IMG/VR virus record: IMGVR_UViG_3300037245_002806
Location: 35,906 to 99,905 of that record
Strand: one strand, 5' to 3'
Source of the DNA: a virus
DNA: 64,000 nt
Part shown: piece after piece, positions 1-64,000 of the stretch
How the letters are laid out: the number at the start of each line of letters is the position of its first letter
Numbering within the stretch: the stretch's first letter is position 1
Program-made: the position numbers and the translations under genes
The notes under the pieces: generated by a model
Database searches by the model: none
What the model was told of the DNA's origin: nothing
Seen by the model: the letters and a program-made list of their open reading frames with translations, nothing else

Positions 1-91
1 TGCAGTGTTCCACGTACCCTTTTTGCATCTCCATCCCATGCCCCTTTCTGTGTCACCGCCCGCCCGCGCCTTCCGGCCCGGTACCGGCTTT

Positions 92-265
92 TTAGACTTT
101 GCTGGCTACCAACCTGCCGGCCTCGTCGTAAACGTCGATCCACGCCCACCGCGCGGAAGTGACCACCCGGTAATCCCACTCGGGATCGCCCGTCTGGAAA
201 AGCGCCGCCACGCGCTCGGCCTCTTTGTGCTCGTAAAATTTGTCCGGCCCGTCAATCCGCGGCAT
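92..265 (-). CDS. hypothetical protein (57 aa, MPRIDGPDKF...)
   Basis: ATG at 265 preceded by AGGGGGAAG SD-like sequence; part of a tightly packed leftward gene run. Confidence 0.6.
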   Translation of the reverse strand: MPRIDGPDKFYEHKEAERVAALFQTGDPEWDYRVVTSARWAWIDVYDEAGRLVASKV

Positions 266-422
266 CTGCTTCCCCCTTCTGGTGTGCTTCCTTTTGGATA
301 AAAGCCAAGCTCTCGTAATCCTGGTCGTGGAAAAAGATCCCCATAGCTCGCGGCGCATCGTGCCACTTCAGCGCCGCCAAAAGCCACTTGTAAAGGGCTT
401 TTACCTTACCGATCCGCGGCAT
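252..422 (-). CDS. hypothetical protein (56 aa, MPRIGKVKAL...), absent from ORF track
   Basis: Manual translation; SD AAGGGGAG upstream; fills the gap between neighbouring genes. Confidence 0.5.
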   Translation of the reverse strand: MPRIGKVKALYKWLLAALKWHDAPRAMGIFFHDQDYESLAFIQKEAHQKGEADAAD

Positions 423-639
423 AATACTCCCCTTTCCACTGCATCGCCTTCGAGATACCTTCGAGCCAATCTTGCACGATCAAGGTACCGTTGACCCCCT
501 CGTCCCGCGCTTCGCGCACCCGCTTTTGGGTGATCTGCATCTGGAAAGCCAAAGCCTTTATCGTTACCCGGCGCCGGCGCATCATGCGCTTTATCGCCGC
601 GCCGGCCAACCTCTGCTCTGCAAAACGTCGATCAAACAT
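406..639 (-). CDS. putative HTH DNA-binding protein (77 aa)
   Basis: Start MFDRRF after AGGGGGG SD; IKRMMRRRRVTIKALAFQMQITQKRVREA resembles an XRE-type helix-turn-helix. Confidence 0.55.
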   Translation of the reverse strand: MFDRRFAEQRLAGAAIKRMMRRRRVTIKALAFQMQITQKRVREARDEGVNGTLIVQDWLEGISKAMQWKGEYYAADR

Positions 640-647
640 CGCCCCCC

Positions 648-1040
648 CTATTTGGTTTCGTCGATTGCCGCGAACATCGCCTTGTATCCCGCTTCCGTCG
701 GGATTCCGTGCTCGTTTACCCACTTGCTCGGCTTGGTTTCCAACCTGGCGATCCTATCGGAAAGCCGGAACTGCCGCGCCGGCCAGGAAGGATCCTTCTC
801 CCAAAGCCGGCCCGCCATGGCCGCCTCGATCGGTATCGCCTCGTCGTAAAGGTCTCCCAACTCGACCTCCAGATCGGAGATCTCTTCCTCATGGAGAAAG
901 TCTAGATCGAGGTGCTCGGCGAGATTTTGCAAAGCGGCCTCTACCGCCTCGACCCGATCCGGCGCGATCCCCCGCTTCCGGTCTGCCGCTAAACCATCGA
1001 GGAAGTACGCCGTTACCATCCATTGCGTTGTTATCTTCAC
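648..1040 (-). CDS. hypothetical protein (130 aa)
   Basis: GTG at 1040 overlaps upstream stop (GTGA); protein-like acidic helical composition. Confidence 0.65.
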   Translation of the reverse strand: MKITTQWMVTAYFLDGLAADRKRGIAPDRVEAVEAALQNLAEHLDLDFLHEEEISDLEVELGDLYDEAIPIEAAMAGRLWEKDPSWPARQFRLSDRIARLETKPSKWVNEHGIPTEAGYKAMFAAIDETK

Positions 1041-1267
1041 CTGGCGCCCCCTTCGGCCCACTTTGCGTTGATCTGGCCGTCGGCCTCGATCCTTGCCAAT
1101 TCGGGAGTATAGGACACGCTCGAAAAGTCGAACCGGTCCCACCGGACCAAAACAAAAGACTCAGACTCGTATGGCGCCGCCGGCCTTCCCGCGGTAACCG
1201 TTCCTTTGTAATCCCACAAGCTCGGGGTTTTGTAGGTAACTCTGTCGCCTTCTTTAAGATTCGGCAT
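1037..1267 (-). CDS. hypothetical protein, SH3/KOW-like small beta protein
   Basis: LKEGDRVTY...GTV...VLVRWD pattern; SD AGGAG. Confidence 0.6.
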   Translation of the reverse strand: MPNLKEGDRVTYKTPSLWDYKGTVTAGRPAAPYESESFVLVRWDRFDFSSVSYTPELARIEADGQINAKWAEGGAR

Positions 1268-1276
1268 TTTCGGCTC

Positions 1277-1609
1277 CTAGATTTCGGAAACGTCGATTTC
1301 TGCATCGGCGAGAATTTCCGCCGGCGAAGCAAACGCCAACCCGGCAAAAGGGTTGTGGGTAAGCGCCTCGTCATCGGCAGGATCGAAAAGTAGCTGCCAA
1401 CCGGTACCAGGCTCCCCCGTAGGCTCAGGCTCGCCGCAACCGCCGCAACCGACGTCCTGCAAGTAAACCACATCGGCGAATTTGTCACAGCGGTAGGTGG
1501 TTCCGCAAGTGTCGCATTTGGCAAGCAAGTAGGCGTCCACTTCGTCGGTGTGGTCGCTAATCGTAAAGGTGTTCCCCGCGCCGCTCTCGTTTGCTTTGTT
1601 GTTTTCCAT
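1277..1609 (-). CDS. Zn-ribbon hypothetical protein
   Basis: CDTC...CGGC; ATG lies 6 nt downstream of the promoter -10. Confidence 0.7.
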   Translation of the reverse strand: MENNKANESGAGNTFTISDHTDEVDAYLLAKCDTCGTTYRCDKFADVVYLQDVGCGGCGEPEPTGEPGTGWQLLFDPADDEALTHNPFAGLAFASPAEILADAEIDVSEI

Positions 1610-1644
1610 ACTTATAATATAGCAACATTATGGGGTTTAGTCAA
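1610..1644 (-). promoter_or_regulatory. sigma70-type early promoter (leaderless type)
   Basis: TTGACT-17nt-TATATT-6nt-ATG; A/T-rich UP-like tract upstream. Confidence 0.8.
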
Positions 1645-1690
1645 GAGAAAAATGGGGTTTATTTGGATTTATTTTACCCCCCCGTGAGCC

Positions 1691-1738
1691 AAAAACCCCG
1701 GCGCCGTGGATCTGATCTTGTGGCCGGCGCCGGGGTTT
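1691..1738. terminator. intrinsic terminator-like hairpin
   Basis: CCCCGGCGCCG...CGGCGCCGGGG stem with A-run on the left (U-run for minus-strand transcript). Confidence 0.6.
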
Positions 1739-1794
1739 CGATCTATACATACCAAGTATCGCCCGTAGTGGACTAGGATCCACTCATCGCTTGT

Positions 1795-2097
1795 TTAACA
1801 TAAAGCCCCCTTTCGTTTTGCTCGCCGGTCGGCGTCCCTCTTAAAGATACAACCGGTACAAAGTACCATAAACCCGAGATCAAGATTTCGTTTATGCTCA
1901 TCCAGAGATTTCGCCCTCGGGAGCCCACCAAGGTCAGGATGTACCGGCCTGGCGTGGTGCCCGCACCTCGGGCGCCCGCAATCCAAGCAACGCCCGGTCG
2001 TTTTCCTTTTGCATCGGGCCATCCCCTTGCCCTTTGGCCCCGCATTGCACCGTTGGGGTTTTCGCCCCGCCGCCGCTTTTGCTTTGTCGTGTTCCAT
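1795..2097 (-). CDS. Cys-rich Zn-binding hypothetical protein
   Basis: CLDCGRPRCGHH and CTGC motifs; leaderless ATG at 2097 plus a second in-frame SD-led ATG at 2022. Confidence 0.6.
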   Translation of the reverse strand: MEHDKAKAAAGRKPQRCNAGPKGKGMARCKRKTTGRCLDCGRPRCGHHARPVHPDLGGLPRAKSLDEHKRNLDLGFMVLCTGCIFKRDADRRAKRKGALC

Positions 2098-2132
2098 ACT
2101 TATAATATACGCTTTCTATAGGGCTTTGTCAA
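2098..2132 (-). promoter_or_regulatory. sigma70-type early promoter (leaderless type)
   Basis: TTGACA-17nt-TATATT-6nt-ATG. Confidence 0.85.
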
Positions 2133-2142
2133 GAGAATAATG

Positions 2143-2325
2143 CTAGATTTTACCGTAGAGCGCCGGGATCGTCTCGGTCAAAAACTCGTGCCTGGCCGCA
2201 TGGATGGAAGCAATCCCCCGGCGCCGGCTCTCAAGATCCACCCAACCCCGGAAGCGCCGCTCCGCCCGAGCCCAAAAAGCCAGCTTTTGTAAGATGTGCT
2301 TTTGTATCCGATTTCGTTTCTTCAC
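2143..2325 (-). CDS. small basic hypothetical protein
   Basis: GTG start after AAGGGGG SD; fits the gene run. Confidence 0.5.
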   Translation of the reverse strand: MKKRNRIQKHILQKLAFWARAERRFRGWVDLESRRRGIASIHAARHEFLTETIPALYGKI

Positions 2326-2337
2326 GGCATCCCCCTT

Positions 2338-2739
2338 TTAAAGCTCGTTCAAGGCGTCGGTAAGCTCGTCCGCCGTTTCGCAATTAAGAGAAAGGGTAAG
2401 CTCGTCCGCGTTAAACGGCCCCGCGGTACGAAGTGCTTTCGGCCCCCGAGTCACAATCGCGCCATGCTTGGCGTGCTTTTCCAACTCGGAAATGGAGCCC
2501 ACGTGGATTCCATCTATCTGGATTTCGAAAAGATTAAACGAAAGGGTGGAAACCTGGAAACCAGCTTCCACTAAATTGCAAAGCCCCTTCAGCCGGGTAA
2601 CGACCTTCGAACCCGAGGTGCAAACGACGTTGGAAACGAATCCCTCAGGCGCCCGGTGGCCTTCGAGCCCGTCGCGTTTCGCTAGAGCCACATGTAACCG
2701 TTTCAGCTCACGTACCGTAGCATTCTCTTTCTGTGCCAT
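2338..2739 (-). CDS. hypothetical protein (133 aa)
   Basis: GGAGG SD upstream; packed 3 nt from upstream gene. Confidence 0.7.
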   Translation of the reverse strand: MAQKENATVRELKRLHVALAKRDGLEGHRAPEGFVSNVVCTSGSKVVTRLKGLCNLVEAGFQVSTLSFNLFEIQIDGIHVGSISELEKHAKHGAIVTRGPKALRTAGPFNADELTLSLNCETADELTDALNEL

Positions 2740-2742
2740 TGC

Positions 2743-2934
2743 CTATGCCTCCTCGATTTCGAGCCCGGTTTCTTTGGCCAACGCCACCGCTTTGGCTTTC
2801 GCGCCCGCCTTGGTTTTGCTAACCTTGGCGTTTACGATTCCCTCGCCATCGGTGATCCCCGTAATCCAACCGTGCATCATCGGGAAGTAAACCACCTTGC
2901 GGCCCGTTCCGTTTTCGTTTTCTTTGTTTTCCAT
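2743..2934 (-). CDS. hypothetical protein (63 aa, MENKENENG...)
   Basis: Start moved to the ATG at 2934, directly after the promoter. Confidence 0.65.
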   Translation of the reverse strand: MENKENENGTGRKVVYFPMMHGWITGITDGEGIVNAKVSKTKAGAKAKAVALAKETGLEIEEA

Positions 2935-2967
2935 ACTTAATAGTACCATATCTACCGGCGTTTGCAA
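2935..2967 (-). promoter_or_regulatory. sigma70-type early promoter (variant)
   Basis: TTGCAA-16nt-TACTAT-5nt-ATG; shares CCGGTAGA spacer and GCATTATTCTC upstream with other copies. Confidence 0.7.
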
Positions 2968-3137
2968 GAGAATAATGCCCATTATTCGCATTTATTCTCA
3001 TCCTTAATAAGAGTAAATTAACCCCGCCGTACCCCCGTTTTGGCACCCGCCTTGCATGCGGATAGGGCGCCTATATCGGCCAGATGGCAGGATTATTTTA
3101 TGTGTTCCAAATCACCTTTTTAGCCGAATAGTGTTGC

Positions 3138-3511
3138 ATCTTTAAAGGTGGGAAAAACCCATAGTTTTAGATCCTGTGCCACCTCGATCCGGGCTCGCTA
3201 CATGACCCATGCCAGGAGAATTGTAAGGCTTTGCTTTCTACCCCATAAACGGCACCAATTATATGGATGGTCCGCCCACATCAAGCGCCATGCCAACCCG
3301 AATCTACACCTATTATATACCGTGTTTTGGGTGTTTCTAAGTGCGCTTAAAATAAGGGTTTGGTGCGTTAGCGGCGAAATATCGAGATCACCATGCTAGG
3401 AGTCGTTTATATTTATTATCGGCCTTAAACGACCCCTCACGACGTCGAACAAAGCCTTTGTTCTCTAAGGGTTAGCGGGATTGTGGGTGTGGGGTTTTCA
3501 CCTTTAAAGAT
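3138..3511. repeat. 13-bp perfect inverted repeat (ATCTTTAAAGGTG at 3138-3150 and its reverse complement at 3499-3511) in an AT-rich divergent intergenic region
   Basis: Direct reading; both arms extend imperfectly into GAAAA(A)CCC. Confidence 0.7.
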
Positions 3512-3765
3512 TAAACGTAGAGATGCACACCTTATATGGATAGTTTGTGCGATTTGTCACACAACACATAATAAAAATAAATATTCCCGCGCGGAGCTTG
3601 AGGAAATCCTTTTTGGACTATTTTAGATATTTTAACTCTGACCTATCCGGTCGGGTATCCGGCACACCTCGGGCGGGCTCGCAATGATATAGATCACACC
3701 TCCGATGTTTTCCTTGTTTTTCTCAAGAAACCGCCCAATGGGCCGCCCACTAATAGAGGATAGAT

Positions 3766-3781
3766 TGCACGCTTCATGCCA
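3766..3781 (-). promoter_or_regulatory. sigma54-like -24/-12 element
   Basis: TGGCATGAAGCGTGCA (GG-N10-GC); 15/16 identical to the copy at 8723-8738. Confidence 0.5.
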
Positions 3782-3833
3782 ACAATAAGGGTATATCCCC
3801 CGGATAAAAAAGCCCTCTTATTGCATTATTTTC

Positions 3834-3868
3834 TTGACGCGGCCATATAAAGATGGTACCTTATATAT
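3834..3868 (+). promoter_or_regulatory. sigma70-type early promoter (leaderless type)
   Basis: TTGACG-17nt-TACCTT-6nt-ATG. Confidence 0.75.
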
Positions 3869-4366
3869 ATGGAAAGCAAGAAAGCGCAAAACGAAAACGA
3901 GGGAGAAACCATGACACACGAAATCCGAATTGCCAAGGGTAAGAAAAGCTGCGATAAATGCTCGGCCCATGGACTCTACTGGCACCAAAGCCGCGCCGGC
4001 AACTGGGTGTTATTCGAGTTGATCGACATCGTGGATGAGGCTGGCGACTCTGTAGATTCCACCCACCGCGCCCACTACGCTTACTGCGGCGCCGACGTCG
4101 AGCAAGCGCCCGCCAAGGTTACCCCCGAAATCGACGCCGAAACCCGCAACGCTATCCACGAAGCGATCGGGGTTATCTACGATAATTGCGACGGTGCGAC
4201 CCGCCGGGATGGCGCTGGCTTCTCGAAGCACGACGCCCGCTTTGGCCACGACCTTGCAAGGGCCGGCAGCCTGAGCAATAACATGGCCGCCGCTGGCCGC
4301 CGCATGGTAAAAAAATACCGCCGCCAGCTTACCGCGGCTGGCTTCGACCTCGACCGCTTGAATTAG
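3869..4366 (+). CDS. Zn-binding N-domain plus a copy of the SNF2 helicase C-terminal domain
   Basis: CDKC...HYAYC; C-terminal CDGATRRDGAGFSKHD...KKYRRQL matches the end of the helicase at 54861-56888. Confidence 0.75.
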   Translation: MESKKAQNENEGETMTHEIRIAKGKKSCDKCSAHGLYWHQSRAGNWVLFELIDIVDEAGDSVDSTHRAHYAYCGADVEQAPAKVTPEIDAETRNAIHEAIGVIYDNCDGATRRDGAGFSKHDARFGHDLARAGSLSNNMAAAGRRMVKKYRRQLTAAGFDLDRLN

Positions 4367-4382
4367 AGGGGGGATAGATACC

Positions 4383-4862
4383 ATGGCAAGTTTATTCGAC
4401 GTCCGGAGCAACGCGCTCCGACTCTTTAAAGAGCACGGGCTCGATGAGAAGGGTTGGAGCTTTGGCTTTGACAATGCAAAACGTAGATTCGGCCAGTGTA
4501 GCGCCGGCGCCAAGCGGATCACGATCTCGAAGCACCTGGCCGCCCTAAACACCTTGGAACGGGTGACCCAGACCATTAAACACGAGATCGCGCATGCGCT
4601 CGCCGGCCCCGTTGGCCATGCCCGTGCATGGCGGATCATGGCCTTGAGGATCGGTTGTCCGCCTGTCCGGTGCTACTCTACCTCGGAGGTTGCTACCCCG
4701 AGCGCGCCATATGAGGCTAAATGCCCCGGTTGCGGCATGGTGGCCAAAAAGTTTAAGCGCCCCCGCCGGCCTTCGTCCTGTGGTCGGTGCTCGCCCCGAT
4801 ACGACGCCCGTTTCCTTTTGACCTTTCTCGACGTGCGGGCTCGGCTCCGCCAGGGGAAATAA
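4383..4862 (+). CDS. SprT-like zinc metalloprotease
   Basis: RRFGQC, HEIAH (HExxH), H..W motif, C-terminal CPGC/CGRC Zn ribbon. Confidence 0.85.
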   Translation: MASLFDVRSNALRLFKEHGLDEKGWSFGFDNAKRRFGQCSAGAKRITISKHLAALNTLERVTQTIKHEIAHALAGPVGHARAWRIMALRIGCPPVRCYSTSEVATPSAPYEAKCPGCGMVAKKFKRPRRPSSCGRCSPRYDARFLLTFLDVRARLRQGK

Positions 4863-4863
4863 C

Positions 4864-5118
4864 ATGTATCGAACGATACCCAACGGAATCGACCTTACAG
4901 CGATTAGACAATGGATGTGGGATCACGTTGACATGTATCCCACCGACGTGGATCGGTTGGTGCACCTCTACTACCTCGACCACGTTCTAGATACCGAGAT
5001 TGAGGCCAGGATCGATACCGCCGCGGGGAAGGTGGACCCCGCCCGGTACGTCGCCTTGGAAATCCAAGAATATTTCGCCCGAGGTTGGAAAAATGAGAAA
5101 AAGCCACCCTCGAATTAA
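4864..5118 (+). CDS. hypothetical protein
   Basis: Packed 1 nt after SprT gene; AGGGG SD. Confidence 0.6.
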   Translation: MYRTIPNGIDLTAIRQWMWDHVDMYPTDVDRLVHLYYLDHVLDTEIEARIDTAAGKVDPARYVALEIQEYFARGWKNEKKPPSN

Positions 5119-5142
5119 AAGCATAATTATCGCACTTTTTCC

Positions 5143-5177
5143 TTGACAGAACCGGTAGAATATCGTATATTATAAGT
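5143..5177 (+). promoter_or_regulatory. sigma70-type early promoter (leaderless type)
   Basis: TTGACA-17nt-TATATT-6nt-ATG. Confidence 0.85.
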
Positions 5178-5393
5178 ATGGAAAGCACAAAGAAAGGGGA
5201 AAGCACGATGACAGAAACACAGAGAAACGCTCTCCGCGCAATGGCCGCCCGGAACACCGGCGCCTTATTGGTTGGACCTTGGGGCGACCGTGAAGGCGCC
5301 AGTTGGTGCTGGCCGGAAACGGTACGGCTCTCCGACGATGCCGCCCGCGCTGTGCTCGCCCGCTTAGCCGAACTGGAAAGGAACGGACAATGA
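5178..5393 (+). CDS. hypothetical protein
   Basis: Leaderless ATG 5178 and second in-frame SD-led ATG 5208. Confidence 0.65.
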   Translation: MESTKKGESTMTETQRNALRAMAARNTGALLVGPWGDREGASWCWPETVRLSDDAARAVLARLAELERNGQ

Positions 5394-5758
5394 CTAACGA
5401 AGAAATCGCAATGTTAGCGCAAGAGGTTTACCAACTCGCCGCGGAATCCACCCGCAAGGGCGGATCGTGGAATCCTGGTGACCTAAAAGGGTTCGATACC
5501 GGTAAGGCGCAACGGGCTTTCCAGATATTGACAAAGGCCGCCGGCGATCTCGATACCCTGGCGAAAGAAGGGGATCACACCGAAGGTGAATGCGAAGTAT
5601 GCCAAGGCGCCGCCGCCGGTTGCGTAACATGCGGTGGATCCGGGCAAGCCCTTTACTGCTTGCGGACGGGTTGTGGGAGACCGGCAACCCACTTAGAGAA
5701 CGTGGCCGGCGAAAGCCACGCCTATTGCGACGAGTGCACCACTGGAGGTACCCGATGA
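5390..5758 (+). CDS. Zn-finger protein (DnaJ-like CxxCxG repeats)
   Basis: ATGA overlap start; CEVCQG, CVTCGGSG, CLRTGC, CDEC. Confidence 0.7.
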   Translation: MTNEEIAMLAQEVYQLAAESTRKGGSWNPGDLKGFDTGKAQRAFQILTKAAGDLDTLAKEGDHTEGECEVCQGAAAGCVTCGGSGQALYCLRTGCGRPATHLENVAGESHAYCDECTTGGTR

Positions 5759-6069
5759 ACTGTAACGAATGTGACCGCAAGGTGGTAAGGCGAAACGCCA
5801 TCGGGCAGTGCCAATGGTGCTCGGCGGAAGAAGCGCGGATCCTAAACCGCGCCGAATCGATCGCCAGGGAAAAGCACTACACCGTCGCGGAAGTGAACCG
5901 CCGCGCGGATCTGGCGCTCGAATCGGTACGGCTGGCCGATGCCGCTTCGAAGGCCGGCCCGCACACCGTACCGCCTTGGTTTGCCGCTGAGAATCTAATC
6001 CTGGGGCCGGCGGAAGTCGCCGCCAGATACCGAACCAACCTGGCGATGGCGGGAGATGTAAAACCATGA
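5755..6069 (+). CDS. Zn-finger hypothetical protein
   Basis: ATGA overlap, GGAGG SD; CNEC...CQWC. Confidence 0.65.
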   Translation: MNCNECDRKVVRRNAIGQCQWCSAEEARILNRAESIAREKHYTVAEVNRRADLALESVRLADAASKAGPHTVPPWFAAENLILGPAEVAARYRTNLAMAGDVKP

Positions 6070-6227
6070 GCATAATAATCGAGGTAGAAGAACACGATCT
6101 TTGGGTAATCCGGTATGCGCTTAAAGTGCTCGCCCGCCGGGCTTTCTTGCCGCCTCTGCCGCCGGATGATTCCAAAACGCAAAAAGAAGCCGTCGAGGTT
6201 TTGCAAAAGCTCCACCGCCAGACGTAG
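6066..6227 (+). CDS. hypothetical protein (53 aa), absent from ORF track
   Basis: ATGA overlap, GGGAG SD; manual translation MSIIIEVEEHDLW... Confidence 0.55.
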   Translation: MSIIIEVEEHDLWVIRYALKVLARRAFLPPLPPDDSKTQKEAVEVLQKLHRQT

Positions 6228-6331
6228 CGACTAGGGATCTCACCGAAGGGGGATGCTAAAAAACCACCACTCACGCCGGGTATGCTAAAATTTTAGCGGC
6301 AAAATAAATACAAAATAAATCCCTTTTTCTC

Positions 6332-6366
6332 TTGACAAAACCGGTAGAATATCGTATATTATAAGT
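6332..6366 (+). promoter_or_regulatory. sigma70-type early promoter (leaderless type)
   Basis: TTGACA-17nt-TATATT-6nt-ATG; UP-like AAAATAAAT tracts. Confidence 0.85.
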
Positions 6367-6654
6367 ATGGAAAGCAACAAAGAAACAAAGAAAAGCAAAG
6401 GGGAAAAAGCCATGACCCAGGAACAGATGGAGCAACTTATAGTAGCGGTGGACGACGGACGAATAACCGGTGAGTTTTTCGACGCCACGATAAACGGTCG
6501 GGACCAATGGGTACCTGGCTCGGGCGGAAATGAGACCTGGACCCTGGCGCGAAATGGCCGCTCTTACCTGTACTGTTACAACCCGGCCACCCAGGAGCAC
6601 GGTTGGCTGAACCAGAGCGATATAGTCGAGATGGAAAGCCCTTACGGGCTCTAG
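6367..6654 (+). CDS. hypothetical protein
   Basis: Leaderless ATG 6367 and second in-frame SD-led ATG 6412. Confidence 0.7.
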   Translation: MESNKETKKSKGEKAMTQEQMEQLIVAVDDGRITGEFFDATINGRDQWVPGSGGNETWTLARNGRSYLYCYNPATQEHGWLNQSDIVEMESPYGL

Positions 6655-6760
6655 ATAGAAGGGGGGCGAAAGCCCCCACCCCGGCGGACGAGGGGATGCA
6701 CCCCGCTTATTTAGGCTAGCGCCGGGACGGCATAATAAAACCCTGTTAGCTCGAACCCTC

Positions 6761-6786
6761 GGGGCGCGAAAGCGCCCCATCTTTTT
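6761..6786 (+). terminator. intrinsic terminator
   Basis: GGGGCGC-GAAA-GCGCCCC followed by ATCTTTTT. Confidence 0.7.
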
Positions 6787-6992
6787 GCTCAGGGGAGCCC
6801 GCCCCGAGCCCGCCGTTTTTCGACCTCCCGCGCCGGCGCCAGGAGCACCGCATACTAACCCGCTGATAAGGTCTGTCTATCCCGATGCTACGCCGTTCCC
6901 AACTGGATAAAAGTGCACCGATTCCCGCCGTAGGCTCAGGGCCCGCCCTCATCGAGCCCTAAAAATAAATCCAAAATAAAGCACCTTTTTAC

Positions 6993-7027
6993 TTGACAAA
7001 GCCGGTAGATATTGGTATATTATAAGT
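6993..7027 (+). promoter_or_regulatory. sigma70-type early promoter (leaderless type)
   Basis: TTGACA-17nt-TATATT-6nt-ATG. Confidence 0.85.
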
Positions 7028-7177
7028 ATGGAAAACGAGAACGGGCGAAAAACAAAACTGGAAAAAGAATCCGCCGGCGAAAAGCAGAAATGCCCGACTT
7101 GCCGGTATCGCTGGCCGGGACATAACACAAGCTGCCCGGTGCTACGCTCGAATCGCCTACATGGAAAGAGTGAATAA
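7028..7177 (+). CDS. Zn-finger microprotein (49 aa), absent from ORF track
   Basis: ATG at promoter +1; CPTC...H...C. Confidence 0.6.
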   Translation: MENENGRKTKLEKESAGEKQKCPTCRYRWPGHNTSCPVLRSNRLHGKSE

Positions 7178-7344
7178 TGGACGAGATTAAGACAATGCAG
7201 GATGGCAACAAGGTCCGCCACGAAGGGCCGTGCACGTGGTGCAAAACCTTCTCCACCCACCTGAAGCCCTCGGATCGCTGGATGCAACCCGGCGAACTTA
7301 TCTGCAACGGCTGCCAAAACCAACTAACCGAAAGCAAGAGGTAA
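7177..7344 (+). CDS. Zn-finger microprotein (55 aa), absent from ORF track
   Basis: TAATG coupling; CTWC...CNGC. Confidence 0.6.
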   Translation: MDEIKTMQDGNKVRHEGPCTWCKTFSTHLKPSDRWMQPGELICNGCQNQLTESKR

Positions 7345-7348
7345 TCCG

Positions 7349-8011
7349 ATGACCAAAGAATGCACCCGCTGTGAAGGAATGCCCGCGATGGAGTGCCCCG
7401 ACGAGCCCGTTTGCAAGCGGTGCGAAGGTACCGGGGAAGAGCCGGCGCCGTGTGGGTACGGGGAAGCCTCGTGCCAGGATGTGCAACTGAGGGATCCTTC
7501 CTACACTTGCCACGACCACCCGGTGCCTGTGCCATGCGAAAAGTGCGGCGGTAACGGGTTGCTTGGCGAAAATGGCGAACGGGTGGAGCGCACCTCCCAT
7601 GCCCCGATGAAAGCCTGCAACCGCTGCTTTGGATCGGGAGTCGAGCCCCCAGAGGATATCCGACGGGCGCCCACGCCGGCTGAGGTGATCGCCGGCGCCC
7701 ACCCCGAGGTTGCCGCCCACGCCGAAAGGGTGGCCAACCCGCCGGCGCCGCCACCGCTTCGACCGTATTCCCCCATGGTGCATAACAACGGCACCGGACG
7801 CCAGGAGCTTGAAAGCCAACTCCGCAACGCCGGCGCCGCGGTACAAAATGCGATGGAAGCACTTCGCGCCGCCTACCCGAACGGGCGAGATTATTACATC
7901 CAAGATACCCTGAAGGCCGCTTGCACCCAATGGGATGCCCGCTTCGAAAAACTGCAAACGGTTTACCGTGAGATCTTCCAGATCTACGAAAACGTCGCCG
8001 ATCAAGAATAG
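7349..8011 (+). CDS. DnaJ-type Zn-finger repeat protein with helical C-terminal domain
   Basis: CTRCEG, CKRCEGTG, CEKCGGNG, CNRCFGSG; SD GAGGT. Confidence 0.75.
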   Translation: MTKECTRCEGMPAMECPDEPVCKRCEGTGEEPAPCGYGEASCQDVQLRDPSYTCHDHPVPVPCEKCGGNGLLGENGERVERTSHAPMKACNRCFGSGVEPPEDIRRAPTPAEVIAGAHPEVAAHAERVANPPAPPPLRPYSPMVHNNGTGRQELESQLRNAGAAVQNAMEALRAAYPNGRDYYIQDTLKAACTQWDARFEKLQTVYREIFQIYENVADQE

Positions 8012-8023
8012 GAGTAGAAACCG

Positions 8024-8242
8024 ATGTGCCAGAAAAGCATAAACGAAAGAGAACGGGAACAGGAAACCGAGCGCCGCAAGGTGGAAGCTCTCGAAAGGAT
8101 TGCCGCCCGGCTGGAACAGCTAAACGGCACCGTCGCCAAAGCCCTTGAACCCCTTCAAAATCTCGGATACATCGACAACGTAGCCGAAAAGATTGCCGGC
8201 GAATTGGTAAATCTTTCCGCCGTGATCCATAAAAGGAAATAG
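8024..8242 (+). CDS. coiled-coil hypothetical protein
   Basis: AGGAG SD; heptad-like composition. Confidence 0.6.
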   Translation: MCQKSINEREREQETERRKVEALERIAARLEQLNGTVAKALEPLQNLGYIDNVAEKIAGELVNLSAVIHKRK

Positions 8243-8246
8243 CCAA

Positions 8247-8492
8247 ATGGATATGTGCAAACTGGACGACCTGAAAGAGTGGGTTCGAGATTGGGCCGTG
8301 CACTACAGTCGAACCCCGGAGAAGTTTTACGCCCGCGTAGCCATGGTTGCCCGTGAACAACGGATCAACATGGAAAACGCCACCTCTGGCGGTAGACACC
8401 CGACGTGGTGCGACCCGAAAGAATACCGGCGATGTGTCGAGCGCCTCGAAGATATCGCCCGCCGGCGCCCACCCCTCAAAACCCTCTGGTAG
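8247..8492 (+). CDS. hypothetical protein
   Basis: AAGGA SD; followed by a GC hairpin plus T-run at about 8501-8526. Confidence 0.6.
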   Translation: MDMCKLDDLKEWVRDWAVHYSRTPEKFYARVAMVAREQRINMENATSGGRHPTWCDPKEYRRCVERLEDIARRRPPLKTLW

Positions 8493-8673
8493 TCAACGGA
8501 GCCCCCCACCCCCAGGGGGGGCTTTTCCCCACCTTGCCCGCGGTGGAATTCATCCCTATCCGGTGAACCCCTTTATCCACACCGCTTAGCCCCGTGGGGC
8601 TCATCCCCCTACGTTTAGTGCGAAATACCCCTTTCTACCCACACCTTTTGCCTTTCTACCAAGCGGCATCACC

Positions 8674-8738
8674 TAAACCCTTGTTTTACCTTGCTTTAAT
8701 TGGATAGATATATGCGCCTTATTGGCACGAAGCGTGCA
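8674..8738 (+). promoter_or_regulatory. sigma54-like promoter with upstream IHF-like site
   Basis: TGGCACGAAGCGTGCA at 8723-8738 (1 mismatch to TGGCACG-N4-TTGCW); TAAACCCTTGTTT at 8674-8686 (1 mismatch to IHF consensus YAANNNNTTGATW). Confidence 0.6.
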
Positions 8739-8750
8739 TATATAAGAGGT

Positions 8751-8888
8751 ATGATGACAAAAACAGCAAAAAGCAACGGGGAAGCAAAAGCGGCCTCGAC
8801 GGTTTTTGCGCCCACCGGGGATAACGCTACCGAGCCCAAAGGGCCGGTGGTAGGTAACCCGGTGGAGCTTTCGGGGGGATCAAAATGA
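8751..8888 (+). CDS. microprotein (45 aa)
   Basis: Starts near the predicted sigma54 +1; ATGA-coupled to next ORF. Confidence 0.45.
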   Translation: MMTKTAKSNGEAKAASTVFAPTGDNATEPKGPVVGNPVELSGGSK

Positions 8889-8992
8889 CTTTCGCAATTA
8901 TCGCCTTTATCGCAATCGGTGTTATCTGGCTTAACTGCGCCTTCCCCGTGACCCCTTTTGGTCGCCTGGTTCTAACCCTTATCGGAAAATAG
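8885..8992 (+). CDS. hydrophobic membrane micropeptide (35 aa), absent from ORF track
   Basis: MTFAIIAFIAIGVIWLNCAFPVTPFGRLVLTLIGK; GGGGGGA SD; ATGA overlap. Confidence 0.5.
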   Translation: MTFAIIAFIAIGVIWLNCAFPVTPFGRLVLTLIGK

Positions 8993-9001
8993 GAGCAAAC
9001 C

Positions 9002-9112
9002 ATGGAAATTCCAGCGTACTACCCTTTCGGCGAGCCCGAGACCGTTCCGGATTTATGCTACAACTGCGATCGCCCGATGGATGACCACCACCCCGATTGC
9101 CCGGACGCCTAA
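9002..9112 (+). CDS. Zn-binding microprotein (36 aa), absent from ORF track
   Basis: AGGAG SD; CYNC...HHPDC. Confidence 0.55.
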   Translation: MEIPAYYPFGEPETVPDLCYNCDRPMDDHHPDCPDA

Positions 9113-9124
9113 ACCCTACCCCTC

Positions 9125-9153
9125 GGGGGGCGAAAGCCCCCCACCTTCCTTTT
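9125..9153 (+). terminator. intrinsic terminator-like hairpin
   Basis: GGGGGGC-GAAA-GCCCCCC then pyrimidine/T tract. Confidence 0.6.
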
Positions 9154-9170
9154 GCCCGATCTGACCCTTC

Positions 9171-9510
9171 CCTCTGCGAACGTCGCCTGATTAGGGGTGT
9201 TCGACTTCGCACACCTGGCCGGCGTTTCGAGGTGCTCCCTCTGCGAGCCGATCCGGTGCCCGCCTCTGCGAGCGATCCGGGGTGGCCCCTCTGCGAGCAA
9301 AAATGGGGTGTTCGACTTCGCACACCTGGCCGACATTTCACGTGGTCCCCTCTGCGAGCGTTTCGAGGTGGTCCCTCTGCGAGCCGATCCGGGGTGTTCG
9401 ACTTCGCACACTATCTACGTCGATCCGGCGGTGCTCCTCTGCGAGCGTTTTAGGGGTGTCCGTCTTCGCACACCTGGCCGGCGTTTTAGGGGTGTTCGAC
9501 TTCGCACACC
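9171..9510. repeat. non-coding two-motif repeat array
   Basis: Motif A GGGGTGTTCGACTTCGCACACC at 9194, 9305, 9391, 9453 (degenerate), 9489; motif B CCTCTGCGAG at 9171 (variant), 9238, 9263, 9288, 9349, 9374, 9436. Confidence 0.9.
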
Positions 9511-9542
9511 TCAACCTACCACATAATAAATGTATTTTATGC

Positions 9543-9577
9543 TTGCCTTATCTACGGGGTTTTGGTACTATATACGT
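9543..9577 (+). promoter_or_regulatory. sigma70-type early promoter (leaderless type, opens 7-aa uORF MEVGENG)
   Basis: TTGCCT-17nt-TACTAT-6nt-ATG (9578). Confidence 0.7.
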
Positions 9578-9593
9578 ATGGAGGTTGGAGAAA

Positions 9594-9770
9594 ATGGTTA
9601 AAGTTTTTCTCTGTTGGTTCGAAAACGGCCAATTCGCCGAGTGTAGGGCGCGAAGTGCCGAATCCGCCAAATCGTTTGTAAACTCCTATTACAAGCGCCC
9701 GGTGGTAAGCGTCGAGTTGACCACCGAATACCCTGCGGCGCTCCATGAGGCGCTCTGGAGTGCGGTTTAG
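9594..9770 (+). CDS. hypothetical protein (58 aa, MVKVFLCWF...)
   Basis: GGAG SD; the upstream extension in the ORF track runs through the repeat array and is likely spurious. Confidence 0.6.
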   Translation: MVKVFLCWFENGQFAECRARSAESAKSFVNSYYKRPVVSVELTTEYPAALHEALWSAV

Positions 9771-10309
9771 TGCGCATCCAATGCTTTTACTGCCAAGGAA
9801 GTGGAACCACCGCCCTCAATGCCTCGGGGATCTGCCACCGGTGCGATGGGATTGGTACCTTGGACGGTGAGCACCCGGTGGCCTACGCCTACCTTTTTGC
9901 GAAGGATTGCCACGCCGGGCAAACGGATGACGACGGAAAGGATTACCTCGAAGCCCACTGCCGCCACGTCTTCGAGATTGTCCGCGCCGCGGCCCCTGAG
10001 GATACCGCGCTCCATGCCGCTGCTTTCCTGCACGATGTGATCGAGGATACCGAGCACGACTATAGCGAGATCCATGCCGAATTCGGCCAGGACGTCGCCG
10101 ATTTGGTGCACGAAGTAACGCATGAGGGCCAGAAGGATTCCAAAGGGTTCTACTTTCCGCGGCTGCGGACCCCCAGAGGGATCCAGCTAAAATTCGCCGA
10201 TAGGCTCTCGAATCTATCCCGTATGGAGCCGTGGAGCGAAAGGCGGGTCAACCACTACTTGCACAACTCTCGTTTCTGGCGTACCGGGAACGAAAAGAGG
10301 TTTCGATAA
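9770..10309 (+). CDS. RelA/SpoT-type HD-domain hydrolase (Mesh1/small alarmone hydrolase-like) with N-terminal Zn finger
   Basis: H.GQ...GKDY..H, AAFLHDVIEDT, FG.DVA.LV.EVT, KFADRLSNL; CFYCQGSG/CHRCDGIG. Confidence 0.85.
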   Translation: MRIQCFYCQGSGTTALNASGICHRCDGIGTLDGEHPVAYAYLFAKDCHAGQTDDDGKDYLEAHCRHVFEIVRAAAPEDTALHAAAFLHDVIEDTEHDYSEIHAEFGQDVADLVHEVTHEGQKDSKGFYFPRLRTPRGIQLKFADRLSNLSRMEPWSERRVNHYLHNSRFWRTGNEKRFR

Positions 10310-11073
10310 TGCCGACACTGACGATTGATCCTAACCTACGCGGTATCCTTGCCAATATGGTCTGGCGAGAAAATGCCGCTAAGATCGTGGCGAAGCTCGA
10401 CCGCCCCACCTACGTAAAGATCAACAAGATTTTAGAGTGCCTCGGGGGAAAATGGGATCGGTCGCTCCAAGCGCACATTTTCGAAGGGGAAGCCCGCGAA
10501 GCGGTGGAGGATGCCGCCGAGACCGGCACATACATTGACTGGAAGCGGCAAAACGAATTCTTTGAAACCCCCGAGCCCCTTGCCTGCCGTATGCTCGACC
10601 TTGCCGACGTCGCCCCCAATTTTACCGTTCTGGAGCCCTCCGCGGGGAAAGGCGCCATCGTAAAGCCGGCACTGCAATTCGGCGCCACGGTGCTCGCTGT
10701 CGAGCAATTCGAGCCCTATGCCAAAGTGATCGCCGGCTTGGCTCCGGACGGTTTCGACAGGCTCAAGGTGGCGGTGCTCGATTTCCTTGCCTTTAAACCT
10801 ACTCCGGTTTTCGATGCCGTGGTAATGAACCCGCCTTTTAAAACCGACGTCTACCACGTCGCCTATGCTGCCCGCTTTCTTCGCCCCGGCGGAAAGCTGG
10901 TCTCGGTGATGGGGCCAGGTTGGACGTTTCGAACCGCGGCGATCTCCGAACGTTTCCGATATTGGGTTACCACCATGGGCGCAAAATGGGAAAAGCTGCC
11001 AGAGAAGTCTTTTTCCTCGTCCGGTACCTATGTCCATTCCGGGTTGCTTACGATGCAAAGGGCCGACCCGTGA
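10309..11073 (+). CDS. SAM-dependent amino-methyltransferase (putative DNA N6-adenine MTase)
   Basis: FFETP, VLEPSAGKG (motif I), VVMNPPF (motif IV); TAATG coupling. Confidence 0.85.
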   Translation: MPTLTIDPNLRGILANMVWRENAAKIVAKLDRPTYVKINKILECLGGKWDRSLQAHIFEGEAREAVEDAAETGTYIDWKRQNEFFETPEPLACRMLDLADVAPNFTVLEPSAGKGAIVKPALQFGATVLAVEQFEPYAKVIAGLAPDGFDRLKVAVLDFLAFKPTPVFDAVVMNPPFKTDVYHVAYAARFLRPGGKLVSVMGPGWTFRTAAISERFRYWVTTMGAKWEKLPEKSFSSSGTYVHSGLLTMQRADP

Positions 11074-11138
11074 CCGAATACCGAAAGCGGGATCGCTTCG
11101 CGCTCGAAGGCCGGGAACTGTTTTTCAGGGAGGAAAAT

Positions 11139-11513
11139 GTGAAAAACGAAAGCGAGATCAAGTGCTCGAAACATTGTGGCCGCGGCTGCACCCGGAAAGA
11201 ATACGAAACCGCGGAGAAAGGCGCCCTCAAACTCGCCCGCCGGCTTGGCAAAGGGTGGAAACCCGACGTTTGGGAAAATCTCGGCTGGCACTATGCCGCC
11301 CGCCGCGGTGGAGTGCGAGTGCACCCACATCCTACCGGCCCGCCCGGTTTTACCGCTTACCTTAATTACCAAAAGAGCCCCGGTGGTCGGTGGGTTGCCT
11401 CTGCGAGCACCCCCCAGAAGGCCATTACCGAAGCTCTGGCGATTGCGAGAATGGAGCGAGACGAAATCGCCAAGGCCGTTCGAAAAATCGAGCAATATTT
11501 AGAGGAAGATTAA
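11139..11513 (+). CDS. hypothetical protein
   Basis: GTG after GGGAGGA SD (alternative GTG at 11070); CSKHCGRGC. Confidence 0.6.
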   Translation: MKNESEIKCSKHCGRGCTRKEYETAEKGALKLARRLGKGWKPDVWENLGWHYAARRGGVRVHPHPTGPPGFTAYLNYQKSPGGRWVASASTPQKAITEALAIARMERDEIAKAVRKIEQYLEED

Positions 11514-11866
11514 TGCCCTACCCTAAAATCCGCGATCCCGAGATCACTATCCCGATCCCCTGCAAGCGTCATCGGGAATATGGGGGAAAGAAAGCCCCGA
11601 CGAGCGGTTGCACTATCTGCGAGATCTTCTACCTGGAGCGCCGTACCGCCATGGCCGAAGTAAAGGCCGCGCTCCGGTTGCTCGACCGATATGGGGCCGT
11701 CGATTGGTACGAAGGCGGGTACCCAACGCCGGGCCTCTCGGATATGCGGATAAAAACCCCGCCGTGGATGTCACACGGGCGGACCCTGGTAAGCAATAGC
11801 GGCCACCGGGAACGGCAAAACGACGGGTGTTTGCTGTACGAACGGTTGCGCCGGCATCCGAGGTAA
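11513..11866 (+). CDS. hypothetical Zn-binding protein
   Basis: TAATG coupling; CKRH...CTIC. Confidence 0.55.
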   Translation: MPYPKIRDPEITIPIPCKRHREYGGKKAPTSGCTICEIFYLERRTAMAEVKAALRLLDRYGAVDWYEGGYPTPGLSDMRIKTPPWMSHGRTLVSNSGHRERQNDGCLLYERLRRHPR

Positions 11867-11868
11867 CT

Positions 11869-11884
11869 CTATATCACCCCCCGC
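11869..11884 (-). promoter_or_regulatory. putative late-promoter motif (variant), facing antisense into early genes
   Basis: GCGGGGGGTGATATAG, 15/16 match to consensus GCGGGTGGTGATATAG. Confidence 0.5.
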
Positions 11885-11902
11885 TTACGAAAGGTTGCGG
11901 CG

Positions 11903-12049
11903 ATGCAAAAGCAAAAATGTAAACGGTGCGATCGCGTCTTTTGGACGAGGGGGAAAGCCCTCTGCAAGCGATGCCTGCGGATTTTAGAAAGGCCGTTAAC
12001 GCCGAATGGCAAGGATCTGATGGTAAATTGGAATCGCGGAATCTTCTAG
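11903..12049 (+). CDS. Zn-finger microprotein (48 aa), absent from ORF track
   Basis: AAAGGT SD; CKRC...CKRC; stop overlaps the convergent gene stop in CTAG. Confidence 0.5.
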   Translation: MQKQKCKRCDRVFWTRGKALCKRCLRILERPLTPNGKDLMVNWNRGIF

Positions 12050-12711
12050 GGTTCCGTCGTTTGGCTCGCTTCCACCTCGACCTCGGCCCACTCGATCAAG
12101 ATGTTGCCCGCGTCTGTAATCGCCGTATATTTTACGGTGTGCACGTTGACTTGGGTACCGTCGTTTAAGGTTTTGGCTTGCCCCGTTACCACATCGGAAC
12201 CCACGACCGCCGTGCCCGACGTAAAAAGGATCAACGTGGTGTCCGCGCCGGCGAACTTCTCGACGGCCTCGACCGTCCCGCTGCTTACCGCTTCCCCTGT
12301 AGCCAAAACGTCGGTAAAATCCACCCCCACCGGGAAGGTCTCTTGCTCTTTCTTCGTAACGTAAAGCACCGGTGTTCGTTCCGTTACCACGCTTAGGAAG
12401 ATTTCGATCTCGAATTTCGTGCCCCCGTCGGTGATGATCTCGAATTCGACGAGATACTCCCCCACCGTTGTGCCGCCAGGATCGGCGATCACCCGCGCCG
12501 CTACTAGATTGTTTGGGGCATCTATCGTTTTTTCGACCACTACCCCGAAAAGTGCATCTGTGCTGTAGACAATCGGGGAAACCCCCCGCTCGATCGCCTG
12601 CACATTAAACGCGGTGATCGTCTCGCCGGCAGGAATGGCAAACGGAATCGCCGTTTCGAGCCAGAACTTTTCGCCCGTTGCTTTGGTAACCGGTCCTTTT
12701 GATTCTCTCAT
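12046..12711 (-). CDS. virion fibre-adaptor-like protein, two tandem Ig-like domains
   Basis: Internal duplication TK...E.F....F..(P/L).GE.(I/V)......A(I/V)E ... IT(D).G...(E/I); last gene of late operon. Confidence 0.65.
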   Translation of the reverse strand: MRESKGPVTKATGEKFWLETAIPFAIPAGETITAFNVQAIERGVSPIVYSTDALFGVVVEKTIDAPNNLVAARVIADPGGTTVGEYLVEFEIITDGGTKFEIEIFLSVVTERTPVLYVTKKEQETFPVGVDFTDVLATGEAVSSGTVEAVEKFAGADTTLILFTSGTAVVGSDVVTGQAKTLNDGTQVNVHTVKYTAITDAGNILIEWAEVEVEASQTTEP

Positions 12712-14621
12712 TTCCTACCAGCTTTCCCGGTGGTCCGGAGCACAAAGGAAGCCCTTTTCCTTTTCGGTGCGTTTGCTGTGATCCTGGTAAGCTCCCAGGT
12801 TTCCCGCGATGGCCCCCCAGGATTAAAATCCCACCAAGTGAAAGCCCCTGGTTCCCCGATGGCCGTTGGCGCCGCCAAGGCGTTTGGCGAAATCGTGATC
12901 GCCCCGATGGAAACCGCCGGCTGGCCAATGGCCGTTGGCGCCTCTAACAAAACAGGATCTATTCCGTACCCTCCGCCCGGCTGCCCAATGGCCGTTGGGG
13001 CTGCGAGAGCGTTAGGCTCAATGGTCATCGAGCTAACACCAACCCCAGGGGCCGGTATTGCCGTGGGAGCCTCTAAGGCGCTCGGTGAGAGCGTTACACT
13101 ACCAACGGTAATCGCGGGTTGCCCAATAGCGGTTGGTGCCTCCAAAGCATCCGGGGAAATGGTGATCGCGCCAACGGTAACCGCGGGTTGCCCAATAGCG
13201 GTTGGTGCCGCCAAGGCGTTTGGCGCGATCGTCGCCGCGCCGGTGGTAACCGTAGGTTGCCCGATGGCCGTTGGCGCTTCCAAGGGATCCGGCGAAATCG
13301 TAGCCCCGCCGGCGGTAATCGCGGGTTGCCCAATTGCCGTCGGCGCTTCCAAAGCGTCCGGGGAAACGGTAACCGGGCCGGTGGTAACCGCGGGTTGCCC
13401 AATAGCGGTTGGTGCCTCCAAGGCGTTTGGCGCAATCGTAGCCCCGCCGGCGGTAACCGTGGGTTGCCCGATGGCCGTTGGCGCTTCCAAGGCGTTTGGC
13501 GCGATCGTAACGGCGCCGGCGGTAACCGTCGGCTGCCCGATTGCCGTTGGCGCTTCCAAGGCGTTTGGCGCGATCGTAACGGCGCCGGCGTCAACCGTAG
13601 GTTGCCCGATGGCCGTTGGCGCCGCCAAAGCATTCGGGGAAATGGTAACCGGGCCGGTGGTAACCGTCGGCTGTCCAATTGCCGTTGGTGCCGCCAAGGC
13701 GTCGGGGGAAATGGTGATCGAGGTGGTAACCGCCGGCTGCCCGATAGCCGTTGGCGCCGCCAAGGGATCCGGGATCGCGCCAACCGGGCCGACTGCGATC
13801 AATGGTTCCCCGATAGCGGTGGGCGCCGCCAAGGCGCTTGGCGCAATCGTAACCGGGCCGGTGGTAACCGTAGGTTGCCCAATTGCCGTCGGCGCTTCCA
13901 AAGCATTCGGGGAAATGGTTTGATCGCCCGGCCCTGCTGGCGTTAGCCTCCCGCTTACATCGTCGGTACAAATGCCTTTTGGATTTGTTTCGACGCCACC
14001 TATCCCCTGGCTTGTTTTTATGGTGGATTCGAACTGCCCGGACTGTAGATAGAGCTTATCAAACGATTCACCGATCCAAGGGGTGTTTGTTCCATCCCAA
14101 GAAATATCTCTGGGATTGGCATCGACGGTAATTACGACTAGGCTTGTTTTTAAAGTTGTGGAAAATTGACCACTTTGGAGATAAAGTTTTTTGGCCTGGT
14201 TCCCCGTCCAGGGAGAATTTGTGCCGTCGAAAGATATGCCTTGCAGAACATTATCCACACCGCCAACGGCCAGGCTCGTTTTTACTGTTGCGGTGATTTG
14301 GCCGCTTTGGACGTAAAGTTTATCTCCGGTATCCGCGCACCAAGGCGTGTTTTCCCCATCCCAAGAAATGCCGGTTGGGCTAAAACCAACTCGGGCAAAG
14401 CTGGTTTTTACAACGGAACTAAACTGGCCACTCTGTAGAAAGAGCTTTTCGAACCAATTCCCGCACCATGGCGTATCTGTCCCGTCGTAAGATATGCCGC
14501 TCGACCAACCGTCTTTGGTGTTAATCGACTGGCTGGTTTTTAAGGTGGAGGTAAACTGACCGGACGTTAGATAGAGCTTGTCGCCCTGTGTGCCTACCCA
14601 AGGTGTTGCCGTCGTCGCCAT
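12708..14621 (-). CDS. repeat-rich fibre/decoration protein
   Basis: Five ~44-aa TPW.G...KLYLQSGQF...KTS...GISWDG repeats, then 16 copies of a ~23-aa TI.PNAL.APTAIGQP.VT.G unit. Confidence 0.85.
   Translation of the reverse strand: MATTATPWVGTQGDKLYLTSGQFTSTLKTSQSINTKDGWSSGISYDGTDTPWCGNWFEKLFLQSGQFSSVVKTSFARVGFSPTGISWDGENTPWCADTGDKLYVQSGQITATVKTSLAVGGVDNVLQGISFDGTNSPWTGNQAKKLYLQSGQFSTTLKTSLVVITVDANPRDISWDGTNTPWIGESFDKLYLQSGQFESTIKTSQGIGGVETNPKGICTDDVSGRLTPAGPGDQTISPNALEAPTAIGQPTVTTGPVTIAPSALAAPTAIGEPLIAVGPVGAIPDPLAAPTAIGQPAVTTSITISPDALAAPTAIGQPTVTTGPVTISPNALAAPTAIGQPTVDAGAVTIAPNALEAPTAIGQPTVTAGAVTIAPNALEAPTAIGQPTVTAGGATIAPNALEAPTAIGQPAVTTGPVTVSPDALEAPTAIGQPAITAGGATISPDPLEAPTAIGQPTVTTGAATIAPNALAAPTAIGQPAVTVGAITISPDALEAPTAIGQPAITVGSVTLSPSALEAPTAIPAPGVGVSSMTIEPNALAAPTAIGQPGGGYGIDPVLLEAPTAIGQPAVSIGAITISPNALAAPTAIGEPGAFTWWDFNPGGPSRETWELTRITANAPKRKRASFVLRTTGKAGRK
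12850..13920 (-). repeat. coding tandem repeat, ~69-bp unit x16
   Basis: APTAI occurs 16 times in the translation. Confidence 0.9.
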
Positions 14622-15296
14622 TTAACAAAGCCCTTTTATGGCCCTCGCCACTTCGTTTAACTCGATCTCGCTAAAATGGTTGCAGGGGTAATCAAAATGC
14701 GCCCACACCTCGAAGCCGCAATCCCGCGCCCGTTCGCAAAAAGAGATATCGTTTCCCCGATCAACCGTACCGTTTGGGTTTAGCTTCCTGGTAAAGGCGC
14801 CGTTCTGCATATTCGGGTCTTCGAAAACTCGCCGCGCAATCAAAAAGCACCCCGTCCCGATGGCGTCCACCTTCTGTAACCCGTCGCGCTCCTGCCATTC
14901 GTTGTAACCCTCCGAACCGTCGCCGTGGATTTTGTAAACGTTCCAATAGATCGGGCGCTCGCCAGGCTTGCCGGTGTAGTGCCAGATCGGAGTAGGCAAC
15001 CCGATAATATCTTTGTCGAACGCCACAAGATCAAGCGGATTTTCTAAGGGTGGATTGTCCGCGTCCATCGAAAGCCAATAATCGTATCCACCTTTTAGGA
15101 AATCTTTAACGATGTGGTGCAAGTTGTTTTCGTAAGGCTTGTTGCTTGGCCATTCGATTTTAACCTTGTACCTTTTGTCCATAGCCAAAAGGAGTAAGCA
15201 CCGGGCTACGGTCTTGTGGATCCAGTGTAAACAAGGAACCGTTATTAGGATGCTTTTTTTATTGTCACGTCCAGAATCTTTTTTGCGTCCCGCCAT
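14622..15296 (-). CDS. GT-A (GT2-like) glycosyltransferase
   Basis: DYWLSMDAD (DxD), DAIGTGCFLI.RRVF, GNDISFCERA...GFEVWAH. Confidence 0.8.
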   Translation of the reverse strand: MAGRKKDSGRDNKKSILITVPCLHWIHKTVARCLLLLAMDKRYKVKIEWPSNKPYENNLHHIVKDFLKGGYDYWLSMDADNPPLENPLDLVAFDKDIIGLPTPIWHYTGKPGERPIYWNVYKIHGDGSEGYNEWQERDGLQKVDAIGTGCFLIARRVFEDPNMQNGAFTRKLNPNGTVDRGNDISFCERARDCGFEVWAHFDYPCNHFSEIELNEVARAIKGLC

Positions 15297-15769
15297 TTTT
15301 TCATCTTATTTTTTACGACACCCGGCGTGGGATCGTCCGCGTCGAGCGCCTTGGCCAATTGGACTTCTGTGCCACCGTAGGCAATGCCCATCTCTCTTTT
15401 CAGATCTCGTTCTTCTCGGAGCCCCCGAAGCTCGGTATCGTTCCGGTCGTAATCTGGCATGTGTGCGTGTGCCCGATCGTCCCAAAACTCCTCTAGCTCA
15501 TCCTCGGTAAGCACTGTAATGAGCGTCGGGAAGGTGGCCAACGCTTCGATGGAAAACGCTTCCGTTACCAATAGTACGCCCCACTGCATCCCCATTGGAC
15601 TGTCGGCGCTTGATTCTTGGTGGCCGCTGGTCTTGTCGTATTTCCACCCGCCCGGCATTGCCGCCGCCGCCGTTTCTTTATCGTAGGATGGCAATAACTC
15701 CCATCGAGGGTGATCGGCGTGCCCGTTTGGCCTAAGCCCGATTTTTACTTTGATCGGTACTAATTCCAT
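15245..15769 (-). CDS. hypothetical protein
   Basis: GAGGAG SD; within late operon. Confidence 0.75.
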   Translation of the reverse strand: MELVPIKVKIGLRPNGHADHPRWELLPSYDKETAAAAMPGGWKYDKTSGHQESSADSPMGMQWGVLLVTEAFSIEALATFPTLITVLTEDELEEFWDDRAHAHMPDYDRNDTELRGLREERDLKREMGIAYGGTEVQLAKALDADDPTPGVVKNKMKKWRDAKKILDVTIKKAS

Positions 15770-15778
15770 GGTGTCTCC

Positions 15779-16135
15779 TCACGGGATATCCCGGTCGAAC
15801 CCCCAATATTGATATTCTCGCCGAAGCTCTTCCTGCACGCCCGGCACCGTTGCCGTATAGAGTGCATCGAGCCGATCCCGATCTTCCATTACCGTTGCGC
15901 CCGCTTTGCGCCGGTACGGCTTTACAATCTCCACTAACTCTCCCGCGTCGAGTCGTGTTTGTTCGCCCGCGTCAATCCACGGCACCTTGCTTTCTTGGTT
16001 GCGGGCTGGATCTTGTTGTATGGCGGTGCGTATTTTAACGCCCGCTCGATTCGTTTCGTCTAGCACTGGAACATGAAACGCAATCCTGTAAGTGCGTCCA
16101 TCGCCTAAGCCGTTTAGCACGTGATAGTCGGACAT
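15779..16135 (-). CDS. hypothetical protein (118 aa, MSDYHVL...)
   Basis: GAGGG SD before ATG 16135. Confidence 0.7.
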   Translation of the reverse strand: MSDYHVLNGLGDGRTYRIAFHVPVLDETNRAGVKIRTAIQQDPARNQESKVPWIDAGEQTRLDAGELVEIVKPYRRKAGATVMEDRDRLDALYTATVPGVQEELRREYQYWGFDRDIP

Positions 16136-16143
16136 CTTTCCCT

Positions 16144-16395
16144 CTACTGCCGGCTGGCAGCGATCGCCCGCACAGCACAAGGCCGGATAACCTGTGTCGG
16201 TGGTTTCTTGTGGTTATCCTTGGCTCTCAAAGTTAAAACGTTCATGGCCGCCCGGCACCGTTTCGCCGCCTGCTCTTGCACGGTTTTAAAACGCTTGTGG
16301 GATGCCTGCACTTCCTCGGTCGCCTGCTCACCGTAGATTTTTTCCAACTCTTCGAGCGTGTAATCCCTCCCCGAAGGGATAATTAAATTCGACAT
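16144..16395 (-). CDS. hypothetical protein
   Basis: AGGGGGG SD; follows late-promoter motif. Confidence 0.6.
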   Translation of the reverse strand: MSNLIIPSGRDYTLEELEKIYGEQATEEVQASHKRFKTVQEQAAKRCRAAMNVLTLRAKDNHKKPPTQVIRPCAVRAIAASRQ

Positions 16396-16413
16396 GGGCC
16401 GTCGCCCCCCTTT

Positions 16414-16429
16414 CTATATCACCACCCGC
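16414..16429 (-). promoter_or_regulatory. putative late-promoter motif
   Basis: GCGGGTGGTGATATAG, intergenic. Confidence 0.7.
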
Positions 16430-16432
16430 CTT

Positions 16433-16843
16433 TTAGACGGCTTGGTTGATTTGGAATACTATACCACTCGCCCACGCGATGATGATATCGCCCCCGTTCG
16501 GCGTAACCGGCATCCCCGCGGAAAAGCTGTCGATGTAGCAGATCAAAGGATCTGTGGATGGCGCCCCACCGGTATCGACCAAAACCGCCAACGCTTCCGA
16601 TTCATCCCCGGAAACGGCGGAAAACGTCGTATTTGGTGCATCCACCTCGCCACCCACCGCACTTGTGACCCCGATGACCGCTTCCGACTGCTCGCCCGAA
16701 AGCTCGTCCTCGAATTCGTGTGCGGCGGAATAAGTGTAAACCCCCGTGTCGAGCAATTGGGTTTTTACGACAACGGCGGTAAGATCCCCGAGCAACCCCG
16801 TCAAAAACTTTTCCAGCGCCTTTGTGTAGAATTGGTTTGCCAT
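16433..16843 (-). CDS. putative virion structural protein
   Basis: MAN.FY...L..FL...DL....VK..LLD...YT...HEF ... PVTPNGGDI.IAW, a pattern I recognise from phage proteins encoded near fibre genes. Confidence 0.65.
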   Translation of the reverse strand: MANQFYTKALEKFLTGLLGDLTAVVVKTQLLDTGVYTYSAAHEFEDELSGEQSEAVIGVTSAVGGEVDAPNTTFSAVSGDESEALAVLVDTGGAPSTDPLICYIDSFSAGMPVTPNGGDIIIAWASGIVFQINQAV

Positions 16844-16871
16844 TTGATTTTTTTCCTTTCCTTCCCTGTTT

Positions 16872-17279
16872 TTATTCCCCGCCGAGCATCCGATCTAGCG
16901 CCCGGAGAATTTCTATCTCTTCGTCGGTAAAGCCCGCTTTGCGTTTCGCCTCGACCCGTTCCATAAAGTCGGCGTAATCGAAATCGCCGGCCACATCGGG
17001 ATCCAAGAGAAGCTCGACCCCGAGGTGCAATTTCTTCACAGGGATCTTGTCTAGTCCCAAGTCTTTAAGCAACGGAAGCGCCAAAAGGATGGCTTTCTTC
17101 GCCTTCGCCTTCCCGCCCCGAGCCTCGACCACCGCAATGGTCCCCCTGAGGATATCGATCACCTGGGATGGGAGCCCGATAATCGGGATAAACTTGGTAA
17201 CGGTGTTCGCTATCTTGGCGCCCGTCCAGACGTGTTTGAGCCAGGATTTTTTCGGTTTTATCTTGCTCCAAAATGACAT
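16872..17279 (-). CDS. hypothetical protein with cationic amphipathic N-terminus
   Basis: MSFWSKIKPKKSWLKHVWTGAKIA...; GAGGG SD. Confidence 0.7.
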   Translation of the reverse strand: MSFWSKIKPKKSWLKHVWTGAKIANTVTKFIPIIGLPSQVIDILRGTIAVVEARGGKAKAKKAILLALPLLKDLGLDKIPVKKLHLGVELLLDPDVAGDFDYADFMERVEAKRKAGFTDEEIEILRALDRMLGGE

Positions 17280-17291
17280 TTTCTTCCCTCT

Positions 17292-19598
17292 TTAGATTTG
17301 CGTAAGGTGCAAAATACACCCGTACTTCCATTGGGGTTTCGGTAGCTTCCACGATACCTCGCCCGGCCCCACCGTGCCGCTCGAAATAAGCGCCCCATCT
17401 ACTTCGTAGGCGTCGATCCGGTAGCTTTTCGCCCCCAGAGCAAAACCTATGTTGCCCTCGGGCTTGAGCACGGTAACGATGATCTCTTTATCGTCCTGGC
17501 CGGCCAGGCAAAACGCCTTAAAAGAGCCCCCGCCGGTACCCGAAAGAGACCGAACCGGGCTACCCTTCCACCCGGAGTTAAACGGCGTGCACCCGGCAAA
17601 AGGAAACGTTTTGGTGATCTTCTGGTAGAAAGCGGCCACCTTGTAGATCGGCTCCGTCTGCGGGAAATCGGGATCTGGCCGGTTTGGTCGCTTTTTGTTG
17701 TACCCCAGGAAAAAGCCCCCTTGGTTGTGGATCGTGGTTCCCACGCCGGCGCAAAGTGCCACAAAGATCGACATTCCATACATTTGCCAATCTCGGGAGG
17801 AGCCCCCGTAAGGCCATTCTTTGTGTTGCTTCTCGGTTTGCAGGAAGATAGGCTCATCGTTTCGCCCGAACCCCTGGCCTCGATTCCCGCCGGCCACGAA
17901 TGCAAACGCCTGGTCGTTTAGGTGCCAGCATGTGCGCACCCAAGGCGGAAAGCCCTCGACCGCGGGGTTTTTGTCCCGGTTGACATGCACGTTCCAGTAA
18001 TCGAGCACCTCTTCTCCGTGGTACGCGAAGTTGTACCCACCTTCCTTGCCTTGGTGGTCGATATTCTCTCCCGAGACCGACAAAAGCACATCGGGAAGGA
18101 TTTCTTTTATAAAGCGGCCCCACTTGTCGATAAACTTGGCACGGTTCTTGCGACCGATAAGCGCAAGGTGCGATCCGTGGTTGATCTCGTTAAAAAGCTC
18201 GACGTTTACCGCCGGGTGGTCCTTTAGCCGCTGGCAAACTGCCCGAAGAAAGTCTTCGATAGCATCGTTATGGAAGGTTGTATCGCTGCCCGCTTCCTTG
18301 TCGATAAACATCTCTTGGAAAGCGCCCCAGAATACCGTTAGCTGTGGCCGAATTCCCCTGCTCACGGCGTAGGCCAACCGAACCTCCATTTCATCTAGGA
18401 ACTTGGGATCCACCTTTCGGCTGTACCCCCAATAATCTGGAGCCCCGCCCTTTTTAAAAGGGATCACCGCTGGCGCCGTCTGGGTTTCCGGCCCCAGTTT
18501 TCCCCATCCAAGGGTGGAGATGTTAAACCGAGCATCGTTTACCAACCCCGCCAGGTTGTCGATCACCGTCTCGTAATAGTCCCTCGGCATCCCGCCGAGC
18601 GCATGGAAAAGCGAATTCCCCAACGGGATCGAATTCCGCACCGGCTTTTCTGGCTCGTGGAACCACCGATGTTTGGCTTCGACCCGCCGTACCGCCGCAA
18701 CCGGGCTCACCGGCCCCGCTTCGTCTACCACGGCGATTTCTGGCCCCATGAGCCTGGCGACTAACTTCCACTCGTCCTTGTAAGTGTCTTCGAGATCTCG
18801 CCACCCGTACCGGTGCCCGGTGTTATTGGGATCCGGCCCGTCGTTTAACTGGTAGTAAGAAACCCCCTCGATTAACTCGGTCTCGTACCAGAAACGAAGG
18901 TCGTTGATCATTTGCCTGGCGATTTCGTCTTCCGATAGCTCGCGCCGGTCCTGTCGCCAACAATATGGCCATGGCTGGCTGCGGTAATAAACCTCGCTCT
19001 GCCCGGTCTCTGTCATCCAAAGCTCGCGCCCCGCGCCGGCCACGTTTTTTACCGCCTCCACCTCTGCAACCCTGGAAAGATACCCCGATCGGGGTTTGGA
19101 AAGATCCGGCGTGGTATACCGATGGAAAGCAAAACCCACCGCCGCGGGGATCTTGCCGAGCATCTTGGCTGCATACTCCAACTCCGCCGGCCCGATATTC
19201 GAAATGGACGGAGAAAGCACCTTGATCCCCGTTGGCTCAATCCGCCCCCAGATCTCGGCCACCAACTCGCCAAGGTCTTCCGGTCGGTCGCGCCACTCGC
19301 CCCCCAGGTTGACCTCGTTTCCCATTTCCAAAATAACGTGTTTCTCGATGCCGTACTCTACCGCCCATGCGGCCAACTGCGCCGCTCTGTCGGAAACCTC
19401 TTGCGCTGTGGCCCCTTTTACGACGTAGATATGCCGAGATTTAGGCCGCCTGGCCACCCACCTCGCCAACTCTTTCATGGTGGATTTGTGATCGGCCATT
19501 GTCCCATGCCCAACCCGGCACCCACGAAGATTTAAAGCCGCAAACCGGTCCAGCAAAAGCCCGAAGCTCGTTGCGCCGGCGTCTAGATATACCTGCAT
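17292..19598 (-). CDS. tandem clan GH-A glycoside hydrolase-like protein
   Basis: Domain 1: LEMGNEVN, FAFHRY, LWMTETG; domain 2: VELFNEIN, WNVH, RNDEP; C-terminal beta-sandwich. Confidence 0.7.
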   Translation of the reverse strand: MQVYLDAGATSFGLLLDRFAALNLRGCRVGHGTMADHKSTMKELARWVARRPKSRHIYVVKGATAQEVSDRAAQLAAWAVEYGIEKHVILEMGNEVNLGGEWRDRPEDLGELVAEIWGRIEPTGIKVLSPSISNIGPAELEYAAKMLGKIPAAVGFAFHRYTTPDLSKPRSGYLSRVAEVEAVKNVAGAGRELWMTETGQSEVYYRSQPWPYCWRQDRRELSEDEIARQMINDLRFWYETELIEGVSYYQLNDGPDPNNTGHRYGWRDLEDTYKDEWKLVARLMGPEIAVVDEAGPVSPVAAVRRVEAKHRWFHEPEKPVRNSIPLGNSLFHALGGMPRDYYETVIDNLAGLVNDARFNISTLGWGKLGPETQTAPAVIPFKKGGAPDYWGYSRKVDPKFLDEMEVRLAYAVSRGIRPQLTVFWGAFQEMFIDKEAGSDTTFHNDAIEDFLRAVCQRLKDHPAVNVELFNEINHGSHLALIGRKNRAKFIDKWGRFIKEILPDVLLSVSGENIDHQGKEGGYNFAYHGEEVLDYWNVHVNRDKNPAVEGFPPWVRTCWHLNDQAFAFVAGGNRGQGFGRNDEPIFLQTEKQHKEWPYGGSSRDWQMYGMSIFVALCAGVGTTIHNQGGFFLGYNKKRPNRPDPDFPQTEPIYKVAAFYQKITKTFPFAGCTPFNSGWKGSPVRSLSGTGGGSFKAFCLAGQDDKEIIVTVLKPEGNIGFALGAKSYRIDAYEVDGALISSGTVGPGEVSWKLPKPQWKYGCILHLTQI

Positions 19599-19607
19599 GG
19601 ACCCCTC

Positions 19608-19973
19608 CTAAACTGGTTTTTCGACCACTTGGGCCGTAAGTCTTCCCGTAACCCCACCGCCGCCGGCGCCAAGGGTGATCACCATGGCGGTGTTTTCGAG
19701 CCCGTAGAGATTCCACCCCATGATCGGAATCGTGCCCGCCACGACCACGGTAACCTCAACATCCACTTCGCCCACGGTATCGGCCCCCTCGATCACAACC
19801 GTTCCCGCCGCCGCCGGCGTGACGTCGTAGTCCGCCAAAAGGTTGGTAAGCATGTGCCGGAATCCTGGTTTTGCCGGGAATGTGATCGCCACCGCGGCGT
19901 TAGCCGCGCTTCCAACCGCGCTCTGCTGCACCGGGTACCTGTTCTCGTCTTTTGTTAAAGGTGTTGGCGCCAT
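19608..19973 (-). CDS. small beta-rich virion-like protein (121 aa)
   Basis: GAGGAGG SD before MAPTPL; Ala/Val/Gly/Thr rich. Confidence 0.65.
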   Translation of the reverse strand: MAPTPLTKDENRYPVQQSAVGSAANAAVAITFPAKPGFRHMLTNLLADYDVTPAAAGTVVIEGADTVGEVDVEVTVVVAGTIPIMGWNLYGLENTAMVITLGAGGGGVTGRLTAQVVEKPV

Positions 19974-19978
19974 GGTTT

Positions 19979-20485
19979 TTAAACCTCCTCGTAGGCTCGT
20001 TTGAGCCAACCGTTTAGGAAAACTTGCTTCTCTGGCTCCACCGCTGCCAAAAGCCGGTAAAAGCCTGCTTGCTCGCTCCGAATCGAGGTGATCAACGGCA
20101 CCTCGCTTGCCTTTTCTGCCGCATGGAACGATATCGGCCCCAAGGCGCCGTCGTCATCTACCCAATGGCAACCGTTCGCCCGCAATGCCCGTTGGAAGAT
20201 TCGATGTGCTTGCCCCGGCCCCGTGTTTACGGCCATGTCGAAAACTTTGGTCGCAAGGCTTTGGGGCTCAAGCTGCCCGTACCCGTACCGTTCCCAAAAA
20301 TGTACTTTGTAAAGCTCCACCGCGTCGGTCCTGGTAATCTCTCGCGGGTGTCTGCTGTCCCCTATCCGGTGGAGAAACCGTGCCGAAATCCCGTAATTAG
20401 TCGCCCCGCCAGGATCTTTCGGGTGATCGATGTATCCGCCCTCGTTCTTTAAAACCGTCTTGATCGCTTCGTCGAATTCGCTCAT
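19979..20485 (-). CDS. endolysin, GH108 N-acetylmuramidase with PG-binding domain
   Basis: EGGY..HP.DPGGATNYGI, VFDMAVN.G, DG..GP, C-terminal FLNGWLKR. Confidence 0.92.
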   Translation of the reverse strand: MSEFDEAIKTVLKNEGGYIDHPKDPGGATNYGISARFLHRIGDSRHPREITRTDAVELYKVHFWERYGYGQLEPQSLATKVFDMAVNTGPGQAHRIFQRALRANGCHWVDDDGALGPISFHAAEKASEVPLITSIRSEQAGFYRLLAAVEPEKQVFLNGWLKRAYEEV

Positions 20486-20578
20486 TTTTCTTTTTCTCCG
20501 AGAGCGCCGGCGGGCGCGCGCTATCACGCCAATTAGATAGGACGTTAAAGCCCCGCCGGCGCCTCTGCCCGAGCAGGT

Positions 20579-20884
20579 TTACTCGGGACGGCCCTTCGCC
20601 TTTGCTTTAAGTACCTGCGAAGCTCGAAGCATCCCGAAAGCCACCGCCGCGATTCGGTCTGCGATGGCGTCGTCATCCGAAGGATCCCCCGGATTGCCTC
20701 GAACAATAAAACTGACCGTCTTTGCCGATTCCAAAGCAATCTCTGGGATCGCGCGAATGTCGCCCAAGTCGGCCCCGTCGCTGAGCCTTTCCTGGGCAAG
20801 CTGGATCGCCCGGTACATGGGCTCGACCCCGAGGTGCTCGTCTGGCGATAAATCGACATTGCTTGGATCATAGTCAGGTAACAT
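20579..20884 (-). CDS. hypothetical protein (101 aa, MLPDYDP...)
   Basis: GGGAGG SD; lies in lysis cassette. Confidence 0.65.
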   Translation of the reverse strand: MLPDYDPSNVDLSPDEHLGVEPMYRAIQLAQERLSDGADLGDIRAIPEIALESAKTVSFIVRGNPGDPSDDDAIADRIAAVAFGMLRASQVLKAKAKGRPE

Positions 20885-21113
20885 TTTTTCCTCCCGGTTT
20901 AAGTAAACGTGCGACAAGTAACCCAAGGATCGCCCCCAGGAAACCCGCCGCCCCTTGTGGGATCTCTATCCCAAAAAGCGTAAATATCCACACCACGAAA
21001 GCCGTGCTGCCGCCGACGGTCCCGACCAACGCCAGGTCACCACCGTTTAGACGGTAAGCGCCTTTGTACCTCTTGGGCAAAACCTCCACCGCGCGCTTTA
21101 GCATTTCCGCCAT
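20874..21113 (-). CDS. putative holin (2 TM segments)
   Basis: Two hydrophobic stretches, basic C-terminus, upstream of endolysin. Confidence 0.65.
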   Translation of the reverse strand: MAEMLKRAVEVLPKRYKGAYRLNGGDLALVGTVGGSTAFVVWIFTLFGIEIPQGAAGFLGAILGLLVARLLKPGGKNVT

Positions 21114-21114
21114 T

Positions 21115-21130
21115 CTATATCACCACCCGC
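21115..21130 (-). promoter_or_regulatory. putative late-promoter motif
   Basis: GCGGGTGGTGATATAG fills the intergenic gap; ATG follows after 1 nt. Confidence 0.7.
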
Positions 21131-21460
21131 CTATTGCCTGGCTTTTATGGTTGTGGTGTCCGTTTTTACCCCGTCCACTGCCGTTTTTAGATCGGAAACC
21201 CGATCATTTAGGGCCGAAAACTGCACTGGAAGGTTTTGCAGTGGTTCCAGAGATGAATTGATCGTCTTTAGCCACTCCACCATTGCTTTGGTGCTCCCGT
21301 TGTTTAGCGGGCAAACGGTAGGCGCTATCGGATTCCCTGTGGATTTCCTGTAAGCATCCCGAACGGCCCCGACGGCGATTTCCGCTAGTTTAACGGCCCC
21401 AACCGCTATTGCGAGCACCACGCCTAATTGTAGCTGGTCCACTTGTTGTAGCTCCGGCAT
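21131..21460 (-). CDS. membrane protein, 1 TM plus coiled coil (holin/antiholin-like)
   Basis: LGVVLAIAVGAVKLAEIAVGAV then heptad-like C-terminus. Confidence 0.6.
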   Translation of the reverse strand: MPELQQVDQLQLGVVLAIAVGAVKLAEIAVGAVRDAYRKSTGNPIAPTVCPLNNGSTKAMVEWLKTINSSLEPLQNLPVQFSALNDRVSDLKTAVDGVKTDTTTIKARQ

Positions 21461-21483
21461 TTGATGATCACCTTTCGCCCCCC

Positions 21484-23439
21484 CTAACTTGTAACGATCC
21501 CGTGTGGGCTTTCTACTATGTCAAGATTGGTCGTCTGTATATCTGCCGTTCGTTTCTTTAGGCTCGTTTCTGGTTTCGTAACCTTGGCATGTAAAACCAC
21601 ATTCCCTTGGTCGTCGGGAACAAAGATAACCCCCCGGCCCCCGAATTCCGAACGGTACCAAAACTCCTCGCTCCAACGTTGTTGCTGTTCGTCGGTTTGT
21701 CGGAATCTGAGCCGGTACCCTCTGCGCCGCAATTTCTCTTTCTTTACGTTCCATCTTTCTGCCACGAAGGCCGTTTCCAACTGCTGTTGGCTGAACGCCT
21801 CGATTATTTCCACCTCTTGCTGTATTGGGTTTCGGAGAAGCGCCAGGGGATCCCCTACCGCCCATTGCCCCACCGAAACCGACTCAACCGGGTTGGTCCC
21901 TTGGAACCGAATCCGATAAAACCGCTGGTATTCCCCTGCAAAGGAAATAAAACTAGCTTGGCTCTCGGCTGGAAACTCGTCCCCCGCGATCCCGGTGGTC
22001 GGTGTGCCGTTGACCGTAAAGGTGATCCCGCCGCTGGCCGCAACCGCGTAGGCTGCCGGCGTCGAGCCAAAAAGATAAAGGGTTGCATCCGACCCGGCCA
22101 CCAACTCGCCTCGATCCCCTAGCTGCACCCAATTGCCAGATCCGTTGATAAAAAGTCGCCGGTTGGCCGTTGTCGAGATATTGATCTGGATCCCTTGGTA
22201 AAGCCAAAGGTGCCCGTGCTCCCCTTCCCACCCGTTCGCCGGTCCGCCGGTATCGCCAACCGTCCACCCCGATCGCGTAAAGTCGATGAGGCCGTTTACG
22301 ATACTCCCGCTCATGCTCTCCAAGCTGTCGTCGATATAAACCTGCAACGTCGCTGTGGAAACGTCCGCCGATATGATCGCGTTGTGCCAAACATCGTCGG
22401 CCAAAAAGGTCGTGGTGGAGGTGTGATCGAGCAACGTAGTTGAGGCTGCGTTTTGCGCGAAAATGTGTAACTGGTTCGAAGCGTTTATCTCGATAAGGAA
22501 AAAGCCGCCCGAATTCCGGATAATGGTCCTCGCCTGGCCGGCCCGCCCGGTGCACTGGAACCACACCGAAAGAGTAAACTTTGCCGAATCCACCGACCCG
22601 TTTGGATCGCTGCCCACGCTGAGATAATCGCCGGAACTGGCAAAGCGTATGCTGTGATCCACCGGCGCCGTGGCCCCCAAGCTGTAATCCGACCGCGCGA
22701 GAATAACCCGCACCGCCGGCGCAACGTTGTGGCTGTGGAAGCTCGAAAGGGTTTGCCGTGGCAGGATAAACAAGTCATCCACCCAAAAGGTACGGTTGGC
22801 CACCGCGGAATCCATGTGGATCCTAACCTGCAAAGTGCTCGTGTCGGCTTGCCCGATAACGTAGCTCTCGACCGAAAACAAAAGCTCTGTTTTCCCCAAG
22901 GTCGTTATAACGCTTTCGACCGCGTTTACCTTTCGCCTTGTCCATGCCCCAAGCGCGTCGAGATAATCGCCCGTCCGCTTGTTGTAAACCTCGATGGTCA
23001 CCGGGCTGTCCGCGTTGCTGGTCTCGGAGTAAACCGACAATTTGAGCAACCGCCCGGTCTGCACGTCGATATCTTGTTGGACTTCGACATTGCCGTTGGC
23101 CCCGTTGGCCATTTCGGCGCTCGACCCCGATACCACCGGGGTGGAAACCTCTTGCGTGATCGCGCCGGTACCGGTAAGGGTGGTTGTAAAATTGCCCGGA
23201 AGCCCGCCGGACCACGAATCGAAAGAGCCCCCCAGGATAAGGTTGACATCCACTTGGATCCAGTCGTCCTCTTGGGAAGCCGGGAAGATAAACCGCTGGC
23301 TTGGCCTATCATCTGCAAGGCGAGAAAGGGGGAATATTGCATCCGGCGTTTGGCTGGCCGTTAGAGAGGAAACCTTGCTTTCTAGGACGTTGGACCCCTT
23401 GCCGGCCAAAACAAGGGCTTGGTGCACGTCTGTGCTCAT
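21484..23439 (-). CDS. tail protein, Dit-like with inserted carbohydrate-binding and LamG-like domains
   Basis: NLILGGSFDSW...FWVDD (CBM-like); FTLSVWF...WHN...QVYID (LamG-like); YQRFYRIRF...VGQW.VG C-terminal part. Confidence 0.65.
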   Translation of the reverse strand: MSTDVHQALVLAGKGSNVLESKVSSLTASQTPDAIFPLSRLADDRPSQRFIFPASQEDDWIQVDVNLILGGSFDSWSGGLPGNFTTTLTGTGAITQEVSTPVVSGSSAEMANGANGNVEVQQDIDVQTGRLLKLSVYSETSNADSPVTIEVYNKRTGDYLDALGAWTRRKVNAVESVITTLGKTELLFSVESYVIGQADTSTLQVRIHMDSAVANRTFWVDDLFILPRQTLSSFHSHNVAPAVRVILARSDYSLGATAPVDHSIRFASSGDYLSVGSDPNGSVDSAKFTLSVWFQCTGRAGQARTIIRNSGGFFLIEINASNQLHIFAQNAASTTLLDHTSTTTFLADDVWHNAIISADVSTATLQVYIDDSLESMSGSIVNGLIDFTRSGWTVGDTGGPANGWEGEHGHLWLYQGIQINISTTANRRLFINGSGNWVQLGDRGELVAGSDATLYLFGSTPAAYAVAASGGITFTVNGTPTTGIAGDEFPAESQASFISFAGEYQRFYRIRFQGTNPVESVSVGQWAVGDPLALLRNPIQQEVEIIEAFSQQQLETAFVAERWNVKKEKLRRRGYRLRFRQTDEQQQRWSEEFWYRSEFGGRGVIFVPDDQGNVVLHAKVTKPETSLKKRTADIQTTNLDIVESPHGIVTS

Positions 23440-26400
23440 GTGAAGAGCCTCCTAATTGCCGTCTGTGGTAAAGCAAACTGTTTGATCTCTAATTTCCGTA
23501 CCCATGCGTCTATCATCTCACCATCGGTACCGTCTTTGCTACCGAGATAAAGTAAGCTCTGGGTGGGAAGTGGGAATTTCTGCCCGACCACCGTGGTGGT
23601 ACCTTGCTCGCCGCCCACGAATATTGAGATAGAAAACGGGGTTTCGTCCAAGTCGCCCTCGGAACTAATCCACCTCGTAGCCACTTGCACCGGCTGCCCC
23701 GCCATTATGTGCGGCCAATATTTTTCGCAAGAAAACGTTGTGCCCGCTACCCGGCGCTCGTAAACGAACTTCTCATTGTCGCAATCGTAGTAGCAAACAT
23801 CCCAATTAAAGGAATCCACCACCACCCCGTAAACGTACCGCCTCGACCCCGCCCGGCGTGGTAGCTGCGCGGTGTTCCATATCGTTTCCAACTCCACCCC
23901 GAAGGTGCCCCGGCCCTCGGCTGGATATGTTGGCCGGTCCCGGTTGTTTTCGAGAAAGAAGGCGAGCCCATCCCGAACCACCGGCCCCGTCCGGGTAAGG
24001 ATAAAATTGCTCATGTACCGTTGGTCGCGCCCATCGGCGATCCGGCCCCCTTCCACTTGTACCCCATAGATCCGGTTTTGGTGGCCGACGGTGGTTTGCA
24101 CCCCTAGATTTAGGTTTAGGGTCTGGTCGTCCTGCACCGGGCTTGAAGCGGAATCCTCGGCGTTTTGGAGCGTAAATTTAAATTGGTCCTTGGTAACCTC
24201 GCTCCGCACCGGTAAAGGATGCCATTGCGTATCGCCCGCGTTGGTGCAATTGCCCCAGACGTCCCACCCGTAGGCGCCGAAAGCCGGTGGATCGAACCAA
24301 AGATTTATATAAAGCGGTGTCCCGCTCGGATCTTTGTGGATCACCGATACCGCATAGTCGCTCCCCTGCGGCGAAAAAGGTGCATCCCCCTTCTCAAAGG
24401 CCATCGTGGTGTTTATAAAAGTACGGTTGGCCGGTACCGTTGGCGTGGTGAGCACCACCGTTCGCGGCCTCGTCCCCTGTAGATCTTCCTCCCATATATC
24501 ATCGTCGAGATCTTCCGCAATCGCCCCGCCGGCGCCGATGTTTTGTGCCCACCCGGTAAAAACGTCTGTGGCCCCCTCGGAAAACGCCGAATTGACCACC
24601 CGGTTGGTCGTTCCGTTTATTACCAGGATCCCCTTGATCCCCGTCGGTGGCTCCCCGCCGTTTAGCTCTTGGAACTGCCCCGCAAAATCGTCCCGTAGAT
24701 AGTCGTTTGTGGTGCGGACGAAGTTGAGGGAAACCCCCGGCGTAAGCACGGCCATCCCCGTTGCGCTGGCCCCCTTGGCTCGGGTGGAGCCCGTGATCCA
24801 AAGGGTTGTAAGAAACTCCCGCACATCTAAGAAGGTCGTTTCCACCTGGTCGGTCATCATGTTTACTTTTTTGCGGAAAAGCCGCATGAGAGACCGATCC
24901 CACCGTTCGAACCCCAAGGTTGCCGATAATCTTGGGATCGCGTTGTGGATGCAACCCACATCGTCGAGCATCCGAACGTCGCCGAAAGCCGGTGGCAGGC
25001 TGAGCTTTAAAAACGGCTGTGGCTTCCGGAGTAACCGGAGCTTTCGAGAAACGATATCCCGCGCCGCGTCGATTTTCTCGGGGATTAAGTCTAGATCGAT
25101 TTCGAGAACTAGATTCGAGATCTGCTTGTAATAAAACTTGTTTTCCCCCATCGCCTCCCAGATCACCACCAAAACGTTAACCTCTGCCCGCGTCCACGCG
25201 AGACCGGTAAACGGGCTCAAAGATCTAGCAAAAGGCTTGTCCTCGAAAAGCTCGTTTAACTGCACCGATTCGGAAACGTCGGTACCGCCGTCGGTGCCAA
25301 GTCGCCAGGTAACCCGCCACCCCGCCGAAGAAAATTGCTCGGCCCTTGCCCGGCAGATCGCCGTCACGCTCGTTATTTGGGAAACCTCGGGAATGCCTGC
25401 AAAATCCACGCCAAACTTCTTGTTTCCGCTGTGCTGACTCTCCATATATTTCGAGTCGTCTGGCGAGTCGGTTGGATCGTCGATTGTAAGATGGTAATAC
25501 AATTCCCCACCGTTGGGCTTGCGTCGATACTCGCACTTGGCGAAAAGCTGAGAGATGCGGGTTTGCCCAATATTGTTTTCGTTGTCGATTCCAACCGTTG
25601 CCGCGTTTACATTCGCAACGGTGATCTCGGCTGCCGACGAATTGATAGTGCGAAAAAGCGCGAGATCTGTAAAATTGCCAAAGCCGATGTCGAGCCCCGG
25701 ATAATCGCCGTTGGTGCCGCACCCGGCAGGATCGTCGCCCGGCCCCACGTGGGTTCGAGCGGTAGAAAGTATGCCCGTTAGCCGAATTATGGTGCGAAAC
25801 CCGCCATCGTTGCTTTGCGCGGGCGGCCCATCCATTAGGCTCAAATAATCGGCGGAATTCGCCCTCGGTGGCGTGCCGATGCCGCAAGGCGTGTCCCCGG
25901 CTTGCGCCCCCAAAGGATCCCCTTGGTTTAGCATGGTGTGCCGCCCATGCCCCGCAAAAGAGATCACGCTGATAGCTTCCGCCGGCAGGTTGTCCACATG
26001 CGCCTCTGTCCGGTCGGTGCTCTGGTTCATTAGCAAACATTGCGTGTTATCGTCGCTCGGCGTCGAAAACGTGTCCTTTGTTACCACCTCGTGCGCCCGA
26101 TCTTGGTTCGCTATCACCGCCCCATCTATACTCGGGTGGAAGAAACCTTGCTGGAAAGCAACGAAAAGCCGAATAAAGCCCCACCGCTTATCCTTTGCTG
26201 GCGTCTCCCCCAGGAAGTTAACCCCTAGCTCTAAGGTTTCCAGATCCGCCAGAGTAAAAGGGTTCCCTGTTTTCGGGTTGATCGAAAGGGTAACCGGAGT
26301 GAGCGTGCCGTAATTCGTCGCGTTGCTGTGCCCGATAACCCAATCCGAATCGCCAGATCCGAACCGCATCAGTAAATCTAAACCCGCGGTGGTACCCGCT

Positions 26401-27176
26401 TCGTTCCCGACGAAATAATGGATCGTAAGGGCCGAAACTGAGAGGATTTGCCAAGGCGCCAAAGAAGGGTAAGAAACGTATGCCCGTTGATCACTCGTCG
26501 AGGTTGCGCCTGCATAGGAACCGTTTGGGGTATCGCCCGCAACGTTGGGATCCCCGGCCAAAACGCCCCCCAATATAGTGCCGCTCGACCCGACGATCTC
26601 GTAAATCGTATCCGCACATGCCGGCCCCACAATAAGCGTATCATCGGACATTGGAGCCCCGCCGCCGGCTGCATCGAACCCGGTACCCACCACGCTTGTG
26701 ATCGATTTTACTTTGAAAGAGGTGTAGTGCGGCCCCTTGCCAACCGACCCTAATTGCCAAGCATCCACCCGCCCGTTGTCGCCGTCATCGGTATAAGTGA
26801 TCGTGATCGTACCGTCGCCACCACCGCCAATGATCGAGTCGTTATTGTCTACAAAAAGCGCCGCGTAAAACTCCGGAAAGTTGGGAACCTCCCCGCCCCT
26901 GAGGGTAAAAGTCTTATTGCCTAACCGCTCCCCTAGTAGCTGGCGCTCCCCGACCCCCGCCGCGGAAACCGCCGGCAGAGAATTCGGTCTGTGCCCGCGG
27001 TTGCGGACCCGAACGATCCCGCCGTCTTCGAGTGTATCGGCATTCGGCCCGATGGTATCGCTTGCCGGGTATCCGGTGCTCGTCCATCCCGCCGACATAC
27101 TTGTTGGCTGTAGGTGGATCCAGTTTTCGTTCTCAAAAACTCTAGTGCTGCGCGGTTTTAATCGTAAAATAGTCAT
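23436..27176 (-). CDS. large tail tip / receptor-binding protein
   Basis: 1246 aa, beta-rich, repeated (N/S)P.TG..(W/F)T domains, C-terminal LamG-like LYLGS...DAWVRKL; ATGA coupling. Confidence 0.75.
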   Translation of the reverse strand: MTILRLKPRSTRVFENENWIHLQPTSMSAGWTSTGYPASDTIGPNADTLEDGGIVRVRNRGHRPNSLPAVSAAGVGERQLLGERLGNKTFTLRGGEVPNFPEFYAALFVDNNDSIIGGGGDGTITITYTDDGDNGRVDAWQLGSVGKGPHYTSFKVKSITSVVGTGFDAAGGGAPMSDDTLIVGPACADTIYEIVGSSGTILGGVLAGDPNVAGDTPNGSYAGATSTSDQRAYVSYPSLAPWQILSVSALTIHYFVGNEAGTTAGLDLLMRFGSGDSDWVIGHSNATNYGTLTPVTLSINPKTGNPFTLADLETLELGVNFLGETPAKDKRWGFIRLFVAFQQGFFHPSIDGAVIANQDRAHEVVTKDTFSTPSDDNTQCLLMNQSTDRTEAHVDNLPAEAISVISFAGHGRHTMLNQGDPLGAQAGDTPCGIGTPPRANSADYLSLMDGPPAQSNDGGFRTIIRLTGILSTARTHVGPGDDPAGCGTNGDYPGLDIGFGNFTDLALFRTINSSAAEITVANVNAATVGIDNENNIGQTRISQLFAKCEYRRKPNGGELYYHLTIDDPTDSPDDSKYMESQHSGNKKFGVDFAGIPEVSQITSVTAICRARAEQFSSAGWRVTWRLGTDGGTDVSESVQLNELFEDKPFARSLSPFTGLAWTRAEVNVLVVIWEAMGENKFYYKQISNLVLEIDLDLIPEKIDAARDIVSRKLRLLRKPQPFLKLSLPPAFGDVRMLDDVGCIHNAIPRLSATLGFERWDRSLMRLFRKKVNMMTDQVETTFLDVREFLTTLWITGSTRAKGASATGMAVLTPGVSLNFVRTTNDYLRDDFAGQFQELNGGEPPTGIKGILVINGTTNRVVNSAFSEGATDVFTGWAQNIGAGGAIAEDLDDDIWEEDLQGTRPRTVVLTTPTVPANRTFINTTMAFEKGDAPFSPQGSDYAVSVIHKDPSGTPLYINLWFDPPAFGAYGWDVWGNCTNAGDTQWHPLPVRSEVTKDQFKFTLQNAEDSASSPVQDDQTLNLNLGVQTTVGHQNRIYGVQVEGGRIADGRDQRYMSNFILTRTGPVVRDGLAFFLENNRDRPTYPAEGRGTFGVELETIWNTAQLPRRAGSRRYVYGVVVDSFNWDVCYYDCDNEKFVYERRVAGTTFSCEKYWPHIMAGQPVQVATRWISSEGDLDETPFSISIFVGGEQGTTTVVGQKFPLPTQSLLYLGSKDGTDGEMIDAWVRKLEIKQFALPQTAIRRLFT

Positions 27177-29107
27177 TCGATAAACTGTGGCAGGCTACTC
27201 GGAAGCCAAAAGGCTTGCAGGTTTTCCGCCGCTCCGTCTTCGATTTCGATGTCTTCCACATCCACGTTGGCAAGGAACTGATTTTCCGCCTCTTGCCGAA
27301 GATACGCTATCGAGATTTTATTTAGGATCTTTCTGCCATCCTCCTTATATTTCGGATCTGTTAGGTCGTGCAATCCCTCTTCTATAACGTGGGTGGTCGG
27401 ATAAACGTCGATCGTCGCATGGTCGTTTACCCCGATGGAAACCAACCCCAGGTTGTCGAACCACACCTTTATCTCAAGGTTTTTCGAGAAACGGTTGATC
27501 TCTTGCAGAATCCCCGATGCCGCCGTTTTTCCCCCGATATACCTGGAGCCGGCTTGCCCGGTCCTATTGAAAAAGTCCCGAGCCTCGGTAAACCGCACCG
27601 TGTTTACCGGAAGCCCCGTTGTGGCCTTCCAATTGCCGCTGGCGTACTCGCTAAAAACGAAGTTAACGAACCAATGTAGGAACTGCAAAGCCGGGTTTGT
27701 AAGCAAAAGCCCGGTACCGTCGCCGGTCTCTTCGTACCCCTTCAGATCGGCCCGAATTTCCTTTTCCTTGTTGGCCGCCGCGCCGGCCCCAACCAATTGC
27801 GCCCCGCTGTATTGCCGCCCGTTCTTTATTGGGTACCACTCCACCCAATCGGTTGTCGGGGTGAGTAGGGCAACCGTCGGGGGATCTCCGCTCTCGTATG
27901 TATAAAGGTTGGTGTGCTCTTTGATCCGCCCGTAGGAAGAAACGAAAGCGGCATCGGCCACCCGGAATAGCTTGACCATGCCGTCGTTATTTAGCTCTTG
28001 GCTACTGTGGACCCCATAAATCTGCGGTACATAAATGTCGTAGATTTTAGGATCCGGCGCCGCGGGAAAGTCGGGCTCGGTAAACTTGGGCTGTAGGGTG
28101 GAGCCCTGGAAAGCCGTATCGTCTTGCTTAAATTTTAGCTTCCACGTGTTCGCCTTGATCTCTTCTTGGTCTTCGAGTAGCCCCACAAAAACGGTGTACC
28201 AATCCGCTTTGTCGGTAACGTCCGGGGAAATCCACCGGATATCGACCGCCGCCCCTGAGAGCTTTTTCTGGCTGGCGAGTAGGTCGGAAAATGTCCGGTC
28301 TGGATCAAACAGAACGGCGCCGGCGCTGCTCTTCTGGAGTGCGTTGGCCGGCGAAGTAAGGTTCACATCCGGGCTGTCGATCGACTGGATCAAGGGTTCG
28401 TATAACCCCTCGCTCCGGCTGTTTACCCCCACGATGCTATAACGGCCCACGTCCTGTGTGGTGTAATCCACTTCTAGCCACATCTGGGTAAAATTCTGGC
28501 CGTTGGTCCCTTCCCCAAGGCCGTCGATGGCGTTTACGATCTCGCCCGCAACCGGCGCAACCTGTGCCGGCGTCCATGCGGCCCCGGTATCGGGGTTTAG
28601 ATCGAATTCGTAAAAAACGGTTTGGAATCCGTCGTTTGTAAACCGGTCGTATCCTGGTTCGGGCGCCCCGCTCTGGTAGTAGGTGGAAGCGCCCACGAAA
28701 AGCCCAAAGCTCCACGTACCGTGGTTCGTATCCGTCATCCTCGCCCGGCAGAAAAGCCGGACCCGCTGCACTGCAACCGCCAACGGGTTTAGGCTGGCGA
28801 AGGTAACCCGAGAAAACATCTTGTGGTTGTCGGTCCCATCTGACCAAACATAGGTGCCGGTATCGGGTGTGCCCGGTGGATCGTCGAGCGCCTCGTGTAC
28901 CGTCGCCGCCCCAAAAACCGAATGTTCTGCATCCTTTAGCAAAGTCGCGGTGGGCAAAAGCACGTCGGTTTGGGACGTCTCCGGAAAAACGATCCGGATA
29001 ATCGGTACCAGAACGAAAGAGGGTTTCCGAAGCTCTGCAAGTAGGCTGGCCGAGAAATCGCCTACGTGAACTGCTGGCCCCGCTGTTACGAATTTCGCTA
29101 TCGGCAT
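27173..29107 (-). CDS. tail hub / Tal-like protein
   Basis: VFVGLL, PQIYG, LLTNPALQF, N.I.I.Y motifs typical of tail hub proteins; position in tail module. Confidence 0.65.
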   Translation of the reverse strand: MPIAKFVTAGPAVHVGDFSASLLAELRKPSFVLVPIIRIVFPETSQTDVLLPTATLLKDAEHSVFGAATVHEALDDPPGTPDTGTYVWSDGTDNHKMFSRVTFASLNPLAVAVQRVRLFCRARMTDTNHGTWSFGLFVGASTYYQSGAPEPGYDRFTNDGFQTVFYEFDLNPDTGAAWTPAQVAPVAGEIVNAIDGLGEGTNGQNFTQMWLEVDYTTQDVGRYSIVGVNSRSEGLYEPLIQSIDSPDVNLTSPANALQKSSAGAVLFDPDRTFSDLLASQKKLSGAAVDIRWISPDVTDKADWYTVFVGLLEDQEEIKANTWKLKFKQDDTAFQGSTLQPKFTEPDFPAAPDPKIYDIYVPQIYGVHSSQELNNDGMVKLFRVADAAFVSSYGRIKEHTNLYTYESGDPPTVALLTPTTDWVEWYPIKNGRQYSGAQLVGAGAAANKEKEIRADLKGYEETGDGTGLLLTNPALQFLHWFVNFVFSEYASGNWKATTGLPVNTVRFTEARDFFNRTGQAGSRYIGGKTAASGILQEINRFSKNLEIKVWFDNLGLVSIGVNDHATIDVYPTTHVIEEGLHDLTDPKYKEDGRKILNKISIAYLRQEAENQFLANVDVEDIEIEDGAAENLQAFWLPSSLPQFIE

Positions 29108-29674
29108 CTAGTTCTTCAGTTCGTGTTTGGTCGTAACGGTAAAGGTGTGTGTGCCGTCTGTGCCAACCCCCTCCACTTCCATGCGCATGTCTGGCCCCAG
29201 GATGAGAATTTCGTAAACGAACCGGTACCCGCCCGACGTTGGAACCAACCCCATGTCGGTAACTTCTCTGACCTGCTCCTCCGCGATATACCACGTCGTG
29301 CCATCGTCGTCGCTGTATTGCATTCGAAGGATGAGTTTGTCCGGTGGGCTCGCGCTCCTGGCCACCGAAACCCATATATTCGCTTTCCGGTAAGCCGAGC
29401 AATCCACCTTGGCGCTTTGATCGTCCGCCACTGCGTTGAGGGTAACGGCGCTCTGCATCGCCGTGATCGTGCCCCTCGATACAATTTCCCGAACCCCTAG
29501 CCCGTAGGAAGCCACCGCAATGGCCGCCGCTTTTACCGCCGCCAACTCCGCCGCCAAGGCGCCGGCCATTCGTGTCCGCTCGCGCAAAACCGGAGTGCCC
29601 GAAACGTCAAGAGATTCGGAATCTATTTTGTCCCCACCGGACATAGGATCTAGTTCAACGTACCCGTCTCCCAT
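29108..29674 (-). CDS. putative virion protein (188 aa, MGDGYVEL...)
   Basis: GGGGAG SD; beta-sandwich QYSDDDGTTWY. Confidence 0.65.
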   Translation of the reverse strand: MGDGYVELDPMSGGDKIDSESLDVSGTPVLRERTRMAGALAAELAAVKAAAIAVASYGLGVREIVSRGTITAMQSAVTLNAVADDQSAKVDCSAYRKANIWVSVARSASPPDKLILRMQYSDDDGTTWYIAEEQVREVTDMGLVPTSGGYRFVYEILILGPDMRMEVEGVGTDGTHTFTVTTKHELKN

Positions 29675-29678
29675 TGGC

Positions 29679-30815
29679 TTAGCTCCCCATAAAGAGAATA
29701 ACTGGTCTGAAAATGTTTTGGTTGTGGGTGATCGCCCCAAGGGTTGCCGGTACCTGGCCGGCTACGCTCGGGTTTGCCGCGGTGCCCGTCTTCGAGCATC
29801 CCCCGTTGGTCTCCATGTTGGTAAAAAAGTCCTCGTATCCGTCGTTTGTGCCGCTCGGTGGCCCCTCTGCCAAAACGAGGCAACTGGTACTTGAGGCTGT
29901 CGCGGTGTAAATTACGTAATAAGTGCCGGCCTCGATCCGGGTGTCGGAAATGTCCACCGAGATGGTTTGATCGTTCGAAGCGTAGGCCACCGGCCCCGTA
30001 TCCAATAGCTTGGTCGTGCCGTCCTGCTCCCACACCGAAACCGATCCAAAATCGCAATCCCCATCGGAAACGGTATCCGTGCCCCAGATAACCCGATCCA
30101 CGGTGATCGGATATGGGAATACCCAACAAAAAGCCTTCATCTGGTTGTCTGCATTTGTAATCGTGTTGGACGTTATCGATCGCTCGGTTTCGTCGTAAAG
30201 CGGGAATAGAAGAAAAGTCGGCCCCACGTGGTCGGGCTCATTTAGCCAGTCGGCCCCATCGAATCGTAGCTGGTCCCGGTCCGCCGGCGCCGTAAAGTCG
30301 GTATCTGTCATCCCGTCGAGGGTTCCCGTACCGGTGCTCGAATTGATCCAGTCGGCCCCATCGTAAGAAAGCACCTCGCCGGATCCCGCCGCTGTGATCA
30401 CCACGTCGGAAAGGTCGTCTATTGCGCTGGCGCTCCCCGCTTGGTTTTCCCACCGGTTATCTGTTACCCCGTCGTACCGTAAAACCTCGCCGTCGGCTGG
30501 CCCCGAAACGAAAACATCGGAAAGCCCGCCTAGATCAACGGCCCCTTCCCGGTCCGCCCATGTCGAGCCGTCGCACGTCCGGAACTTGCTCGATACCGTG
30601 TTGAAGTAATAGGCGCCCTCGGAACTGCTGTTGCACGTCGCTGGATCGCTCGCGTAGCTTGGCCACGACGCCAATCCGGTGGAGGTGATCAACCGGCCCA
30701 AAATGTCGATGGTTTTTGCGTCGATATACTGCGCTTTTACTGCGTTTGCAACAAAAGCGTTTAAAAGCACCACCGCCAGGAAGCACACCCCCAAGATATT
30801 TAATAGTTTTCTCAT
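29679..30815 (-). CDS. tail-fibre-like protein with Sec-type signal peptide
   Basis: MRKLLNILGVCFLAVVLLNAFVANAVKA|Q; P.TC....G.YYFNT...F..CDG..W and three (L/M)(S/T)D.......(E/Q).L.(Y/F)DG..W.N fibre repeats. Confidence 0.8.
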   Translation of the reverse strand: MRKLLNILGVCFLAVVLLNAFVANAVKAQYIDAKTIDILGRLITSTGLASWPSYASDPATCNSSSEGAYYFNTVSSKFRTCDGSTWADREGAVDLGGLSDVFVSGPADGEVLRYDGVTDNRWENQAGSASAIDDLSDVVITAAGSGEVLSYDGADWINSSTGTGTLDGMTDTDFTAPADRDQLRFDGADWLNEPDHVGPTFLLFPLYDETERSITSNTITNADNQMKAFCWVFPYPITVDRVIWGTDTVSDGDCDFGSVSVWEQDGTTKLLDTGPVAYASNDQTISVDISDTRIEAGTYYVIYTATASSTSCLVLAEGPPSGTNDGYEDFFTNMETNGGCSKTGTAANPSVAGQVPATLGAITHNQNIFRPVILFMGS

Positions 30816-30817
30816 GG

Positions 30818-31318
30818 CTACCTCTTGGGAAAGCTGTTGTAAACGGCGTCCACGTCCTGTGCCCCGGAATCCCCGGAAATCTTTAACCCGAGCCGAACTT
30901 GGTACACGGGATCTGGGATATTGACGATAAACGAGCCCGTCGCCGTTACCACGTGATCCCCGATACCCGGCCAGATCTGCGCCGCTTGCCCCTCGTTCCC
31001 GACCAACCGCGCCTCAACCCGGAAGTCCAGAGAAGTCGCGTTGATCGTGTCGATTTCCACTTGGATGGCTTTACGCTCGACCCCGTTGGCGGTGATCCAT
31101 CCGTCGTCGGCCCCCGCCCCGCTGTCGCACCTTATCCCGGCTGGAGCCCCCCCGCTGTCGCAAAAGATATACGTCCCGCTGGCAACGTTGTAACTCTCGA
31201 AGATAGCTTGGCTTTTCTCGATCCCGGTGTCCGGTGGCTGTGCATAGCTGCTGTATGCCAGTAAGGCGATTAGGGCGCTCAGCGCCAGAATCGTCGAAAT
31301 AATCGGTGGCTTCTGCAT
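30818..31318 (-). CDS. secreted beta-sandwich protein with Sec-type signal peptide
   Basis: MQKPPIISTILALSALIALLAYSSYA|Q; one Cys pair. Confidence 0.75.
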   Translation of the reverse strand: MQKPPIISTILALSALIALLAYSSYAQPPDTGIEKSQAIFESYNVASGTYIFCDSGGAPAGIRCDSGAGADDGWITANGVERKAIQVEIDTINATSLDFRVEARLVGNEGQAAQIWPGIGDHVVTATGSFIVNIPDPVYQVRLGLKISGDSGAQDVDAVYNSFPKR

Positions 31319-31354
31319 TTTCGTTCTCCCATGCGCCCCCGGTGGAGTCGCTTT

Positions 31355-31370
31355 CTATATCACTACCCGC
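31355..31370 (-). promoter_or_regulatory. putative late-promoter motif
   Basis: GCGGGTAGTGATATAG, intergenic. Confidence 0.7.
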
Positions 31371-31375
31371 CTTGG

Positions 31376-32008
31376 TTAAAGTCTTATACACCGCAAAACC
31401 GCATGATCCATTGTAATCGTTGGATCGCTGCCGCTCGAATCCAGCCAAAGCTCTACATATTCGTTTCGTTCCAACTCCACAATAAACCCGGTACCCAAGG
31501 CCGCGTGGTCGGTGGGTGTGGTAACCTGCCGATCCACTCGGGTCGTTAGATCTACCGCCCCGTTGTCTGCAAGGTATATCTCCAAAAGTAAATTGTTCTT
31601 GTCCGCCGATGCCGCAACGCTTACTGAGCAATGGAAAAAAGAGGTTTTTGCCCCGGTGTACCGCAACCGGTTGTTGGCTGGCATGTCGAATTGCGCTGTA
31701 TCCCCCAAGGTGGTTGTGCCTAGCGCCTTTAGCGGTGTGCCCGAGGTGTTGGACGTTCCCGCCGCCGTCGAAATATAAAACTCCCCATACGCCGGTACAA
31801 TCCCGCGCTTAGTAAAGGCAAAGCTCTCAACCCCGTTTACCGCAAAACCCAAGGTGGAACCGTCCTTTTGGAATAGCCCGGATTTCCGATCGGTATCAAC
31901 GGCGAGCCCCGGAAGTAGTGCCGTACCCGGCGGGAACTGCAATTGCCGGAACTGCCCGAAGGCCAGGAAAAGCCCCGCCGCGAGTATTACCAAAAGTGTT
32001 TTTTTCAT
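31376..32008 (-). CDS. short fibre-like protein, signal peptide plus C1q/BclA-like head
   Basis: MKKTLLVILAAGLFLAFG|Q; FPPGTAL.PGL...SGLFQKD domain; NRLRYTG...IVEL..NEYVELW C1q/TNF-like pattern. Confidence 0.75.
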   Translation of the reverse strand: MKKTLLVILAAGLFLAFGQFRQLQFPPGTALLPGLAVDTDRKSGLFQKDGSTLGFAVNGVESFAFTKRGIVPAYGEFYISTAAGTSNTSGTPLKALGTTTLGDTAQFDMPANNRLRYTGAKTSFFHCSVSVAASADKNNLLLEIYLADNGAVDLTTRVDRQVTTPTDHAALGTGFIVELERNEYVELWLDSSGSDPTITMDHAVLRCIRL

Positions 32009-32035
32009 AGCCGTTACCCCCCTTATATCACCGCC

Positions 32036-33070
32036 CTACTTACAATTCCATGCGCCGGCCTCTCGAAAGGCAAAAAGCCCCGTCCCGCTGTCGGTGCATG
32101 GCGTGCCGGCGGTACAATCGCTGCAATAAACCATCGTTCCATTGTTGGAAGAAGGCAACGCGGAAAATACCACCGACCCGATTTGCACCGCCTTGGTTGT
32201 GGCGTCGATCACCGTAATATCGCCCGCAAGGTCGGGAAGCCAGATCTCGTTGTCGGATCCCGTCGGATCCCTCGCCTTTAAACGTGTCTCGATCGTGTCC
32301 GCCGTGTTACCTTCCCACTCGATTTGATTGCCCCCGAACCACACCGCGGTTGCTAGATTCGGAACCACGGCGGAAGCCGAGCCCGTCGAGATCGGGAGCC
32401 ACACGTTGCCGCCCACGGCAGGGGAAGCAGAGGCTGAGTTGTAGTCTGCTAGCCAAACTCGCGTGGTCCCCGTCGCCTCGATTGCTCCTAGCCTGGTCTC
32501 GAAAGCGTCTACGTTGGACCCTTCCCAATAGATTTGCTGCGTTTCGCCCCAGATCGAATCCGCTACATGTGGCGCATTGGTCGCCAGATCCGTAATGACA
32601 AACGGCTTATAGGTTGCGGAAGTGCTCGATAAGAAATATTCCTCCGCGTTGGCGCTGTCCTGCATAACATAAACCGTGTCGCTCGTCGGTGACCCTACAA
32701 CCCCAATAAGGATCTCGAAATCGTCTGCCGTTGTCCCCTCGAATTTGAGCCCGTTGGAAAGCCCCCACACCGATCCGGCGGATTCTGGTACCTGGTCCGG
32801 GTCGAGGTGCACCATAAAACTGGTGCCGGCTGGCGGTGTCGATCCAAGGATCCCGGTCTTTGTAAACGAAAAGCTCTCGACCCCGTTAACGGAAAACGCC
32901 AAAGTGCTCGCGTCTTTTTGGAAAAGCCCCGATTTCTTGTCGCTGTTGACCACTAGCCCCGGATAAAGCGCCGTGCCGGGTGGAAATAGGGTTTGCTGTC
33001 GTTGTGCCACCGCGGTGCAACTGCACCCCAAAAGAAGAAAAACCGCCAGAAACGCCGTGATCTTTTTCAT
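32036..33070 (-). CDS. fibre-like protein with signal peptide (SPI, or LLGC lipoprotein)
   Basis: MKKITAFLAVFLLLGCSCTAVA|Q; same FPPGTAL domain; three W......(F/W)EG...D..E repeats; C-terminal YCSDC...C...WNC. Confidence 0.8.
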   Translation of the reverse strand: MKKITAFLAVFLLLGCSCTAVAQRQQTLFPPGTALYPGLVVNSDKKSGLFQKDASTLAFSVNGVESFSFTKTGILGSTPPAGTSFMVHLDPDQVPESAGSVWGLSNGLKFEGTTADDFEILIGVVGSPTSDTVYVMQDSANAEEYFLSSTSATYKPFVITDLATNAPHVADSIWGETQQIYWEGSNVDAFETRLGAIEATGTTRVWLADYNSASASPAVGGNVWLPISTGSASAVVPNLATAVWFGGNQIEWEGNTADTIETRLKARDPTGSDNEIWLPDLAGDITVIDATTKAVQIGSVVFSALPSSNNGTMVYCSDCTAGTPCTDSGTGLFAFREAGAWNCK

Positions 33071-33082
33071 GGTTACCCCTTT

Positions 33083-36000
33083 TTAGTTCTGCTCGAAAAG
33101 TGCCTCTCGCATGGAATCGGTTACGACCCCCTGGAAATCCTCGTCGATAATTTCGCGCAAAGCGTCGGCCAACTCCTGTTTTGTCATCCCGATCCGCTCT
33201 TCTCCTTTGGCGTCTCGCTCCACCGGTGCCGAAATGCCCCCGAGGTTGATATCTCCGAATTGGAGGTTAAATCCCCCGAATCCGCCCTGTGCGCTTACGT
33301 CTCGCCCGGCCCGTAGCGCGTTGGTTTTGCCCGCGGGGATCACGCTTACGAATTCGTTTGGGTGGACTGTGAATCGAGTCGTGGCCCCGACGAGACCACC
33401 AAAGCCGGAAGCGGTGGACCTGGATCCGCCGCCCCCACCACCCCCGCCGCCACCGTCGCCCCGTGGTGCATCGGGAAATTCGATCTCGGCTGCTGCCCTC
33501 GCTGCCTCTCTCGCTGCGTCTGCGATGCGCATGGTTGCTGTTACGGCTGCATTGGCCCCTGCCACCACCGGCCCCGTGAAAGTGTCTGCAACGGCGCCTA
33601 AGCCCTCCTCGATAGCCTTGTTCGTGGAATCAAAAGCCGAATCGAGCGCCGCCGCGGTTTCCGTCCCGACGTTTCGAAGCTCGGTTTCCAAAGCATCGGA
33701 AACCGGCCCCAACCCCGCTACTATGCTTTCCCCGCCGGCTGCAAAAGTATCCGAAATCTCGCCCACCGAGGTTGCCGCGGTATCCGAAAGGCCGGCCAAC
33801 CCGGAATCGATCTCGCCTAGCTGTTCATTGGCGCCGGCGAGCCCCGCGTTTAGGCCGGCGGTACTCTCCTCCCCCAAAGAAGTCGAGAGGGTTTCCCCGG
33901 TGGCCGCCGCGGTTTCCCCAAGGCCGGCCAACTGCTCTTGTGTGGCCCCGAGTAGCTCGGCGATAAGCCCCAGAGCATCGGCCATTACATTCATGGGATC
34001 GGTGGCAAAAGCGATCCCCGCGGCCTCGGCTTGGGTGATCAAGGCTTGGGTGTTGGCGTCGAGCGGAATCCCGAACCGCTCCGCCGCGTCGATGGCGCTC
34101 TGCAAGAATGGCGCCATTTGTTGCAAGGCTTCGTTTTCTTTAAGCCCCGCCGCGGTAAGCTGCTCGAAAGCCGCGGCCCCTTGGCGCTGGAAAGCGGAGA
34201 AAGAATCCGCGGTAAGGTACCCGCTATTCGCCATGCCGACTAAGGCTTGGTTGAGCCCCTCGACCCCTTCTAGCAACGGGCGGAACTCCTCTTGCCCGGC
34301 AATCTGGAAAAGCCGTTGCACCCCGCCGAAATTAACCCCCTCGCCACCGAATTCCTGTAGCTGCTCTTTTAGCTTGTCGAAAGCCGGTTTAAAGGCGTCC
34401 ACCGCGGCCAAAAGCCCTTCACTCTCCATTGTGGCGAAGAAAGCCCCCGCGAAAATGGTGGCTTGATCTTGGGCATCTTGTGGATCCACTATTTGGATCC
34501 CACCGACGAACTTGCCGATCCCCTCTGCGGCCTCTTGGAGCGCCGCCGAAACGAAAGCCGCCACCTCTGGTACCTCTTGCCCAAGCTCACGGGTGGCCAT
34601 TACGATGTTTAGGAGCGCCGCGTCTGCGACCTTGCCCGCTTCGAAAGATTCCTGCGCCATTAGGCCGAATGCTTCGCCAACCTCTGCGAGCCCCTCTTCA
34701 ACCGGCAACGTGCCCGCCGCCACCTCTGTAAGTAGTTTAACCGCGGCCTCGGAAGCTCCTGCAACCCCGTCTTCGAAAGCCTCGAAGCCCTCCTGGGCAA
34801 TAATGTCGCCAAGGTTGAGAAGGGATTCCTGCTCGATAGTCCGCCCCGCCGCTTCGGCCCCTTCTTTGATCGCCTTGGCCAACTCCTCGGAAACCGTAGC
34901 CCCAACCGAATCCCGGATCTCGCTTGCCAACTGCTCGCGCCCTCGACCCCGGAAGAAACCTACCAACCCGCCGATGGCTGCACCGACCCCGGCCCCTATT
35001 GGCCCGCCGACTTGGCCACCCGCCGCGGCCCCTGCCATGGCGCCTTTGGCCGCCGATACCGCCGCGCCGCCGGAGCCCGTTGCCCCTGCAACCCCGGCAA
35101 TCCCGCCGGCCACGGCGCCGGCGCCGGCTTGTAACTTCTCGGCCCCGGTACCCTCCCCGCCCAAGATCGATTGCTGGAAATCTCGGATCGCCGGTAAAGA
35201 AGCCCCAAGCTGCTGGATTCCCGCAACTGCAATCCCCAGAGACGAACCGGCGCTCACGCCGAATGCCTGCATTATGTTGGAAAGGTCCGCCATTATCCCG
35301 CCAAAATCTATTGCCGAACTGGAAGCTAAACCGAATTCGTCTTTTATCAACTCGACCGCCGCGGCTGCTTCCGGGCTCTTGGCCGCGATATCGTCCAAGG
35401 CTGCAATCGCCGCGTCCTGAAACTCTTGGGTGGCGCCCTCGCCCGCTTCCATCGCTGCAAGGATCGAATCCTCGACCACTTGTAGCGATCGCGCGGTATC
35501 CTCGCTCATTACGCCGTTTAGCTCGGTAAACTGCGCCGTTAGCTTCTCTGTGGCATCCACGTCGCCAAGGCGCTCGGCCTCTTTTATGATTTCCTGTAGG
35601 GTTTTCCCGACGTCCTCGCCGGCGTCAACTAGCCCCTCGGCCTCGGTAGCGATGGCTTGGATCTGCTTGGCCGTAAGCGCCGCAACCCCGCCGAACTGCT
35701 GCACCCCTTTGGTAAGGGTTTGAACCCGTTGTGCTTGGGAGTCGAACCCGGCTTTCTCTAGCTCGGCCACGAATTCCCTAACCGCGGCCCCCGCTTCGTC
35801 GAACCCGAGATCCGATAGCTCGGCCTTTAACGCCTGTAGCTCTGGCGGTAAGGCGCCGGTTTGCTCTTCCAAGGTCGCTAGCATCTCGGCGAGCTTCATG
35901 GCCCCGTCTGCACTAAGCTCCGAGACCGGCCCGATCCCCTCGATAGCTGCCGAGAAAATGGCCACCTCTTGCGCCAAAGCTGCCGGCTTGAACTCGTCGA

Positions 36001-38356
36001 AAGATTCCGCAAGCTCTCGCGCTTTCTCCCCGGTAGCATCGGCCTCTAACGCCAACTCCGCCATGCGCTCTTTTACCTGTGCCAAAAGGGGTTCAACGCT
36101 CGCCCCGTTGGCCGCCAAAACCTCCAAGCTGTTGGCAACGTCTTCCACGCCGTCTTTGGTTAACTGCGCCACCCCGCCAATGCTGGCGATCGCCGCGGTG
36201 ATCACGTTGGCTTCTCGTGCCGCCGCCACTGAGGTTTTAAGACTAGCGGCCACCCCTTGCACGGCCTCGTCGAACTCCTTTTGCGCTTCCGCCGCCGCCG
36301 CCGCCGCTTGTGCCGCCTTGAACTGTGCTTCCTCGGCCTCGAAAGCCGCCGCGATCATTTCTTTGGTCGCCTCGGCTGCCCCCTCGGTTGTCCCCTGTAG
36401 ATTTTTAAGCTCGGCGTTTATGATTTCCATTGCCCGCGCTTCGTCGGTAATTATTTCGCCGGCGAGCTTAGAAGCCTGCGCCAAAGTCGCCGTGGTTTGG
36501 ATAACCTTGCTTTGCTTGTCTTCCGCCTCGAATATCTGCGCCCCCATCCATGCAATTGCATCGCCGAACTGACTTGCCGCGAAAGATGCCGCTTTAAAAG
36601 GTGCCGTTAGAGCGAAAATGGCCACCTCGACCGCTTTCGCCGCCCCTGGAATCGCCGACACGGCTTCCATTACCCCTTGCCCAAAATCCACCGCCAGATC
36701 CGCAATCCCCGTGAACACCGGCCCGATAAGAGAAAGCGCCCCCTCGATAAGCCCGACGTTTCGCACGGCCTCGCGTGTGGCGTCGTCTACCCCTCGCAAT
36801 TTGTCGCCGTACTCCAAAAGCGCCCCACCTAACTGGGTACCGATCACGGCGCCCGCCCCCACCGCGGCCACGCTCAACGCCGCGGTACCCGCCGCGGCCC
36901 CGGTAAGCGCCGGAATTACCCCGCCCAACTTGGCGGTGATCCCTGCCAGAGCGGTTTTACCACCCAAGGTTGCAAAAGCTCCCGCCAGGCTGCTTGCCGC
37001 GAATGCGAATTGCCCCATGATCATAATCGCCGGCCCCATGGCCGCGGCCAACCCCGCAACCGCGAAAGTCGCCTTCTGTAGGAAGGGGGGCCAATCTGCA
37101 AAAGCCTCCGCCATGCCGGCCAACTTCTCGATCCCCGGTGCAACTACGTCATCGACGAAAGAGCGGAGAATGGGAAGCATCGTATTTCCAAGGGTAATCG
37201 CCACGTCGATTATTGCGGCCTTGGTAAGCTTCATCTGGTTCTCGAAGCTGGCCAACTGCTTCGCCGCGATTTCCTCGGTAGTCCCGCCGGCTTTCCGTAG
37301 CTCGGCCTCATAATTTCGGATTTGGTCGGAAAGCCCGATAAGTGCTTGTAAGCTGGCAACCGACCGATCCGAGAAACCCAACTGGAGCAAAATCGCCTTT
37401 TGGGTTTCGGCGCTCGCCCCGATCAAGCTGTCTTCCAAGTCCTCGATTATATCGGCCATGTTGTTCATGCGGCCAGAAGTATCGAAAACTGCGATCCCTT
37501 GTCGCTCGAAATCCTCTTTGTTTTTGATCGCCTTGGTACTAAGGTCTCGAAGTACGATCCCTAGCTGCTGGCCGGCAATCTGGCCCTTGATCCCTTGGTC
37601 TGCAAAAGCGGCCAAAACCGCAACGCCTTCCTCCACGTCTTTGTTGATCAATTTTAGGGCGGTACCCGCTCGGGTGGTGAGTGCGATGGAAAACTGCTCC
37701 ACCGATGCGTTGGCCAAAGTGTTGGCTTTTACCAGAACGTCGGAAACCCGCGCCATACCTTCCATGGTTGCTGTTACGTCGATCGCCTGGGTATCGGTAT
37801 CTCGAATCGTAAGCCCCAAGGCCGATTGTGCATCGGTAAGTAGGTCGGTCGCCGTCGCCATGTCAAACATGCCGGCTTGGGCAAACTTCGAAACGAGGGG
37901 AAGCGCCCCGATGCTAGCCGCTGCATCCAACCCTGCCGACGCCAGAAAGAAGTAAGAATCCGCCGCCTCGGTTGCCGAAAATATGGTTTCCTTGGCAACC
38001 GAGCGGGCGGTATCTTCCATCGCCACTTTCATCTCGTCGAACTGCTCCACCGTCTCGGTGCCCAAGTCCCCCATGATCGCCATGCTGGCCGTCATGCTCG
38101 ACTCGAAGTCGCTGGCAAACTTGATCGCCGCCCCGGCTGCCAATGTAAGCGGTAAGGTGATCGCCGCGGTCATCCCACGCCCAACGGTGGAAAGTCCTTG
38201 CCCAACCGCTGCCAATTGCTGTTGAGTCTTCATCAATTGATCTTGGGCTTTCTTGGCTTTGGTGGCCATCTTTTCGAAAGCCGTGCCCGCCGCTTTTACA
38301 CCGGTAACGGCCCCGCTGGAATCTACTACCAGATCAATTCGAACTGTGTTGGCCAT
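33083..38356 (-). CDS. tape measure protein
   Basis: 1757 aa Ala/Gly-rich; TP901-like core (ITLPL, DFESSM, FSATEAA, LASAGLD); follows the chaperone pair. Confidence 0.95.
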   Translation of the reverse strand: MANTVRIDLVVDSSGAVTGVKAAGTAFEKMATKAKKAQDQLMKTQQQLAAVGQGLSTVGRGMTAAITLPLTLAAGAAIKFASDFESSMTASMAIMGDLGTETVEQFDEMKVAMEDTARSVAKETIFSATEAADSYFFLASAGLDAAASIGALPLVSKFAQAGMFDMATATDLLTDAQSALGLTIRDTDTQAIDVTATMEGMARVSDVLVKANTLANASVEQFSIALTTRAGTALKLINKDVEEGVAVLAAFADQGIKGQIAGQQLGIVLRDLSTKAIKNKEDFERQGIAVFDTSGRMNNMADIIEDLEDSLIGASAETQKAILLQLGFSDRSVASLQALIGLSDQIRNYEAELRKAGGTTEEIAAKQLASFENQMKLTKAAIIDVAITLGNTMLPILRSFVDDVVAPGIEKLAGMAEAFADWPPFLQKATFAVAGLAAAMGPAIMIMGQFAFAASSLAGAFATLGGKTALAGITAKLGGVIPALTGAAAGTAALSVAAVGAGAVIGTQLGGALLEYGDKLRGVDDATREAVRNVGLIEGALSLIGPVFTGIADLAVDFGQGVMEAVSAIPGAAKAVEVAIFALTAPFKAASFAASQFGDAIAWMGAQIFEAEDKQSKVIQTTATLAQASKLAGEIITDEARAMEIINAELKNLQGTTEGAAEATKEMIAAAFEAEEAQFKAAQAAAAAAEAQKEFDEAVQGVAASLKTSVAAAREANVITAAIASIGGVAQLTKDGVEDVANSLEVLAANGASVEPLLAQVKERMAELALEADATGEKARELAESFDEFKPAALAQEVAIFSAAIEGIGPVSELSADGAMKLAEMLATLEEQTGALPPELQALKAELSDLGFDEAGAAVREFVAELEKAGFDSQAQRVQTLTKGVQQFGGVAALTAKQIQAIATEAEGLVDAGEDVGKTLQEIIKEAERLGDVDATEKLTAQFTELNGVMSEDTARSLQVVEDSILAAMEAGEGATQEFQDAAIAALDDIAAKSPEAAAAVELIKDEFGLASSSAIDFGGIMADLSNIMQAFGVSAGSSLGIAVAGIQQLGASLPAIRDFQQSILGGEGTGAEKLQAGAGAVAGGIAGVAGATGSGGAAVSAAKGAMAGAAAGGQVGGPIGAGVGAAIGGLVGFFRGRGREQLASEIRDSVGATVSEELAKAIKEGAEAAGRTIEQESLLNLGDIIAQEGFEAFEDGVAGASEAAVKLLTEVAAGTLPVEEGLAEVGEAFGLMAQESFEAGKVADAALLNIVMATRELGQEVPEVAAFVSAALQEAAEGIGKFVGGIQIVDPQDAQDQATIFAGAFFATMESEGLLAAVDAFKPAFDKLKEQLQEFGGEGVNFGGVQRLFQIAGQEEFRPLLEGVEGLNQALVGMANSGYLTADSFSAFQRQGAAAFEQLTAAGLKENEALQQMAPFLQSAIDAAERFGIPLDANTQALITQAEAAGIAFATDPMNVMADALGLIAELLGATQEQLAGLGETAAATGETLSTSLGEESTAGLNAGLAGANEQLGEIDSGLAGLSDTAATSVGEISDTFAAGGESIVAGLGPVSDALETELRNVGTETAAALDSAFDSTNKAIEEGLGAVADTFTGPVVAGANAAVTATMRIADAAREAARAAAEIEFPDAPRGDGGGGGGGGGGSRSTASGFGGLVGATTRFTVHPNEFVSVIPAGKTNALRAGRDVSAQGGFGGFNLQFGDINLGGISAPVERDAKGEERIGMTKQELADALREIIDEDFQGVVTDSMREALFEQN

Positions 38357-38359
38357 TAT

Positions 38360-38827
38360 CTACCGCCGTCTAGATTGTGGTCGTCTAGGAACAGAAGGGG
38401 CTCTAGATCCTCCTCTAGATCCGCGACCCCTTGGCTTTTTTGGTCCAGAATCGGAAGAAATACCCATGGCGCCCATGGCTTCAGGGCCTTGCATGGCATA
38501 TATAGAGCGTCGAAGTGCCCGCAAAACCTTAATGGGGTGAAATATTTTTTCGAGTTGTGCCCGTAGTGCGTCGAAAAAGGGGTTAAATCTGGGGGCCATT
38601 GCCATCCAAAGCAAGTCGGATGCAAGATCGTTACCCTTGTCGAGGATAACGAGCGGGCAAGCTCGCTCCTTTGCTTGCTGGAACCGCTTGATAGATTCCT
38701 CGTGCATGCACGCCGCCCCATCGCTCGATCCCCCGTAATACTTTGCAAAAACCTTGCACCGGTCGCACTGCTCTGGCGATATGTGGCCAAACTCCAATTT
38801 AAAGGCTAGCCACTCGCGGAGTTTTTT
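38360..38827 (-). CDS. tail assembly chaperone, frameshift (T) segment
   Basis: No good own start; reached by -1 slip at A AAA AAC (38827-38821) giving ...RKKLREWLAFKLEFGH... Confidence 0.75.
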   Translation of the reverse strand, partial: KKLREWLAFKLEFGHISPEQCDRCKVFAKYYGGSSDGAACMHEESIKRFQQAKERACPLVILDKGNDLASDLLWMAMAPRFNPFFDALRAQLEKIFHPIKVLRALRRSIYAMQGPEAMGAMGISSDSGPKKPRGRGSRGGSRAPSVPRRPQSRRR

Positions 38828-39432
38828 CTTAGACGGCTCTCATTGTCCTTTTCCGCTTGTTCGTACTCGCCCGACGCCTCGATGCACTTGGTTTTGATTG
38901 CCGTAAACCGATCCAAAAGGTGCCGCTTGATCTCTTCGGTGAGGTGGCCATCCAATCGAATGTCGTCCCCCGCTTTGATCTGCGGTAGATTCGCCCCGCT
39001 CTCGGCGTATCCCTTCTGGTACATTTTAACCGCTTCCTCGTCGCCGGCTTCCACCCACATGTTGTAGGTGCCTAGCCACATCCACATGCACTTTTCGAAG
39101 ATAAACCGGTTGAGATTGTCGTTTTCCCAGTATTCCTCAGACCGCACGTTGCCGAATCCGTCTTTTACCTGGCGCTTGGAAATATACATTTCCCTAAGCT
39201 CCTGGTTTACCTCGAAGGGCATTCGGCGCAAAACCAACCCAACCTCCACGGTCTCTCGCTCTTTGTCGGTCAACTTGGTTGTGTCGAGCTTTACGCTCTT
39301 CGAGCCCTTTGGCCGGCGCTTCCGCACCTCGGAAAGCCGGTTGCCCATCTTCCATTTGTCGCCAGGATCTTTGTCGTGATCCACGACGTCTCGGAAAAAC
39401 GAATCTATCTTGTTTGCCTTTGCTTCTGTCAT
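38806..39432 (-). CDS. tail assembly chaperone (G)
   Basis: GGGGAGGA SD before MTEAK; between tail tube and tape measure; slippery heptamer near 3' end. Confidence 0.75.
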   Translation of the reverse strand: MTEAKANKIDSFFRDVVDHDKDPGDKWKMGNRLSEVRKRRPKGSKSVKLDTTKLTDKERETVEVGLVLRRMPFEVNQELREMYISKRQVKDGFGNVRSEEYWENDNLNRFIFEKCMWMWLGTYNMWVEAGDEEAVKMYQKGYAESGANLPQIKAGDDIRLDGHLTEEIKRHLLDRFTAIKTKCIEASGEYEQAEKDNESRLRKNSASG

Positions 39433-39556
39433 GTGGTCCTCCCCGACCTTACGTGCCTTTTGGCTTGTTTTGGTTGAGGCGCCGGGTTTTAGGACGGTAC
39501 CCGCCCCGCTGCCCGGCTGCCTTTCGGTCGCCCATTCCATCGCTCTCGATGGCTTT

Positions 39557-39572
39557 CTATATCACCACCCGC
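39557..39572 (-). promoter_or_regulatory. putative late-promoter motif
   Basis: GCGGGTGGTGATATAG directly after tail tube stop. Confidence 0.7.
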
Positions 39573-41045
39573 CTACACGGTAACGAGCGGGTTGGTTTCC
39601 AGTCCACTTACCAAGTCGAGCACCACGGCGCTTGCCCCGTAGCCCGTCGGAAAAGCGGTGGGATCCGCCAACGCTCTTGCCGCGGAGAATTCCGCGGTGT
39701 ACCCGATCCGACCCGGCCCGCCCATGTTGGGAGAAGCCGATCCGAACTTCACCTCGGGAAAATAGAGGTGCATACTCGGGAAAACGCTCGCCGTGATCAA
39801 GGTGTTGCCTGTGAAGGTCCACTGCATCGAAAGGGGATCCTTGTTCTGGGCAACATCTACGATCCGCTCCGTTTCGTATACCGGGAAGGTGAGAGACCCG
39901 GAAACGTCGAAAAACCCATCCTCGGTCGCTTCGTCGATTTCGCGCTTGTACCTGGTCGTAACCTGGTCGGTTGCCATGTTGTTGTTTAGCGTGATCTCGA
40001 ATGCCGACGGATAGATCAAGTCGGAACCGAGCACCGATGCCGCGCCCGGTGCATGCAAGGACATAACGAGATCCTCGAAAAGCGCAAACTGCCGCTCTGC
40101 GGGAACCGTGATCGACGCCATCGTTGCCTCGTTGTTGGTCCCAAGGGTTCGATTCCGGTTGAGCCCACTGGCCACGATGGTCGCGGTGATCTCGGTGATC
40201 TGGCCGGCTGCCCCGGAAAGGGTGATCTGTCCAATCTTTACGCTTGGGTACTCCCACACCGAAACCTGCTTGTCGAGCACCAACGTTCCCATAAGCCCGG
40301 TAAGGCTGGCCGCCGGCGAAAAGCTGTGCAAGTATGCCGCCTCCCCGCTCTGTGCCACCGGGTTGGCCACTTGGCCGAACGCGAGCCCCAAGAGAACTTC
40401 GAGCCCCCGGTATTTGAAATCCATAGCAATGTCGCCGCTGTGGAATTCGTTACCACGGTCCCCGGAAACTCTCGACCGGACCCCCGTTGCGCCGTCGGAA
40501 TCGATCAACTGCACGTCGAAGGTGATCCCCTCGGTCTTCATTTCGAGCCCGTCGTTTGCTCCTACCAGGATTTCGTTGCGCCACGTCTGGCCGTCGAGCC
40601 CACCGGAAAGGGTGGTTGCGCTCGCTGTCCAATCGTTTAACGTGTCGGTCATCGAAACCGCCAACGCAATCGCATCGCCCGCGGTGCCGCCTTCCTTCGC
40701 CCGAGCAAGAAAATCGTCGGTACCGGAAACCGCGGCCTCGCACGTGGGATGCAAGGTCATGTTTACCGCATAGATCGTGCCCGCCCCGGCTTCGAGATTG
40801 ACCGCCGCGATCATGTTGTTCCGGCAATCGGCCACCAACGCCCCGATCTGTACCTGGCCGTCTGCCGGCGCCGCGGTAACATCGACCACCCAAGTGTAGA
40901 CCTTTATATCAATGGTGATCGTGTCGTTTGGTGTCGGAATCGCACCACCAAACAGGAAGATCTCTTGCGCGCATACCGTGAGCCCATTGGTCGCAAGGCC
41001 GGCGGTTACGGCAAATCCTTTTGCTACCTCGTCTATACATGCCAT
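39573..41045 (-). CDS. major tail (tube) protein with N-terminal extra domain
   Basis: Position; GGAGGTAG SD; SGDI.M...Y.GLE.LLG.AFG, Y.H.F, FEITLNNN, VSGSLTF tube-like motifs. Confidence 0.8.
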   Translation of the reverse strand: MACIDEVAKGFAVTAGLATNGLTVCAQEIFLFGGAIPTPNDTITIDIKVYTWVVDVTAAPADGQVQIGALVADCRNNMIAAVNLEAGAGTIYAVNMTLHPTCEAAVSGTDDFLARAKEGGTAGDAIALAVSMTDTLNDWTASATTLSGGLDGQTWRNEILVGANDGLEMKTEGITFDVQLIDSDGATGVRSRVSGDRGNEFHSGDIAMDFKYRGLEVLLGLAFGQVANPVAQSGEAAYLHSFSPAASLTGLMGTLVLDKQVSVWEYPSVKIGQITLSGAAGQITEITATIVASGLNRNRTLGTNNEATMASITVPAERQFALFEDLVMSLHAPGAASVLGSDLIYPSAFEITLNNNMATDQVTTRYKREIDEATEDGFFDVSGSLTFPVYETERIVDVAQNKDPLSMQWTFTGNTLITASVFPSMHLYFPEVKFGSASPNMGGPGRIGYTAEFSAARALADPTAFPTGYGASAVVLDLVSGLETNPLVTV

Positions 41046-41113
41046 TTTGCCCTACCTCCAAGTCCGCTCGCCTCTGGGCTCTTCCCGGTAACCCCGTGCC
41101 GAACAGGTTTAGA

Positions 41114-41485
41114 TTATTCGCCCCCCTTTGGGGCGGAATCCTCGGCCACCTTGGTCGTGGATCCCTCTACCTTGCCGAATATCCGCCGTTTGACCTTTGG
41201 TTTTTCGGCCTCGATCTCTTTTGGAGCCTCTTGCTTCGGCTCTTCTGGTTTCGGCGCTGGCTTCGGCTCCTCTGGTTTTACCCACTTCGCCGAGCCCTGC
41301 ATTACCAAAACCCCCGCCAGGCTTTGCCCTACCTCTTTCTCCTGGTAGCAAAGCCCAACCTCCAACGTTACTTGCGCCTTGGCGAAAGTAAAAATGCTTC
41401 CTGGGTTCCTGTCAGTGCGTGGCCCCAAGAATAAAAGCCGGCGCTCGCCGATCTTCCAATCCTCGCCGCAACATGGTTTCCCCAT
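41114..41485 (-). CDS. hypothetical protein, Pro/Glu/Lys-rich tail
   Basis: AAGGAAGAG SD; overlaps glycosyltransferase 3' end by 74 nt. Confidence 0.55.
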   Translation of the reverse strand: MGKPCCGEDWKIGERRLLFLGPRTDRNPGSIFTFAKAQVTLEVGLCYQEKEVGQSLAGVLVMQGSAKWVKPEEPKPAPKPEEPKQEAPKEIEAEKPKVKRRIFGKVEGSTTKVAEDSAPKGGE

Positions 41486-42587
41486 GGTCTCTCTTCCTTT
41501 CTATCCACGAAATGAGCCGCCGCGTCGTCGATTCCCAAGTGTAGGTGCGGGCGGTGGATGTGCCATTCTTTCGAATTGCTTCCGCCGCCGGGCTGCCCCA
41601 TTGGTGCACTATTGCCTTCAGGCAAGCGGCCACGCTATCGACCGTTGGTATGTTTTGCTCCCATTCCATGCCGTACCGCATGATCTGTTTTTGCGGCCTC
41701 GGGATCACCACCGCGGTGCTCTCTCGCACGAATTCGGAAAGCCCGCCCACATCGGTGGAGCATACCAGGCAACCCGCCGCCATTGCTTCGAGCGGTGGAA
41801 GCCCGAACCCTTCACCCAAGCTCGGGAACAGAAAAATATCTGCCGTCCCGTATAGCTTGGCCAAGTCTTCGTGCCCCATGTGCCGGGTATCTATGATCAC
41901 CCGCCCGTCACCGTATGGATCCTCGATCGATTGTTTTTTGGGATCGGCCAGGATTTTAACGTATAGCTGCACGGTTTTGGCAATGTCCACCCCGAGCTTA
42001 TCGTTTACCGTGCCACTCAAGGCGCCCCCGAAAGCCTTATTCCACGCCGGCGCCAATAGGCCATGGCCCTTTCTCGGGTTGTTCGCCCCGACGAAAAGTA
42101 CCCGCAACCGTTCGCACCCCGGTCCGGTAAGCATCTTCCGGCTGGTATCGAGATCGCAGAAAAACGGCGCCACCCCCAACGGGTTTACCTCGGAATCGAT
42201 CCCGCTCCCCAAGAAAGTCTTCTGCACGAACTGAGATGGCACCATTATTGCATCGGCTTTTTCGACGTTGCTCGTAATATCGAACCCCTTGCCGCTTTGC
42301 TGCCCGATCACCCTCGACGGCAAAACCGGTGCCTCCCACATGGTAAAGAGTAGGTTTTGCGCCCATTCGAGCCCCGATGGGTCGAACCGGTGCGGTGGGC
42401 AAAAGTGCAAAATCTGGTCGATCCCCGTTTTCCGCAAGTGCCGCTTGTGCTGGTTCGCCGGCCCAATGTCGATCAACTCGACCCCTGCATGTTTGAGCCC
42501 ATAATACAGGTTAACCTGTGTGGTAAGAAAGCCCCGAGCAACGGGATCGTCCCCCGGTAGCTTATATGCGTAAAATCCGATCTTCAT
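41412..42587 (-). CDS. GT-B (GT4-like) glycosyltransferase
   Basis: Start MKIGFY (ATGA overlap); LFTMWE, LFVG...RKG, ADIFLFPSLGEGFGLPPLEAMAAG. Confidence 0.9.
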   Translation of the reverse strand: MKIGFYAYKLPGDDPVARGFLTTQVNLYYGLKHAGVELIDIGPANQHKRHLRKTGIDQILHFCPPHRFDPSGLEWAQNLLFTMWEAPVLPSRVIGQQSGKGFDITSNVEKADAIMVPSQFVQKTFLGSGIDSEVNPLGVAPFFCDLDTSRKMLTGPGCERLRVLFVGANNPRKGHGLLAPAWNKAFGGALSGTVNDKLGVDIAKTVQLYVKILADPKKQSIEDPYGDGRVIIDTRHMGHEDLAKLYGTADIFLFPSLGEGFGLPPLEAMAAGCLVCSTDVGGLSEFVRESTAVVIPRPQKQIMRYGMEWEQNIPTVDSVAACLKAIVHQWGSPAAEAIRKNGTSTARTYTWESTTRRLISWIERKRDHGETMLRRGLEDRRAPAFILGATH

Positions 42588-43207
42588 GCCGCCTCCCCGT
42601 AACGTGCAATCTGCTCGTGGTACCAGTCCATCGCCTCGTCTAAAAACCCCATGGGGTGTCCGTCTATCGTGACCTTCCCATTGGCGTCGTATTCGGCCCG
42701 CTCCGGCCTCGTCCCCTGTGGAAACCCGCTGTTTACCTTCGGCCATTCCTTGCAGAATTGATCGTAAGCCAAAGCATCCGGTAAGGTTTCGAGATGTTTT
42801 GCGACCCGCCAGATCTTGATCCCTCTGTCGAAGTCCTCCTCTATCGGTAGAAAAACGTAATTGTACCGGCCAACGGATTCCTTTAGCGTTTTCCAAAAAG
42901 AAACGGCAGTGGTTCTGGAAGCGTTTCGCCGGCCACCGTTCATCCGTTGCCACCGGGTAATGTATTGCGCCACCGGCGATCGCAACGGGATCACGGTTTT
43001 TACTTCGGGGTGTTCCTGGGTAACTAACCGCAATCGCTCCGCGTCCACATGGTGCGCGGCGTAGCACCTCGAATCGACCGGGCTTGCTAGCATTTTCTCC
43101 AGAGATACCGGCGCATAATTAAAGCACACCTCGATGAGCTTCCGGGTAAAGCCGGTCCCGGTGCCCGGTACGCTGTAAACCAATGCCTTTTTGCCTAGAA
43201 CGTTCAT
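42584..43207 (-). CDS. putative sulfotransferase-fold protein
   Basis: VYSVPGTGTGFTRKLI resembles the 5'-PSB loop; IPLRSPVAQYIT resembles the 3'-PB R.P motif. Confidence 0.5.
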   Translation of the reverse strand: MNVLGKKALVYSVPGTGTGFTRKLIEVCFNYAPVSLEKMLASPVDSRCYAAHHVDAERLRLVTQEHPEVKTVIPLRSPVAQYITRWQRMNGGRRNASRTTAVSFWKTLKESVGRYNYVFLPIEEDFDRGIKIWRVAKHLETLPDALAYDQFCKEWPKVNSGFPQGTRPERAEYDANGKVTIDGHPMGFLDEAMDWYHEQIARYGEAA

Positions 43208-43458
43208 CGCCACCCCGCCTCTTGCCGGGCTGTTTTTACCCAATCCGCCGACTCATCCCAAAGTAGATCGCCCTCGACCCCTTGCCCCGCCGGCGGTGGA
43301 TTTTCCTCGGTGTACGGCTTTTGCTCCGGCTTTTGCTGTAGCGTTTGCTCTAGCAAAAGCTGGCTTTGGCACTTGCTTACCATGCGGTTGGTACGGTAAG
43401 CAATCCGCAAGGCGATTACCGAGACCACAAAAGCCACCGCCGCGATAATTAGGTTCAA
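43204..43458 (-). CDS. small membrane-anchored protein (84 aa)
   Basis: TTGA overlap start; N-terminal TM LIIAAVAFVVSVIALRI. Confidence 0.5.
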   Translation of the reverse strand: MNLIIAAVAFVVSVIALRIAYRTNRMVSKCQSQLLLEQTLQQKPEQKPYTEENPPPAGQGVEGDLLWDESADWVKTARQEAGWR

Positions 43459-43943
43459 GGGTTGTACCTTACCTTTGCATTGCCGTTGGCATCGACCTGG
43501 TGGAGCCCTTGCCCCTCGGTACCAGGATCGCTCGCCCCGATAATGTGCTGTCCGTTCATCGGCGCCCGCGGCCAACCGACCGCAACGGACAAGAAATCCA
43601 AAACAAAATTTGTGCCAACCGCGGCGACGTGCCCGATCCGGAAGTATCGGAAGCTCGGAAGCGAAAGCGTCCGGCTCTGCACTACCACCAAATACTTGGT
43701 GTTGGCGGTGACTACGATTGCGGTATCTGTCCACACCGTTTGCCATCCCGATGTTCCGTTTTTGCTCTCTTGGATCAACATCTGCAACGTCATGGCGCCG
43801 GTAACCGCTCCGATGGCGGCGTAGTGGTGTAATTCGCGGTAGTCCATCCGATCCGCCGTGGTGTAAACCGTTGCCGGCGTAACGGTGCCTTTGGATTCGT
43901 GCCCAATAACATAGTCGGTAATGTCGAACTGTGCCTTGCTCAT
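43455..43943 (-). CDS. putative capsid decoration/cement-like protein (162 aa)
   Basis: D..DY....GAVTG...IQES.NG.SGW...FRYFRI jelly-roll pattern, resembling 46513-47277. Confidence 0.55.
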   Translation of the reverse strand: MSKAQFDITDYVIGHESKGTVTPATVYTTADRMDYRELHHYAAIGAVTGAMTLQMLIQESKNGTSGWQTVWTDTAIVVTANTKYLVVVQSRTLSLPSFRYFRIGHVAAVGTNFVLDFLSVAVGWPRAPMNGQHIIGASDPGTEGQGLHQVDANGNAKVRYNP

Positions 43944-43954
43944 TCCTGCCCCCT

Positions 43955-44443
43955 TTATGGCTGGTCTCTTCGCCAGATGTATTTGAATTCCCACCGACTA
44001 GATACGATGGCGAAATTCGGCCACGCGGTAAACGCGAATTTTACATTGGTTAGATTGCTATTGTACGCGGTGCACCCGCGCCGGAAATCCACCAAAACCG
44101 CCTTTTTTATATCATGGGCTACTTCTTGTTGCACTTGCTCTCGGGTGGGTGGCTTTTGCTTCTCGGGCAATAGGCTCCATTTTCCTGCCTTGGCCCCGAC
44201 TATAAAAACCTCCAAAGTCGCGTCGAACTGGAAAGCCGTTAGCTCTTTGTTTCGCTCTTCCGGTGCGATCACCCAATAAGCCGTATCCCATTCGGAATTT
44301 TCGAACCACTTGGGAGAAACCCCCGGAGCCCGTGTGACTAGCCGGCCACCGTGGTGGTACTCGGTGCCAACGTCCTTGCCCGTCTTCTTTAGGGTCTCAA
44401 CCAGGTTGTCTAGGATTTGGTTTGCGATCGGAGTCGTTAGCAT
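43955..44443 (-). CDS. putative tail terminator / neck protein
   Basis: Size, position, QILDNLVETLK N-terminus. Confidence 0.55.
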   Translation of the reverse strand: MLTTPIANQILDNLVETLKKTGKDVGTEYHHGGRLVTRAPGVSPKWFENSEWDTAYWVIAPEERNKELTAFQFDATLEVFIVGAKAGKWSLLPEKQKPPTREQVQQEVAHDIKKAVLVDFRRGCTAYNSNLTNVKFAFTAWPNFAIVSSRWEFKYIWRRDQP

Positions 44444-44988
44444 TATAAACTCCCCGCAATTGCCCGATCCATGCCCCTTACCAGAGATTGCGCGATATCT
44501 TCCATAATGGTGTCTTTGGCCGCTTCCAAGGCCGGCTCCATGTATGGCCGCGCCGGGATGTTTGATCCGGGGTGGAAAACGGCTTCCCTAAAAACCATGC
44601 CGCCGTCGCGGCCAATAAAAGCAAGAGTATCAGCTTCCCTCGCCTCGATAAAGTGCGCGCCGGTCCGTCCCCCGAATTCGTGGATCGCTGCGTATTTGGC
44701 GTCGTTCGAAAGCCCGCCCACGTATAGCTCCCCTTGGCGCTCGGTGTCTACTCTCTTCATTCGCTGGCGAAGGTTGCCCGACCGAATCTTTAGCGGCCCC
44801 GGCGGGGCATTCGGCGGGTCTTCTATTGGGTCTCGGCTGGTTCCGCCCACCATAAACTTGGTGATCGAAAGCTCCAGAGCGAAATTTAGCCCGTTGTCCA
44901 TCCCCTCGAAAACGAGTTGGTCCCTGTACTGGTCGAAGCGCAAAAGCGCGCTCGCCGCTTGTTGGGGTGTTATTTGTGTCCCGGCCAT
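44443..44988 (-). CDS. tail completion / virion morphogenesis protein (HK97 gp10/Mu gpG-like)
   Basis: RSGNLR, YAAIHEFGG, IPARPYM. Confidence 0.8.
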   Translation of the reverse strand: MAGTQITPQQAASALLRFDQYRDQLVFEGMDNGLNFALELSITKFMVGGTSRDPIEDPPNAPPGPLKIRSGNLRQRMKRVDTERQGELYVGGLSNDAKYAAIHEFGGRTGAHFIEAREADTLAFIGRDGGMVFREAVFHPGSNIPARPYMEPALEAAKDTIMEDIAQSLVRGMDRAIAGSL

Positions 44989-44989
44989 T

Positions 44990-45005
44990 CTATATCACCA
45001 CCCGC
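44990..45005 (-). promoter_or_regulatory. putative late-promoter motif
   Basis: GCGGGTGGTGATATAG fills the intergenic gap; ATG follows after 1 nt. Confidence 0.7.
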
Positions 45006-45689
45006 CTACGGTGCCGGCGTGCCCGAATCCGCCGAGATTCGCCGTCCTGTTATCCGGCCCGTGAGTATTCTTTTAACCCGCTTGATCTCCTTCTCCACCG
45101 GCTTCGGCAGGAAGTCGAACCCTGTATAGGTGCGGTTACCTTGATCGTCGGTGATCTGTTTAACCGAAAACTCTTTCCTGTTTAGGTGGTAAAAATACAC
45201 CGCCACGGTTTCCAAACAAAGCCCTTTTACGTCCCATGGCACATCGCCGACGGCTGCCACCCCGCTCCAGTATTTTACTTGGAGCACATCGAGCCCTTGT
45301 ACGAAGTGAAGCGGAAAGGTACCGCTTGCCCCGGTGTATTCGATTTTCCCGCGCTCGGTGTCCAAAATATAGTCGGTTGCCGGGATAATGGTGCCCGCCG
45401 CGAATTCCCTGGTCGAATCGTTGTTTAGCTCGGAGACCGAAAGCACCGGCGCTTGTAAAAGCCAGATCTCCCACGTGCCCGGTTTTAGGATCTTGTGGCG
45501 CTCGGTGATCAACCCCCGGCTCACGACTTCCACCGTAAGCCGGTTTTCGATATTTCTCGAAGCGGTGTTGATCAAAGTGCGTAGGCTGTCACCCTCTGGG
45601 ATGTTCTCTTGGTTTATCGACGCCCACGCTTTCGCCTCTGGCTCTGTTACCAGAGCATACGGAGAAAGCTGAACAACCAATGGGGCCAT
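45006..45689 (-). CDS. head-tail connector (gp6/gp15-like)
   Basis: LVT..EAK, LINTAS..IEN, P.LSVS, V.Y.SG...VP.DVK..CL. Confidence 0.8.
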   Translation of the reverse strand: MAPLVVQLSPYALVTEPEAKAWASINQENIPEGDSLRTLINTASRNIENRLTVEVVSRGLITERHKILKPGTWEIWLLQAPVLSVSELNNDSTREFAAGTIIPATDYILDTERGKIEYTGASGTFPLHFVQGLDVLQVKYWSGVAAVGDVPWDVKGLCLETVAVYFYHLNRKEFSVKQITDDQGNRTYTGFDFLPKPVEKEIKRVKRILTGRITGRRISADSGTPAP

Positions 45690-45695
45690 GGTTTT

Positions 45696-46397
45696 TTATC
45701 CCTTGATCTTGTTTACCTTGCCCGGTGGCCGCCCACGTCGCTTTTTGGGCTCTTCCGCCGGCTTGGCGTCTTCTGCGTCTGGATTAAAGTCCGGCCCCGC
45801 GATATCCCCTGGCGTATCCGGCTTTAACACGGCGCTTTCGGCCTCGGGATTGATCGGAGCCTGCTTTACGGTATCGGTTTCGCGGTTTTCGAGCCCCTTT
45901 AAATAGTGGTCGTGCTCCGCGACAAGAGTGTCAAGCTCCAGCTTTAGGGCTTGGATTTTCTCGGCCCGCTCTCGCGCGGACATATCTTCGCTGGCAGTGA
46001 TCGGCTTGGCCGCGGCTGCCATCTGTACCGGCTCGTCCCCGAGCACCTCTAACTTGTGCTCCTGGCCCTTCCGCTCTTCCTTGGTGAGATAAAGGATCGC
46101 CGGCCCTTTAAAAGCCTCGCGCTCGCCGTAGTAATACATATATCCGGCACGCAACTTGCATCGGTCCTTGTCCACTTTCGGCCCGACCCCGGATTCGAAG
46201 GCGAGCGCCGGGTTGTAGTTTGGATCGAGGTGACGGGTTGCTAGCGGTTGCTCCTGCTGTTCCCGCGCCGCATGGCTGGTCGTGATCCTCGCTCGGGTTT
46301 GCTCCGGGGTGGTCTCGACCCTGGGTTGTTGCTGCGACATCCCCGGAACCAAAATATCGAGCCCGGTTTCTTTGTCAACTAACTCTTGCTCTGCCAT
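45696..46397 (-). CDS. hypothetical protein with C-terminal AT-hook-like motif
   Basis: Start MAEQELV after GGAAGGATGGG; KKRRGRPPGK. Confidence 0.65.
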   Translation of the reverse strand: MAEQELVDKETGLDILVPGMSQQQPRVETTPEQTRARITTSHAAREQQEQPLATRHLDPNYNPALAFESGVGPKVDKDRCKLRAGYMYYYGEREAFKGPAILYLTKEERKGQEHKLEVLGDEPVQMAAAAKPITASEDMSARERAEKIQALKLELDTLVAEHDHYLKGLENRETDTVKQAPINPEAESAVLKPDTPGDIAGPDFNPDAEDAKPAEEPKKRRGRPPGKVNKIKG

Positions 46398-46512
46398 GGT
46401 TTCCCATCCTTCCCGAAATGGTTTGCTTAAAAGAGAGGGTTGCCCCGTCCATGGCAAGTAGGGTCGGGAAGAAATGCACCTACCTACCATCTGGGGGCAA
46501 CCCCCAACTGGT

Positions 46513-47277
46513 TTACTCCAAGTGACCGAAATCGTGTTGGCCAAAATCGCCAATAACAGGATCTCGCTTGCCGTGGTACAGGTTGAACCCACCGAAAACG
46601 TTGCCGGAAGCGCCTACCACTGCGGAAAGGTAGATCTGGATGTAACGCTTCGTGTGGATGCCGTCGAGGTGCCCAATGTGCACGCCCGTGCTGTTGTCTA
46701 CGCCCACCTCGATGGTCTCATCGCTCGATCCGCCCAAGGTTGCAAAGTCGGAAGCGGTGATCGAGGTGATCGAGGAAAAGATCGCGGTGGTAGTCTTGAT
46801 CGCCGCCTGGGTGTAGGCCACAACCTCGGTGATCGGCTGCGTTTTGACTTCTTCCGGCGGGTACTTACCCTGCACTACCGGAACGATACCAAAGCCCACG
46901 ACGGTAACGTTGCCGACGGTGATCGTCGATGTGGTGTCCACTACCTCGATTCGAAGCCTGCTCGGGTTGGCCGGCTGCGCTGCGATGGTAAGTGCGATGT
47001 TGGTCAGATCCACGGCGGCCACGATGGTGTCATCGGTAACGAGTACCGTATCCCCGACGGCCCCGGAAATGTCCGCCGCGTCGGAAAGGGCGGAATCGTT
47101 GCCGTGCCGAATCTTCCAATCGATCACGCCATCGAGGGGAAGCACGTCAACCGCGAGAAACGCTTGGATGGAATCGAAACCCTTTTTGTCTACGATCGTT
47201 CCCGCCAACGTGGTGGAAATCGCCGTAACGGTGGAAATCACCGAATAAGCGGGTTTAATGGAATGGGTGTTCTTCAT
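46513..47277 (-). CDS. putative capsid decoration protein
   Basis: Directly after MCP; GTIVD..GFDS...SDAADISGA...KRYI with central insertion; AAGGAG SD. Confidence 0.65.
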   Translation of the reverse strand: MKNTHSIKPAYSVISTVTAISTTLAGTIVDKKGFDSIQAFLAVDVLPLDGVIDWKIRHGNDSALSDAADISGAVGDTVLVTDDTIVAAVDLTNIALTIAAQPANPSRLRIEVVDTTSTITVGNVTVVGFGIVPVVQGKYPPEEVKTQPITEVVAYTQAAIKTTTAIFSSITSITASDFATLGGSSDETIEVGVDNSTGVHIGHLDGIHTKRYIQIYLSAVVGASGNVFGGFNLYHGKRDPVIGDFGQHDFGHLE

Positions 47278-47307
47278 CTCTCTATCTCCTTTGTTGTTGC
47301 ACTAATG

Positions 47308-47330
47308 AAAGGCGCCCACGGGGGCGCCCT
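47308..47330 (-). terminator. hairpin after major capsid gene
   Basis: GGCGCCC stem with short TTT tail. Confidence 0.45.
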
Positions 47331-47350
47331 TAGATTTTTTCTCCCACCCT

Positions 47351-48598
47351 CTACGCGGTAAGCGCGTCGGAAATGAGGGTAAACGACTCGACGTGCCGCA
47401 AAGCCACGTCCACTTCGGCGGTGGCCTTCAGCCACACCTGGTTGGTCTGGAAAGCGGTACCGGCTTGCCGGCTGGCGTCCAACTCCAACCCGAGCCACAT
47501 ACCGATGATCAATTCCGCCCAATTGGAGAAGTAGATCTCCGAAAGGTTGGTCCCGCTGCCCTTGGAAAGGTTGGTCGGGATCTGGGTGGTCTCTTCCCAT
47601 TTGAAACCAAGTCGGTCGCCCAACTCGGCATCGGACATCGGAAGCACCACATAGGCGCCGTCGGCCTGGTTGCTGAACTGCGCGATCCGCTCTCGGCGCA
47701 TCTTGCCGGAGATCAACGGGCTCATCGCGTAGCCCATGTTGCCCTTGAGGGCATTCTTTTCGGCCAGAGCTTGCCGCATGAGGTCCGCGGCGGAGAAGTC
47801 GAAAGAGCCACCGTTGGTGCCGAGCGCCACGGTGTTGATTCCGACGGTGTTGGCGATCCCGATGGGTTCGCCGCTAGCCCCGGTGCCCCGCAAGGCTGCC
47901 AAGTCGATGGCCTCTGCGATGGCCATTCCCATATCTTTTCGGACGATCCCTTCGGCTGCCGGTACCGACATCCGTTGCAGACGACTCGACATCTTGACCA
48001 ATGCCGAAATCTGCCGCGGCTGCAAGGCGATTTGGCCAACCGTCGAATCGCTCGGGGTGATCGCTTGGTTCTCACCCGTCCAGAAAGCGGTTGCTCCACC
48101 GATTTGCCTGGGGATCTCGACCGGGCTGCCGGTAAGATTCGGCATTACGGTCGCGCCCAATTTCTCGGTAACGATGTTGGGACGGAGAAGCTCGATAAAG
48201 AAGCTCGAAAGCACCTGGTTCGGTACCAGGTACCCGCCCAACTGGTCGTTGCTGGTGCTCATCTCCCGCTTGCGCGAAAGATCGTCTCGTTCTTTCTCGG
48301 AGATGCCGTAGGCCGCTTCGTCGGTAAGCCCGAAAACTTCCCGCTCGAATTCGGCTCCACGCCAATTGTTGTAAAGGATCCCGTAAGCGGCCTTGATGAA
48401 GGAAAACTCGCGTCCGTCGTTTTTCTCCTCGCTGCCCGGAACCCCGACAACCCGTTTCGAACCCTCGGCCCGAATCCCGGCCAAAGCCTTGTCCGTCTCG
48501 GTTTGTTTGTCCTCCATGACGGTGAGCCGTTCGCCCACGCTGGCCATGTGCCCACCCAACTTTTCGAGTTGGGCCATAATTTTCTGTAACTCGTTCAT
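47351..48598 (-). CDS. HK97-fold major capsid protein
   Basis: GGYLVP, IP.Q.GGATA.W.GEN, D.A.L.GTG..GEP.GI; N-terminal coiled-coil delta domain. Confidence 0.95.
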   Translation of the reverse strand: MNELQKIMAQLEKLGGHMASVGERLTVMEDKQTETDKALAGIRAEGSKRVVGVPGSEEKNDGREFSFIKAAYGILYNNWRGAEFEREVFGLTDEAAYGISEKERDDLSRKREMSTSNDQLGGYLVPNQVLSSFFIELLRPNIVTEKLGATVMPNLTGSPVEIPRQIGGATAFWTGENQAITPSDSTVGQIALQPRQISALVKMSSRLQRMSVPAAEGIVRKDMGMAIAEAIDLAALRGTGASGEPIGIANTVGINTVALGTNGGSFDFSAADLMRQALAEKNALKGNMGYAMSPLISGKMRRERIAQFSNQADGAYVVLPMSDAELGDRLGFKWEETTQIPTNLSKGSGTNLSEIYFSNWAELIIGMWLGLELDASRQAGTAFQTNQVWLKATAEVDVALRHVESFTLISDALTA

Positions 48599-48608
48599 TA
48601 GCTCCACC

Positions 48609-51518
48609 TTAGTCGTTGTGCCCTCGTAGCTTACGATCTGCTATTTCAAGGGCTTTTGTCGTCTGTTCGAGGATAGTACCGAAATTATCTTTATTCCGGC
48701 TCTCGGCCAACTGTCGGATTAAATCCCCATTGCTGCCTTTTTTGCTACCCTCAGTAAGCAACCCGATAAACTCGGATTTAAACGCGAGTACCTTGGCAAT
48801 GCCGTCGGTAACCGCGTTTTCGACTTTGGTAAGCCTCTCGGAGAGAATGCCCGCCTGTGTTTTTAGCCGTCCGCCAACGGCTTCGACCCCGTTGGTATCC
48901 GGCTCCTCGTTGAGCCTTTTCGAGCGGAGTGCAACAAAGTCGTCCGCCGCCCGTTGCTCGAATGTAAAAATCCCCGCCTCTTCGGAGAATTTCGAAGCGT
49001 CGAAACCGTGCTGCCGGGCAAAAGCCTCGGCGTCGGATTTCTCCCAATGGTTCGCCTCGAATTTAAGTGCTTGGATCTCGTATGCCGCCTCGCTCGCGCT
49101 CTGGTATCCCATGTATACCAAGTCCAGCATCAGCTCGGCCCCGGTGGTCCCATTGACTAGCCCGCCGGCGCTGTCTTCGAGAAAACGCGCCAACGTCGCC
49201 AACTGCTCGATCGACCGGAAAGCCGGCGCTTCTTTGTCGAACTGCTCGTAATGCGTGCGAAGGTGGAAATATGCCCGCCGGCGTACCGACTCGGGGATTG
49301 TTCCGTCGATACTCTTGCTCAACAAGGTGCGCATCGCCCGGCGGGTTGCATCGAACACTACGGGTGTTCCTTCCTCTGCCAAATGGTGCGGCATCAAATA
49401 CCCTTTCGGGTTCTTTGTGTCGTTTGCATCGTAGATTAAGGAGGTTTGCCGTCTTAGCTCGATGTTGTCTCCAACTGCTTTTTCCCAATCGGCCCGCTTC
49501 ATCGTGGTGTCTTCTGGGGCCTTCTCCGGCTTGTGGGCTCTTACCACGCGCCATTTGTGCTCGCCCTCGGGATCGGTGGCCAACTCCACTCGAAGCGCCG
49601 CCAGGATTTCGGCTTTTAGCTTCTCTTGGTCTGGCACCGAATGCAGGTTGATTTCTATATCACCGCCCGCCTGGCCGTTGTCTAGCTTCGCGGGTTGTCC
49701 GTTGTCCGGCTCCACCATTTTAAACTCGGGTGGCGTCTCTTCGAACCCCTCGTAATGGTTCGCCAGATGATCGTAAACGACCCGGCGCTCGCCTTCGGGG
49801 ATATCCTCAACCCCCCCAAGCAAGTCGTCCATGGCTTGCTGCACGCCCTCCAGGTTGACGTAACCGTCTTCGGACCTGTGGTGCCCGAGCGCCAATTGCT
49901 CGAATTTGTCCGGTGGGAGCTTCGCCGAATAGGCGAAAAAGCCTGCAACCACGCCCCGCCCTTCCTCGTCGAGCCCTTCAAAATCGGGGAAGTCGTTTGC
50001 GGCCAGCGGTTGCCACTCTTCCTCTTTCGGCGCCATTTCGGTCGAAACGTCTATGGGTACCGCTCGCGCCGGCTCCGGCTCGGGATCCGCGGTGGTCTTC
50101 GACGGGTTGGGATCGTGGGTTTCGCCCTCGGGCTTTACGTCTTCCAATTCGCCCTCTGGGGATAAGCTCGCCCGGAACTGCTGTGGCTCGACCGGCGCAA
50201 TGAGCTTAAAAATGGAATCCACCGCCTCGGTCGGGTTGCTCTTCATCTCTGCCGCTTCCACGGCCAAAGTGTAAGTAAGCTCGCTGTGGGTTTCCTTGAC
50301 CCATTCCAAAACCGCGGCCAACTCTTCCGCGGTGCTCTTTACGCTGTCGGGTGGCTCCATTTCGAAAGCCACATAGTGAGCGCGAAGGTGCCGTTTTACC
50401 CCGGCTTTATCCGCTCCTGGCATTTCGGTTTGATCTAGCCGGCCCGCCGCCGCCGAGACCCCTTTAAAAACGATGGCCCCATCCTTTGATCTGTGGTGCG
50501 GTAGGCTCAACTGCCCGTAGGCGCTTGCCGGGCTTGCATCGGCCCATGCGAAGTGCCCTGCGATTTTCTGCATTTCGGCGCTGGTAAGGTCTTCCCACGC
50601 CTTCTCGGTAAAATCGCTGAGGTTGGGGGCGCTCCATGCCTCGTCCTGGTCCGCCTTGGTTGTGGAAACGTCGGTCGGAACCACGCCTTTATCTAGGGCT
50701 GTCGGTGGCGCCACCGCGTCGGCTTGTGCTTTGCTGCTCGGAAAGAATTCCAGAAGCCCTTTCGAGATTTCGAGGTTTACGTCATGCAACCTCTGTGCCA
50801 ACTTCCTAAGCCCCGGAAGCTCTTCCTCTGGCACCGCTCCTCGAAAAGCCCGCACGCTTTCTTCGGTGATCGCGTTGGGATTCGCCGGCACCGGTACCGC
50901 GGAATTCTCCAAAAGGGTTTGCTTTTGGTGCAAAACGCCCCACGGCCCCAGATCCAACTCTTTCCGCTCGTCCTCGTCCTCTGGCGCCAGAAACTCCTCG
51001 GGAATAAACCCGACCGAAAACGCCCGCATGTCGCCGTCTTCGTAAACGCCCTTGAGGATTTGCGCTTCGGGGTTGGCTCTCGACCAAAGGAAAACACCTC
51101 GAAGCCTCGTCCGGGTGTCCCCGCTGGCCCCGACGGCATCTTGGTAAATGTCCAGAGCATGCCCGACCGCGATCCCGCCGTAGTCGTGGCCGAATAGGAG
51201 CACCGGATTTTTTCGGTACTCTTCGAGCATCCACCCGTTTACCAGGATTCGATCCCCGTACCGGTCCTTGCTCTCATCGGAAATGGTGGCCACAAAAACA
51301 TCCTCGTGGAATCCATCGGCCAACCGGGTTTCTGGTGTGCCATGCGAAAGCGCCAGGTTGCGAAGCTCTTCGACCCTCTTGGTGGTAAGTCGTTTCCCGT
51401 ATCCAAGATCGAGATCCGCATAGTGAGGCTTCCGCACGTGGTAATCATGGCCAACCTGCTTTCCTTTGTTGCCGGAAAATAGCTGGCCTATCGAACCCCA
51501 TACGATTTTTCGTTTCAT
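48609..51518 (-). CDS. HK97-family prohead protease with three tandem extra domains
   Basis: DRYGD, NPVLLFGHD, AFSVGF, LLENSAVPVPANP.A; three (P/G)HH...HL..HY..F...P repeats. Confidence 0.9.
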   Translation of the reverse strand: MKRKIVWGSIGQLFSGNKGKQVGHDYHVRKPHYADLDLGYGKRLTTKRVEELRNLALSHGTPETRLADGFHEDVFVATISDESKDRYGDRILVNGWMLEEYRKNPVLLFGHDYGGIAVGHALDIYQDAVGASGDTRTRLRGVFLWSRANPEAQILKGVYEDGDMRAFSVGFIPEEFLAPEDEDERKELDLGPWGVLHQKQTLLENSAVPVPANPNAITEESVRAFRGAVPEEELPGLRKLAQRLHDVNLEISKGLLEFFPSSKAQADAVAPPTALDKGVVPTDVSTTKADQDEAWSAPNLSDFTEKAWEDLTSAEMQKIAGHFAWADASPASAYGQLSLPHHRSKDGAIVFKGVSAAAGRLDQTEMPGADKAGVKRHLRAHYVAFEMEPPDSVKSTAEELAAVLEWVKETHSELTYTLAVEAAEMKSNPTEAVDSIFKLIAPVEPQQFRASLSPEGELEDVKPEGETHDPNPSKTTADPEPEPARAVPIDVSTEMAPKEEEWQPLAANDFPDFEGLDEEGRGVVAGFFAYSAKLPPDKFEQLALGHHRSEDGYVNLEGVQQAMDDLLGGVEDIPEGERRVVYDHLANHYEGFEETPPEFKMVEPDNGQPAKLDNGQAGGDIEINLHSVPDQEKLKAEILAALRVELATDPEGEHKWRVVRAHKPEKAPEDTTMKRADWEKAVGDNIELRRQTSLIYDANDTKNPKGYLMPHHLAEEGTPVVFDATRRAMRTLLSKSIDGTIPESVRRRAYFHLRTHYEQFDKEAPAFRSIEQLATLARFLEDSAGGLVNGTTGAELMLDLVYMGYQSASEAAYEIQALKFEANHWEKSDAEAFARQHGFDASKFSEEAGIFTFEQRAADDFVALRSKRLNEEPDTNGVEAVGGRLKTQAGILSERLTKVENAVTDGIAKVLAFKSEFIGLLTEGSKKGSNGDLIRQLAESRNKDNFGTILEQTTKALEIADRKLRGHND
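49655..49670 (-). promoter_or_regulatory. putative late-promoter motif inside protease gene
   Basis: GCGGGCGGTGATATAG (15/16 match), same orientation as other copies. Confidence 0.5.
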
Positions 51519-51592
51519 TGTGATCCGCTCCTATGTTTCGCTCGTTCTCGGTTTTCCCTGTGTAGGGCGGTGGCGCTCGGCCACACCGTGAA

Positions 51593-54079
51593 CTAAGCCG
51601 GTGCGGGCTCCAATAGAAGCCCTAACTCTTCCAATTCTTCATCCAACTCTTCTACGGCTGCCGTCCAGATATCCTTATAAATCGGGGTGGTTAGCTCGGT
51701 AAGGCTTTCTTTAAATTCTTTCGGGTCGAATGCCAATGCCTGCACCGACGAAGATTCTAGATCCGCGTCCCCGATAAGCTGTAGCTGTGCCCCACGAATT
51801 CGCCAAAATATCTTGTGGATCACCTTGTGGAGTCTTTTTTGCCCCGGCTCCATTACCTTGGCAACTATGTACTCCCAAAGCCGTGTGCGTGCTTCCTCGG
51901 TAACCCAAAGCTGTTTCCCACCCTCGGAATAGGGTATTAGTGCGCATCGACAATTGACCACCTGTTCCGCCGGCGCTCTGGGATCAAGTGGGAATTCGAG
52001 CACCCCCGTCGAACCGATAATCTCGCCGTAATTAAATCCAACCTCTTCTACCTTGCCGTCGAGGGTTTTGTGATCGTCTCGTACCCGTTGATCCCTCGCC
52101 GATAGCCACTGGTTTTGCGGTATCCGCTTCCGCTGCATCTGCACCCGGCGGGCAATGGATGTCATCTGCGCGGATTCGGTAAGCGCCTTGCTCCCCACGT
52201 TCGGCGTGCCGGCCACGAATCGGAACTGCTCACGTACCAAGTCTAGCAACGCCGTCTTCGAAGCTCCCGCGGCCACGCCCTTTTGGAGCGTGAACACCAT
52301 TTTATCTCGAACGGTATCGACGATCCTTTGTACCCGGTTTGCTTGCAGGAAAACTAGCTGCACCGCTTCTCGGTCCGCCTCACTAAACGGCCCTCTGGCC
52401 AGCGGCCCGCTCTCGCTCTCCGGTGGCTCTGCGGGATCTCCCGCCGGCGCGTCCGGATCGGGCTTTCCGTCTCCACCTCCGCTATCACCGCCCCCATCGC
52501 CGTCTCCCTCGTCGCCCGGTGTACCTGGCCCGCCTGGCGTATCGTCGCCGTCGCCGTCGCCGTCCGGCTCTGTCGGCTCTTCCTTTTCCCCGGTAGCGGA
52601 AACAGGGATCATGTTCTGGTTTACCCACCATTTTTGCCGCCATGCCGCCGGCTCGAAACCTAGATCCAACCGCTCGTTTATCTCGTCCGCCGTGAAGCCC
52701 ATCTTCCAAAGGGTTTCGGCCACCTTCGACTTACCTACCAGATCCTCTCGTAACGCTTCGACGTTGCTGGTATCGAAAGCTCCGAATAGCTCGCCCCCGG
52801 TAACCGGCGCGAATAAAAACGAGTCGGTATTGTCTTCGTAATAGGTCATCAACGGCATTAAGGTGTTATCCCAAAATACCCGCTTGGAAACGATGGCGCT
52901 GGCCTTATTAACGTCTTGGAAAATGCCCATTTCGCTTTTCGGTGTTCCGACCACCGCTAACACTTCGTCCCGCACCCACTGCCGGAGTGTAAAATAGTCC
53001 ATGTCCCGCTGAGACATACCGAGCTTTTCTATCTTGGCGTCCCCGTCGAATACCGCCGGCTGGTGCATGTTGTCGATCCCGGTGTAATCCTTCAATAGCT
53101 GCTCTTCGACGTCGGCTTTTTGGGCCGGGTTGATCCCGTTGGCGAATACCATCACCCACGGCAGTTGTGCCCCGCGCTCGAAAAACGCCAGGTTATACCG
53201 CGCTGCATTGTGATCCTGCATTAACTCGATTTTCAAAGCCTCGGCGGGCGCCAACCCCCTTGCCGGGTTGTTGGGATCGAAAAATTTAAAATGCCCGATT
53301 TGGTCGATTTTAAAGGTCTGCTTATTGTCGGTGATCGTTTTATCTTCCAACGTCCATGCCGTGATCCGCTTTTTCTGTGGATCGCGTACCGCCTTCCACC
53401 CTTTCGCCCCATACGGCCAGATCTCGGTAGGAACGAGCTTGGCTTGCTCGGCCCCCTTTGCGGGCTCTGACGGTGGCGACCACTTGCCCCCATCTTTAAG
53501 AGGTACCCAAAACGTCTCGCCGTCGGTGTTCATATAGACGGTGGTAGCTTCCCAAAGCTGGCTCCTGGTCATCTCGGGGTTTACGTCCCGAAATAATTCC
53601 CACCACGGCCCCTCTTCCACCGGCTCGACCCCCACGGCCCGGCAGATCGTCTCCAGAGGTGCAACCGGCGCGAAGCGTCGGATCGTTGTATAAAAGTCCC
53701 TGGCCAACCGGCGCCGCACCCGGTTTCCCTTCGACTCGAATATATCGAAAAGCTCCGGGTTGATGGCTCGATATTGTTGGCAAAGCTCTTTCCACGTGTC
53801 CCGCCTGGTTCGTAGGTTGTTGGCTGTGCTCTGCTCGCCCGTTTCCCGTAGGAGCACAAAAGGCGCCCTCGATAGCGCCGCGGTTGCTCTTTTTACTGCC
53901 GCGTGAAAATAGGCGTGTTGCCTGTAAGGGTTCGTTAGCGCCTTCTCACCTAGCTTGGTTCGGGAGTTTAAAAAGAATGAGTTATCGACCGGCCCGGCTG
54001 CGGTTTTATTGCTTCTAGCGAAAGATGAGGCGTCTAAATGTATAATTTTACGGGTTTCGCCTCGCACGTTTGGCATCAT
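51593..54079 (-). CDS. portal protein fused to MuF/SPP1-gp7-like head morphogenesis domain
   Basis: NP.MT..QLW, IGHFK.FDP....GL.P, FF..GA, T.DE..E.L.LG; then W.S..D.RVR..H..LDG and FP.DP......NCRC. Confidence 0.92.
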   Translation of the reverse strand: MMPNVRGETRKIIHLDASSFARSNKTAAGPVDNSFFLNSRTKLGEKALTNPYRQHAYFHAAVKRATAALSRAPFVLLRETGEQSTANNLRTRRDTWKELCQQYRAINPELFDIFESKGNRVRRRLARDFYTTIRRFAPVAPLETICRAVGVEPVEEGPWWELFRDVNPEMTRSQLWEATTVYMNTDGETFWVPLKDGGKWSPPSEPAKGAEQAKLVPTEIWPYGAKGWKAVRDPQKKRITAWTLEDKTITDNKQTFKIDQIGHFKFFDPNNPARGLAPAEALKIELMQDHNAARYNLAFFERGAQLPWVMVFANGINPAQKADVEEQLLKDYTGIDNMHQPAVFDGDAKIEKLGMSQRDMDYFTLRQWVRDEVLAVVGTPKSEMGIFQDVNKASAIVSKRVFWDNTLMPLMTYYEDNTDSFLFAPVTGGELFGAFDTSNVEALREDLVGKSKVAETLWKMGFTADEINERLDLGFEPAAWRQKWWVNQNMIPVSATGEKEEPTEPDGDGDGDDTPGGPGTPGDEGDGDGGGDSGGGDGKPDPDAPAGDPAEPPESESGPLARGPFSEADREAVQLVFLQANRVQRIVDTVRDKMVFTLQKGVAAGASKTALLDLVREQFRFVAGTPNVGSKALTESAQMTSIARRVQMQRKRIPQNQWLSARDQRVRDDHKTLDGKVEEVGFNYGEIIGSTGVLEFPLDPRAPAEQVVNCRCALIPYSEGGKQLWVTEEARTRLWEYIVAKVMEPGQKRLHKVIHKIFWRIRGAQLQLIGDADLESSSVQALAFDPKEFKESLTELTTPIYKDIWTAAVEELDEELEELGLLLEPAPA

Positions 54080-54126
54080 GGCATAGTTTAACGCCGGCTG
54101 TCAAGCGAGAATATAAGAGAAAGATT

Positions 54127-54672
54127 CTATTGCCTGGAAAGCTGGTTTATGCTTACCAACGCCGTGTGTTCAAGCAACCCCGTGGTAACATCGCCGAACA
54201 CCAACCGGAAAGAATGTGCGTAAGCCCCGTCGAGCTTGAGCGCGTTTTCTCTGTCGTAATCTACCGAAAGCGTTAGAGCACTAAACGTCTCTCCCAGATC
54301 GATCCTTGGATGAAATACCGTCCGGAACCAATCCTCGGTTTTCTTAAATGGAAGGAGGTTGCTTTCCATAAAATACCCGAGCACCCCAATGCTAAACGCT
54401 GGATCGCCGATAGGCGCCACCGACCCCAAGGCGGTGGCCACGACCCCGTTGGCAAACGCCGCATGGGTTCCATAGTGGCCTAAATCGTGTTTCGCCCCGA
54501 GCCTCAGGTAGACCCGGATAGCCCGAATGATCCAAAGCTCGTTAGGCGCCGGTGGACCAACCCCGATCCACGAATCACCCGCGGCCACGTCCGCCGCGTC
54601 GAAGCTCCCCGCCTGGATAGAGCCCGCCGGCGAGCGGAAATACTTGTTTAAAACCACTGGACCTATTGCCAT
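54127..54672 (-). CDS. hypothetical protein (possibly virion)
   Basis: TAAGGGG SD; beta-rich; upstream of portal. Confidence 0.7.
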   Translation of the reverse strand: MAIGPVVLNKYFRSPAGSIQAGSFDAADVAAGDSWIGVGPPAPNELWIIRAIRVYLRLGAKHDLGHYGTHAAFANGVVATALGSVAPIGDPAFSIGVLGYFMESNLLPFKKTEDWFRTVFHPRIDLGETFSALTLSVDYDRENALKLDGAYAHSFRLVFGDVTTGLLEHTALVSINQLSRQ

Positions 54673-54860
54673 GATACACCCCCTTAATACTTGCGCATCC
54701 TCATTCTACCACCACATCTAGTAGGAGATTGTAAAAAAGCCACTACAAGTAGCGCATAGTTTTCTGTGTTTTTCTCTTGCTTTTCGCTCCATTTAATGCG
54801 ATTATATAATTGCAATGCAAGAGAAAAGCATGTTAAAAACTGGCACACTAGGGGGATAAA

Positions 54861-56888
54861 GTGCTTATTCTATGGAGTACCGACCGCCAACGCTTCGAAG
54901 CAAAAAGCGAGTACCACGAACGCAACGCCCTTTCGCAGGCTGGCTTTCGATGGGATCCCAAAGCATATTGCTGGCATAGCTCCGACGAATATAAGGCCGC
55001 TCGCCTTATCGACCATGCCACCGATGGAGCCCGCGCCCGTCTCGAAAAAGCCGAAACCGAAAGGCAAGAGACCGTCGAGAAGTCCCGCGCCATTGACATG
55101 GATATCGAGGTACCCGCGCCCGCCGGCTTGCAGTATAAGCCCTTCCAACGTGGCGGAATCGCTTGGACCCTGGCCCAACGCCGGGTATTAATCGGCGACG
55201 AAATGGGCTTGGGCAAAACCATCGAGGTGTTAGGCGCGATCAACTGTGACCCCTCGATGCAACGTGTTCTCGTGATCTGCCCCGCTTCGCTAAAAATAAA
55301 CTGGCGAAAAGAAGCAAGCAAGTGGCTCGTCCGGAAATTCGAGATCGATATCCTGCACGGTACCAAGGGTTTTCGCCCGGCCCCGACCGACCCGACCGCC
55401 GGCCACATGGTGATCGTTAATTACGATATCTTGAAAAAGCACTCCGCCGCGCTCCGCTCGGTGAAGTGGGATCTGCTGGTTTCCGACGAATGCCACATGA
55501 TCAAAAACCCCAAAGCCCAACGGACAAAACAGATAATCGGCGATTGGGACAAAAAGAGTAAAAGCTGGAAGGTGGAGCCACTTAAATCGACCACCGCCGC
55601 CTTTCTTACCGGTACCCCGATCCAAAATAAACCGGTGGAGCTTTTTACGATTCTCCACTACCTTGACCCGAAATCCTTCCCCTCTTGGTGGTCCTACACC
55701 GGCAGGTTTTGCAATCGCCAACAAACCCGGTGGGGTCTCGATGTTACGGGATCAAGCAATCTAGGCGAACTGCAAGAATTGCTCCGATCCACGGTAATGA
55801 TTCGCCGGCTTAAAAAAGACGTCCTTACCGAACTTCCGCCAAAGCAACGCCAGATCCTCGAAATCGCCCCCAACGGTAGCGCCGGCGCTGTGAAGAGGGA
55901 ATCCGAGGTATGGGCTCGCGTCCAAAACGAGCTTGTGGAGCTTGCCGCGGCTGTCGAGCTTGCCAAGGCGTCGGAAAACTTGGAAGAATACAAAGAAGCG
56001 GTTGCCGCCCTTCGCGCCGGCCAACTGGTAGCGTTTAACGAAATGTCGAAGGTGCGGCATGAGACCGCCGTTGCCAAAGTGCCCGCGGTAATCTCGCACC
56101 TCGCATCCCTGGTAAACGACGATCCCACCGCCCGGAAGCCCACCCCGAACGGTTACAAAGTCGTGGTTTTTGGCCACCATGTGGATGTGATCAAGGCGAT
56201 TAAAGAAGCCTTCGGGGATCGCGCGGTGCTCTTTTATGGCTCGACCAAAATGGAAGATAGAGACGCCGCGGTAGAACGTTTCCAGAATGACCCCACTTGC
56301 CAGATCTTTATTGGGCAAACGCAAGCGGCTGGCGTCGGGATCACCCTGACCGCTTCCTCGCATGTGGTTTTCGCCGAACTGGATTGGGTACCCGGTGCCC
56401 TTACCCAAGCGGAAGATCGTTGCCACCGGATCGGGCAGCATGACAATGTCCTGGTCCAGCATATCGTCTTAGAGGGTTCGCTAGACGCCACCATGGCCGA
56501 TCGTATCGTGGAAAAGCAGGAAGCAATCGACGCCGCGTTAGATGACCCGATCGGGGATATCGACCGAAAGATTGTGGTACTCCCCACCGCCAAGGTTGCC
56601 ACCGCTTCCACCTCTCGAAAGAAGGTAGAAGAAATCGCCGCCACTTTGGAGCCCGGTACCATTGAGGCAATCCATACCGCGCTCGGTGTCCTGGCCGCCT
56701 CGTGCGATGGCGCCTTGTCCCTCGATGGGATGGGTTTTAACAAAATGGATTCCCGCATTGGGAAATCGCTTGCCGCGGCCCCCAGGTTGAGCCCAAAGCA
56801 AGCGGCCCTCGGGCAACGTCTCGTTAATAAATACCGCGGCCAACTCGTGCCGTCCCTGGTAGAAACCGCAACGCAGAAAGGAGCCTAA
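54861..56888 (+). CDS. SNF2/SWI2-family helicase (HARP/SMARCAL1-like)
   Basis: GDEMGLGKT, ICPASLK.NW, DECH, LTGTPIQN, MIRRLK.DVL.ELP.K, GVGITLT, QAEDRCHRIGQ. Confidence 0.95.
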   Translation: MLILWSTDRQRFEAKSEYHERNALSQAGFRWDPKAYCWHSSDEYKAARLIDHATDGARARLEKAETERQETVEKSRAIDMDIEVPAPAGLQYKPFQRGGIAWTLAQRRVLIGDEMGLGKTIEVLGAINCDPSMQRVLVICPASLKINWRKEASKWLVRKFEIDILHGTKGFRPAPTDPTAGHMVIVNYDILKKHSAALRSVKWDLLVSDECHMIKNPKAQRTKQIIGDWDKKSKSWKVEPLKSTTAAFLTGTPIQNKPVELFTILHYLDPKSFPSWWSYTGRFCNRQQTRWGLDVTGSSNLGELQELLRSTVMIRRLKKDVLTELPPKQRQILEIAPNGSAGAVKRESEVWARVQNELVELAAAVELAKASENLEEYKEAVAALRAGQLVAFNEMSKVRHETAVAKVPAVISHLASLVNDDPTARKPTPNGYKVVVFGHHVDVIKAIKEAFGDRAVLFYGSTKMEDRDAAVERFQNDPTCQIFIGQTQAAGVGITLTASSHVVFAELDWVPGALTQAEDRCHRIGQHDNVLVQHIVLEGSLDATMADRIVEKQEAIDAALDDPIGDIDRKIVVLPTAKVATASTSRKKVEEIAATLEPGTIEAIHTALGVLAASCDGALSLDGMGFNKMDSRIGKSLAAAPRLSPKQAALGQRLVNKYRGQLVPSLVETATQKGA

Positions 56889-56893
56889 GCAAA

Positions 56894-57124
56894 ATGGAAA
56901 CTGAAGCTAAAATCGCCGGTCGTGGCCGGCCAACGATCGGCCCCGGTGGCCGGAAGGGGATCGCCACCTATTGCATGTTGGAGCCCCGGTACCGTGAAGC
57001 CCTGGCACTGCTCGCCGAAAGAGACGCCCGGAACCTCTCGAACTACTTGCGCCGGGTTGTTACGCAACATATCGACGAAATTGCCAAGGAAGATCTGTCC
57101 GTCCGCGCCGCGCTCGGGCTGTGA
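56894..57124 (+). CDS. ribbon-helix-helix DNA-binding protein
   Basis: GRP motif, beta strand IATYCML then LAERDARNLSNYLRRVV; AAGGAG SD. Confidence 0.75.
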   Translation: METEAKIAGRGRPTIGPGGRKGIATYCMLEPRYREALALLAERDARNLSNYLRRVVTQHIDEIAKEDLSVRAALGL

Positions 57125-57180
57125 CCCGTCGACCCGCGCAACTGCTAGAAACGAAAGGATATCGGTACCCCAGAGGTGCT

Positions 57181-57213
57181 AAAAAGGGGTGGGTTGTCTA
57201 CCTACCCCTTTTT
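57181..57213. terminator. bidirectional intrinsic terminator
   Basis: AAAAAGGGGTGGGT-loop-ACCTACCCCTTTTT between convergent genes. Confidence 0.8.
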
Positions 57214-57218
57214 ATGGG

Positions 57219-59207
57219 TCAGTCAAAGCTCCGCCTAGCCGCTTCGAGCACCCCTGCCGCGTAGGAACGCTCCGCAAAATATGCCCCTCGGCAATCGGGC
57301 GCGCGCCCTGAGTCGAGCTTATCGGTGTAATTCGAGACCACCGCCGCGTTGGGATGGGACGAAAGCGCGTCGGCATCGTTCGCGCTGTCGCCAACGTAAA
57401 GCACGGCGTCCGGGTTGACCCCTCGCCGTACCATCCACCACCGCATTGCCGGCCACTTGCCCGACCGAATTGGGATCACGTCGGCAATGGCGCCATTGTG
57501 GGAAACGAGCACCTTGCACCGCACACCCTTCAACTTTTCCTGTAACCTGGCGCCGGCGCTGGCCCCGTAGAGCGCAAAGGAAGCCTTAAAAGGGTTGAAG
57601 TGCGGATCTGCCGTGTAGGGTTCCACCCCAGGAAGCTCCGCCCCGAGCGCCCGTATTTCCTCCACCCACCCTAGCCAGATGGACCCGTAAAGCCACTCAT
57701 TCCAGTCTTTGTCGAGCACATACCCTCCGTCGTCTCGGTAATCCCAGATGCCGCCGCCCACCGCCTCGATTATCAACCGGCTGTAGCGATCCAACTCCTT
57801 CCCCGCCCCCAGTTTTAATGCTTCGCCAAGGCGCTCGACCGTCCGCCCGGTAACGATCCCGAGCTTGATCCCCCGGTGTTCTAGCCACTCGACCAACTCG
57901 ATTATATCGGTCTCGGCGCCCCCATTTAAAGTACCGTCGAAATCCGCTAACATCCACCGTTCCGGGCTCGCCCCCGTTGGCTCGAATCTCGGAATAAACC
58001 CCTTGGGCGCTTTCTCGAAGAGCTTCTCAAGTCTCGCCGCGTGGGTATCCCAACTCCACTCCTCGTAAGTCGCGCCGGCTTCCATGTATGTATGGTAATC
58101 GGCCTGTATCTTGCTGAGAGCCCGTTCTAGCCCTTCCTGGGTTCCATCGTAGGACAAACCATGCCCTATGTGCCTTACGACGGTCTCAGCGGCTGTCCCG
58201 GCCCGGACGATGCACGGTAGGCCGCACTTGGCCGCTTCTAGGATGACCATTCCGTAGGTTTCGCTTGGACATGGGTGGACGAATACCCCGCCGAACCTTG
58301 CCGCCCGGCGCATAAACGCCGCTGTCATCCCATGGCTGTGGGTAGGTGGAGCACAAACCGAGCCCCAAAGCCCGAACCCGTCCACCTTGCCGAGCACCTT
58401 TTCCCGATAGGGATCCGGCTGGAAAGTCCGCTGCCCCATGAGTAGGTGCAAAGTGTAATCCCGCCAGATGCCGCCGGCGTAAAGCTCGACCAACTCGGCA
58501 AACTGTTTCCGGGGATCGCTCCGACCGACCGCCAGGATCGGCGGTACGTCTATCCGTTCTCGGCACCAAAACCTTACCGAGGTTTCCGCCGTTGCCAAGT
58601 CGCTCGCGTTGGGCTCTGTTATGTCGCTATCCGGTGGAATTACCACCACCTCCGCCCGGCCTAGCTGGTAATCACCCCGTAGCCGGTCCGCTTCGAATTG
58701 CGTCGAGACCGTTACCACGTCGGCCCGGCTGGTGATTAGATCCTCCATGTGGATTCGGTTGGGTTCCGACCGCCCGGTTTTGGCTTCCTTGTATCGCCCC
58801 GTACTATGTGGCGTCCAGAATAGGCGCCCTCCGGTAACCTCTTGGACCCGCATTGCCGCCCATCCCCCGAGAAAACTATGCCCGTGGAGAATGTCGAACC
58901 CTGAGTAATGGTAAACGACGTAACCCACGATCTCGTCTACGTACCGTTCGATCTCCGTCTTCCATAGGTCTGGCCCGCCGCGGGTTGGGACGAACATTAT
59001 GGTCACGCCGGCCTGGGTGGTCGGTTTTCCATATTCCGGGCAGTCCTTTCGCTTCTGGTCCCTGGTAAAAACCAAAACCTCGTGGCCCCTCGCCGCTTGG
59101 GCTCGCGCCAACTCTGGTACGTACTTTTCCATTCCCCCGGTATCTTTCGCCCCTAGTTGTGGCCAATGATCAACGTGGCCGTGGATGCAAAAATGTGCAA
59201 TTCTCAT
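57219..59207 (-). CDS. sucrose-phosphate synthase-like GT-B fused to HAD-IIB (SPP-like) phosphatase
   Basis: Start MRIAHF (ATGA overlap); IHG...LG..DTGG..KYV.ELA, WTPHS.G..K, ETYGMVILEAA.CGLP; DFDGTL, VTGR, K, GDSAND. Confidence 0.85.
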   Translation of the reverse strand: MRIAHFCIHGHVDHWPQLGAKDTGGMEKYVPELARAQAARGHEVLVFTRDQKRKDCPEYGKPTTQAGVTIMFVPTRGGPDLWKTEIERYVDEIVGYVVYHYSGFDILHGHSFLGGWAAMRVQEVTGGRLFWTPHSTGRYKEAKTGRSEPNRIHMEDLITSRADVVTVSTQFEADRLRGDYQLGRAEVVVIPPDSDITEPNASDLATAETSVRFWCRERIDVPPILAVGRSDPRKQFAELVELYAGGIWRDYTLHLLMGQRTFQPDPYREKVLGKVDGFGLWGSVCAPPTHSHGMTAAFMRRAARFGGVFVHPCPSETYGMVILEAAKCGLPCIVRAGTAAETVVRHIGHGLSYDGTQEGLERALSKIQADYHTYMEAGATYEEWSWDTHAARLEKLFEKAPKGFIPRFEPTGASPERWMLADFDGTLNGGAETDIIELVEWLEHRGIKLGIVTGRTVERLGEALKLGAGKELDRYSRLIIEAVGGGIWDYRDDGGYVLDKDWNEWLYGSIWLGWVEEIRALGAELPGVEPYTADPHFNPFKASFALYGASAGARLQEKLKGVRCKVLVSHNGAIADVIPIRSGKWPAMRWWMVRRGVNPDAVLYVGDSANDADALSSHPNAAVVSNYTDKLDSGRAPDCRGAYFAERSYAAGVLEAARRSFD

Positions 59208-59881
59208 GCCTTCCTCTCTTCCCAACTCTGTTCGACGTTCGTTATGTGCCCGTGGTTTTTGCAATCGTAAACCCCGCGGTAACTTACCACTTGCCGCCTT
59301 GGATTCGATGTGCATAGGCTCTTCATTTGCATGTGTCGAAGCGGGCTCGGCATTGCCCCATATATCGGAAACGAGGTTTCCCAAGCAAAATGCCGGACAA
59401 ACATATCGAATCCGCCCACCTCTGGTCGTGACTCGATAAAGTCGGCCATTCTACGTAATGCCGGCTTGTCGAATAGCACCGCTTGGGAACCCCAAAAAGT
59501 CGATGGTTTTAACCGGTAAAAACCGGCTGGTAGGATCCCCGCAATTGCCTGTTTGGCGATTTTCCCCTCCGGTATCTGTGGGCTCATCACGGCCATGGAA
59601 ACGAGAGGATACAAGCTCGCCGCTGTTTCCATGATCTCGGAGAAGCCCGGCGCCAGGCAAACGTCTGACTCTAGCCACATGTACCCGCCGGCCTTCTGGT
59701 TTAGTAGCCACGCCACGGCGCGCCGGCTCTGCTGTTTAAAAAAACTAAGCCCTTGCTTTGCACTCTTCGGGTGGTCGCTCTCGAAAAAAAAGACGTTCAA
59801 CCCTTCCCGCCGGCAATCGGCTTCAAAAGAAACCGTATCGGCGCCTCGTACCCTGGGAGATGCAATTGCCACCTTGATCAT
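59204..59881 (-). CDS. GT-A glycosyltransferase (GT25-like)
   Basis: WLESDVCL, FWGSQAVLF, FD, PS...H; ATGA overlap. Confidence 0.6.
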   Translation of the reverse strand: MIKVAIASPRVRGADTVSFEADCRREGLNVFFFESDHPKSAKQGLSFFKQQSRRAVAWLLNQKAGGYMWLESDVCLAPGFSEIMETAASLYPLVSMAVMSPQIPEGKIAKQAIAGILPAGFYRLKPSTFWGSQAVLFDKPALRRMADFIESRPEVGGFDMFVRHFAWETSFPIYGAMPSPLRHMQMKSLCTSNPRRQVVSYRGVYDCKNHGHITNVEQSWEERKA

Positions 59882-60477
59882 AAAAACCTCCAAAGCCCGA
59901 GGTGCTTTTCCTTGTCTGACTCCATTGTGCTGTGCTCGTGGATCAACGCCACCGGTGGGCCAAAATTAAAGGGCTCGGCTCGAAGGTTGATCTCGTACCA
60001 CCCGCCCGGCTTGATCGGTACGTTGGTCGCGCCCGGAAATGTTGTGGTAAGTAGCCACTCCGCCCCGCCCTTCAAGTGCTCGATTGCCTGGTGTGCCTGC
60101 TCCCACGATAAATGCCCCAAAAGGTCTCGGCAGATTATTAAATCGGCTCCTCGTGGGGGGAGGGGGTCTTCTACAATGTCGTGCCAAAAGAATCTCAGGG
60201 CCCCCTTCGAGATTTGCTGGTTTGCCGCGATCACGGCTGGAACCACATCGGCCCCGATGTATTCCACGCCCTCGGGGAATTCGATCCTCTGCATCCAATT
60301 AAAGTCGCCGCATGGCAAGTCGAGCACCGTTTTAGCCCCGGTCTCGATGACCACCTCTGGGATCGCCCGTTCGATTGTCTTGGTCTGGTCTCGGTCGGAC
60401 CCGCGGCCAGATCTCGACTCTCGCCCGCGCCACCGGTTTCGCTCGTAGAAGTCGCTCCAGAGGGTTTCGCTTATCAT
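59878..60477 (-). CDS. class I SAM-dependent methyltransferase
   Basis: SGRGS, VLDLPCGDFNWM, YIGADVV, DLIICRD.L.HL; ATGA overlap. Confidence 0.85.
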   Translation of the reverse strand: MISETLWSDFYERNRWRGRESRSGRGSDRDQTKTIERAIPEVVIETGAKTVLDLPCGDFNWMQRIEFPEGVEYIGADVVPAVIAANQQISKGALRFFWHDIVEDPLPPRGADLIICRDLLGHLSWEQAHQAIEHLKGGAEWLLTTTFPGATNVPIKPGGWYEINLRAEPFNFGPPVALIHEHSTMESDKEKHLGLWRFL

Positions 60478-60983
60478 CGGCCATTCTCCATCGGAACCCA
60501 CGCCCGCCGGTATCGGTATTTCGAAAGGTCGCGCATTTTAAAAAAGTCGTTGCTCCCCATCAAAAGCTCTACCTCTATATCACTGCCCCCGATGCCGGCC
60601 CGGATCTGCTCTTTCGTATACCCGTGCTCGTGTGCCAAGCGCCGCACCACGTCTCCCATTTTAAGCGCCACGTGCTTCCCCTTCGCACGGTTCATCCGGA
60701 TTGTTAGGAGCATCGCTTCTGGATCGGGGATATCGAGTAGGACCACCGGAACCAACCCGCCGTACTTGCCGAGCATCGGTTTCGATGTGGTTGCTAACAT
60801 GTATCGGTGGAACCCGTCGATAATTAAAAGCCGGGTGTTGGCGATAATCGGTTGCACCCACCCCGCCGCCATTATGTTGGCTTCGAGTAGTTTTAGCTCG
60901 GGCTCGAAAACGATATTCGGATTATAGTCGTTTGGCCGTAGCTTTTTGGCCACGATCCATTTAACGCTGTCGATTGGATCCAT
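60474..60983 (-). CDS. ParB/Srx-like domain protein (IbrB-like)
   Basis: PNDYNPN, GW.QPI, IIDGFHR, TIRMNRAKGKH. Confidence 0.88.
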   Translation of the reverse strand: MDPIDSVKWIVAKKLRPNDYNPNIVFEPELKLLEANIMAAGWVQPIIANTRLLIIDGFHRYMLATTSKPMLGKYGGLVPVVLLDIPDPEAMLLTIRMNRAKGKHVALKMGDVVRRLAHEHGYTKEQIRAGIGGSDIEVELLMGSNDFFKMRDLSKYRYRRAWVPMENGR

Positions 60984-62028
60984 GCTTTCTCCCCTTTTTC
61001 CTGGCCGGTAGCGGCGATGTCATGTGGCTAACCCCGTTGTAAACTTTCCGTAAGGTCTCTTTTACGGTGTAGCTCTGCGGGGATCGCCGCGCCAAAACCT
61101 CATTATCGAGGATAAACTGCAAGCACTTGGCCAACGTTACCCCGTCGAAGTGTTCCCTGGCGTACCGCCGGCACCCGTCCCACCCTTCGGCCTCGTAGGC
61201 TTTGAGCCTCTTGTATCTGTCGTATTCGCCGTCGTACCTGGCCACTACCGCGATTTCCGGAACCAACCCGAGACCCTTGGCATAAAGCTCGGGATCCATC
61301 TGGTCTAACCTGGCGATTTGCGCCGCCGCATGTGGGGAAAATGGCACCGCTAGCCGTAACGCCGCGCCGGCGATCAACGCGGAGTTATACCACCGCGCCG
61401 GCTGCACCCCGCATTCGGAAAGATATTTCAGAACGTCGTTTTCCGTCCAGTCGTAAAGCGGTTTTACCAGTTTTATGTCTTTGTGGGCGGTGGCGTTTAT
61501 GTAGTTCTCGTTGAGCTTGTTTACCACGCTCCGGTATCTGGCCAAGCTCTCTTCGGCCCGGACGCCCATTACAAAGCCGATCTTGCCTTTGAGACCCTTA
61601 ACGAGCCACCGATCACTTTCTAGCCACGAATCGAAAAGCTCGCCCGGCATCTCTGCAAAGCTCGGTGGCTGCCGGAACCACTCGCGCTCGGTGTCCCAAG
61701 CAAAAACCGTCCGGTTGTCATGGAAGATCCCGACGTCTTTCCGCTGCCGGAAGCATACCCACCGTAAGTCTAGCCACGGCTGTTTGTGGTACCAAAGCAC
61801 ATTGTCGATCGCGCTCTGCGGAATAAACTCCTCGTCTCGGAAGATAGCCCGCACCGGCCCCAGGTTGTGATCCTCGTGCACCGCCTTGGCAAGGTGGAGC
61901 ATCGCTTGGCTATCCTTGCCGCCGCTGAACATATAAACGAGGTTGTCGAAAGTCTCCTCGATGTGCTCGACCCTTTGGTAGGCCGCTTCCAAAACCGAGA
62001 TCTCGAGATACCGTCTTACCCTTGCCAT
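60961..62028 (-). CDS. PAPS-reductase-family PP-loop protein (IbrA-like)
   Basis: FSGGKDS, F.DEE, GVRAEES..R, PLYDW...DV. Confidence 0.88.
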   Translation of the reverse strand: MARVRRYLEISVLEAAYQRVEHIEETFDNLVYMFSGGKDSQAMLHLAKAVHEDHNLGPVRAIFRDEEFIPQSAIDNVLWYHKQPWLDLRWVCFRQRKDVGIFHDNRTVFAWDTEREWFRQPPSFAEMPGELFDSWLESDRWLVKGLKGKIGFVMGVRAEESLARYRSVVNKLNENYINATAHKDIKLVKPLYDWTENDVLKYLSECGVQPARWYNSALIAGAALRLAVPFSPHAAAQIARLDQMDPELYAKGLGLVPEIAVVARYDGEYDRYKRLKAYEAEGWDGCRRYAREHFDGVTLAKCLQFILDNEVLARRSPQSYTVKETLRKVYNGVSHMTSPLPARKKGRKHGSNRQR

Positions 62029-62112
62029 GCCGGAAGCTCCCAAGTCTTTGGAATTGCTTCCAAAGTACTCTCATCCGGTCCGCTCGTCCGGGCTCGCGGG
62101 TACCGATCGGGT

Positions 62113-62148
62113 AAAGAAAAAGGGCGCCCCGTTGTGCTAGGGCGCCCC
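62113..62148 (-). terminator. intrinsic terminator upstream of modification operon
   Basis: GGGCGCCC-loop-GGGCGCCC followed by TTTTTCTTT. Confidence 0.7.
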
Positions 62149-62212
62149 GATTGTGGAGGCTGCGTTTTTTTCTCTCCGACCGCCAAGTAGGAAAGATTGT
62201 TGCTACCCTTGC

Positions 62213-62242
62213 AGGATAACCCGCGCCCCATGTTTTTGTCAA
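62213..62242 (-). promoter_or_regulatory. sigma70-type promoter overlapping terminase stop
   Basis: TTGACA-18nt-TATCCT. Confidence 0.55.
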
Positions 62243-63627
62243 GCATTGACTATTATCTTGTCCCTTCTACCAACTTTCCGTACCCCGCTAACCCGCTTCC
62301 ACTCCGGCACCCTCTGGTTGTTTACGACCGCCCACCACCCGATCAAGCACGCCATAACGATATCGTCATGGAAGCCCGTCGCCGCTTCGAAAGTCCAGTG
62401 CCCGCTTTTGTTGATCGTGTACTCGAAATTCTCGTGCTCGGTGTAAAGGTCTGGCCACTTGTCCCGGCTTGGGATCAACGGCTCTCGATTGCGAAGTGCC
62501 AACCCCCATTGGTGCACCAATGCCGGCTTGTTGCCCCCCGTAGTGGTAAACCCTTCCTCGCCGCTCGGCCCCTTCCCTAACGGAATCCCGCGGAGCTTCA
62601 ACCGCTGTACTATCGGAAGCCCCGGCCCGTTGCGCTCGACAAAAACCGTGGCATGGTTCCACGCCTTGCTGAGATAGACAATATCCTCCTCGATCAACGT
62701 GTAGTCCCGCCCCTGGGCAACTGCCCACGATACCAAAGAAGCGTCGAAAACATCCCAGATCGTGATCACGTTCCGATCTCGGATCTGCCCCACGTCAACC
62801 GAGATTATGTAAAAGTGCCCCGGCGTCGGCCCGTTCCTGGGTAACGTCGGTGTGCTGCATGGCATTAGGTCGGGGAAAGTCGTGGCCGTTTGGGAGATAA
62901 ACTCCGCCATGACCATTTCGCGGTAGATAAACTCTGGCACCGCTCGCCGGGTTTGGTCTAGTACCTGGCGATCCATGTTGGGGTTTGCAACCGAGGTGTA
63001 CCGCTTAAAATAATAATCCGGCTCATCGTTCCACGCTTTTTTGCACTGCTGGTAAAACCAATTGCGCCCGTGTGGGGTGGAAGTCGCCATGATCCAACCC
63101 CCGGTCGCCATAACGGTGGAAACCGTAATATTAAACACCTCTTCCCGTAGCCGGCTGGCCTCGTCTAGGATGGCTCCGTCTACGTCGTCACCCGGTAAGG
63201 TATCGGTCCGCTCGCCCGAATAAAAGGCAACTTGGGAGCCCATCGGCCCGGTGATGGTGTTGGCTTTGGCGCTGTAGTCGTAATACCCCTTCGGCATTAT
63301 TCGGAGTATCCGTTGCTTGGCCATTTCCGATTGACCATGGAACGGAGCGATCCACCGGTACCGTTTATCCCTGGTTTCCCATAGGAGCTTGCACGTCCGG
63401 AGTACCGCCGTCGTGGTTTTCCCGGCTTTGGTCCCCCACGCCAGGAAGTTAAACCGCGCTGGTAGCTCTGACTCTACAAGCTCGCGCTGGTAGTCGTATG
63501 GCGAGACGATAAGCTGGCGGAGTCGTTTATCGCGGGGATCTCCCGCTACTTTGGAAGGTGGATCGGTGATCTCGTCGGTACCGGTCCGGTCGTAATAGGT
63601 TGGGAAGGTCTTCGCCGGCGCCGCCAC
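62239..63627 (-). CDS. terL: terminase large subunit
   Basis: YDYQ, GTKAGKTT (Walker A variant), AILDEASR (Walker B), STPHGRNWFY, ISVDVG, HDDIVMA. Confidence 0.93.
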   Translation of the reverse strand: MAAPAKTFPTYYDRTGTDEITDPPSKVAGDPRDKRLRQLIVSPYDYQRELVESELPARFNFLAWGTKAGKTTTAVLRTCKLLWETRDKRYRWIAPFHGQSEMAKQRILRIMPKGYYDYSAKANTITGPMGSQVAFYSGERTDTLPGDDVDGAILDEASRLREEVFNITVSTVMATGGWIMATSTPHGRNWFYQQCKKAWNDEPDYYFKRYTSVANPNMDRQVLDQTRRAVPEFIYREMVMAEFISQTATTFPDLMPCSTPTLPRNGPTPGHFYIISVDVGQIRDRNVITIWDVFDASLVSWAVAQGRDYTLIEEDIVYLSKAWNHATVFVERNGPGLPIVQRLKLRGIPLGKGPSGEEGFTTTGGNKPALVHQWGLALRNREPLIPSRDKWPDLYTEHENFEYTINKSGHWTFEAATGFHDDIVMACLIGWWAVVNNQRVPEWKRVSGVRKVGRRDKIIVNA

Positions 63628-63636
63628 TTGCCACCG

Positions 63637-63954
63637 CTATCGTTTCGGCTTTGCAACTAACCTGGCGAGTCTTCGAAGAATCCCCCTCGATTTCTTCTGT
63701 GGCGCCGTTGTGAGTACCCGGTCTTGGGCTCGCTTCCCTGGGCTCGGTGCCCCGATGGCCCGGTTGTCTGCCCAATCGGATTTGCTATGTACCATAGTGG
63801 AACCCTCCTGCGGTTTCTGTAGTTTTAGTCTGTGCTCTTTAACGTATCGCCTTACAAGCTCGTCGAAAAGCTCGTCCGATATTAGGTGCATGCCGGCTTC
63901 ATCGTTGTGGGGTTTTACCACTATTTGATCCTTGGATCGCCGACGGTTGCCCAC
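63637..63954 (-). CDS. hypothetical protein upstream of terminase (start uncertain)
   Basis: Same strand, 9 nt from terL; no small-terminase motif recognised. Confidence 0.45.
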   Translation of the reverse strand: MGNRRRSKDQIVVKPHNDEAGMHLISDELFDELVRRYVKEHRLKLQKPQEGSTMVHSKSDWADNRAIGAPSPGKRAQDRVLTTAPQKKSRGILRRLARLVAKPKR

Positions 63955-64000
63955 GGGCTCGGGATCCGGGGTTGGTATCCGAATCCCGACCCGCTTTCTA

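Follow-up and report, generated by a model that had tools for sequence, protein, structure and literature searches.

Genomic context of the array

A non-coding block of about 350 nt (9163-9510), made of short tandem units, lies in the early region of an uncultivated phage, between a terminator-like hairpin at 9125-9142 (+) and a promoter whose hexamers occupy 9543-9571 (+), where the sequence-only reading of this DNA had already placed it. Unless genome coordinates are named, positions refer to the analysed window, a stretch of 64,000 nt that covers 35906-99905 of an IMG/VR virus record; the record is 99,905 bp long and rated complete. The hairpin has seven G-C pairs and a GAAA loop, and it closes an upstream micro-operon of tiny ORFs; the same type, GGGGGGCGAAAGCCCCC, recurs at 6661 and 6761. 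Written in its general form, GGGG(G/C)GCGAAAGC(C/G)CCC with a GAAA tetraloop, this terminator closes early cassettes at 6661-6677, 6761-6777 and 9125-9142. On the other side of the array, an AT-rich tract (9520-9542, +) sits directly upstream of the -35 hexamer and may act in the manner of an UP element, and the early-family promoter itself, TTGCCT-17-TACTAT-6-ATG, follows at 9543-9580 (+). This promoter is one of seven early-region cassettes of the type TTGAC(A)-17-TATATT-6-ATG and has the poorest -35 and -10 hexamers of the seven (TTGCCT and TACTAT vs TTGACA and TATATT); among the cassettes examined, it is the only one with the array upstream. Relative to the promoter +1, the array extends from -68 to -415. 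The operon downstream begins with a 58-aa ORFan (9594-9770, +), continues with a SpoT-like HD hydrolase (9770-10309, +) and includes a DNA methyltransferase (~10300-11073, +).

The genome is that of a tailed phage, with the portal, TerL, a protease/capsid-like gene and the tail genes on the minus strand, and with primase/helicase, RecT and RecE at genome 23-31 kb; no tRNA or tmRNA genes were found in the window. Since the 'direct terminal repeat' given for the record is a 24-bp overlap only, the assembly is circular. The public runs that contain the phage genome are marine-sediment and marine metagenomes, and none of them is an RNA run. By TerL the nearest isolate is Tunturiibacter phage Tunturi_4, at 27% identity, and the closest metagenomic homologues are P0003 (69% identity, 92 kb) and P0006 (56% identity, 98.7 kb). 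Queries of IMG/VR with the HD protein, a 220-aa protein, the portal, TerL and a TerL alignment returned no close relative (nothing, or matches of 26-29%), and blastn against the GenBank phages gave no match.

Unit structure of the array

Two motifs make up the array. Motif A, GGGGTGTTCGACTTCGCACACC (22 nt), is present five times, starting at 9194, 9305, 9391 (one mismatch), 9453 (two mismatches) and 9489, with start-to-start distances of 111, 86, 62 and 36 nt; motif B, CCTCTGCGAG, is present six times with a period of 25 nt (starts 9238/9263/9288, 9349/9374 and 9436) and once more as a decayed copy, CCTCTGCGAA, at 9171. All the motif positions, the distances and the 25-nt period that had been read from the letters are confirmed. 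The copies described at that stage are real, but a plain array of A and B motifs is not the best description of the locus: 9163-9510 is better parsed as a gap-free head-to-tail chain of 36/37-nt A-units and 25-nt B-units, with no remainder, in the order b0 A1 B1 B2 B3 A2 B4 B5 A3 B6 A4 A5. Most array units open with GGTG or GGGGTG. An A-unit consists of a 22-nt core and a tail, and the usual build of a B-unit is GGTG, 3-4 nt, an 11-nt core, CCTCTGCGAGC, and a linker of 6-7 nt. The linkers fall into few classes (GATCC(G), GTTTCGA, GTTTTA, AAAAAT), which are shuffled among the units as repeated unequal exchange would leave them. Motif A is a 20-bp imperfect palindrome, GGTGT-N10-ACACC, symmetric at 16 of its 20 positions, and B is asymmetric.

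Read along the plus strand, the chain begins with the decayed B-unit b0 (9163-9193), whose core at 9171-9180 has no GGTG in front. Unit A1 (9194-9229) follows, with its 22-nt core at 9194-9215 and a 14-nt tail, and then B1, B2 and B3 (9230-9304, 25 nt each, cores at 9238, 9263 and 9288). After A2 (9305-9340) come B4 and B5 (9341-9390, cores at 9349 and 9374), then A3 (9391-9427), which is 37 nt long and has the final core base changed from C to T, and B6 (9428-9452, core at 9436). Unit A4 (9453-9488) has two changes, both at palindrome positions that are non-symmetric or central. The last core, A5 (9489-9510), adjoins the promoter, its centre lying at about -78.5 from the +1/ATG at 9578.

The B period of 25 nt and a net difference of 209 nt in a related strain (run X2, described below), which is not a multiple of three, mean that the array cannot be coding, in line with its initial description as non-coding. 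Nor is it an assembly artefact, a concern attached to the initial description, since the longest exact internal repeat (28 nt) is shorter than k=31 and an independent k=31 Logan contig from the probable source run, spanning 8312-10206, reproduces the array exactly, with 0 differences.

The array is the only sizeable non-coding tandem array of the genome, the other repeat-dense spots being coding, and motif A occurs nowhere else in the 99,905 bp, even with 7 mismatches allowed. A scan of IMG/VR gave 0 matches to motif A and only single chance matches to the B-unit pattern. The A 19-mer was matched 42 times in 185,579 species genomes, always singly (about 35 matches estimated by chance), and 42 times in the metagenome collection, again as single matches at chance level. 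The array is specific to this phage lineage. At 11389-11408 (+), 1.9 kb downstream, a single B-like unit (GGTG, 5 nt and the exact 11-nt B core) stands in the gap after a stop codon at 11365; chance could account for it, with an M3 expectation for B-core 9-mers of about 0.6-0.8 genome-wide. The B core also occurs three times in the gene of a 507-aa Cys-rich repeat protein with CLCEP-type repeats (genome 13834-15357, minus strand, L014), outside the window, where it encodes CLCEP and is a codon coincidence, not a set of sites. That B might be a dispersed Chi-like motif was rejected on its genome-wide distribution.

Conservation of cores and linkers

When the six B units are aligned, all 11 core columns are invariant and all 14 other columns vary, so that 0/66 cells differ in the core vs 36/84 in the linker; an invariant run of equal length did not arise in any of 100,000 column shuffles. 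The five A units show the same kind of contrast, with 3 differing cells in the 22 core columns vs 27 in the 14 tail columns. Invariant cores beside variable linkers argue for selection on recognition sites, since uniform neutral decay does not yield this pattern, and the contrast is the strongest internal evidence that the cores may serve as recognition elements.

The array in related strains

Logan contigs from three other studies align to 8000-11000 at a likeness of at least 80%, and the relatives are described here from these alignments only. The flanks of the related strains differ from the window by about 5-11%. In run X2, a 418-nt contig joins 9144-9248, GATCCGGGTG, 9234-9254 and 9489-9767, which gives b0 A B B A and then the promoter. 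A 295-nt contig of run X4 joins 9170-9304, 9194-9246 and 9481-9556, that is, b0 A BBB A B A. The 1244-nt contig of run X3 (depth 61) joins 8515-9342, 15 letters of a B unit and 9481-9855, giving A BBB A B A, possibly with a fourth B unit in the first block, as the left piece exceeds the window by a net 26 nt. Runs X3 and X4 may represent one lineage. The left edge b0-A is kept in X2 and X4 and the array from A1 onward in all three relatives, as is the right edge, formed by the final A core and the promoter, and it is the number and order of the inner units that vary. Array-wide divergence, with cores and linkers taken together, is about 6-7% in the relatives, much like the 5-11% of the coding flanks.

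The initial description had singled out the graded order of the array, in which successive A copies are separated by 3, 2, 1 and 0 copies of B. This order accounts for 2 of the 84 possible interior arrangements, a rarity that is weak evidence for a pattern noticed after the fact. Other A/B arrangements in relatives had been named at the outset as a ground for refutation, and for the graded order this is what the relatives show: A BB A in one case, A BBB A B A in the others. The countdown is therefore a snapshot of a fast-changing array and not a conserved design, and we regard it as highly improbable that the graded order is the trace of a polar process or of design and not an accident. In all four haplotypes the B count per A-module never rises toward the promoter (3,2,1,0; 3 (or 4),1 twice; and 2), in what is a tiny sample. 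Such non-rising counts could come from directional growth or decay of the modules, or from a progressively filled gradient of sites that times promoter firing.

A fast-changing array may also be one without function. On this account the array is a fast-evolving minisatellite in a tolerated intergenic gap, reshaped by slippage and unequal crossing-over, and the order and number of its units are meaningless. The differences in unit number and order among close relatives fit it, as do the linker classes shuffled among the units, which is what repeated unequal exchange is expected to leave, and the fact that no binder, RNA family or homologue was found. Neutral decay, however, should hit cores and linkers alike, and the B cores show no differing cell where more than a third of the linker cells differ; moreover, strains with flanks that have diverged by 5-11% still have the locus and its edge units. 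We therefore consider a functionless minisatellite unlikely, although it deserves to be kept in mind.

Three other stretches of the neighbourhood differ between strains. The tiny-ORF region upstream of the array (8834-8984) is hypervariable, with many substitutions and 1-2-nt indels in a minor variant of run X1 and in X3, and some in X2. At 8121-8248, about 115-126 nt of a 72-aa ORF (8024-8242) are replaced by 128-157 unrelated letters in X2 and in the minor X1 variant, which from the alignments looks like a cassette swap between strains; an X3 contig also skips 8121-8248. Where the HD hydrolase gene meets the methyltransferase gene (10290-10308), X2 and X3 carry about 290-297 extra letters, which might represent a small gene inserted there or a different way of joining the two genes.

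A possible protein-docking array at an early promoter

The reading that we favour, tentatively and with somewhat less than even confidence, is that the array is a cis-acting protein-binding array controlling the adjacent promoter. We hypothesise that it would act as a docking platform on double-stranded DNA with two kinds of recognition box, an A box whose 20-bp imperfect palindrome suits a dimeric protein, and an asymmetric B box formed by the 11-bp core after GGTG. Phage or host proteins bound to these boxes could activate, repress or insulate the promoter at 9543-9571, for instance as a switch to delayed-early expression behind the upstream terminator, and the promoter, the weakest-looking of its early family, would in turn drive the 58-aa ORFan, the SpoT-like HD hydrolase and the DNA methyltransferase. 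Unequal recombination between units would rapidly change their number and order, so that the 3-2-1-0 order would be incidental. Protein binding to the boxes is what we infer from their form and conservation, and the promoter is the presumed target from its position alone. A protein-binding array had been among the initial suggestions, and the general idea fits the invariant cores, the dyad symmetry of A and the persistence of the locus in relatives, but the more specific options of an origin, a partition site or a packaging site found no support.

The spacing of the units speaks against docking in one respect, as steps of 25 and 36 bp put successive sites off one helix face. Two further points weigh against it: the relatives differ from the window about as much inside the array as in the coding flanks, with cores and linkers counted together, and the three substitutions among the A copies would suit an RNA hairpin too. 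Searches with Pfam, PHROGs and PADLOC found no DNA-binding family among about 40 early ORFs, the neighbouring ORFans included, and the genome has no HTH_3 protein. The 58-aa protein encoded downstream was modelled at a pLDDT of 83; the model has no PDB match at E <= 0.001 and no match to a DNA-binding fold, and the best-scoring of the weaker matches are to small phage inhibitor proteins.

Among known promoters, the rrnB P1 UP element with its Fis sites offers the nearest layout of this kind, having an AT-rich tract at about -40 to -60 and spaced sites upstream, the nearest of them centred at about -70 to -80. The array differs in reaching to -415 and in comprising 11 to 12 putative sites of two kinds. 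If the boxes are bound, the locus would be a compact, rapidly re-arranging control region of two specificities in a phage lineage without a cultured relative, and it would provide a route to the regulators among the early ORFans of the lineage. The ordered pattern seen in one genome vanished once three related strains were compared, which calls for caution, and it is the sharp difference in conservation between cores and linkers that deserves follow-up.

Possible roles in replication, partition or packaging

In place of a promoter-control region, the array could be a cis site for the handling of phage DNA: an origin of the iteron type, an enhancer of replication such as P4 crr, a centromere-like site at which the ParB_N protein would bind, or a terminase site. 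We consider this group of readings improbable. The likeness to iteron origins (ori-lambda, P1 oriR, plasmid oriV, P4 ori/crr) lies in several direct copies of an approximately 20-bp protein-recognition sequence, non-coding and beside an AT-rich tract, with a copy number that varies among relatives, and the phage does encode a primase/helicase. Iteron origins, however, have one kind of unit at about 22 bp (one 17-22-bp repeat at about two helical turns), whereas two kinds are interleaved here, at 25 and 36 bp (periods of 25 and 36/37 nt). No initiator gene is adjacent, the neighbours being ORFans, the HD hydrolase and the methyltransferase; the replication genes are 14-22 kb away; there is no DnaA-box cluster, the sole nearby DnaA-box match lying at 8573, about 600 nt upstream; and the AT-rich tract spans only 23 bp and coincides with the UP-like tract of the promoter. 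GC skew, which had been put forward as a check, tracks the coding strand without any sign of an origin, no step in contig depth is seen from 8000 to 11000, and blastn against the PLSDB plasmids found no similarity to plasmid iterons.

A candidate for the origin lies elsewhere, in a 339-aa gene just upstream of the primase/helicase gene and outside the window (L015 7828-8850, minus strand, equal to genome 25828-26850). The gene has a weak match to DUF1376 (E 5e-4, below the family cut-off) and no PHROG or NCBIfam match; in the central linker, 12-nt tandem repeats (L015 8382-8518) precede a very AT-rich stretch of 60 bp (L015 8280-8340). By analogy with ori-lambda inside gene O, these repeats and the AT tract might be a replication origin, if a weak candidate, and its presence lowers the odds that the array is one. 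The 8-mers common to the array and to the 12-nt repeats of this gene are as many as estimated by chance.

Tandem or two-box centromeres are known, as in F sopC and P1 parS. The resemblance of the array to such sites (F sopC with its 43-bp repeats, R1 parC, P1 parS with A and B boxes) is one of tandem palindrome units, as in sopC, or of two box types, which in P1 parS serve one protein, and centromere-like arrays can overlap or precede a promoter, as here. In contrast to these systems, no par operon was seen beside the array, no terminase gene was found near it, and no sequence similarity was found; the only ParB_N gene is about 43 kb distant, in the neighbourhood of the packaging genes, and its product has no recognisable HTH. 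That protein has 300 aa (genome 1837-2742, minus strand, L014), with a Pro-rich linker and an unassigned C-terminal domain, and its gene adjoins DUF5131 and packaging genes. Four metagenomic relatives share it at 42-92% identity; no domain beyond the N-terminal one can be recognised, and the model, at a pLDDT of 45, is too poor for fold comparison.

A block of non-coding repeats and palindromes in the early region of a large virulent phage also brings to mind the first-step-transfer DNA of T5. That DNA contains an untranslated repeat region with the injection stop signal, thought to be cis-acting, which is defined by 8 DnaA boxes and lies in a long terminal repeat (bioRxiv 10.1101/866236). Unlike the T5 region, the array has no DnaA box, and a terminal repeat is not evident in the phage beyond the 24-bp overlap. 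A phage attP site for a tyrosine integrase was rejected as well, as the complete genome has no match to Phage_integrase.

A possible role as RNA

The array might instead act as RNA, in read-through or antisense transcripts whose five A hairpins would form a protein sponge, a processing signal, or a mimic of a CRISPR repeat or of an antitoxin; we find this quite improbable. Motif A on its own forms a hairpin of 6+2 bp at -9.3 kcal/mol (z about -2.2), and the three substitutions found among its copies, at an internal-loop base, at a loop base and from G-C to G-U, all keep this fold. The terminator at 9125-9142 has a poor U-tract, and the 36 nt of the A-unit are the length of a ToxI or CRISPR repeat. 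A hairpin on both strands (-9.3 and -7.9 kcal/mol) is, however, what any DNA palindrome gives. On neither strand was a promoter-like site found ahead of the array, shuffled sequences fold as well as the whole array does (z +1.45 and -0.85 for the two strands), and the B units are unstructured. A known structured RNA family was accordingly rejected, with no Rfam match and no excess thermodynamic stability.

The idea of a CRISPR-repeat mimic or other repeat-derived RNA, raised with the initial description, fared no better. The comparison with CRISPR repeats that it called for returned no match to the array in Rfam, including the CRISPR direct-repeat families, at E values up to 10, and the motif was never found twice at one locus in the 185,579 species genomes or in the metagenome collection. 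A CRISPR mini-array was likewise rejected, as its 'spacers' would be the B repeats, which are not unique. The closest comparison on the RNA side is with the repeats of type III antitoxins (ToxI, 36-nt units) and phage pseudo-ToxI, which share with the array a 36-nt unit, its tandem arrangement and its presence on a phage. The array differs from toxI in its two interleaved kinds of unit, in the reverse layout, with a terminator in front and a promoter behind, and in the lack of excess RNA structure; no ToxN-like gene was found next to it (PADLOC), and a ToxI-like antitoxin array was rejected.

Sigma-54-like matches and the divergent control region

Least of all do we credit the idea, which we hold to be very unlikely, that the A boxes are activator sites for a host sigma-54 enhancer-binding protein and serve a promoter at 8723-8738 from downstream: NifA sites have the form TGT-N10-ACA, which motif A shares (a lead only), a GG-N10-GC element, TGGCACGAAGCGTGCA, lies at 8723-8738 (+) before the micro-operon (ATG ~8752), and a perfect TGGCAC-N5-TTGCA, TGGCACCCGCCTTGCA, lies at 3041-3056 (+) in a 900-nt divergent control region, yet consensus matches in the window are barely above chance (36 vs 23.9 +/- 5.5), neither a Sigma54_activat nor an HTH_8 protein is encoded by the phage, the surroundings of the 3041 match contain no A-like site, and the A boxes are 460-770 bp downstream of 8723-8738, beyond its terminator. 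A canonical sigma-54 upstream activating sequence, with sites 80-200 bp upstream of GG-N10-GC, was rejected on the same grounds, the boxes being downstream of the only sigma-54-like match nearby and the phage having no enhancer-binding protein of its own.

A composite element, CACCTCG-N3-7-GCTCGC, occurs three times in the genome, at 3180-3198 and 3665-3682 (+) and at 9354-9370 (-). The opposite-strand copy falls at the B4/B5 junction of the array and may be there by chance. The copies at 3180 and 3665 belong to the divergent control region, with a spacing of about 486 nt that two other repeat pairs there share and that possibly reflects one internal duplication.

Follow-up and report, generated by a model that had tools for sequence, protein, structure and literature searches.

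Four consecutive fibre- or lectin-like proteins with predicted Sec signals downstream of the tape measure gene of an uncultured phage: candidate periplasm-matured appendages

Textbook assembly of tailed phages takes place wholly in the cytoplasm. In the complete genome of an uncultured phage (99.9 kb, ~100 kb), four tightly packed genes lying directly downstream of the tape measure gene, here g1-g4, encode products that begin with apparent Sec signals, raising the question of whether host-recognition parts of a tailed phage leave the cytoplasm and, if so, where they end up. The window analysed here is a stretch of 64,000 nucleotides of this genome (IMG/VR record IMGVR_UViG_3300037245_002806, positions 35,906 to 99,905), and the features that matter are the following.

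33083-38356, minus strand: tape measure protein (TMP), 1757 aa (PHROG 1533, E 1e-65; Pfam PhageMin_Tail, E 3e-23), the upstream anchor of the module
32036-33070, minus strand: g1, 344 aa, with a putative leader at aa 1-22 or, as a lipoprotein, one cleaved ahead of C16, a ~50-aa handle, three repeats and a C-terminal 4-Cys knot
33005-33070, minus strand: part of g1 coding for the predicted signal peptide, aa 1-22, TAVA/Q, with the alternative lipobox LLGC at aa 13-16
31376-32008, minus strand: g2, 210 aa, with a putative leader at aa 1-18 (AFG/Q), a g1-type handle and a C1q/BclA-like head with 2 Cys
31354-31363, minus strand: copy of the late motif GTGATATAGA, inside the 57-bp g2-g3 gap, 36-45 nt ahead of the g3 ATG
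30818-31318, minus strand: g3, 166 aa, with a putative leader at aa 1-26 (SYA/Q), a predicted jelly-roll beta-sandwich resembling the TNF/C1q/BC2L-C lectin type and a C-x10-C pair
29679-30815, minus strand: g4, 378 aa, with a putative leader or signal-anchor at aa 1-28 (VKA/Q), a Cys-bridged YYFNT..CDG..W unit, three fibre repeats and a CBM-like jelly roll at aa 195-378
29108-29674, minus strand: g5, 188 aa, without a leader, beginning 4 nt past the g4 stop and opening the conserved tail-tip block g5-g8, whose genes lack leaders
21484-29107, minus strand: g6 (644 aa), g7 (1246 aa) and g8 (651 aa, LamG-like), three large tail-tip or host-recognition proteins that have no leader and are syntenic among relatives

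The four products open with MKK, 12 hydrophobic residues and ..TAVA/QRQ (g1), MKK and ..LAFG/QFR (g2), MQK and ..SSYA/QPP (g3), and MRK and ..AVKA/QYI (g4). Their n-regions carry a charge of +1 to +2, their uncharged runs measure 17-26 residues, and small residues at -3/-1 precede a Gln in each case (AVA/Q, AFG/Q, SYA/Q and VKA/Q, respectively). By this rule-based reading, applied both to g1-g4 and to their orthologues, the Sec signal peptides that the initial annotation had assigned to all four genes are recovered, with n/h/c pattern and small -3/-1 site in four of four, as is the Gln it had placed after each predicted cleavage (4/4). In a crude gene call over the whole 99.9-kb genome, g1-g4 are distinct from the remaining late proteins, and just one more clear export signal was found, on a 507-aa lipoprotein encoded outside the window; the chance of finding four such proteins consecutively was roughly estimated at ~1 in 1000. 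Proteins g3 and g4 have long h-regions, of 17-24 residues, which could be uncleaved anchors. Furthermore, the lipobox earlier flagged as a caveat on g1 is present as LLGC at aa 13-16, and as LLAC in a 73%-identical orthologue (P0001), so that g1 may be lipidated instead of cleaved by SPase I; in its paralogue g2, the SPase I site and +1 Gln align with TAVA/Q of g1, and no Cys occupies the lipobox position.

Among relatives, a positive n-region followed by an uncharged run of 15-29 residues was found in all 19 readable members of the four families, while the sequence of the segment itself is barely conserved; across 15 orthologues the n-region charge ranges from +1 to +7. Most members display a small -3/-1 site 3-8 residues beyond the hydrophobic core, usually followed by Gln, which is kept in P0001 (g1), P0003 (g2), 6/6 g3 members and 5/8 g4 members. 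In P0001, the g1 leader and lipobox are also preserved, together with all 4 Cys of the mature part, and P0003 retains the leader of g2. In the g4 family, uncharged runs of 18-24 residues occur, n-regions reach +7, and one member (P0020) has no clear small -3/-1 site. A leader-type N-terminus is present in 13 of 139 complete proteins that contain the g4 repeat, all 7 full-length orthologues among them, and absent in the other 126. The homologue check proposed beforehand hence returned the hydrophobic N-terminus throughout and the Gln in most members. Export of g1-g4 is well supported by sequence; it is this half of the earlier proposal, that the phage exports fibre subunits for docking on virions, that gains support, from a canonical tripartite signal predicted in every orthologue despite sequence drift.

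Relatives of these proteins are few. Only 4 relatives of g1 were found among 5.8 billion proteins and none in IMG/VR; for g4, a tblastn search against 50,697 phage records gave no match, and a metagenome scan added just one further full-length orthologue, on a 3-kb contig. Relatives of 88 kb and 95 kb carry P0001/P0003 and P0157. In two distant relatives (L001 and L002), the gene order TMP-g3-g4-g5-g6-g7(-g8) is kept, with g5 orthologues at the equivalent position and 38-46% identity between g3 and g4 and their counterparts; g1 and g2 are absent from both. The synteny with tape measure genes that had been anticipated for the group was thus found for g3 and g4 and not for g1 and g2. Because order is kept for the former and the latter are missing, we read g3 and g4 as a conserved core pair between the tape measure and the leaderless tail-tip genes, and g1 and g2 as lineage-specific add-on fibres. 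The sizes of g4-g8 show no visible change in L001 and L002, where g1 and g2 are missing, and therefore no docking partner is evident for the g1/g2 handle. The site right after the tape measure, which g3 and g4 occupy in this phage lineage, is the usual place of distal-tail proteins.

The motif near 31355, previously annotated as a putative late promoter, is present; on the minus strand of the window, GTGATATAGA occurs in 8 exact copies, where ~1 would be expected. No terminator or sigma-70 promoter was found within 28500-33600, the GC of g1-g4 matches that of the surroundings, and no integrase was found in the complete genome, which means that g1-g4 are not prophage-expressed. With these traits and the synteny of g3/g4, g1-g4 do not fit the pattern of morons or superinfection-exclusion genes in tail regions (own promoter and terminator, deviant composition, patchy presence, prophage expression), the patchy distribution of g1/g2 notwithstanding. 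A spanin reading was discarded: g1-g4 are too large for it, and endolysin and small membrane proteins are encoded in a lysis cassette of their own at ~19600-21460.

The mature parts of g1-g4 are adhesin-type, fibre- or lectin-like modules. The N-terminal handle common to g1 and g2 (~50 aa) is ~61% identical between them, and their heads differ. Protein g1 contains three W/FEG...D.(F/I)E..L units, and its atlas leads for fibre kinship are weak; the C1q/BclA-like head of g2 matches PHROG 16509, 692 and 24754, with viral C1q-bearing and tail-fibre clusters as atlas look-alikes (TM 0.63-0.78). Three L.D..V...P..G.VL.YDG...W.N units were found in g4, a unit common to 2821 proteins and to PHROG 9729 'tail fiber'. 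The fibre motifs that had been described for three of the genes were all found, and the PHROG tail-fibre matches of g2 and g4 count for a fibre-type reading. The AF2 model of g3 (pLDDT 79.6) retrieved BC2L-C, C1q, FasL and the Sf6 knob in a Foldseek search of the PDB, at E 5e-4 to 5e-3 and a TM of only 0.3-0.43. The g4 model matched a cyanophage A4 capsid-map chain at Z 14.5 and a Bxb1 tail-tip chain at Z 11.8, and in these model comparisons the g4 head resembles virion-borne domains most closely. Regarding sequence profiles, g1-g4 yielded no Pfam or NCBIfam match at E up to 0.1, including any to a type IX C-terminal sorting domain; g1, g3, g5, g6 and g7 had no matches in Pfam, NCBIfam and PHROGs, g6 and g7 none in the PDB either, and a PDB sequence search with a 490-aa tail protein gave no match. 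Paralogy between g3 and g5 was not detectable.

Recounting confirmed the even Cys numbers reported for the mature parts (4, 2, 2 and 6 in g1-g4, respectively). Their Cys density is 1.0-1.7%, compared with ~0.5% in the leaderless g5-g8 (2-3 times higher), and the Cys pairs are conserved among orthologues. The Bacteroidota O-glycosylation motif D[ST][AILVMT] showed no overall enrichment, with 4 observed vs 1.7 expected in g1 and none in g2-g4.

The conserved Gln at +1 suggests a host that follows the Q-rule. The early promoters of this phage are canonical TTGACA-17-TATATT (sigma-70 type), and G-rich, SD-like leaders precede ~half of its late genes; such promoters and leaders are not typical of Bacteroidia. 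The link to the Bacteroidota Q-rule is uncertain for this phage: the Gln is strikingly conserved, but promoters and leaders are of another kind. High Q-values also occur in Ignavibacterium, some Chlorobi and ~5% of cyanobacteria (Bochtler et al., 2018, PMC5837995). No glutaminyl cyclase is encoded by the phage, and relatives of its MCP and helicase are scattered across many hosts. The Gammaproteobacteria label of the MAG bin that holds L002 was rejected as host evidence because the entire 62-kb contig is phage; the plant-type glutaminyl cyclase was not found in that MAG, a result uninformative on host.

What these observations most plausibly describe is host-recognition-type proteins that probably mature outside the cytoplasm. 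As the best explanation, which we hold tentatively and at slightly less than even confidence, we propose that g1-g4 are Sec-exported late-operon proteins that mature in the periplasm and dock on virions at lysis. The late operon would make g1-g4, and the host Sec system would move them out of the cytoplasm; signal peptidase I would probably cut before the conserved Gln, with g1 maybe lipidated and g4 maybe remaining anchored. There, in the periplasm, the conserved Cys pairs of the mature parts would be oxidised to disulfides, and the Gln at the N-terminus could cyclise. The appendages would then wait there and dock on finished tails once holin and endolysin merge the compartments, the virion being the most likely end point. 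From the established workings of Sec/SPase I and Dsb we infer actual export and cleavage as well as the disulfides and the pyroglutamate, and docking on virions is put forward as a hypothesis. It is favoured by the fixed place of g3/g4 inside the tail-tip module, the handle common to g1 and g2, the g4 head and a precedent in Cellulophaga phage phi18:3 (see below); the cytoplasmic assembly of tailed-phage virions counts against it, and we know of no mechanism shown for adding periplasmic parts to them. A broader version, in which the assembly of a tailed phage is split between two compartments, with head, tail tube and hub built in the cytoplasm and disulfide-bonded, pyroglutamate-capped recognition parts stockpiled in the periplasm and added only when holin opens the inner membrane, strikes us as doubtful, albeit conceivable.

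The same export signals would equally serve proteins that are not virion parts and act at the envelope of the infected cell, for instance binding or masking the phage's own glycan or protein receptors, which would spare progeny from loss on debris and exclude related phages, or altering, as adhesins or lectins, the way in which the infected cell adheres to surfaces. We consider this a possible, though rather unlikely, fate. Several phages are known to encode exported proteins next to their tail or receptor-binding genes (T5 Llp, Cor of T1/phi80, lambda Lom, T4 Spackle), and the comparison of relatives with and without g1/g2 reveals no docking partner. Moreover, the phage has other leaderless receptor-binder candidates (g7, g8 (LamG), a GH5-like 768-aa protein and a 637-aa fibre) and therefore need not depend on g1-g4. 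However, the known exclusion proteins are small, not fibre-like and usually early or prophage-expressed, while g1-g4 belong to the late operon of a complete, integrase-free genome, g3/g4 hold a fixed tail-tip-module place across distant relatives, and a common handle, as in g1/g2, usually marks parts that fit a single socket.

Two further readings question the leaders themselves. Above all g4, and perhaps g3, might keep its leader as an uncleaved signal-anchor, which would give bitopic proteins of the inner membrane whose fibre or lectin domains face the periplasm; there they might hold or organise something in late infection, for instance in cell-wall binding, in release, or as a platform for tail-tip parts. 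The long uncharged runs and strongly positive n-regions of the g4 family and the P0020 site fit such anchors, but most members have a small -3/-1 site shortly past the core, usually then Gln, and the leaders of g1 and g2 are short and of the classic cleavable type, making this improbable as an account of the locus. Least credible, and in our judgement very improbable, is that nothing is exported, and that the hydrophobic N-termini are cytoplasmic features of ordinary virion proteins, for instance membrane-active segments that serve in infection or assembly helpers removed by a phage protease. Cytoplasmic assembly of tailed phages and the position of the genes within the tail operon would agree with it; nevertheless, the combination of a positively charged n-region, a hydrophobic core and small residues at -3/-1, seen in four unrelated families and across their orthologues, is a Sec signature, conserved Cys pairs fit an oxidising compartment, and the leaderless neighbours g5-g8 indicate that a leader is not general to tail proteins.

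If fibre-type proteins routinely pass through Sec, disulfides, N-terminal capping and possibly periplasmic glycosylation would become available to host-recognition parts, and morphogenesis would come to include the timing of lysis. Signal peptides with their +1 residue would then be of use in predicting the hosts of uncultured phages, and making such receptor binders recombinantly, for engineering or diagnostics, would call for periplasmic expression. Should g1-g4 stay on the cell instead, they would represent a new, fibre-derived class of late envelope effectors. The clash between the Gln pattern and the promoter type bears on the reach of the Q-rule.

Several known systems share part of these traits. 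T5 Llp, Cor (T1, phi80, N15), lambda Lom/Bor, T4 Spackle and P1 Sim carry a Sec or lipoprotein signal, have genes beside tail or receptor-binding genes, and act at the envelope; they are small, non-fibre proteins, early or prophage-expressed, and often morons with their own signals. In contrast, g1-g4 are fibre- or lectin-like, GC-matched and part of a late operon, and g3/g4 are syntenic across distant relatives. Ordinary tail fibres (PHROG 9729, 24754, 692) combine a shared N-terminal anchor with exchangeable heads, as the ~50-residue handle of g1/g2 does, and g4 contains their widespread repeat; unlike g1-g4, they have no secretion signal (absent in 126/139 g4-repeat proteins), and literature searches found no paper describing leader-bearing tail fibres as such. 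Phages of Porphyromonas gingivalis encode Sec/SPase I substrates with +1 Gln, read as an adaptation to the host secretion system (Matrishin et al., 2023, PMC10367356). These share the +1 Gln with g1-g4, but are products of unknown-function genes of temperate phages, proposed as outer-membrane modifiers (Matrishin et al., 2023, PMC10367356), and are not described as fibre-like or as a tail-tip module.

A close parallel is found in Cellulophaga phage phi18:3 (NC_021794; Pachyviridae), where gp085, gp086 and gp087 display three consecutive leaders followed by Gln (GYS/QVL, VSA/QTV and LNA/QTV), as in g1-g4. The literature searched held no discussion of these leaders, and no sequence similarity of gp085-087 to g1-g4 was detected. 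Phage phi18:3 is a podovirus of a Flavobacteriia host and lacks the tape measure context, and its three proteins have few or no Cys (0, 1 and 3), unlike g1-g4. The phi18:3 record annotates gp085-087 as virion structural or tail proteins from experimental MS/MS proteomics; envelope material co-purified with Cellulophaga virions could, however, account for their detection by MS. To these systems, the g1-g4 locus adds a conserved pair of predicted exported proteins, g3 and g4, at a fixed core position in the tail module.

Four consecutive minus-strand genes with predicted Sec-type leaders (g1-g4) lie between the tape measure gene and a leaderless tail-tip block (g5-g8), separated by intergenic gaps of 12, 27, 57 and 2 nt from the tape measure through g4, with g5 starting 4 nt past the g4 stop.

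Leader-bearing genes
32036-33070, minus strand, g1, ORF directly downstream of the tape measure
31376-32008, minus strand, g2, ORF after g1
30818-31318, minus strand, g3, ORF after g2
29679-30815, minus strand, g4, ORF after g3

The n-, h- and c-regions and the predicted +1 Gln proposed for these proteins in the initial annotation were borne out by a rule-based reading of their N-termini, each of which displays 1-2 Lys/Arg, an uncharged run of 17-26 residues and small residues at -3 and -1, with Gln directly after. The recount of Cys in the mature parts agreed with the 4, 2, 2 and 6 claimed for g1-g4, at a density 2-3 times that of g5-g8. In a crude gene call of the whole genome, no other late structural protein has a comparable N-terminus, and the sole other clear export signal belongs to a 507-aa protein with a lipoprotein-type leader (..LFSC/ESS, the slash marking the cut), encoded on the minus strand upstream of the window (genome 13834-15357, ~20.5 kb before the window start). 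By rough estimate, the chance of four leader-bearing genes in a row is ~1 in 1000. The g1 protein may be a lipoprotein instead of an SPase I substrate, as the LLGC lipobox already flagged is indeed present and its orthologue has LLAC; against this, the paralogue g2 has a plain SPase I site aligned to the same place. Further, g4 and some g3 members, with their long cores, could stay anchored.

Among the few relatives available, the predicted leader is kept as a feature and not as a sequence. Leader, Gln and every mature Cys are retained in the orthologues of g1 (P0001, 73% identical) and g2 (P0003, 481 aa including an inserted domain), and a leader with a small -3/-1 site and then Gln is found in all six g3 members. 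In the g4 family, a positive n-region and an uncharged run of 18-24 residues occur in 8/8 members and a clear AXA/Q site in five. The combination of signal peptide and Gln, whose conservation the initial annotation wished to see checked, is largely kept among homologues. The three-fold fibre repeat of g4 (LSDV..GEVL.YDG..W.N, as originally noticed) is common to 2821 proteins, and among the 139 complete proteins in the best 150 of these, a leader-like start was found in 13, including all 7 full-length g4 orthologues. Because it is kept in orthologues and rare among other proteins with the g4 repeat, the putative leader is a derived trait that these families have conserved, rather than a general property of fibres. 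Sec export of g1-g4 is thus strongly indicated, since the full Sec/SPase I grammar appears in four unrelated leaders and is conserved through deep divergence, and since the genes that carry them lie beside leaderless ones and the domains that follow them have Cys pairs that are conserved.

Direct terminal repeats flank the virus record (99,905 bp, of which the window covers positions 35906-99905), its rating is complete, and no tyrosine or serine integrase was found in it. No close cultured phage was identified, the capsid protein reaching at most ~35% identity to any match in 50,697 phage records. A long late operon on the minus strand includes the portal, capsid, tail and tape measure genes listed below, and g1-g4.

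Other features of the late region
54861-56888, plus strand, SNF2-type helicase, sole large plus-strand gene of the late region
51593-54079, minus strand, portal-MuF fusion (828 aa; C-terminal Mu F-like head-morphogenesis domain)
late operon, minus strand, protease/scaffold-like protein (969 aa)
47351-48607, minus strand, major capsid protein
41412-43067, minus strand, GT4 glycosyltransferase (Pfam Glyco_trans_1_4, E 2e-15; also GT4-conflict)
39573-41045, minus strand, tail protein (490 aa)
late operon, minus strand, two ORFs in chaperone position
33083-38356, minus strand, tape measure (1757 aa)
21484-23439, minus strand, g8 (651 aa), leaderless, Laminin_G_3 domain (E 1e-8)
17292-19598, minus strand, leaderless 768-aa protein, one stretch of which weakly resembles GH5 cellulases (E 5e-5, narrowly under cut-off)
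11868, 16413, 21114, 31354, 39556, 44989, 49654 and 60574, minus strand, exact copies of GTGATATAGA

The GT4-family gene is placed within the structural operon, between head and tail genes; the helicase has its best relatives in Thermus phages, Rhodothermus phage RM378 and a Microcystis phage (35-38% identity); and the GH5-like protein and g8, candidate glycan binders or depolymerases, adjoin the lysis cassette. Neither a sigma-70-type promoter nor a convincing terminator was found in 28500-33600, and the GC content of g1-g4 equals that of neighbouring genes. The putative late-promoter motif reported at 31355 recurs: GTGATATAGA has 8 exact copies in the window, all on the minus strand, against ~1 expected, most of them just upstream of late genes; the gap between g2 and g3 holds one of them, and a variant precedes g2. 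Its form suggests a late promoter element of the extended -10 type that lacks a -35. From these three features, we infer that g1-g4 belong to late, structural-gene expression.

Synteny was read in two distant relatives, an IMG/VR fragment (L001) and a 62-kb all-phage contig (L002). Both display the order tape measure-g3-g4-g5-g6-g7(-g8), with g3 and g4 38-46% identical to those of the window, and both lack g1 and g2, so of the four genes g3 and g4 keep their linkage to the tape measure. Because this order persists without g1 and g2, the comparison identifies g3 and g4 as a core pair of the tail module of this lineage, and g1 and g2 as add-ons, known only from this phage and a close 88-kb relative. 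The contig of L002 and the loci L008-L010, JAAESG010000620.1 (62,371 bp), comes from a MAG labelled 'Gammaproteobacteria bacterium' by binning and carries phage genes end to end, among them those for replication, packaging and the head, along with the same tail module; its label was rejected as host evidence, as the whole contig is phage.

Regarding the mature domains, g1 and g2 have in common a handle of ~50 residues directly after the leader (~61% identical) and then diverge. Beyond it, g1 contains three FEG..D.FE repeats, matching the fibre motif first described, and a 4-Cys C-terminal unit, with weak atlas leads only to viral fibre-like clusters. The g2 head, correctly recognized as C1q/BclA-like, matches PHROG tail-fibre families and looks similar to viral clusters of the C1q-bearing and Mtd_N tail-fibre kinds and to proteins of BclA type. 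The g3 model (pLDDT 79.6) appears to be a jelly roll behind an N-terminal helix corresponding to the leader, with best matches, of modest TM, to BC2L-C lectin, C1q, FasL and the Sf6 needle knob; in the viral structure library its matches include many phage proteins that are uncharacterised, together with minor tail proteins of actinophages. The g4 stalk is poorly modelled, as expected for a fibre monomer, and its well-modelled C-terminal domain is a CBM-like jelly roll, closest to a cyanophage A4 capsid-map chain (Z 14.5) and a mycobacteriophage Bxb1 tail-tip chain (Z 11.8), followed by many CBMs. Given these fibre-, C1q-, lectin- and CBM-like folds and motifs, all four look like recognition or adhesion modules.

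Where the exported proteins would act is a more tentative matter. The complete chain, export followed by joining to the virion, is a possibility we favour without holding it probable, because the core position of g3 and g4 within the tail-tip module does not change, the handle common to g1 and g2 is of the kind seen in exchangeable fibres, the head of g4 looks like domains carried on virions, the complete genome has no integrase, and Cellulophaga phage phi18:3 offers a precedent. Canonical holin lesions would merge cytoplasm and periplasm shortly ahead of outer-membrane failure, and finished tails could then encounter periplasmic fibres at high local concentration, a physically plausible route. 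The main rival, held less likely, is retention of g1-g4 at the envelope, masking receptors or serving as adhesins: Llp, Cor and Lom, small exported proteins encoded next to tail genes and acting at the envelope, provide its model, other leaderless receptor-binder candidates exist (g7, the LamG-bearing g8 and the GH5-like protein) and nothing that could act as a socket for the g1/g2 handle is evident, but the late timing, fibre architecture and synteny of the module speak against it.

The +1 Gln also bears on the host. Bochtler et al. (PMC5837995) reported that ~71% of Bacteroidetes SPase I substrates carry it, that values are also high in Ignavibacterium, a few Chlorobi and ~5% of cyanobacteria, and that the remaining groups analysed there score low. 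Its predicted presence in three independent families and most orthologues would be very unlikely for a low-Q host. The early region (window 1616-7021) contains five near-identical TTGACA-17-TATATT promoters on both strands (10-11 of 12 matches), by their sequence of canonical sigma-70 type and thus relevant to host identity, and G-rich SD-like leaders precede about half of the late genes. Neither trait is known as typical of Bacteroidia. Either the host may belong to a high-Q group other than the classical Bacteroidia, or selection for Gln may act on the phage itself, e.g., for a cyclising, aminopeptidase-resistant N-terminus; no glutaminyl cyclase is encoded by the phage.

Sec signals in phage proteins are nothing new, and proteins that follow the Q-rule have been described in phages of P. 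gingivalis (PMC10367356). We found no papers in which late, fibre-type proteins of a tailed phage are said to be exported, and the pattern is apparently undescribed. The closest parallel is phi18:3 gp085-087, three consecutive proteins with classic leaders and +1 Gln like those of g1-g4, which the record, on MS/MS evidence, annotates as virion or tail proteins. The present instance adds the position right after the tape measure, the conserved, putatively exported pair g3 and g4, and the mismatch between Gln pattern and promoter type.

Follow-up and report, generated by a model that had tools for sequence, protein, structure and literature searches.

Known DNA glycosylation requires a hydroxymethylase of the thymidylate synthase type or a TET/JBP dioxygenase. 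ParB-like proteins bind DNA, and DpdB/DpdA is one of the modification systems in which such a protein assists the modifying enzyme. The products of SPS/SPP-type enzymes are free small molecules, and we know of no step joining such a product to DNA. For the IbrA/IbrB family, a historical annotation carried by phage records, no biochemical activity is, to our knowledge, experimentally known. The ParB-dependent T-dioxygenase pathways of phages co-occur with glycosyltransferases (31%), ParB proteins (27%), terminases (19%), and also O-methyltransferases (PMC13229309), and DndB is the ParB-like partner of the PP-loop enzyme DndC (PMC10853773). The locus described here resembles these ParB-assisted systems in the pairing of a ParB-like protein with a candidate DNA-acting enzyme, but contains no dioxygenase, TGT, or Dnd/Ssp partner. 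Like the phage pathways for sugar hypermodification of DNA (T4 glucosyl-hmC; the MT/5mYOX/GT clusters, bioRxiv 10.1101/2023.12.21.572611), it has glycosyltransferase genes grouped with genes associated with DNA in the vicinity of the terminase.

The locus belongs to an uncultured phage of about 100 kb (complete genome of 99.9 kb), which was analyzed in a window of 64,000 nucleotides, and consists of a five-gene minus-strand unit located directly after terL (Table 1). The start of g1 is separated by 210 nt from the end of terL, which lies upstream. As claimed by an earlier sequence-only reading of the window, the five genes overlap, by 23 nt for g1 and g2 and by ATGA junctions for g2/g3, g3/g4, and g4/g5, and are located between terL and the portal gene, an interval that additionally contains an RHH-like ORF, a plus-strand SNF2 helicase gene, and a 181-aa ORF. 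A 4-nt overlap of the ATGA type is possible for 11 of the 88 adjacent co-directional ORF pairs of the genome, three of the 11 being in the five-gene cluster (p = 0.003, roughly, for three of four junctions, estimated from the remaining 8 of 84 pairs). Phage genes commonly overlap irrespective of function.

The unit is bracketed by two intrinsic terminators. The closing one, already described as bidirectional, folds strongly on both strands. The other, located in the gap between terL and g1, is a putative element insulating the unit from terL or attenuating its transcription. The proposal that the unit has a promoter of its own fared less well: one promoter-like site was present, but the hairpin separates this site from g1 and the number of promoter-like sites in the region (3 versus 2.3 in shuffles) was not in excess.

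Table 1. Position of the five genes, neighboring packaging genes, and candidate transcription signals in the window.
Feature	Coordinates	Strand	Basis
g1: IbrA-like PP-loop ATP-pyrophosphatase, PAPS-reductase clan, 355 aa	60961..62028	-	phrog_2302 3e-69, PF01507 1.5e-9
g2: ParB/Srx-like, IbrB-like protein, 169 aa	60474..60983	-	phrog_2159 1e-55
g3: class I SAM-dependent methyltransferase, small-molecule/sugar type, 199 aa	59878..60477	-	phrog_3382 7e-38
g4: near-orphan, probably GT-A fold glycosyltransferase (GT25-like), 225 aa	59204..59881	-	ESM Atlas neighbors
g5: GT4 + HAD-IIB sugar-phosphate phosphatase fusion (SPS/SPP-like), 662 aa	57219..59207	-	Glyco_trans_4_4 1e-24, S6PP 6e-24
terL, immediately upstream of g1	62239..63627	-	Terminase_6N 2.8e-11, phrog_2 3e-33
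Portal gene	51593-54079		Confirmed by domain search
Promoter-like site TTGACA-18-TATCCT	62213..62242	-	10/12 positions match; overlaps terL stop codon
Terminator-like hairpin + T-run, terL-g1 gap	62121..62148	-	10 pairs, 8 G-C; -21.5 kcal/mol, z -3.0
Bidirectional intrinsic terminator (A5-hairpin-T5) closing the unit	57187..57210	both	z -4.2 minus strand, z -5.1 plus strand

The assignment of g1 and g2 to the PAPS-reductase-like and ParB-like proteins was borne out by matches to PAPS_reduct and phrog_2302 and to phrog_2159, respectively. The phrog_2302 match extended over the full length of g1 (residues 1-336). The SGGKDS motif of g1 was invariant in 85 relatives, as were D65, E67, R157, E160, S161, R164, D193, D198, Y214, and R225. 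The alignment of these relatives contained no invariant cysteine, and no cysteine column was conserved above 59/85. Identification of g1 as a Dnd/Ssp phosphorothioation enzyme of the DndC/SspD type was rejected since the conserved cysteines of DndC are absent and the DndC profile match (0.0013) was far below cut-off. For g2, the DGxHR and NPN motifs were invariant in 74 relatives, with conservation of D56, G57, H59, and R60; the Pfam search returned no match for this protein.

IbrA and IbrB form an obligate pair, usually kept by phages beside terminase genes, in agreement with the earlier description of a terminase-linked PP-loop/ParB module. A homologue of g2 was found directly downstream from the g1 homologue in 78 of 80 sampled IMG/VR loci, the two exceptions stopping at a contig edge. 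The pair adjoins terL in Mycobacterium phage Compostia and Arthrobacter phage Salgado. The next two ORFs following the pair in the sampled IMG/VR loci (n = 125) included about 22 terminase large subunits and about 12 terS/HTH-like proteins. The pair occupies the usual place of terS, and separate terS-like genes follow it in many loci. The genes g1 and g2 conform to this cassette in being full-length matches that are adjacent, co-directional, and overlapping, and in their terminase-side position, as in the Mycobacterium B3 phages. They differ from it in two respects. The pair is here downstream from terL, whereas it is elsewhere upstream from terS/terL, and it is translationally coupled to genes for a methyltransferase, a GT-A enzyme, and an SPS/SPP-like enzyme. 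None of the 80 loci contained homologues of g3, g4, or g5, or sugar genes.

The IbrA/IbrB pairs of other phages have small-molecule enzymes or importers, of varying type, inserted within or attached to them. Genes for GNAT acetyltransferases and TauD-family dioxygenases were located between those of IbrA and IbrB (loci L026, L032, L033, L035, and L080), and cupin, GNAT, and GGACT genes and genes for SSF and TctC importers adjoined the pair. Fusion proteins containing IbrA were looked for and none was found, a result that provides weak evidence.

The description of g5 as an SPS/SPP-like enzyme was confirmed by detection of GT4 and S6PP domains. No catalytic motif of a retaining GT4 glycosyltransferase or of a HAD-IIB sugar-phosphate phosphatase is missing from the predicted protein, the conserved motifs being DxDGT, TGR, K, GDSxND, E-x7-E, and DTGG. 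The closest relatives of known structure were SPS (6KIH and 2R60), MshA (3C4Q), and SPP (1S2O), MshA being equally close. This architecture and these motifs are shared with bacterial SPS containing a C-terminal SPP-like domain, and fit the logic of MshA/MshA2. In contrast to the bacterial enzymes, g5 is phage-encoded and coupled to IbrA/IbrB; the identity is only 25-29%, and its matches to TIGR02472 and TIGR02471 were far below the NCBIfam equivalog cut-offs (114.2 versus 576 bits and 81.5 versus 209.75 bits, respectively).

Viral SPS/SPP-like genes were searched for by three differently seeded pattern scans of IMG/VR (2.9 million viral contigs). A single other virus containing such a gene was detected, with the gene order ParB - SPS-like GT4 - S6PP - ParB - IbrA - IbrB - sigma factor - terS-like - terL. 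The SPS and SPP genes of this second phage are thus sandwiched between ParB genes; there is no other glycosyltransferase gene nearby, and g3 and g4 are absent. The GC content of the second phage is 45% versus 57% for the phage under study, and the terL and portal genes of the two phages display no similarity. The SPS of the second phage is 41-42% identical to bacterial SPS, whereas g5 is no more than 25-28% identical to everything compared. The IbrA proteins of the two phages are not sisters in the tree. Because the second phage is unrelated, the SPS differ, and the IbrA proteins are not sisters, the association of an SPS/SPP-like gene with IbrA/IbrB probably arose twice. The link between them rests on one independent co-occurrence. 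None of 80 bacterial SPS-like loci contained IbrA, IbrB, or ParB within 6 kb. Since the one further viral gene of this type that was found is inside such a cassette, against none of the bacterial loci, a functional connection with IbrA/IbrB is probable for at least the SPS/SPP-like gene.

The gene-neighborhood search proposed in the sequence-only reading therefore gave a divided answer: the full five-gene set did not recur, as g3 and g4 were found neither in the second phage nor in the 80 loci, and the co-occurrence was partial, the other viral SPS/SPP-like gene being inside an IbrA/IbrB cassette. The statement that the gene combination corresponds to no described system holds. Since a second, unrelated phage has the same rare pairing, joint action of the cassette genes is probable, with phage DNA as a possible target.

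These data also bear on the possibility that g5 belongs, along with g3 and g4, to an auxiliary metabolic module producing a free sucrose-like or methylated glycoside within the infected cell, as an osmolyte or a carbon sink, and inserted by chance at a terminase-side hot spot. The architecture and intact motifs of g5 fit osmolyte synthases, the related bacterial genes, from Chitinophagaceae and others, are chromosomal and have no phage neighbors, and moron genes often adjoin packaging genes. We nevertheless consider this explanation improbable since two unrelated phages carry the same rare gene type within the same cassette, g3 to g5 are tightly coupled translationally to g2, and no SPS-like gene was found in 50,697 phage records.

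The assignment of g3 to the class I methyltransferases was substantiated by its phrog match, and a DNA-methyltransferase motif was not visible in its sequence. The top phage match of g3, gp17 of Mycobacterium phage Ariel (34% identity, 1.5e-29), is encoded among three glycosyltransferase genes between capsid and connector genes. Another top match, prophiGD91-2 gp76, belongs to a run of glycosyltransferase and methyltransferase genes located just upstream from the terminase and portal genes. Since relatives of g3 are found in actinophage glycosyltransferase cassettes, virion glycosylation is the main rival explanation. Two unrelated modules would then be neighbors, IbrA/IbrB having a terminase-associated role of its own and g3 to g5, perhaps with a GT4 enzyme encoded at 41412-43067, decorating proteins of the capsid or tail with a methylated glycan, in the manner of Che8-like and cluster J mycobacteriophages. 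Glycosylation of the Che8 virion is documented according to Freeman 2023, as cited in PMC11256854 and PMC13445384. The location of this second GT4 gene inside the structural operon and the lack of sugar genes in the 80 other IbrA/IbrB loci are also in favor of this explanation, as is the clustering of a g3-homologous methyltransferase gene with glycosyltransferase genes beside packaging or structural genes in the Che8 (cluster F) and cluster J (e.g. Ariel) cassettes. However, the latter cassettes contain neither an SPS/SPP-like enzyme nor an IbrA/IbrB pair, and blastp and phmmer revealed no similarity between g4 or g5 and the glycosyltransferases of Ariel or prophiGD91-2. Moreover, the combination of an SPS/SPP-type GT4 with a phosphatase suggests a phosphorylated small-molecule acceptor rather than a protein, and the SPS/SPP genes of the second phage lie between ParB genes of an IbrA/IbrB cassette, with no other glycosyltransferase gene near. 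On balance, virion glycosylation appears rather unlikely.

Only two clear homologues of g4 were found among 1.84 billion representatives. The earlier GT25-like label was retained in part. It agrees with the nearest ESM Atlas clusters, which are viral and some of which carry PF01755 (87% of one cluster, TM 0.74), but the Pfam GT25 profile (PF01755) gave no match at E <= 10 for g4 or three homologues. This profile detected nothing in the phage genome. The AF2 model of g4 was poor (pLDDT 58.7), searches for PDB folds gave Z < 5 with no DNA glycosyltransferase among the matches listed, and weak matches to the Mimivirus glycosyltransferase R655 were repeatedly obtained. The L-E-[SD]-D-[VI] motif is conserved in g4 (L-E-[SD]-D-V). 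Based on these structural neighbors, g4 is probably a glycosyltransferase of the GT-A fold, GT25-like.

Combinations of GT-A, GT4, and O-methyltransferase genes are typical of envelope glycan loci, and a cyanophage relative of g3 is located within a large cluster of sugar-nucleotide and glycosyltransferase genes. It is nonetheless very improbable that g3 to g5 act independently from IbrA/IbrB to bring about superinfection exclusion by modifying a glycan of the host envelope (lipopolysaccharide, teichoic-acid-like polymer, or capsule), as the unit encodes no flippase, undecaprenyl-phosphate glycosyltransferase, or membrane protein, no lysogeny genes were seen among the annotated genes, and the IbrA/IbrB link in the second phage speaks against independence.

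Since the only other viral SPS/SPP-like gene was inside an IbrA/IbrB cassette and the bacterial loci were devoid of this association, we tentatively propose that the five genes are transcribed late as a single unit and represent a new form of the IbrA/IbrB cassette widespread in phages, one that supplies a sugar, the most likely target being the phage's own DNA. In this sugar-supplying cassette, g5 would form a glycoside in two steps, as do SPS/SPP or MshA/MshA2, by transfer from an NDP-sugar to a phosphorylated acceptor followed by dephosphorylation. A further sugar would be added by g4, and g3 would O-methylate the sugar. The PP-loop enzyme g1 would use ATP to activate or attach the sugar product, and the ParB-like g2 would bring this enzyme to nucleic acid. 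We infer both that DNA is the target and that the modification is coupled to packaging, taking place at about that time.

The cassette differs from the known pathways for DNA sugars in that the known acceptor is missing, since hydroxymethylase and TET/JBP enzymes were not detectable: PF00303 (ThyA-type) and PF12851 (TET/JBP) gave no match at E <= 1 in the complete genome, the TET/JBP control being weak and many genes having no Pfam match. Contigs encoding glycosyltransferases without either enzyme have been rated less likely to specify DNA pathways (bioRxiv 10.1101/2023.12.21.572611). A bolder and more doubtful version of the proposal is that a PP-loop adenylating enzyme, guided by ParB-like proteins, places a methylated di- or oligosaccharide made by the phage directly on a base or on the backbone of DNA, with no hydroxymethyl-pyrimidine as intermediate. 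The sugar branch would then be one of several interchangeable modules supplying substrates to IbrA/IbrB, alongside importers, GNAT, and TauD-type enzymes. Such a mechanism, if true, would add a new class to the nucleic-acid modifications of phages.

The source record is 99,905 bp long, and the window corresponds to its right-hand 64 kb. The ends of the record overlap by 24 bp, indicating a circular assembly, and CheckV rated the genome as 100% complete. Most proteins of this phage had no match in Pfam, and close-relative scans performed with terL, g4, and g5, each alone, detected no close relative in IMG/VR; the phage is a singleton. A 768-aa protein displayed a weak GH5 cellulase-like match (5e-5) and may be a tail-associated glycan depolymerase. 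The five overlapping genes g1 to g5, located downstream from terL, were as described in the sequence-only reading: the coordinates, the 23-nt overlap between g1 and g2, and the three ATGA junctions (g2/g3, g3/g4, and g4/g5) were all confirmed. Genome-wide, overlaps of the ATGA type are possible in 11 of the 88 adjacent co-directional ORF pairs, and three of these 11 lie within g1 to g5.

Coordinates of the g1–g5 unit and of neighboring features in the window
Feature	Position	Strand	Remark
ORFs upstream of terL	63637-63954; genome 231-986 and 1837-2742	-	locus L007; the latter two lie outside the window (which ends at 64000), past the circular junction
terL	63627..62239	-	directly upstream of unit
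Promoter-like match plus hairpin, terL-g1 spacer	62105-62242	-	match overlaps terL stop codon; spacer of 210 nt
Strong terminator-like hairpin	62148..62121	-	after promoter-like match
g1, IbrA-like PP-loop	62028..60961	-	
g2, IbrB-like ParB/Srx	60983..60474	-	
g3, methyltransferase	60477..59878	-	
g4, probable GT-A	59881..59204	-	
g5, SPS/SPP-like	59207..57219	-	
Closing terminator, A5-hairpin-T5	57187-57210	both	z -4.2 and -5.1
61-aa ORF	56885-57070	-	
SNF2-family helicase	54861-56888	+	phrog_62, 6e-111
Portal gene fused to Mu F-like domain	54079..51593	-	Phage_portal 2e-40; Phage_Mu_F 2e-8
Second GT4	41412-43067	-	Glycos_transf_1 6e-15
768-aa protein	17292-19598	-	

The unit had also been credited with a promoter of its own and a closing bidirectional terminator. 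The latter proposal was borne out, as the A5-hairpin-T5 element folds on both strands. The former was only partly sustained: a promoter-like match exists, but a hairpin stands between it and g1. This hairpin follows the promoter-like site within about 65 nt and lies about 90 nt before the start of g1. The two elements could form a leader, an attenuator, or a short RNA; no RNA family was detected by Rfam in the terL-g1 spacer. Delimited by the hairpin before g1 and the terminator after g5, the unit is thus discrete. The interval from the unit to the portal gene contains a 61-aa ORF resembling a ribbon-helix-helix protein, the SNF2 helicase gene, which converges on the latter ORF with a 4-nt overlap, and a 181-aa ORF. 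Upstream from terL, the same strand encodes a 105-aa ORF, a DUF5131 protein (PF07505, 9e-98), and a 301-aa ParB_N protein. Thus, a ParB paralogue and another enzyme flank the other side of terL.

The g1 product matched phrog_2302 end to end (3e-69) and also matched PF01507. Across 85 relatives, the SGGKDS PP-loop is invariant, as are several Asp, Glu, and Arg residues, whereas no Cys is, indicating that g1 is probably an ATP pyrophosphatase or an adenylyltransferase. Other assignments, as a sulfate-assimilation gene, a thiol-dependent PAPS reductase, or a DndC-type sulfur inserter, were rejected owing to the lack of a conserved Cys in the 85 relatives. IbrA/IbrB-like pairs are routinely mis-read as sulfur-metabolism genes (e.g. 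PMC12323421). Solved relatives of g1 (CysD, FAD synthase, TtuA, and CysH) match at motifs only, and searching for extended, fused versions of g1 gave no hit, which is weak evidence. The g2 product matched phrog_2159 (1e-55) and has kept the DGxHR motif of ParB/Srx proteins.

The linkage of such a PP-loop/ParB pair to terminase genes, as initially proposed, was recovered in other phages. The gene order is ParB, further genes, PAPS-reductase-like, ParB-like, and terminase in Mycobacterium phage Compostia, and ParB, PAPS reductase, ParB, methyltransferase, HTH, and terL in Arthrobacter phage Salgado. In Rhizobium phage L338C and Bacillus phage M2, the pair adjoins DNA methyltransferases. Scanning IMG/VR with a profile provided 80 loci among the matches listed. 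Among these, the g2 homologue follows the g1 homologue in 78, another ParB is located just upstream in 31, and an SNF2 helicase is present in six, directly upstream of IbrA. For this last reason, the SNF2 helicase of the window may be part of the same functional neighborhood. Pfam families tallied among the neighbors comprised terminase large subunits, terS/HTH, ParB_N, cupins, GNATs, TauD-type dioxygenases, GGACT, SSF, and TctC transport proteins. In five uncultured phages (L026, L032, L033, L035, and L080), GNAT acetyltransferases and TauD/TfdA-family dioxygenases are encoded between IbrA and IbrB. Based on the pairing of g1 with g2 homologues and on these embedded or attached enzymes, the pair acts as the core of an enzymatic cassette whose accessory genes are interchangeable.

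The g3 product matched phrog_3382 (7e-38) and showed a weak likeness to small-molecule methyltransferases. A DNA methyltransferase was rejected since g3 lacks DPPY/NPPY and C5-methyltransferase motifs and has its relatives in sugar clusters. Ariel gp17 is encoded among three glycosyltransferases, between capsid and connector genes; prophiGD91-2 gp76 lies in a run of glycosyltransferase and methyltransferase genes just before terminase and portal; and a cyanophage homologue belongs to a sugar-nucleotide/glycosyltransferase cluster. The location of these relatives in glycan clusters favors the main alternative to DNA modification, namely that g3 to g5 glycosylate the virion. Virion glycosylation of the Che8 type is documented, according to passages citing it in PMC11256854 and PMC13445384, and the structural gene block of the window's phage encodes a second GT4, a 551-aa protein whose match lies in its C-terminal half. 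In both Salgado and Bacillus phage M2, the methyltransferases adjoining IbrA/IbrB show no similarity to g3.

For g4, two clear homologues were found among 1.84 billion representatives, sharing an L-E-[SD]-D-V motif. A g4 homologue, P0011 (41% identity), is encoded by an 88-kb Logan/ENA contig. In the ESM Atlas, g4 adjoins viral clusters, part of which carry GT25. Pfam and PDB profile searches gave no significant match, the family profile found nothing in IMG/VR, and a word-seeded protein search returned only g4 itself. The AF2 model (pLDDT 58.7) was too poor to confirm a fold, and neither Foldseek nor VIA-align found a convincing one.

The g5 product consists of a GT4 domain fused to an S6PP-type HAD phosphatase. 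It aligns over its full length with bacterial SPS-like proteins (25-29% identity), retains intact DTGG, E-x7-E, DxDGT, TGR, and GDSxND motifs, and scores far under the SPS equivalog cut-offs. With the true start, the ATG at 59207, a conserved N-terminal strand is regained. The database version of the protein (P0002, 637 aa) starts 25 codons downstream (window 59133-59207) and thus lacks this 'IHG...DTGG' strand, which SPS and MshA also have. No relative of g5 was found in 50,697 phage records.

Membership of g3 to g5 in the cassette was supported by some scans and not by others. Against it, homologues of the three genes were absent from all 80 IbrA/IbrB loci among the matches listed, as was a 30-protein panel of phage glycosyltransferases, methyltransferases, and sugar enzymes, for which the positive control worked. 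For it, IMG/VR was scanned from three different seeds, and a single further virus turned up that carries an SPS/SPP-like gene; HAD-seeded scans returned only this viral contig and a bacterial-looking, high-GC metagenome contig of 2.8 kb. The second phage (L091, a 67-kb contig) displays the order ThyX, dNMP kinase, ParB, SPS-like GT4, S6PP, ParB, IbrA, IbrB, sigma factor, terS-like HTH, and terL, with matches of 2e-45 for S6PP, 8e-44 for IbrA, and 1.6e-47 for IbrB. The sigma-70-like factor (14403-15095) lies between IbrB and terS-like/terL, and ThyX and the dNMP kinase are directly upstream from the cassette. The two phages are unrelated (GC content of 45% for L091, no terL or portal similarity). 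The SPS of L091 shares 41-42% identity with bacterial SPS, while g5 shares 25-28% with everything. The two IbrA proteins were not sisters in a quick tree, in which the window branch was long. IbrA, IbrB, and ParB were not found within 6 kb of any of 80 bacterial SPS-like loci, mostly from Chitinophagaceae. Chance insertion is hard to reconcile with the presence of both viral SPS/SPP genes in IbrA/IbrB cassettes. This contrast, two of two viral against none of 80 bacterial loci, suggests that the association arose on at least two occasions. In L091, the SPS/SPP link to the pair recurred, but g3 and g4 were absent and are therefore lineage-specific additions. We filed g1 to g5 as a new variant of an uncharacterized IbrA/IbrB cassette, with a sugar-synthesis branch.

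Motif integrity, the g1-g2 pairing, accessory enzymes within or next to the pair, and the co-occurrence of SPS/SPP in a second phage are established. In the proposed mechanism, g5 would synthesize, via a phosphorylated intermediate, a glycoside that g4 would extend and g3 would methylate. The PP-loop enzyme would use ATP to activate the glycoside or a nucleic-acid site, and the ParB-like protein would supply access to DNA. ParB-like partners play this role for phage T-dioxygenases (PMC13229309) and in Dnd systems (PMC10853773). DNA appears to be the most plausible target of the predicted modification because the pair keeps company with ParB paralogues, SNF2 helicases, DNA methyltransferases, and terminase. 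Hydroxymethyl-pyrimidine acceptors were not detectable in the window's phage or in L091. To our knowledge, such a pyrimidine is the acceptor in all known DNA glycosylation. Pyle et al. (bioRxiv 10.1101/2023.12.21.572611) consider a DNA pathway less likely for glycosyltransferase clusters without enzymes making hydroxymethyl-pyrimidines. Overall, the interpretation given in the sequence-only reading is partly supported, by the terminase-linked pair and the recurring SPS/SPP link, but not by g3 and g4, which do not recur.

Of the unexplained gene pairs found next to phage terminases, those of the IbrA/IbrB type are one of the commoner kinds. The cassette ties this pair to a recognizable sugar pathway, in a rare pairing that recurs in an unrelated phage, and, within reach of the searches made, only one other SPS/SPP-like enzyme besides g5 is encoded by a virus. 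The cassette yields a specific hypothesis, amenable to testing, about the substrate side of IbrA/IbrB, in a compact five-gene unit suited to heterologous expression. If DNA is the target, the cassette would provide a route to glycosylated DNA bypassing 5hmC and 5hmU. If the virion is the target, it would extend phage glycosylation past the actinophages and add an SPS/SPP-type step.
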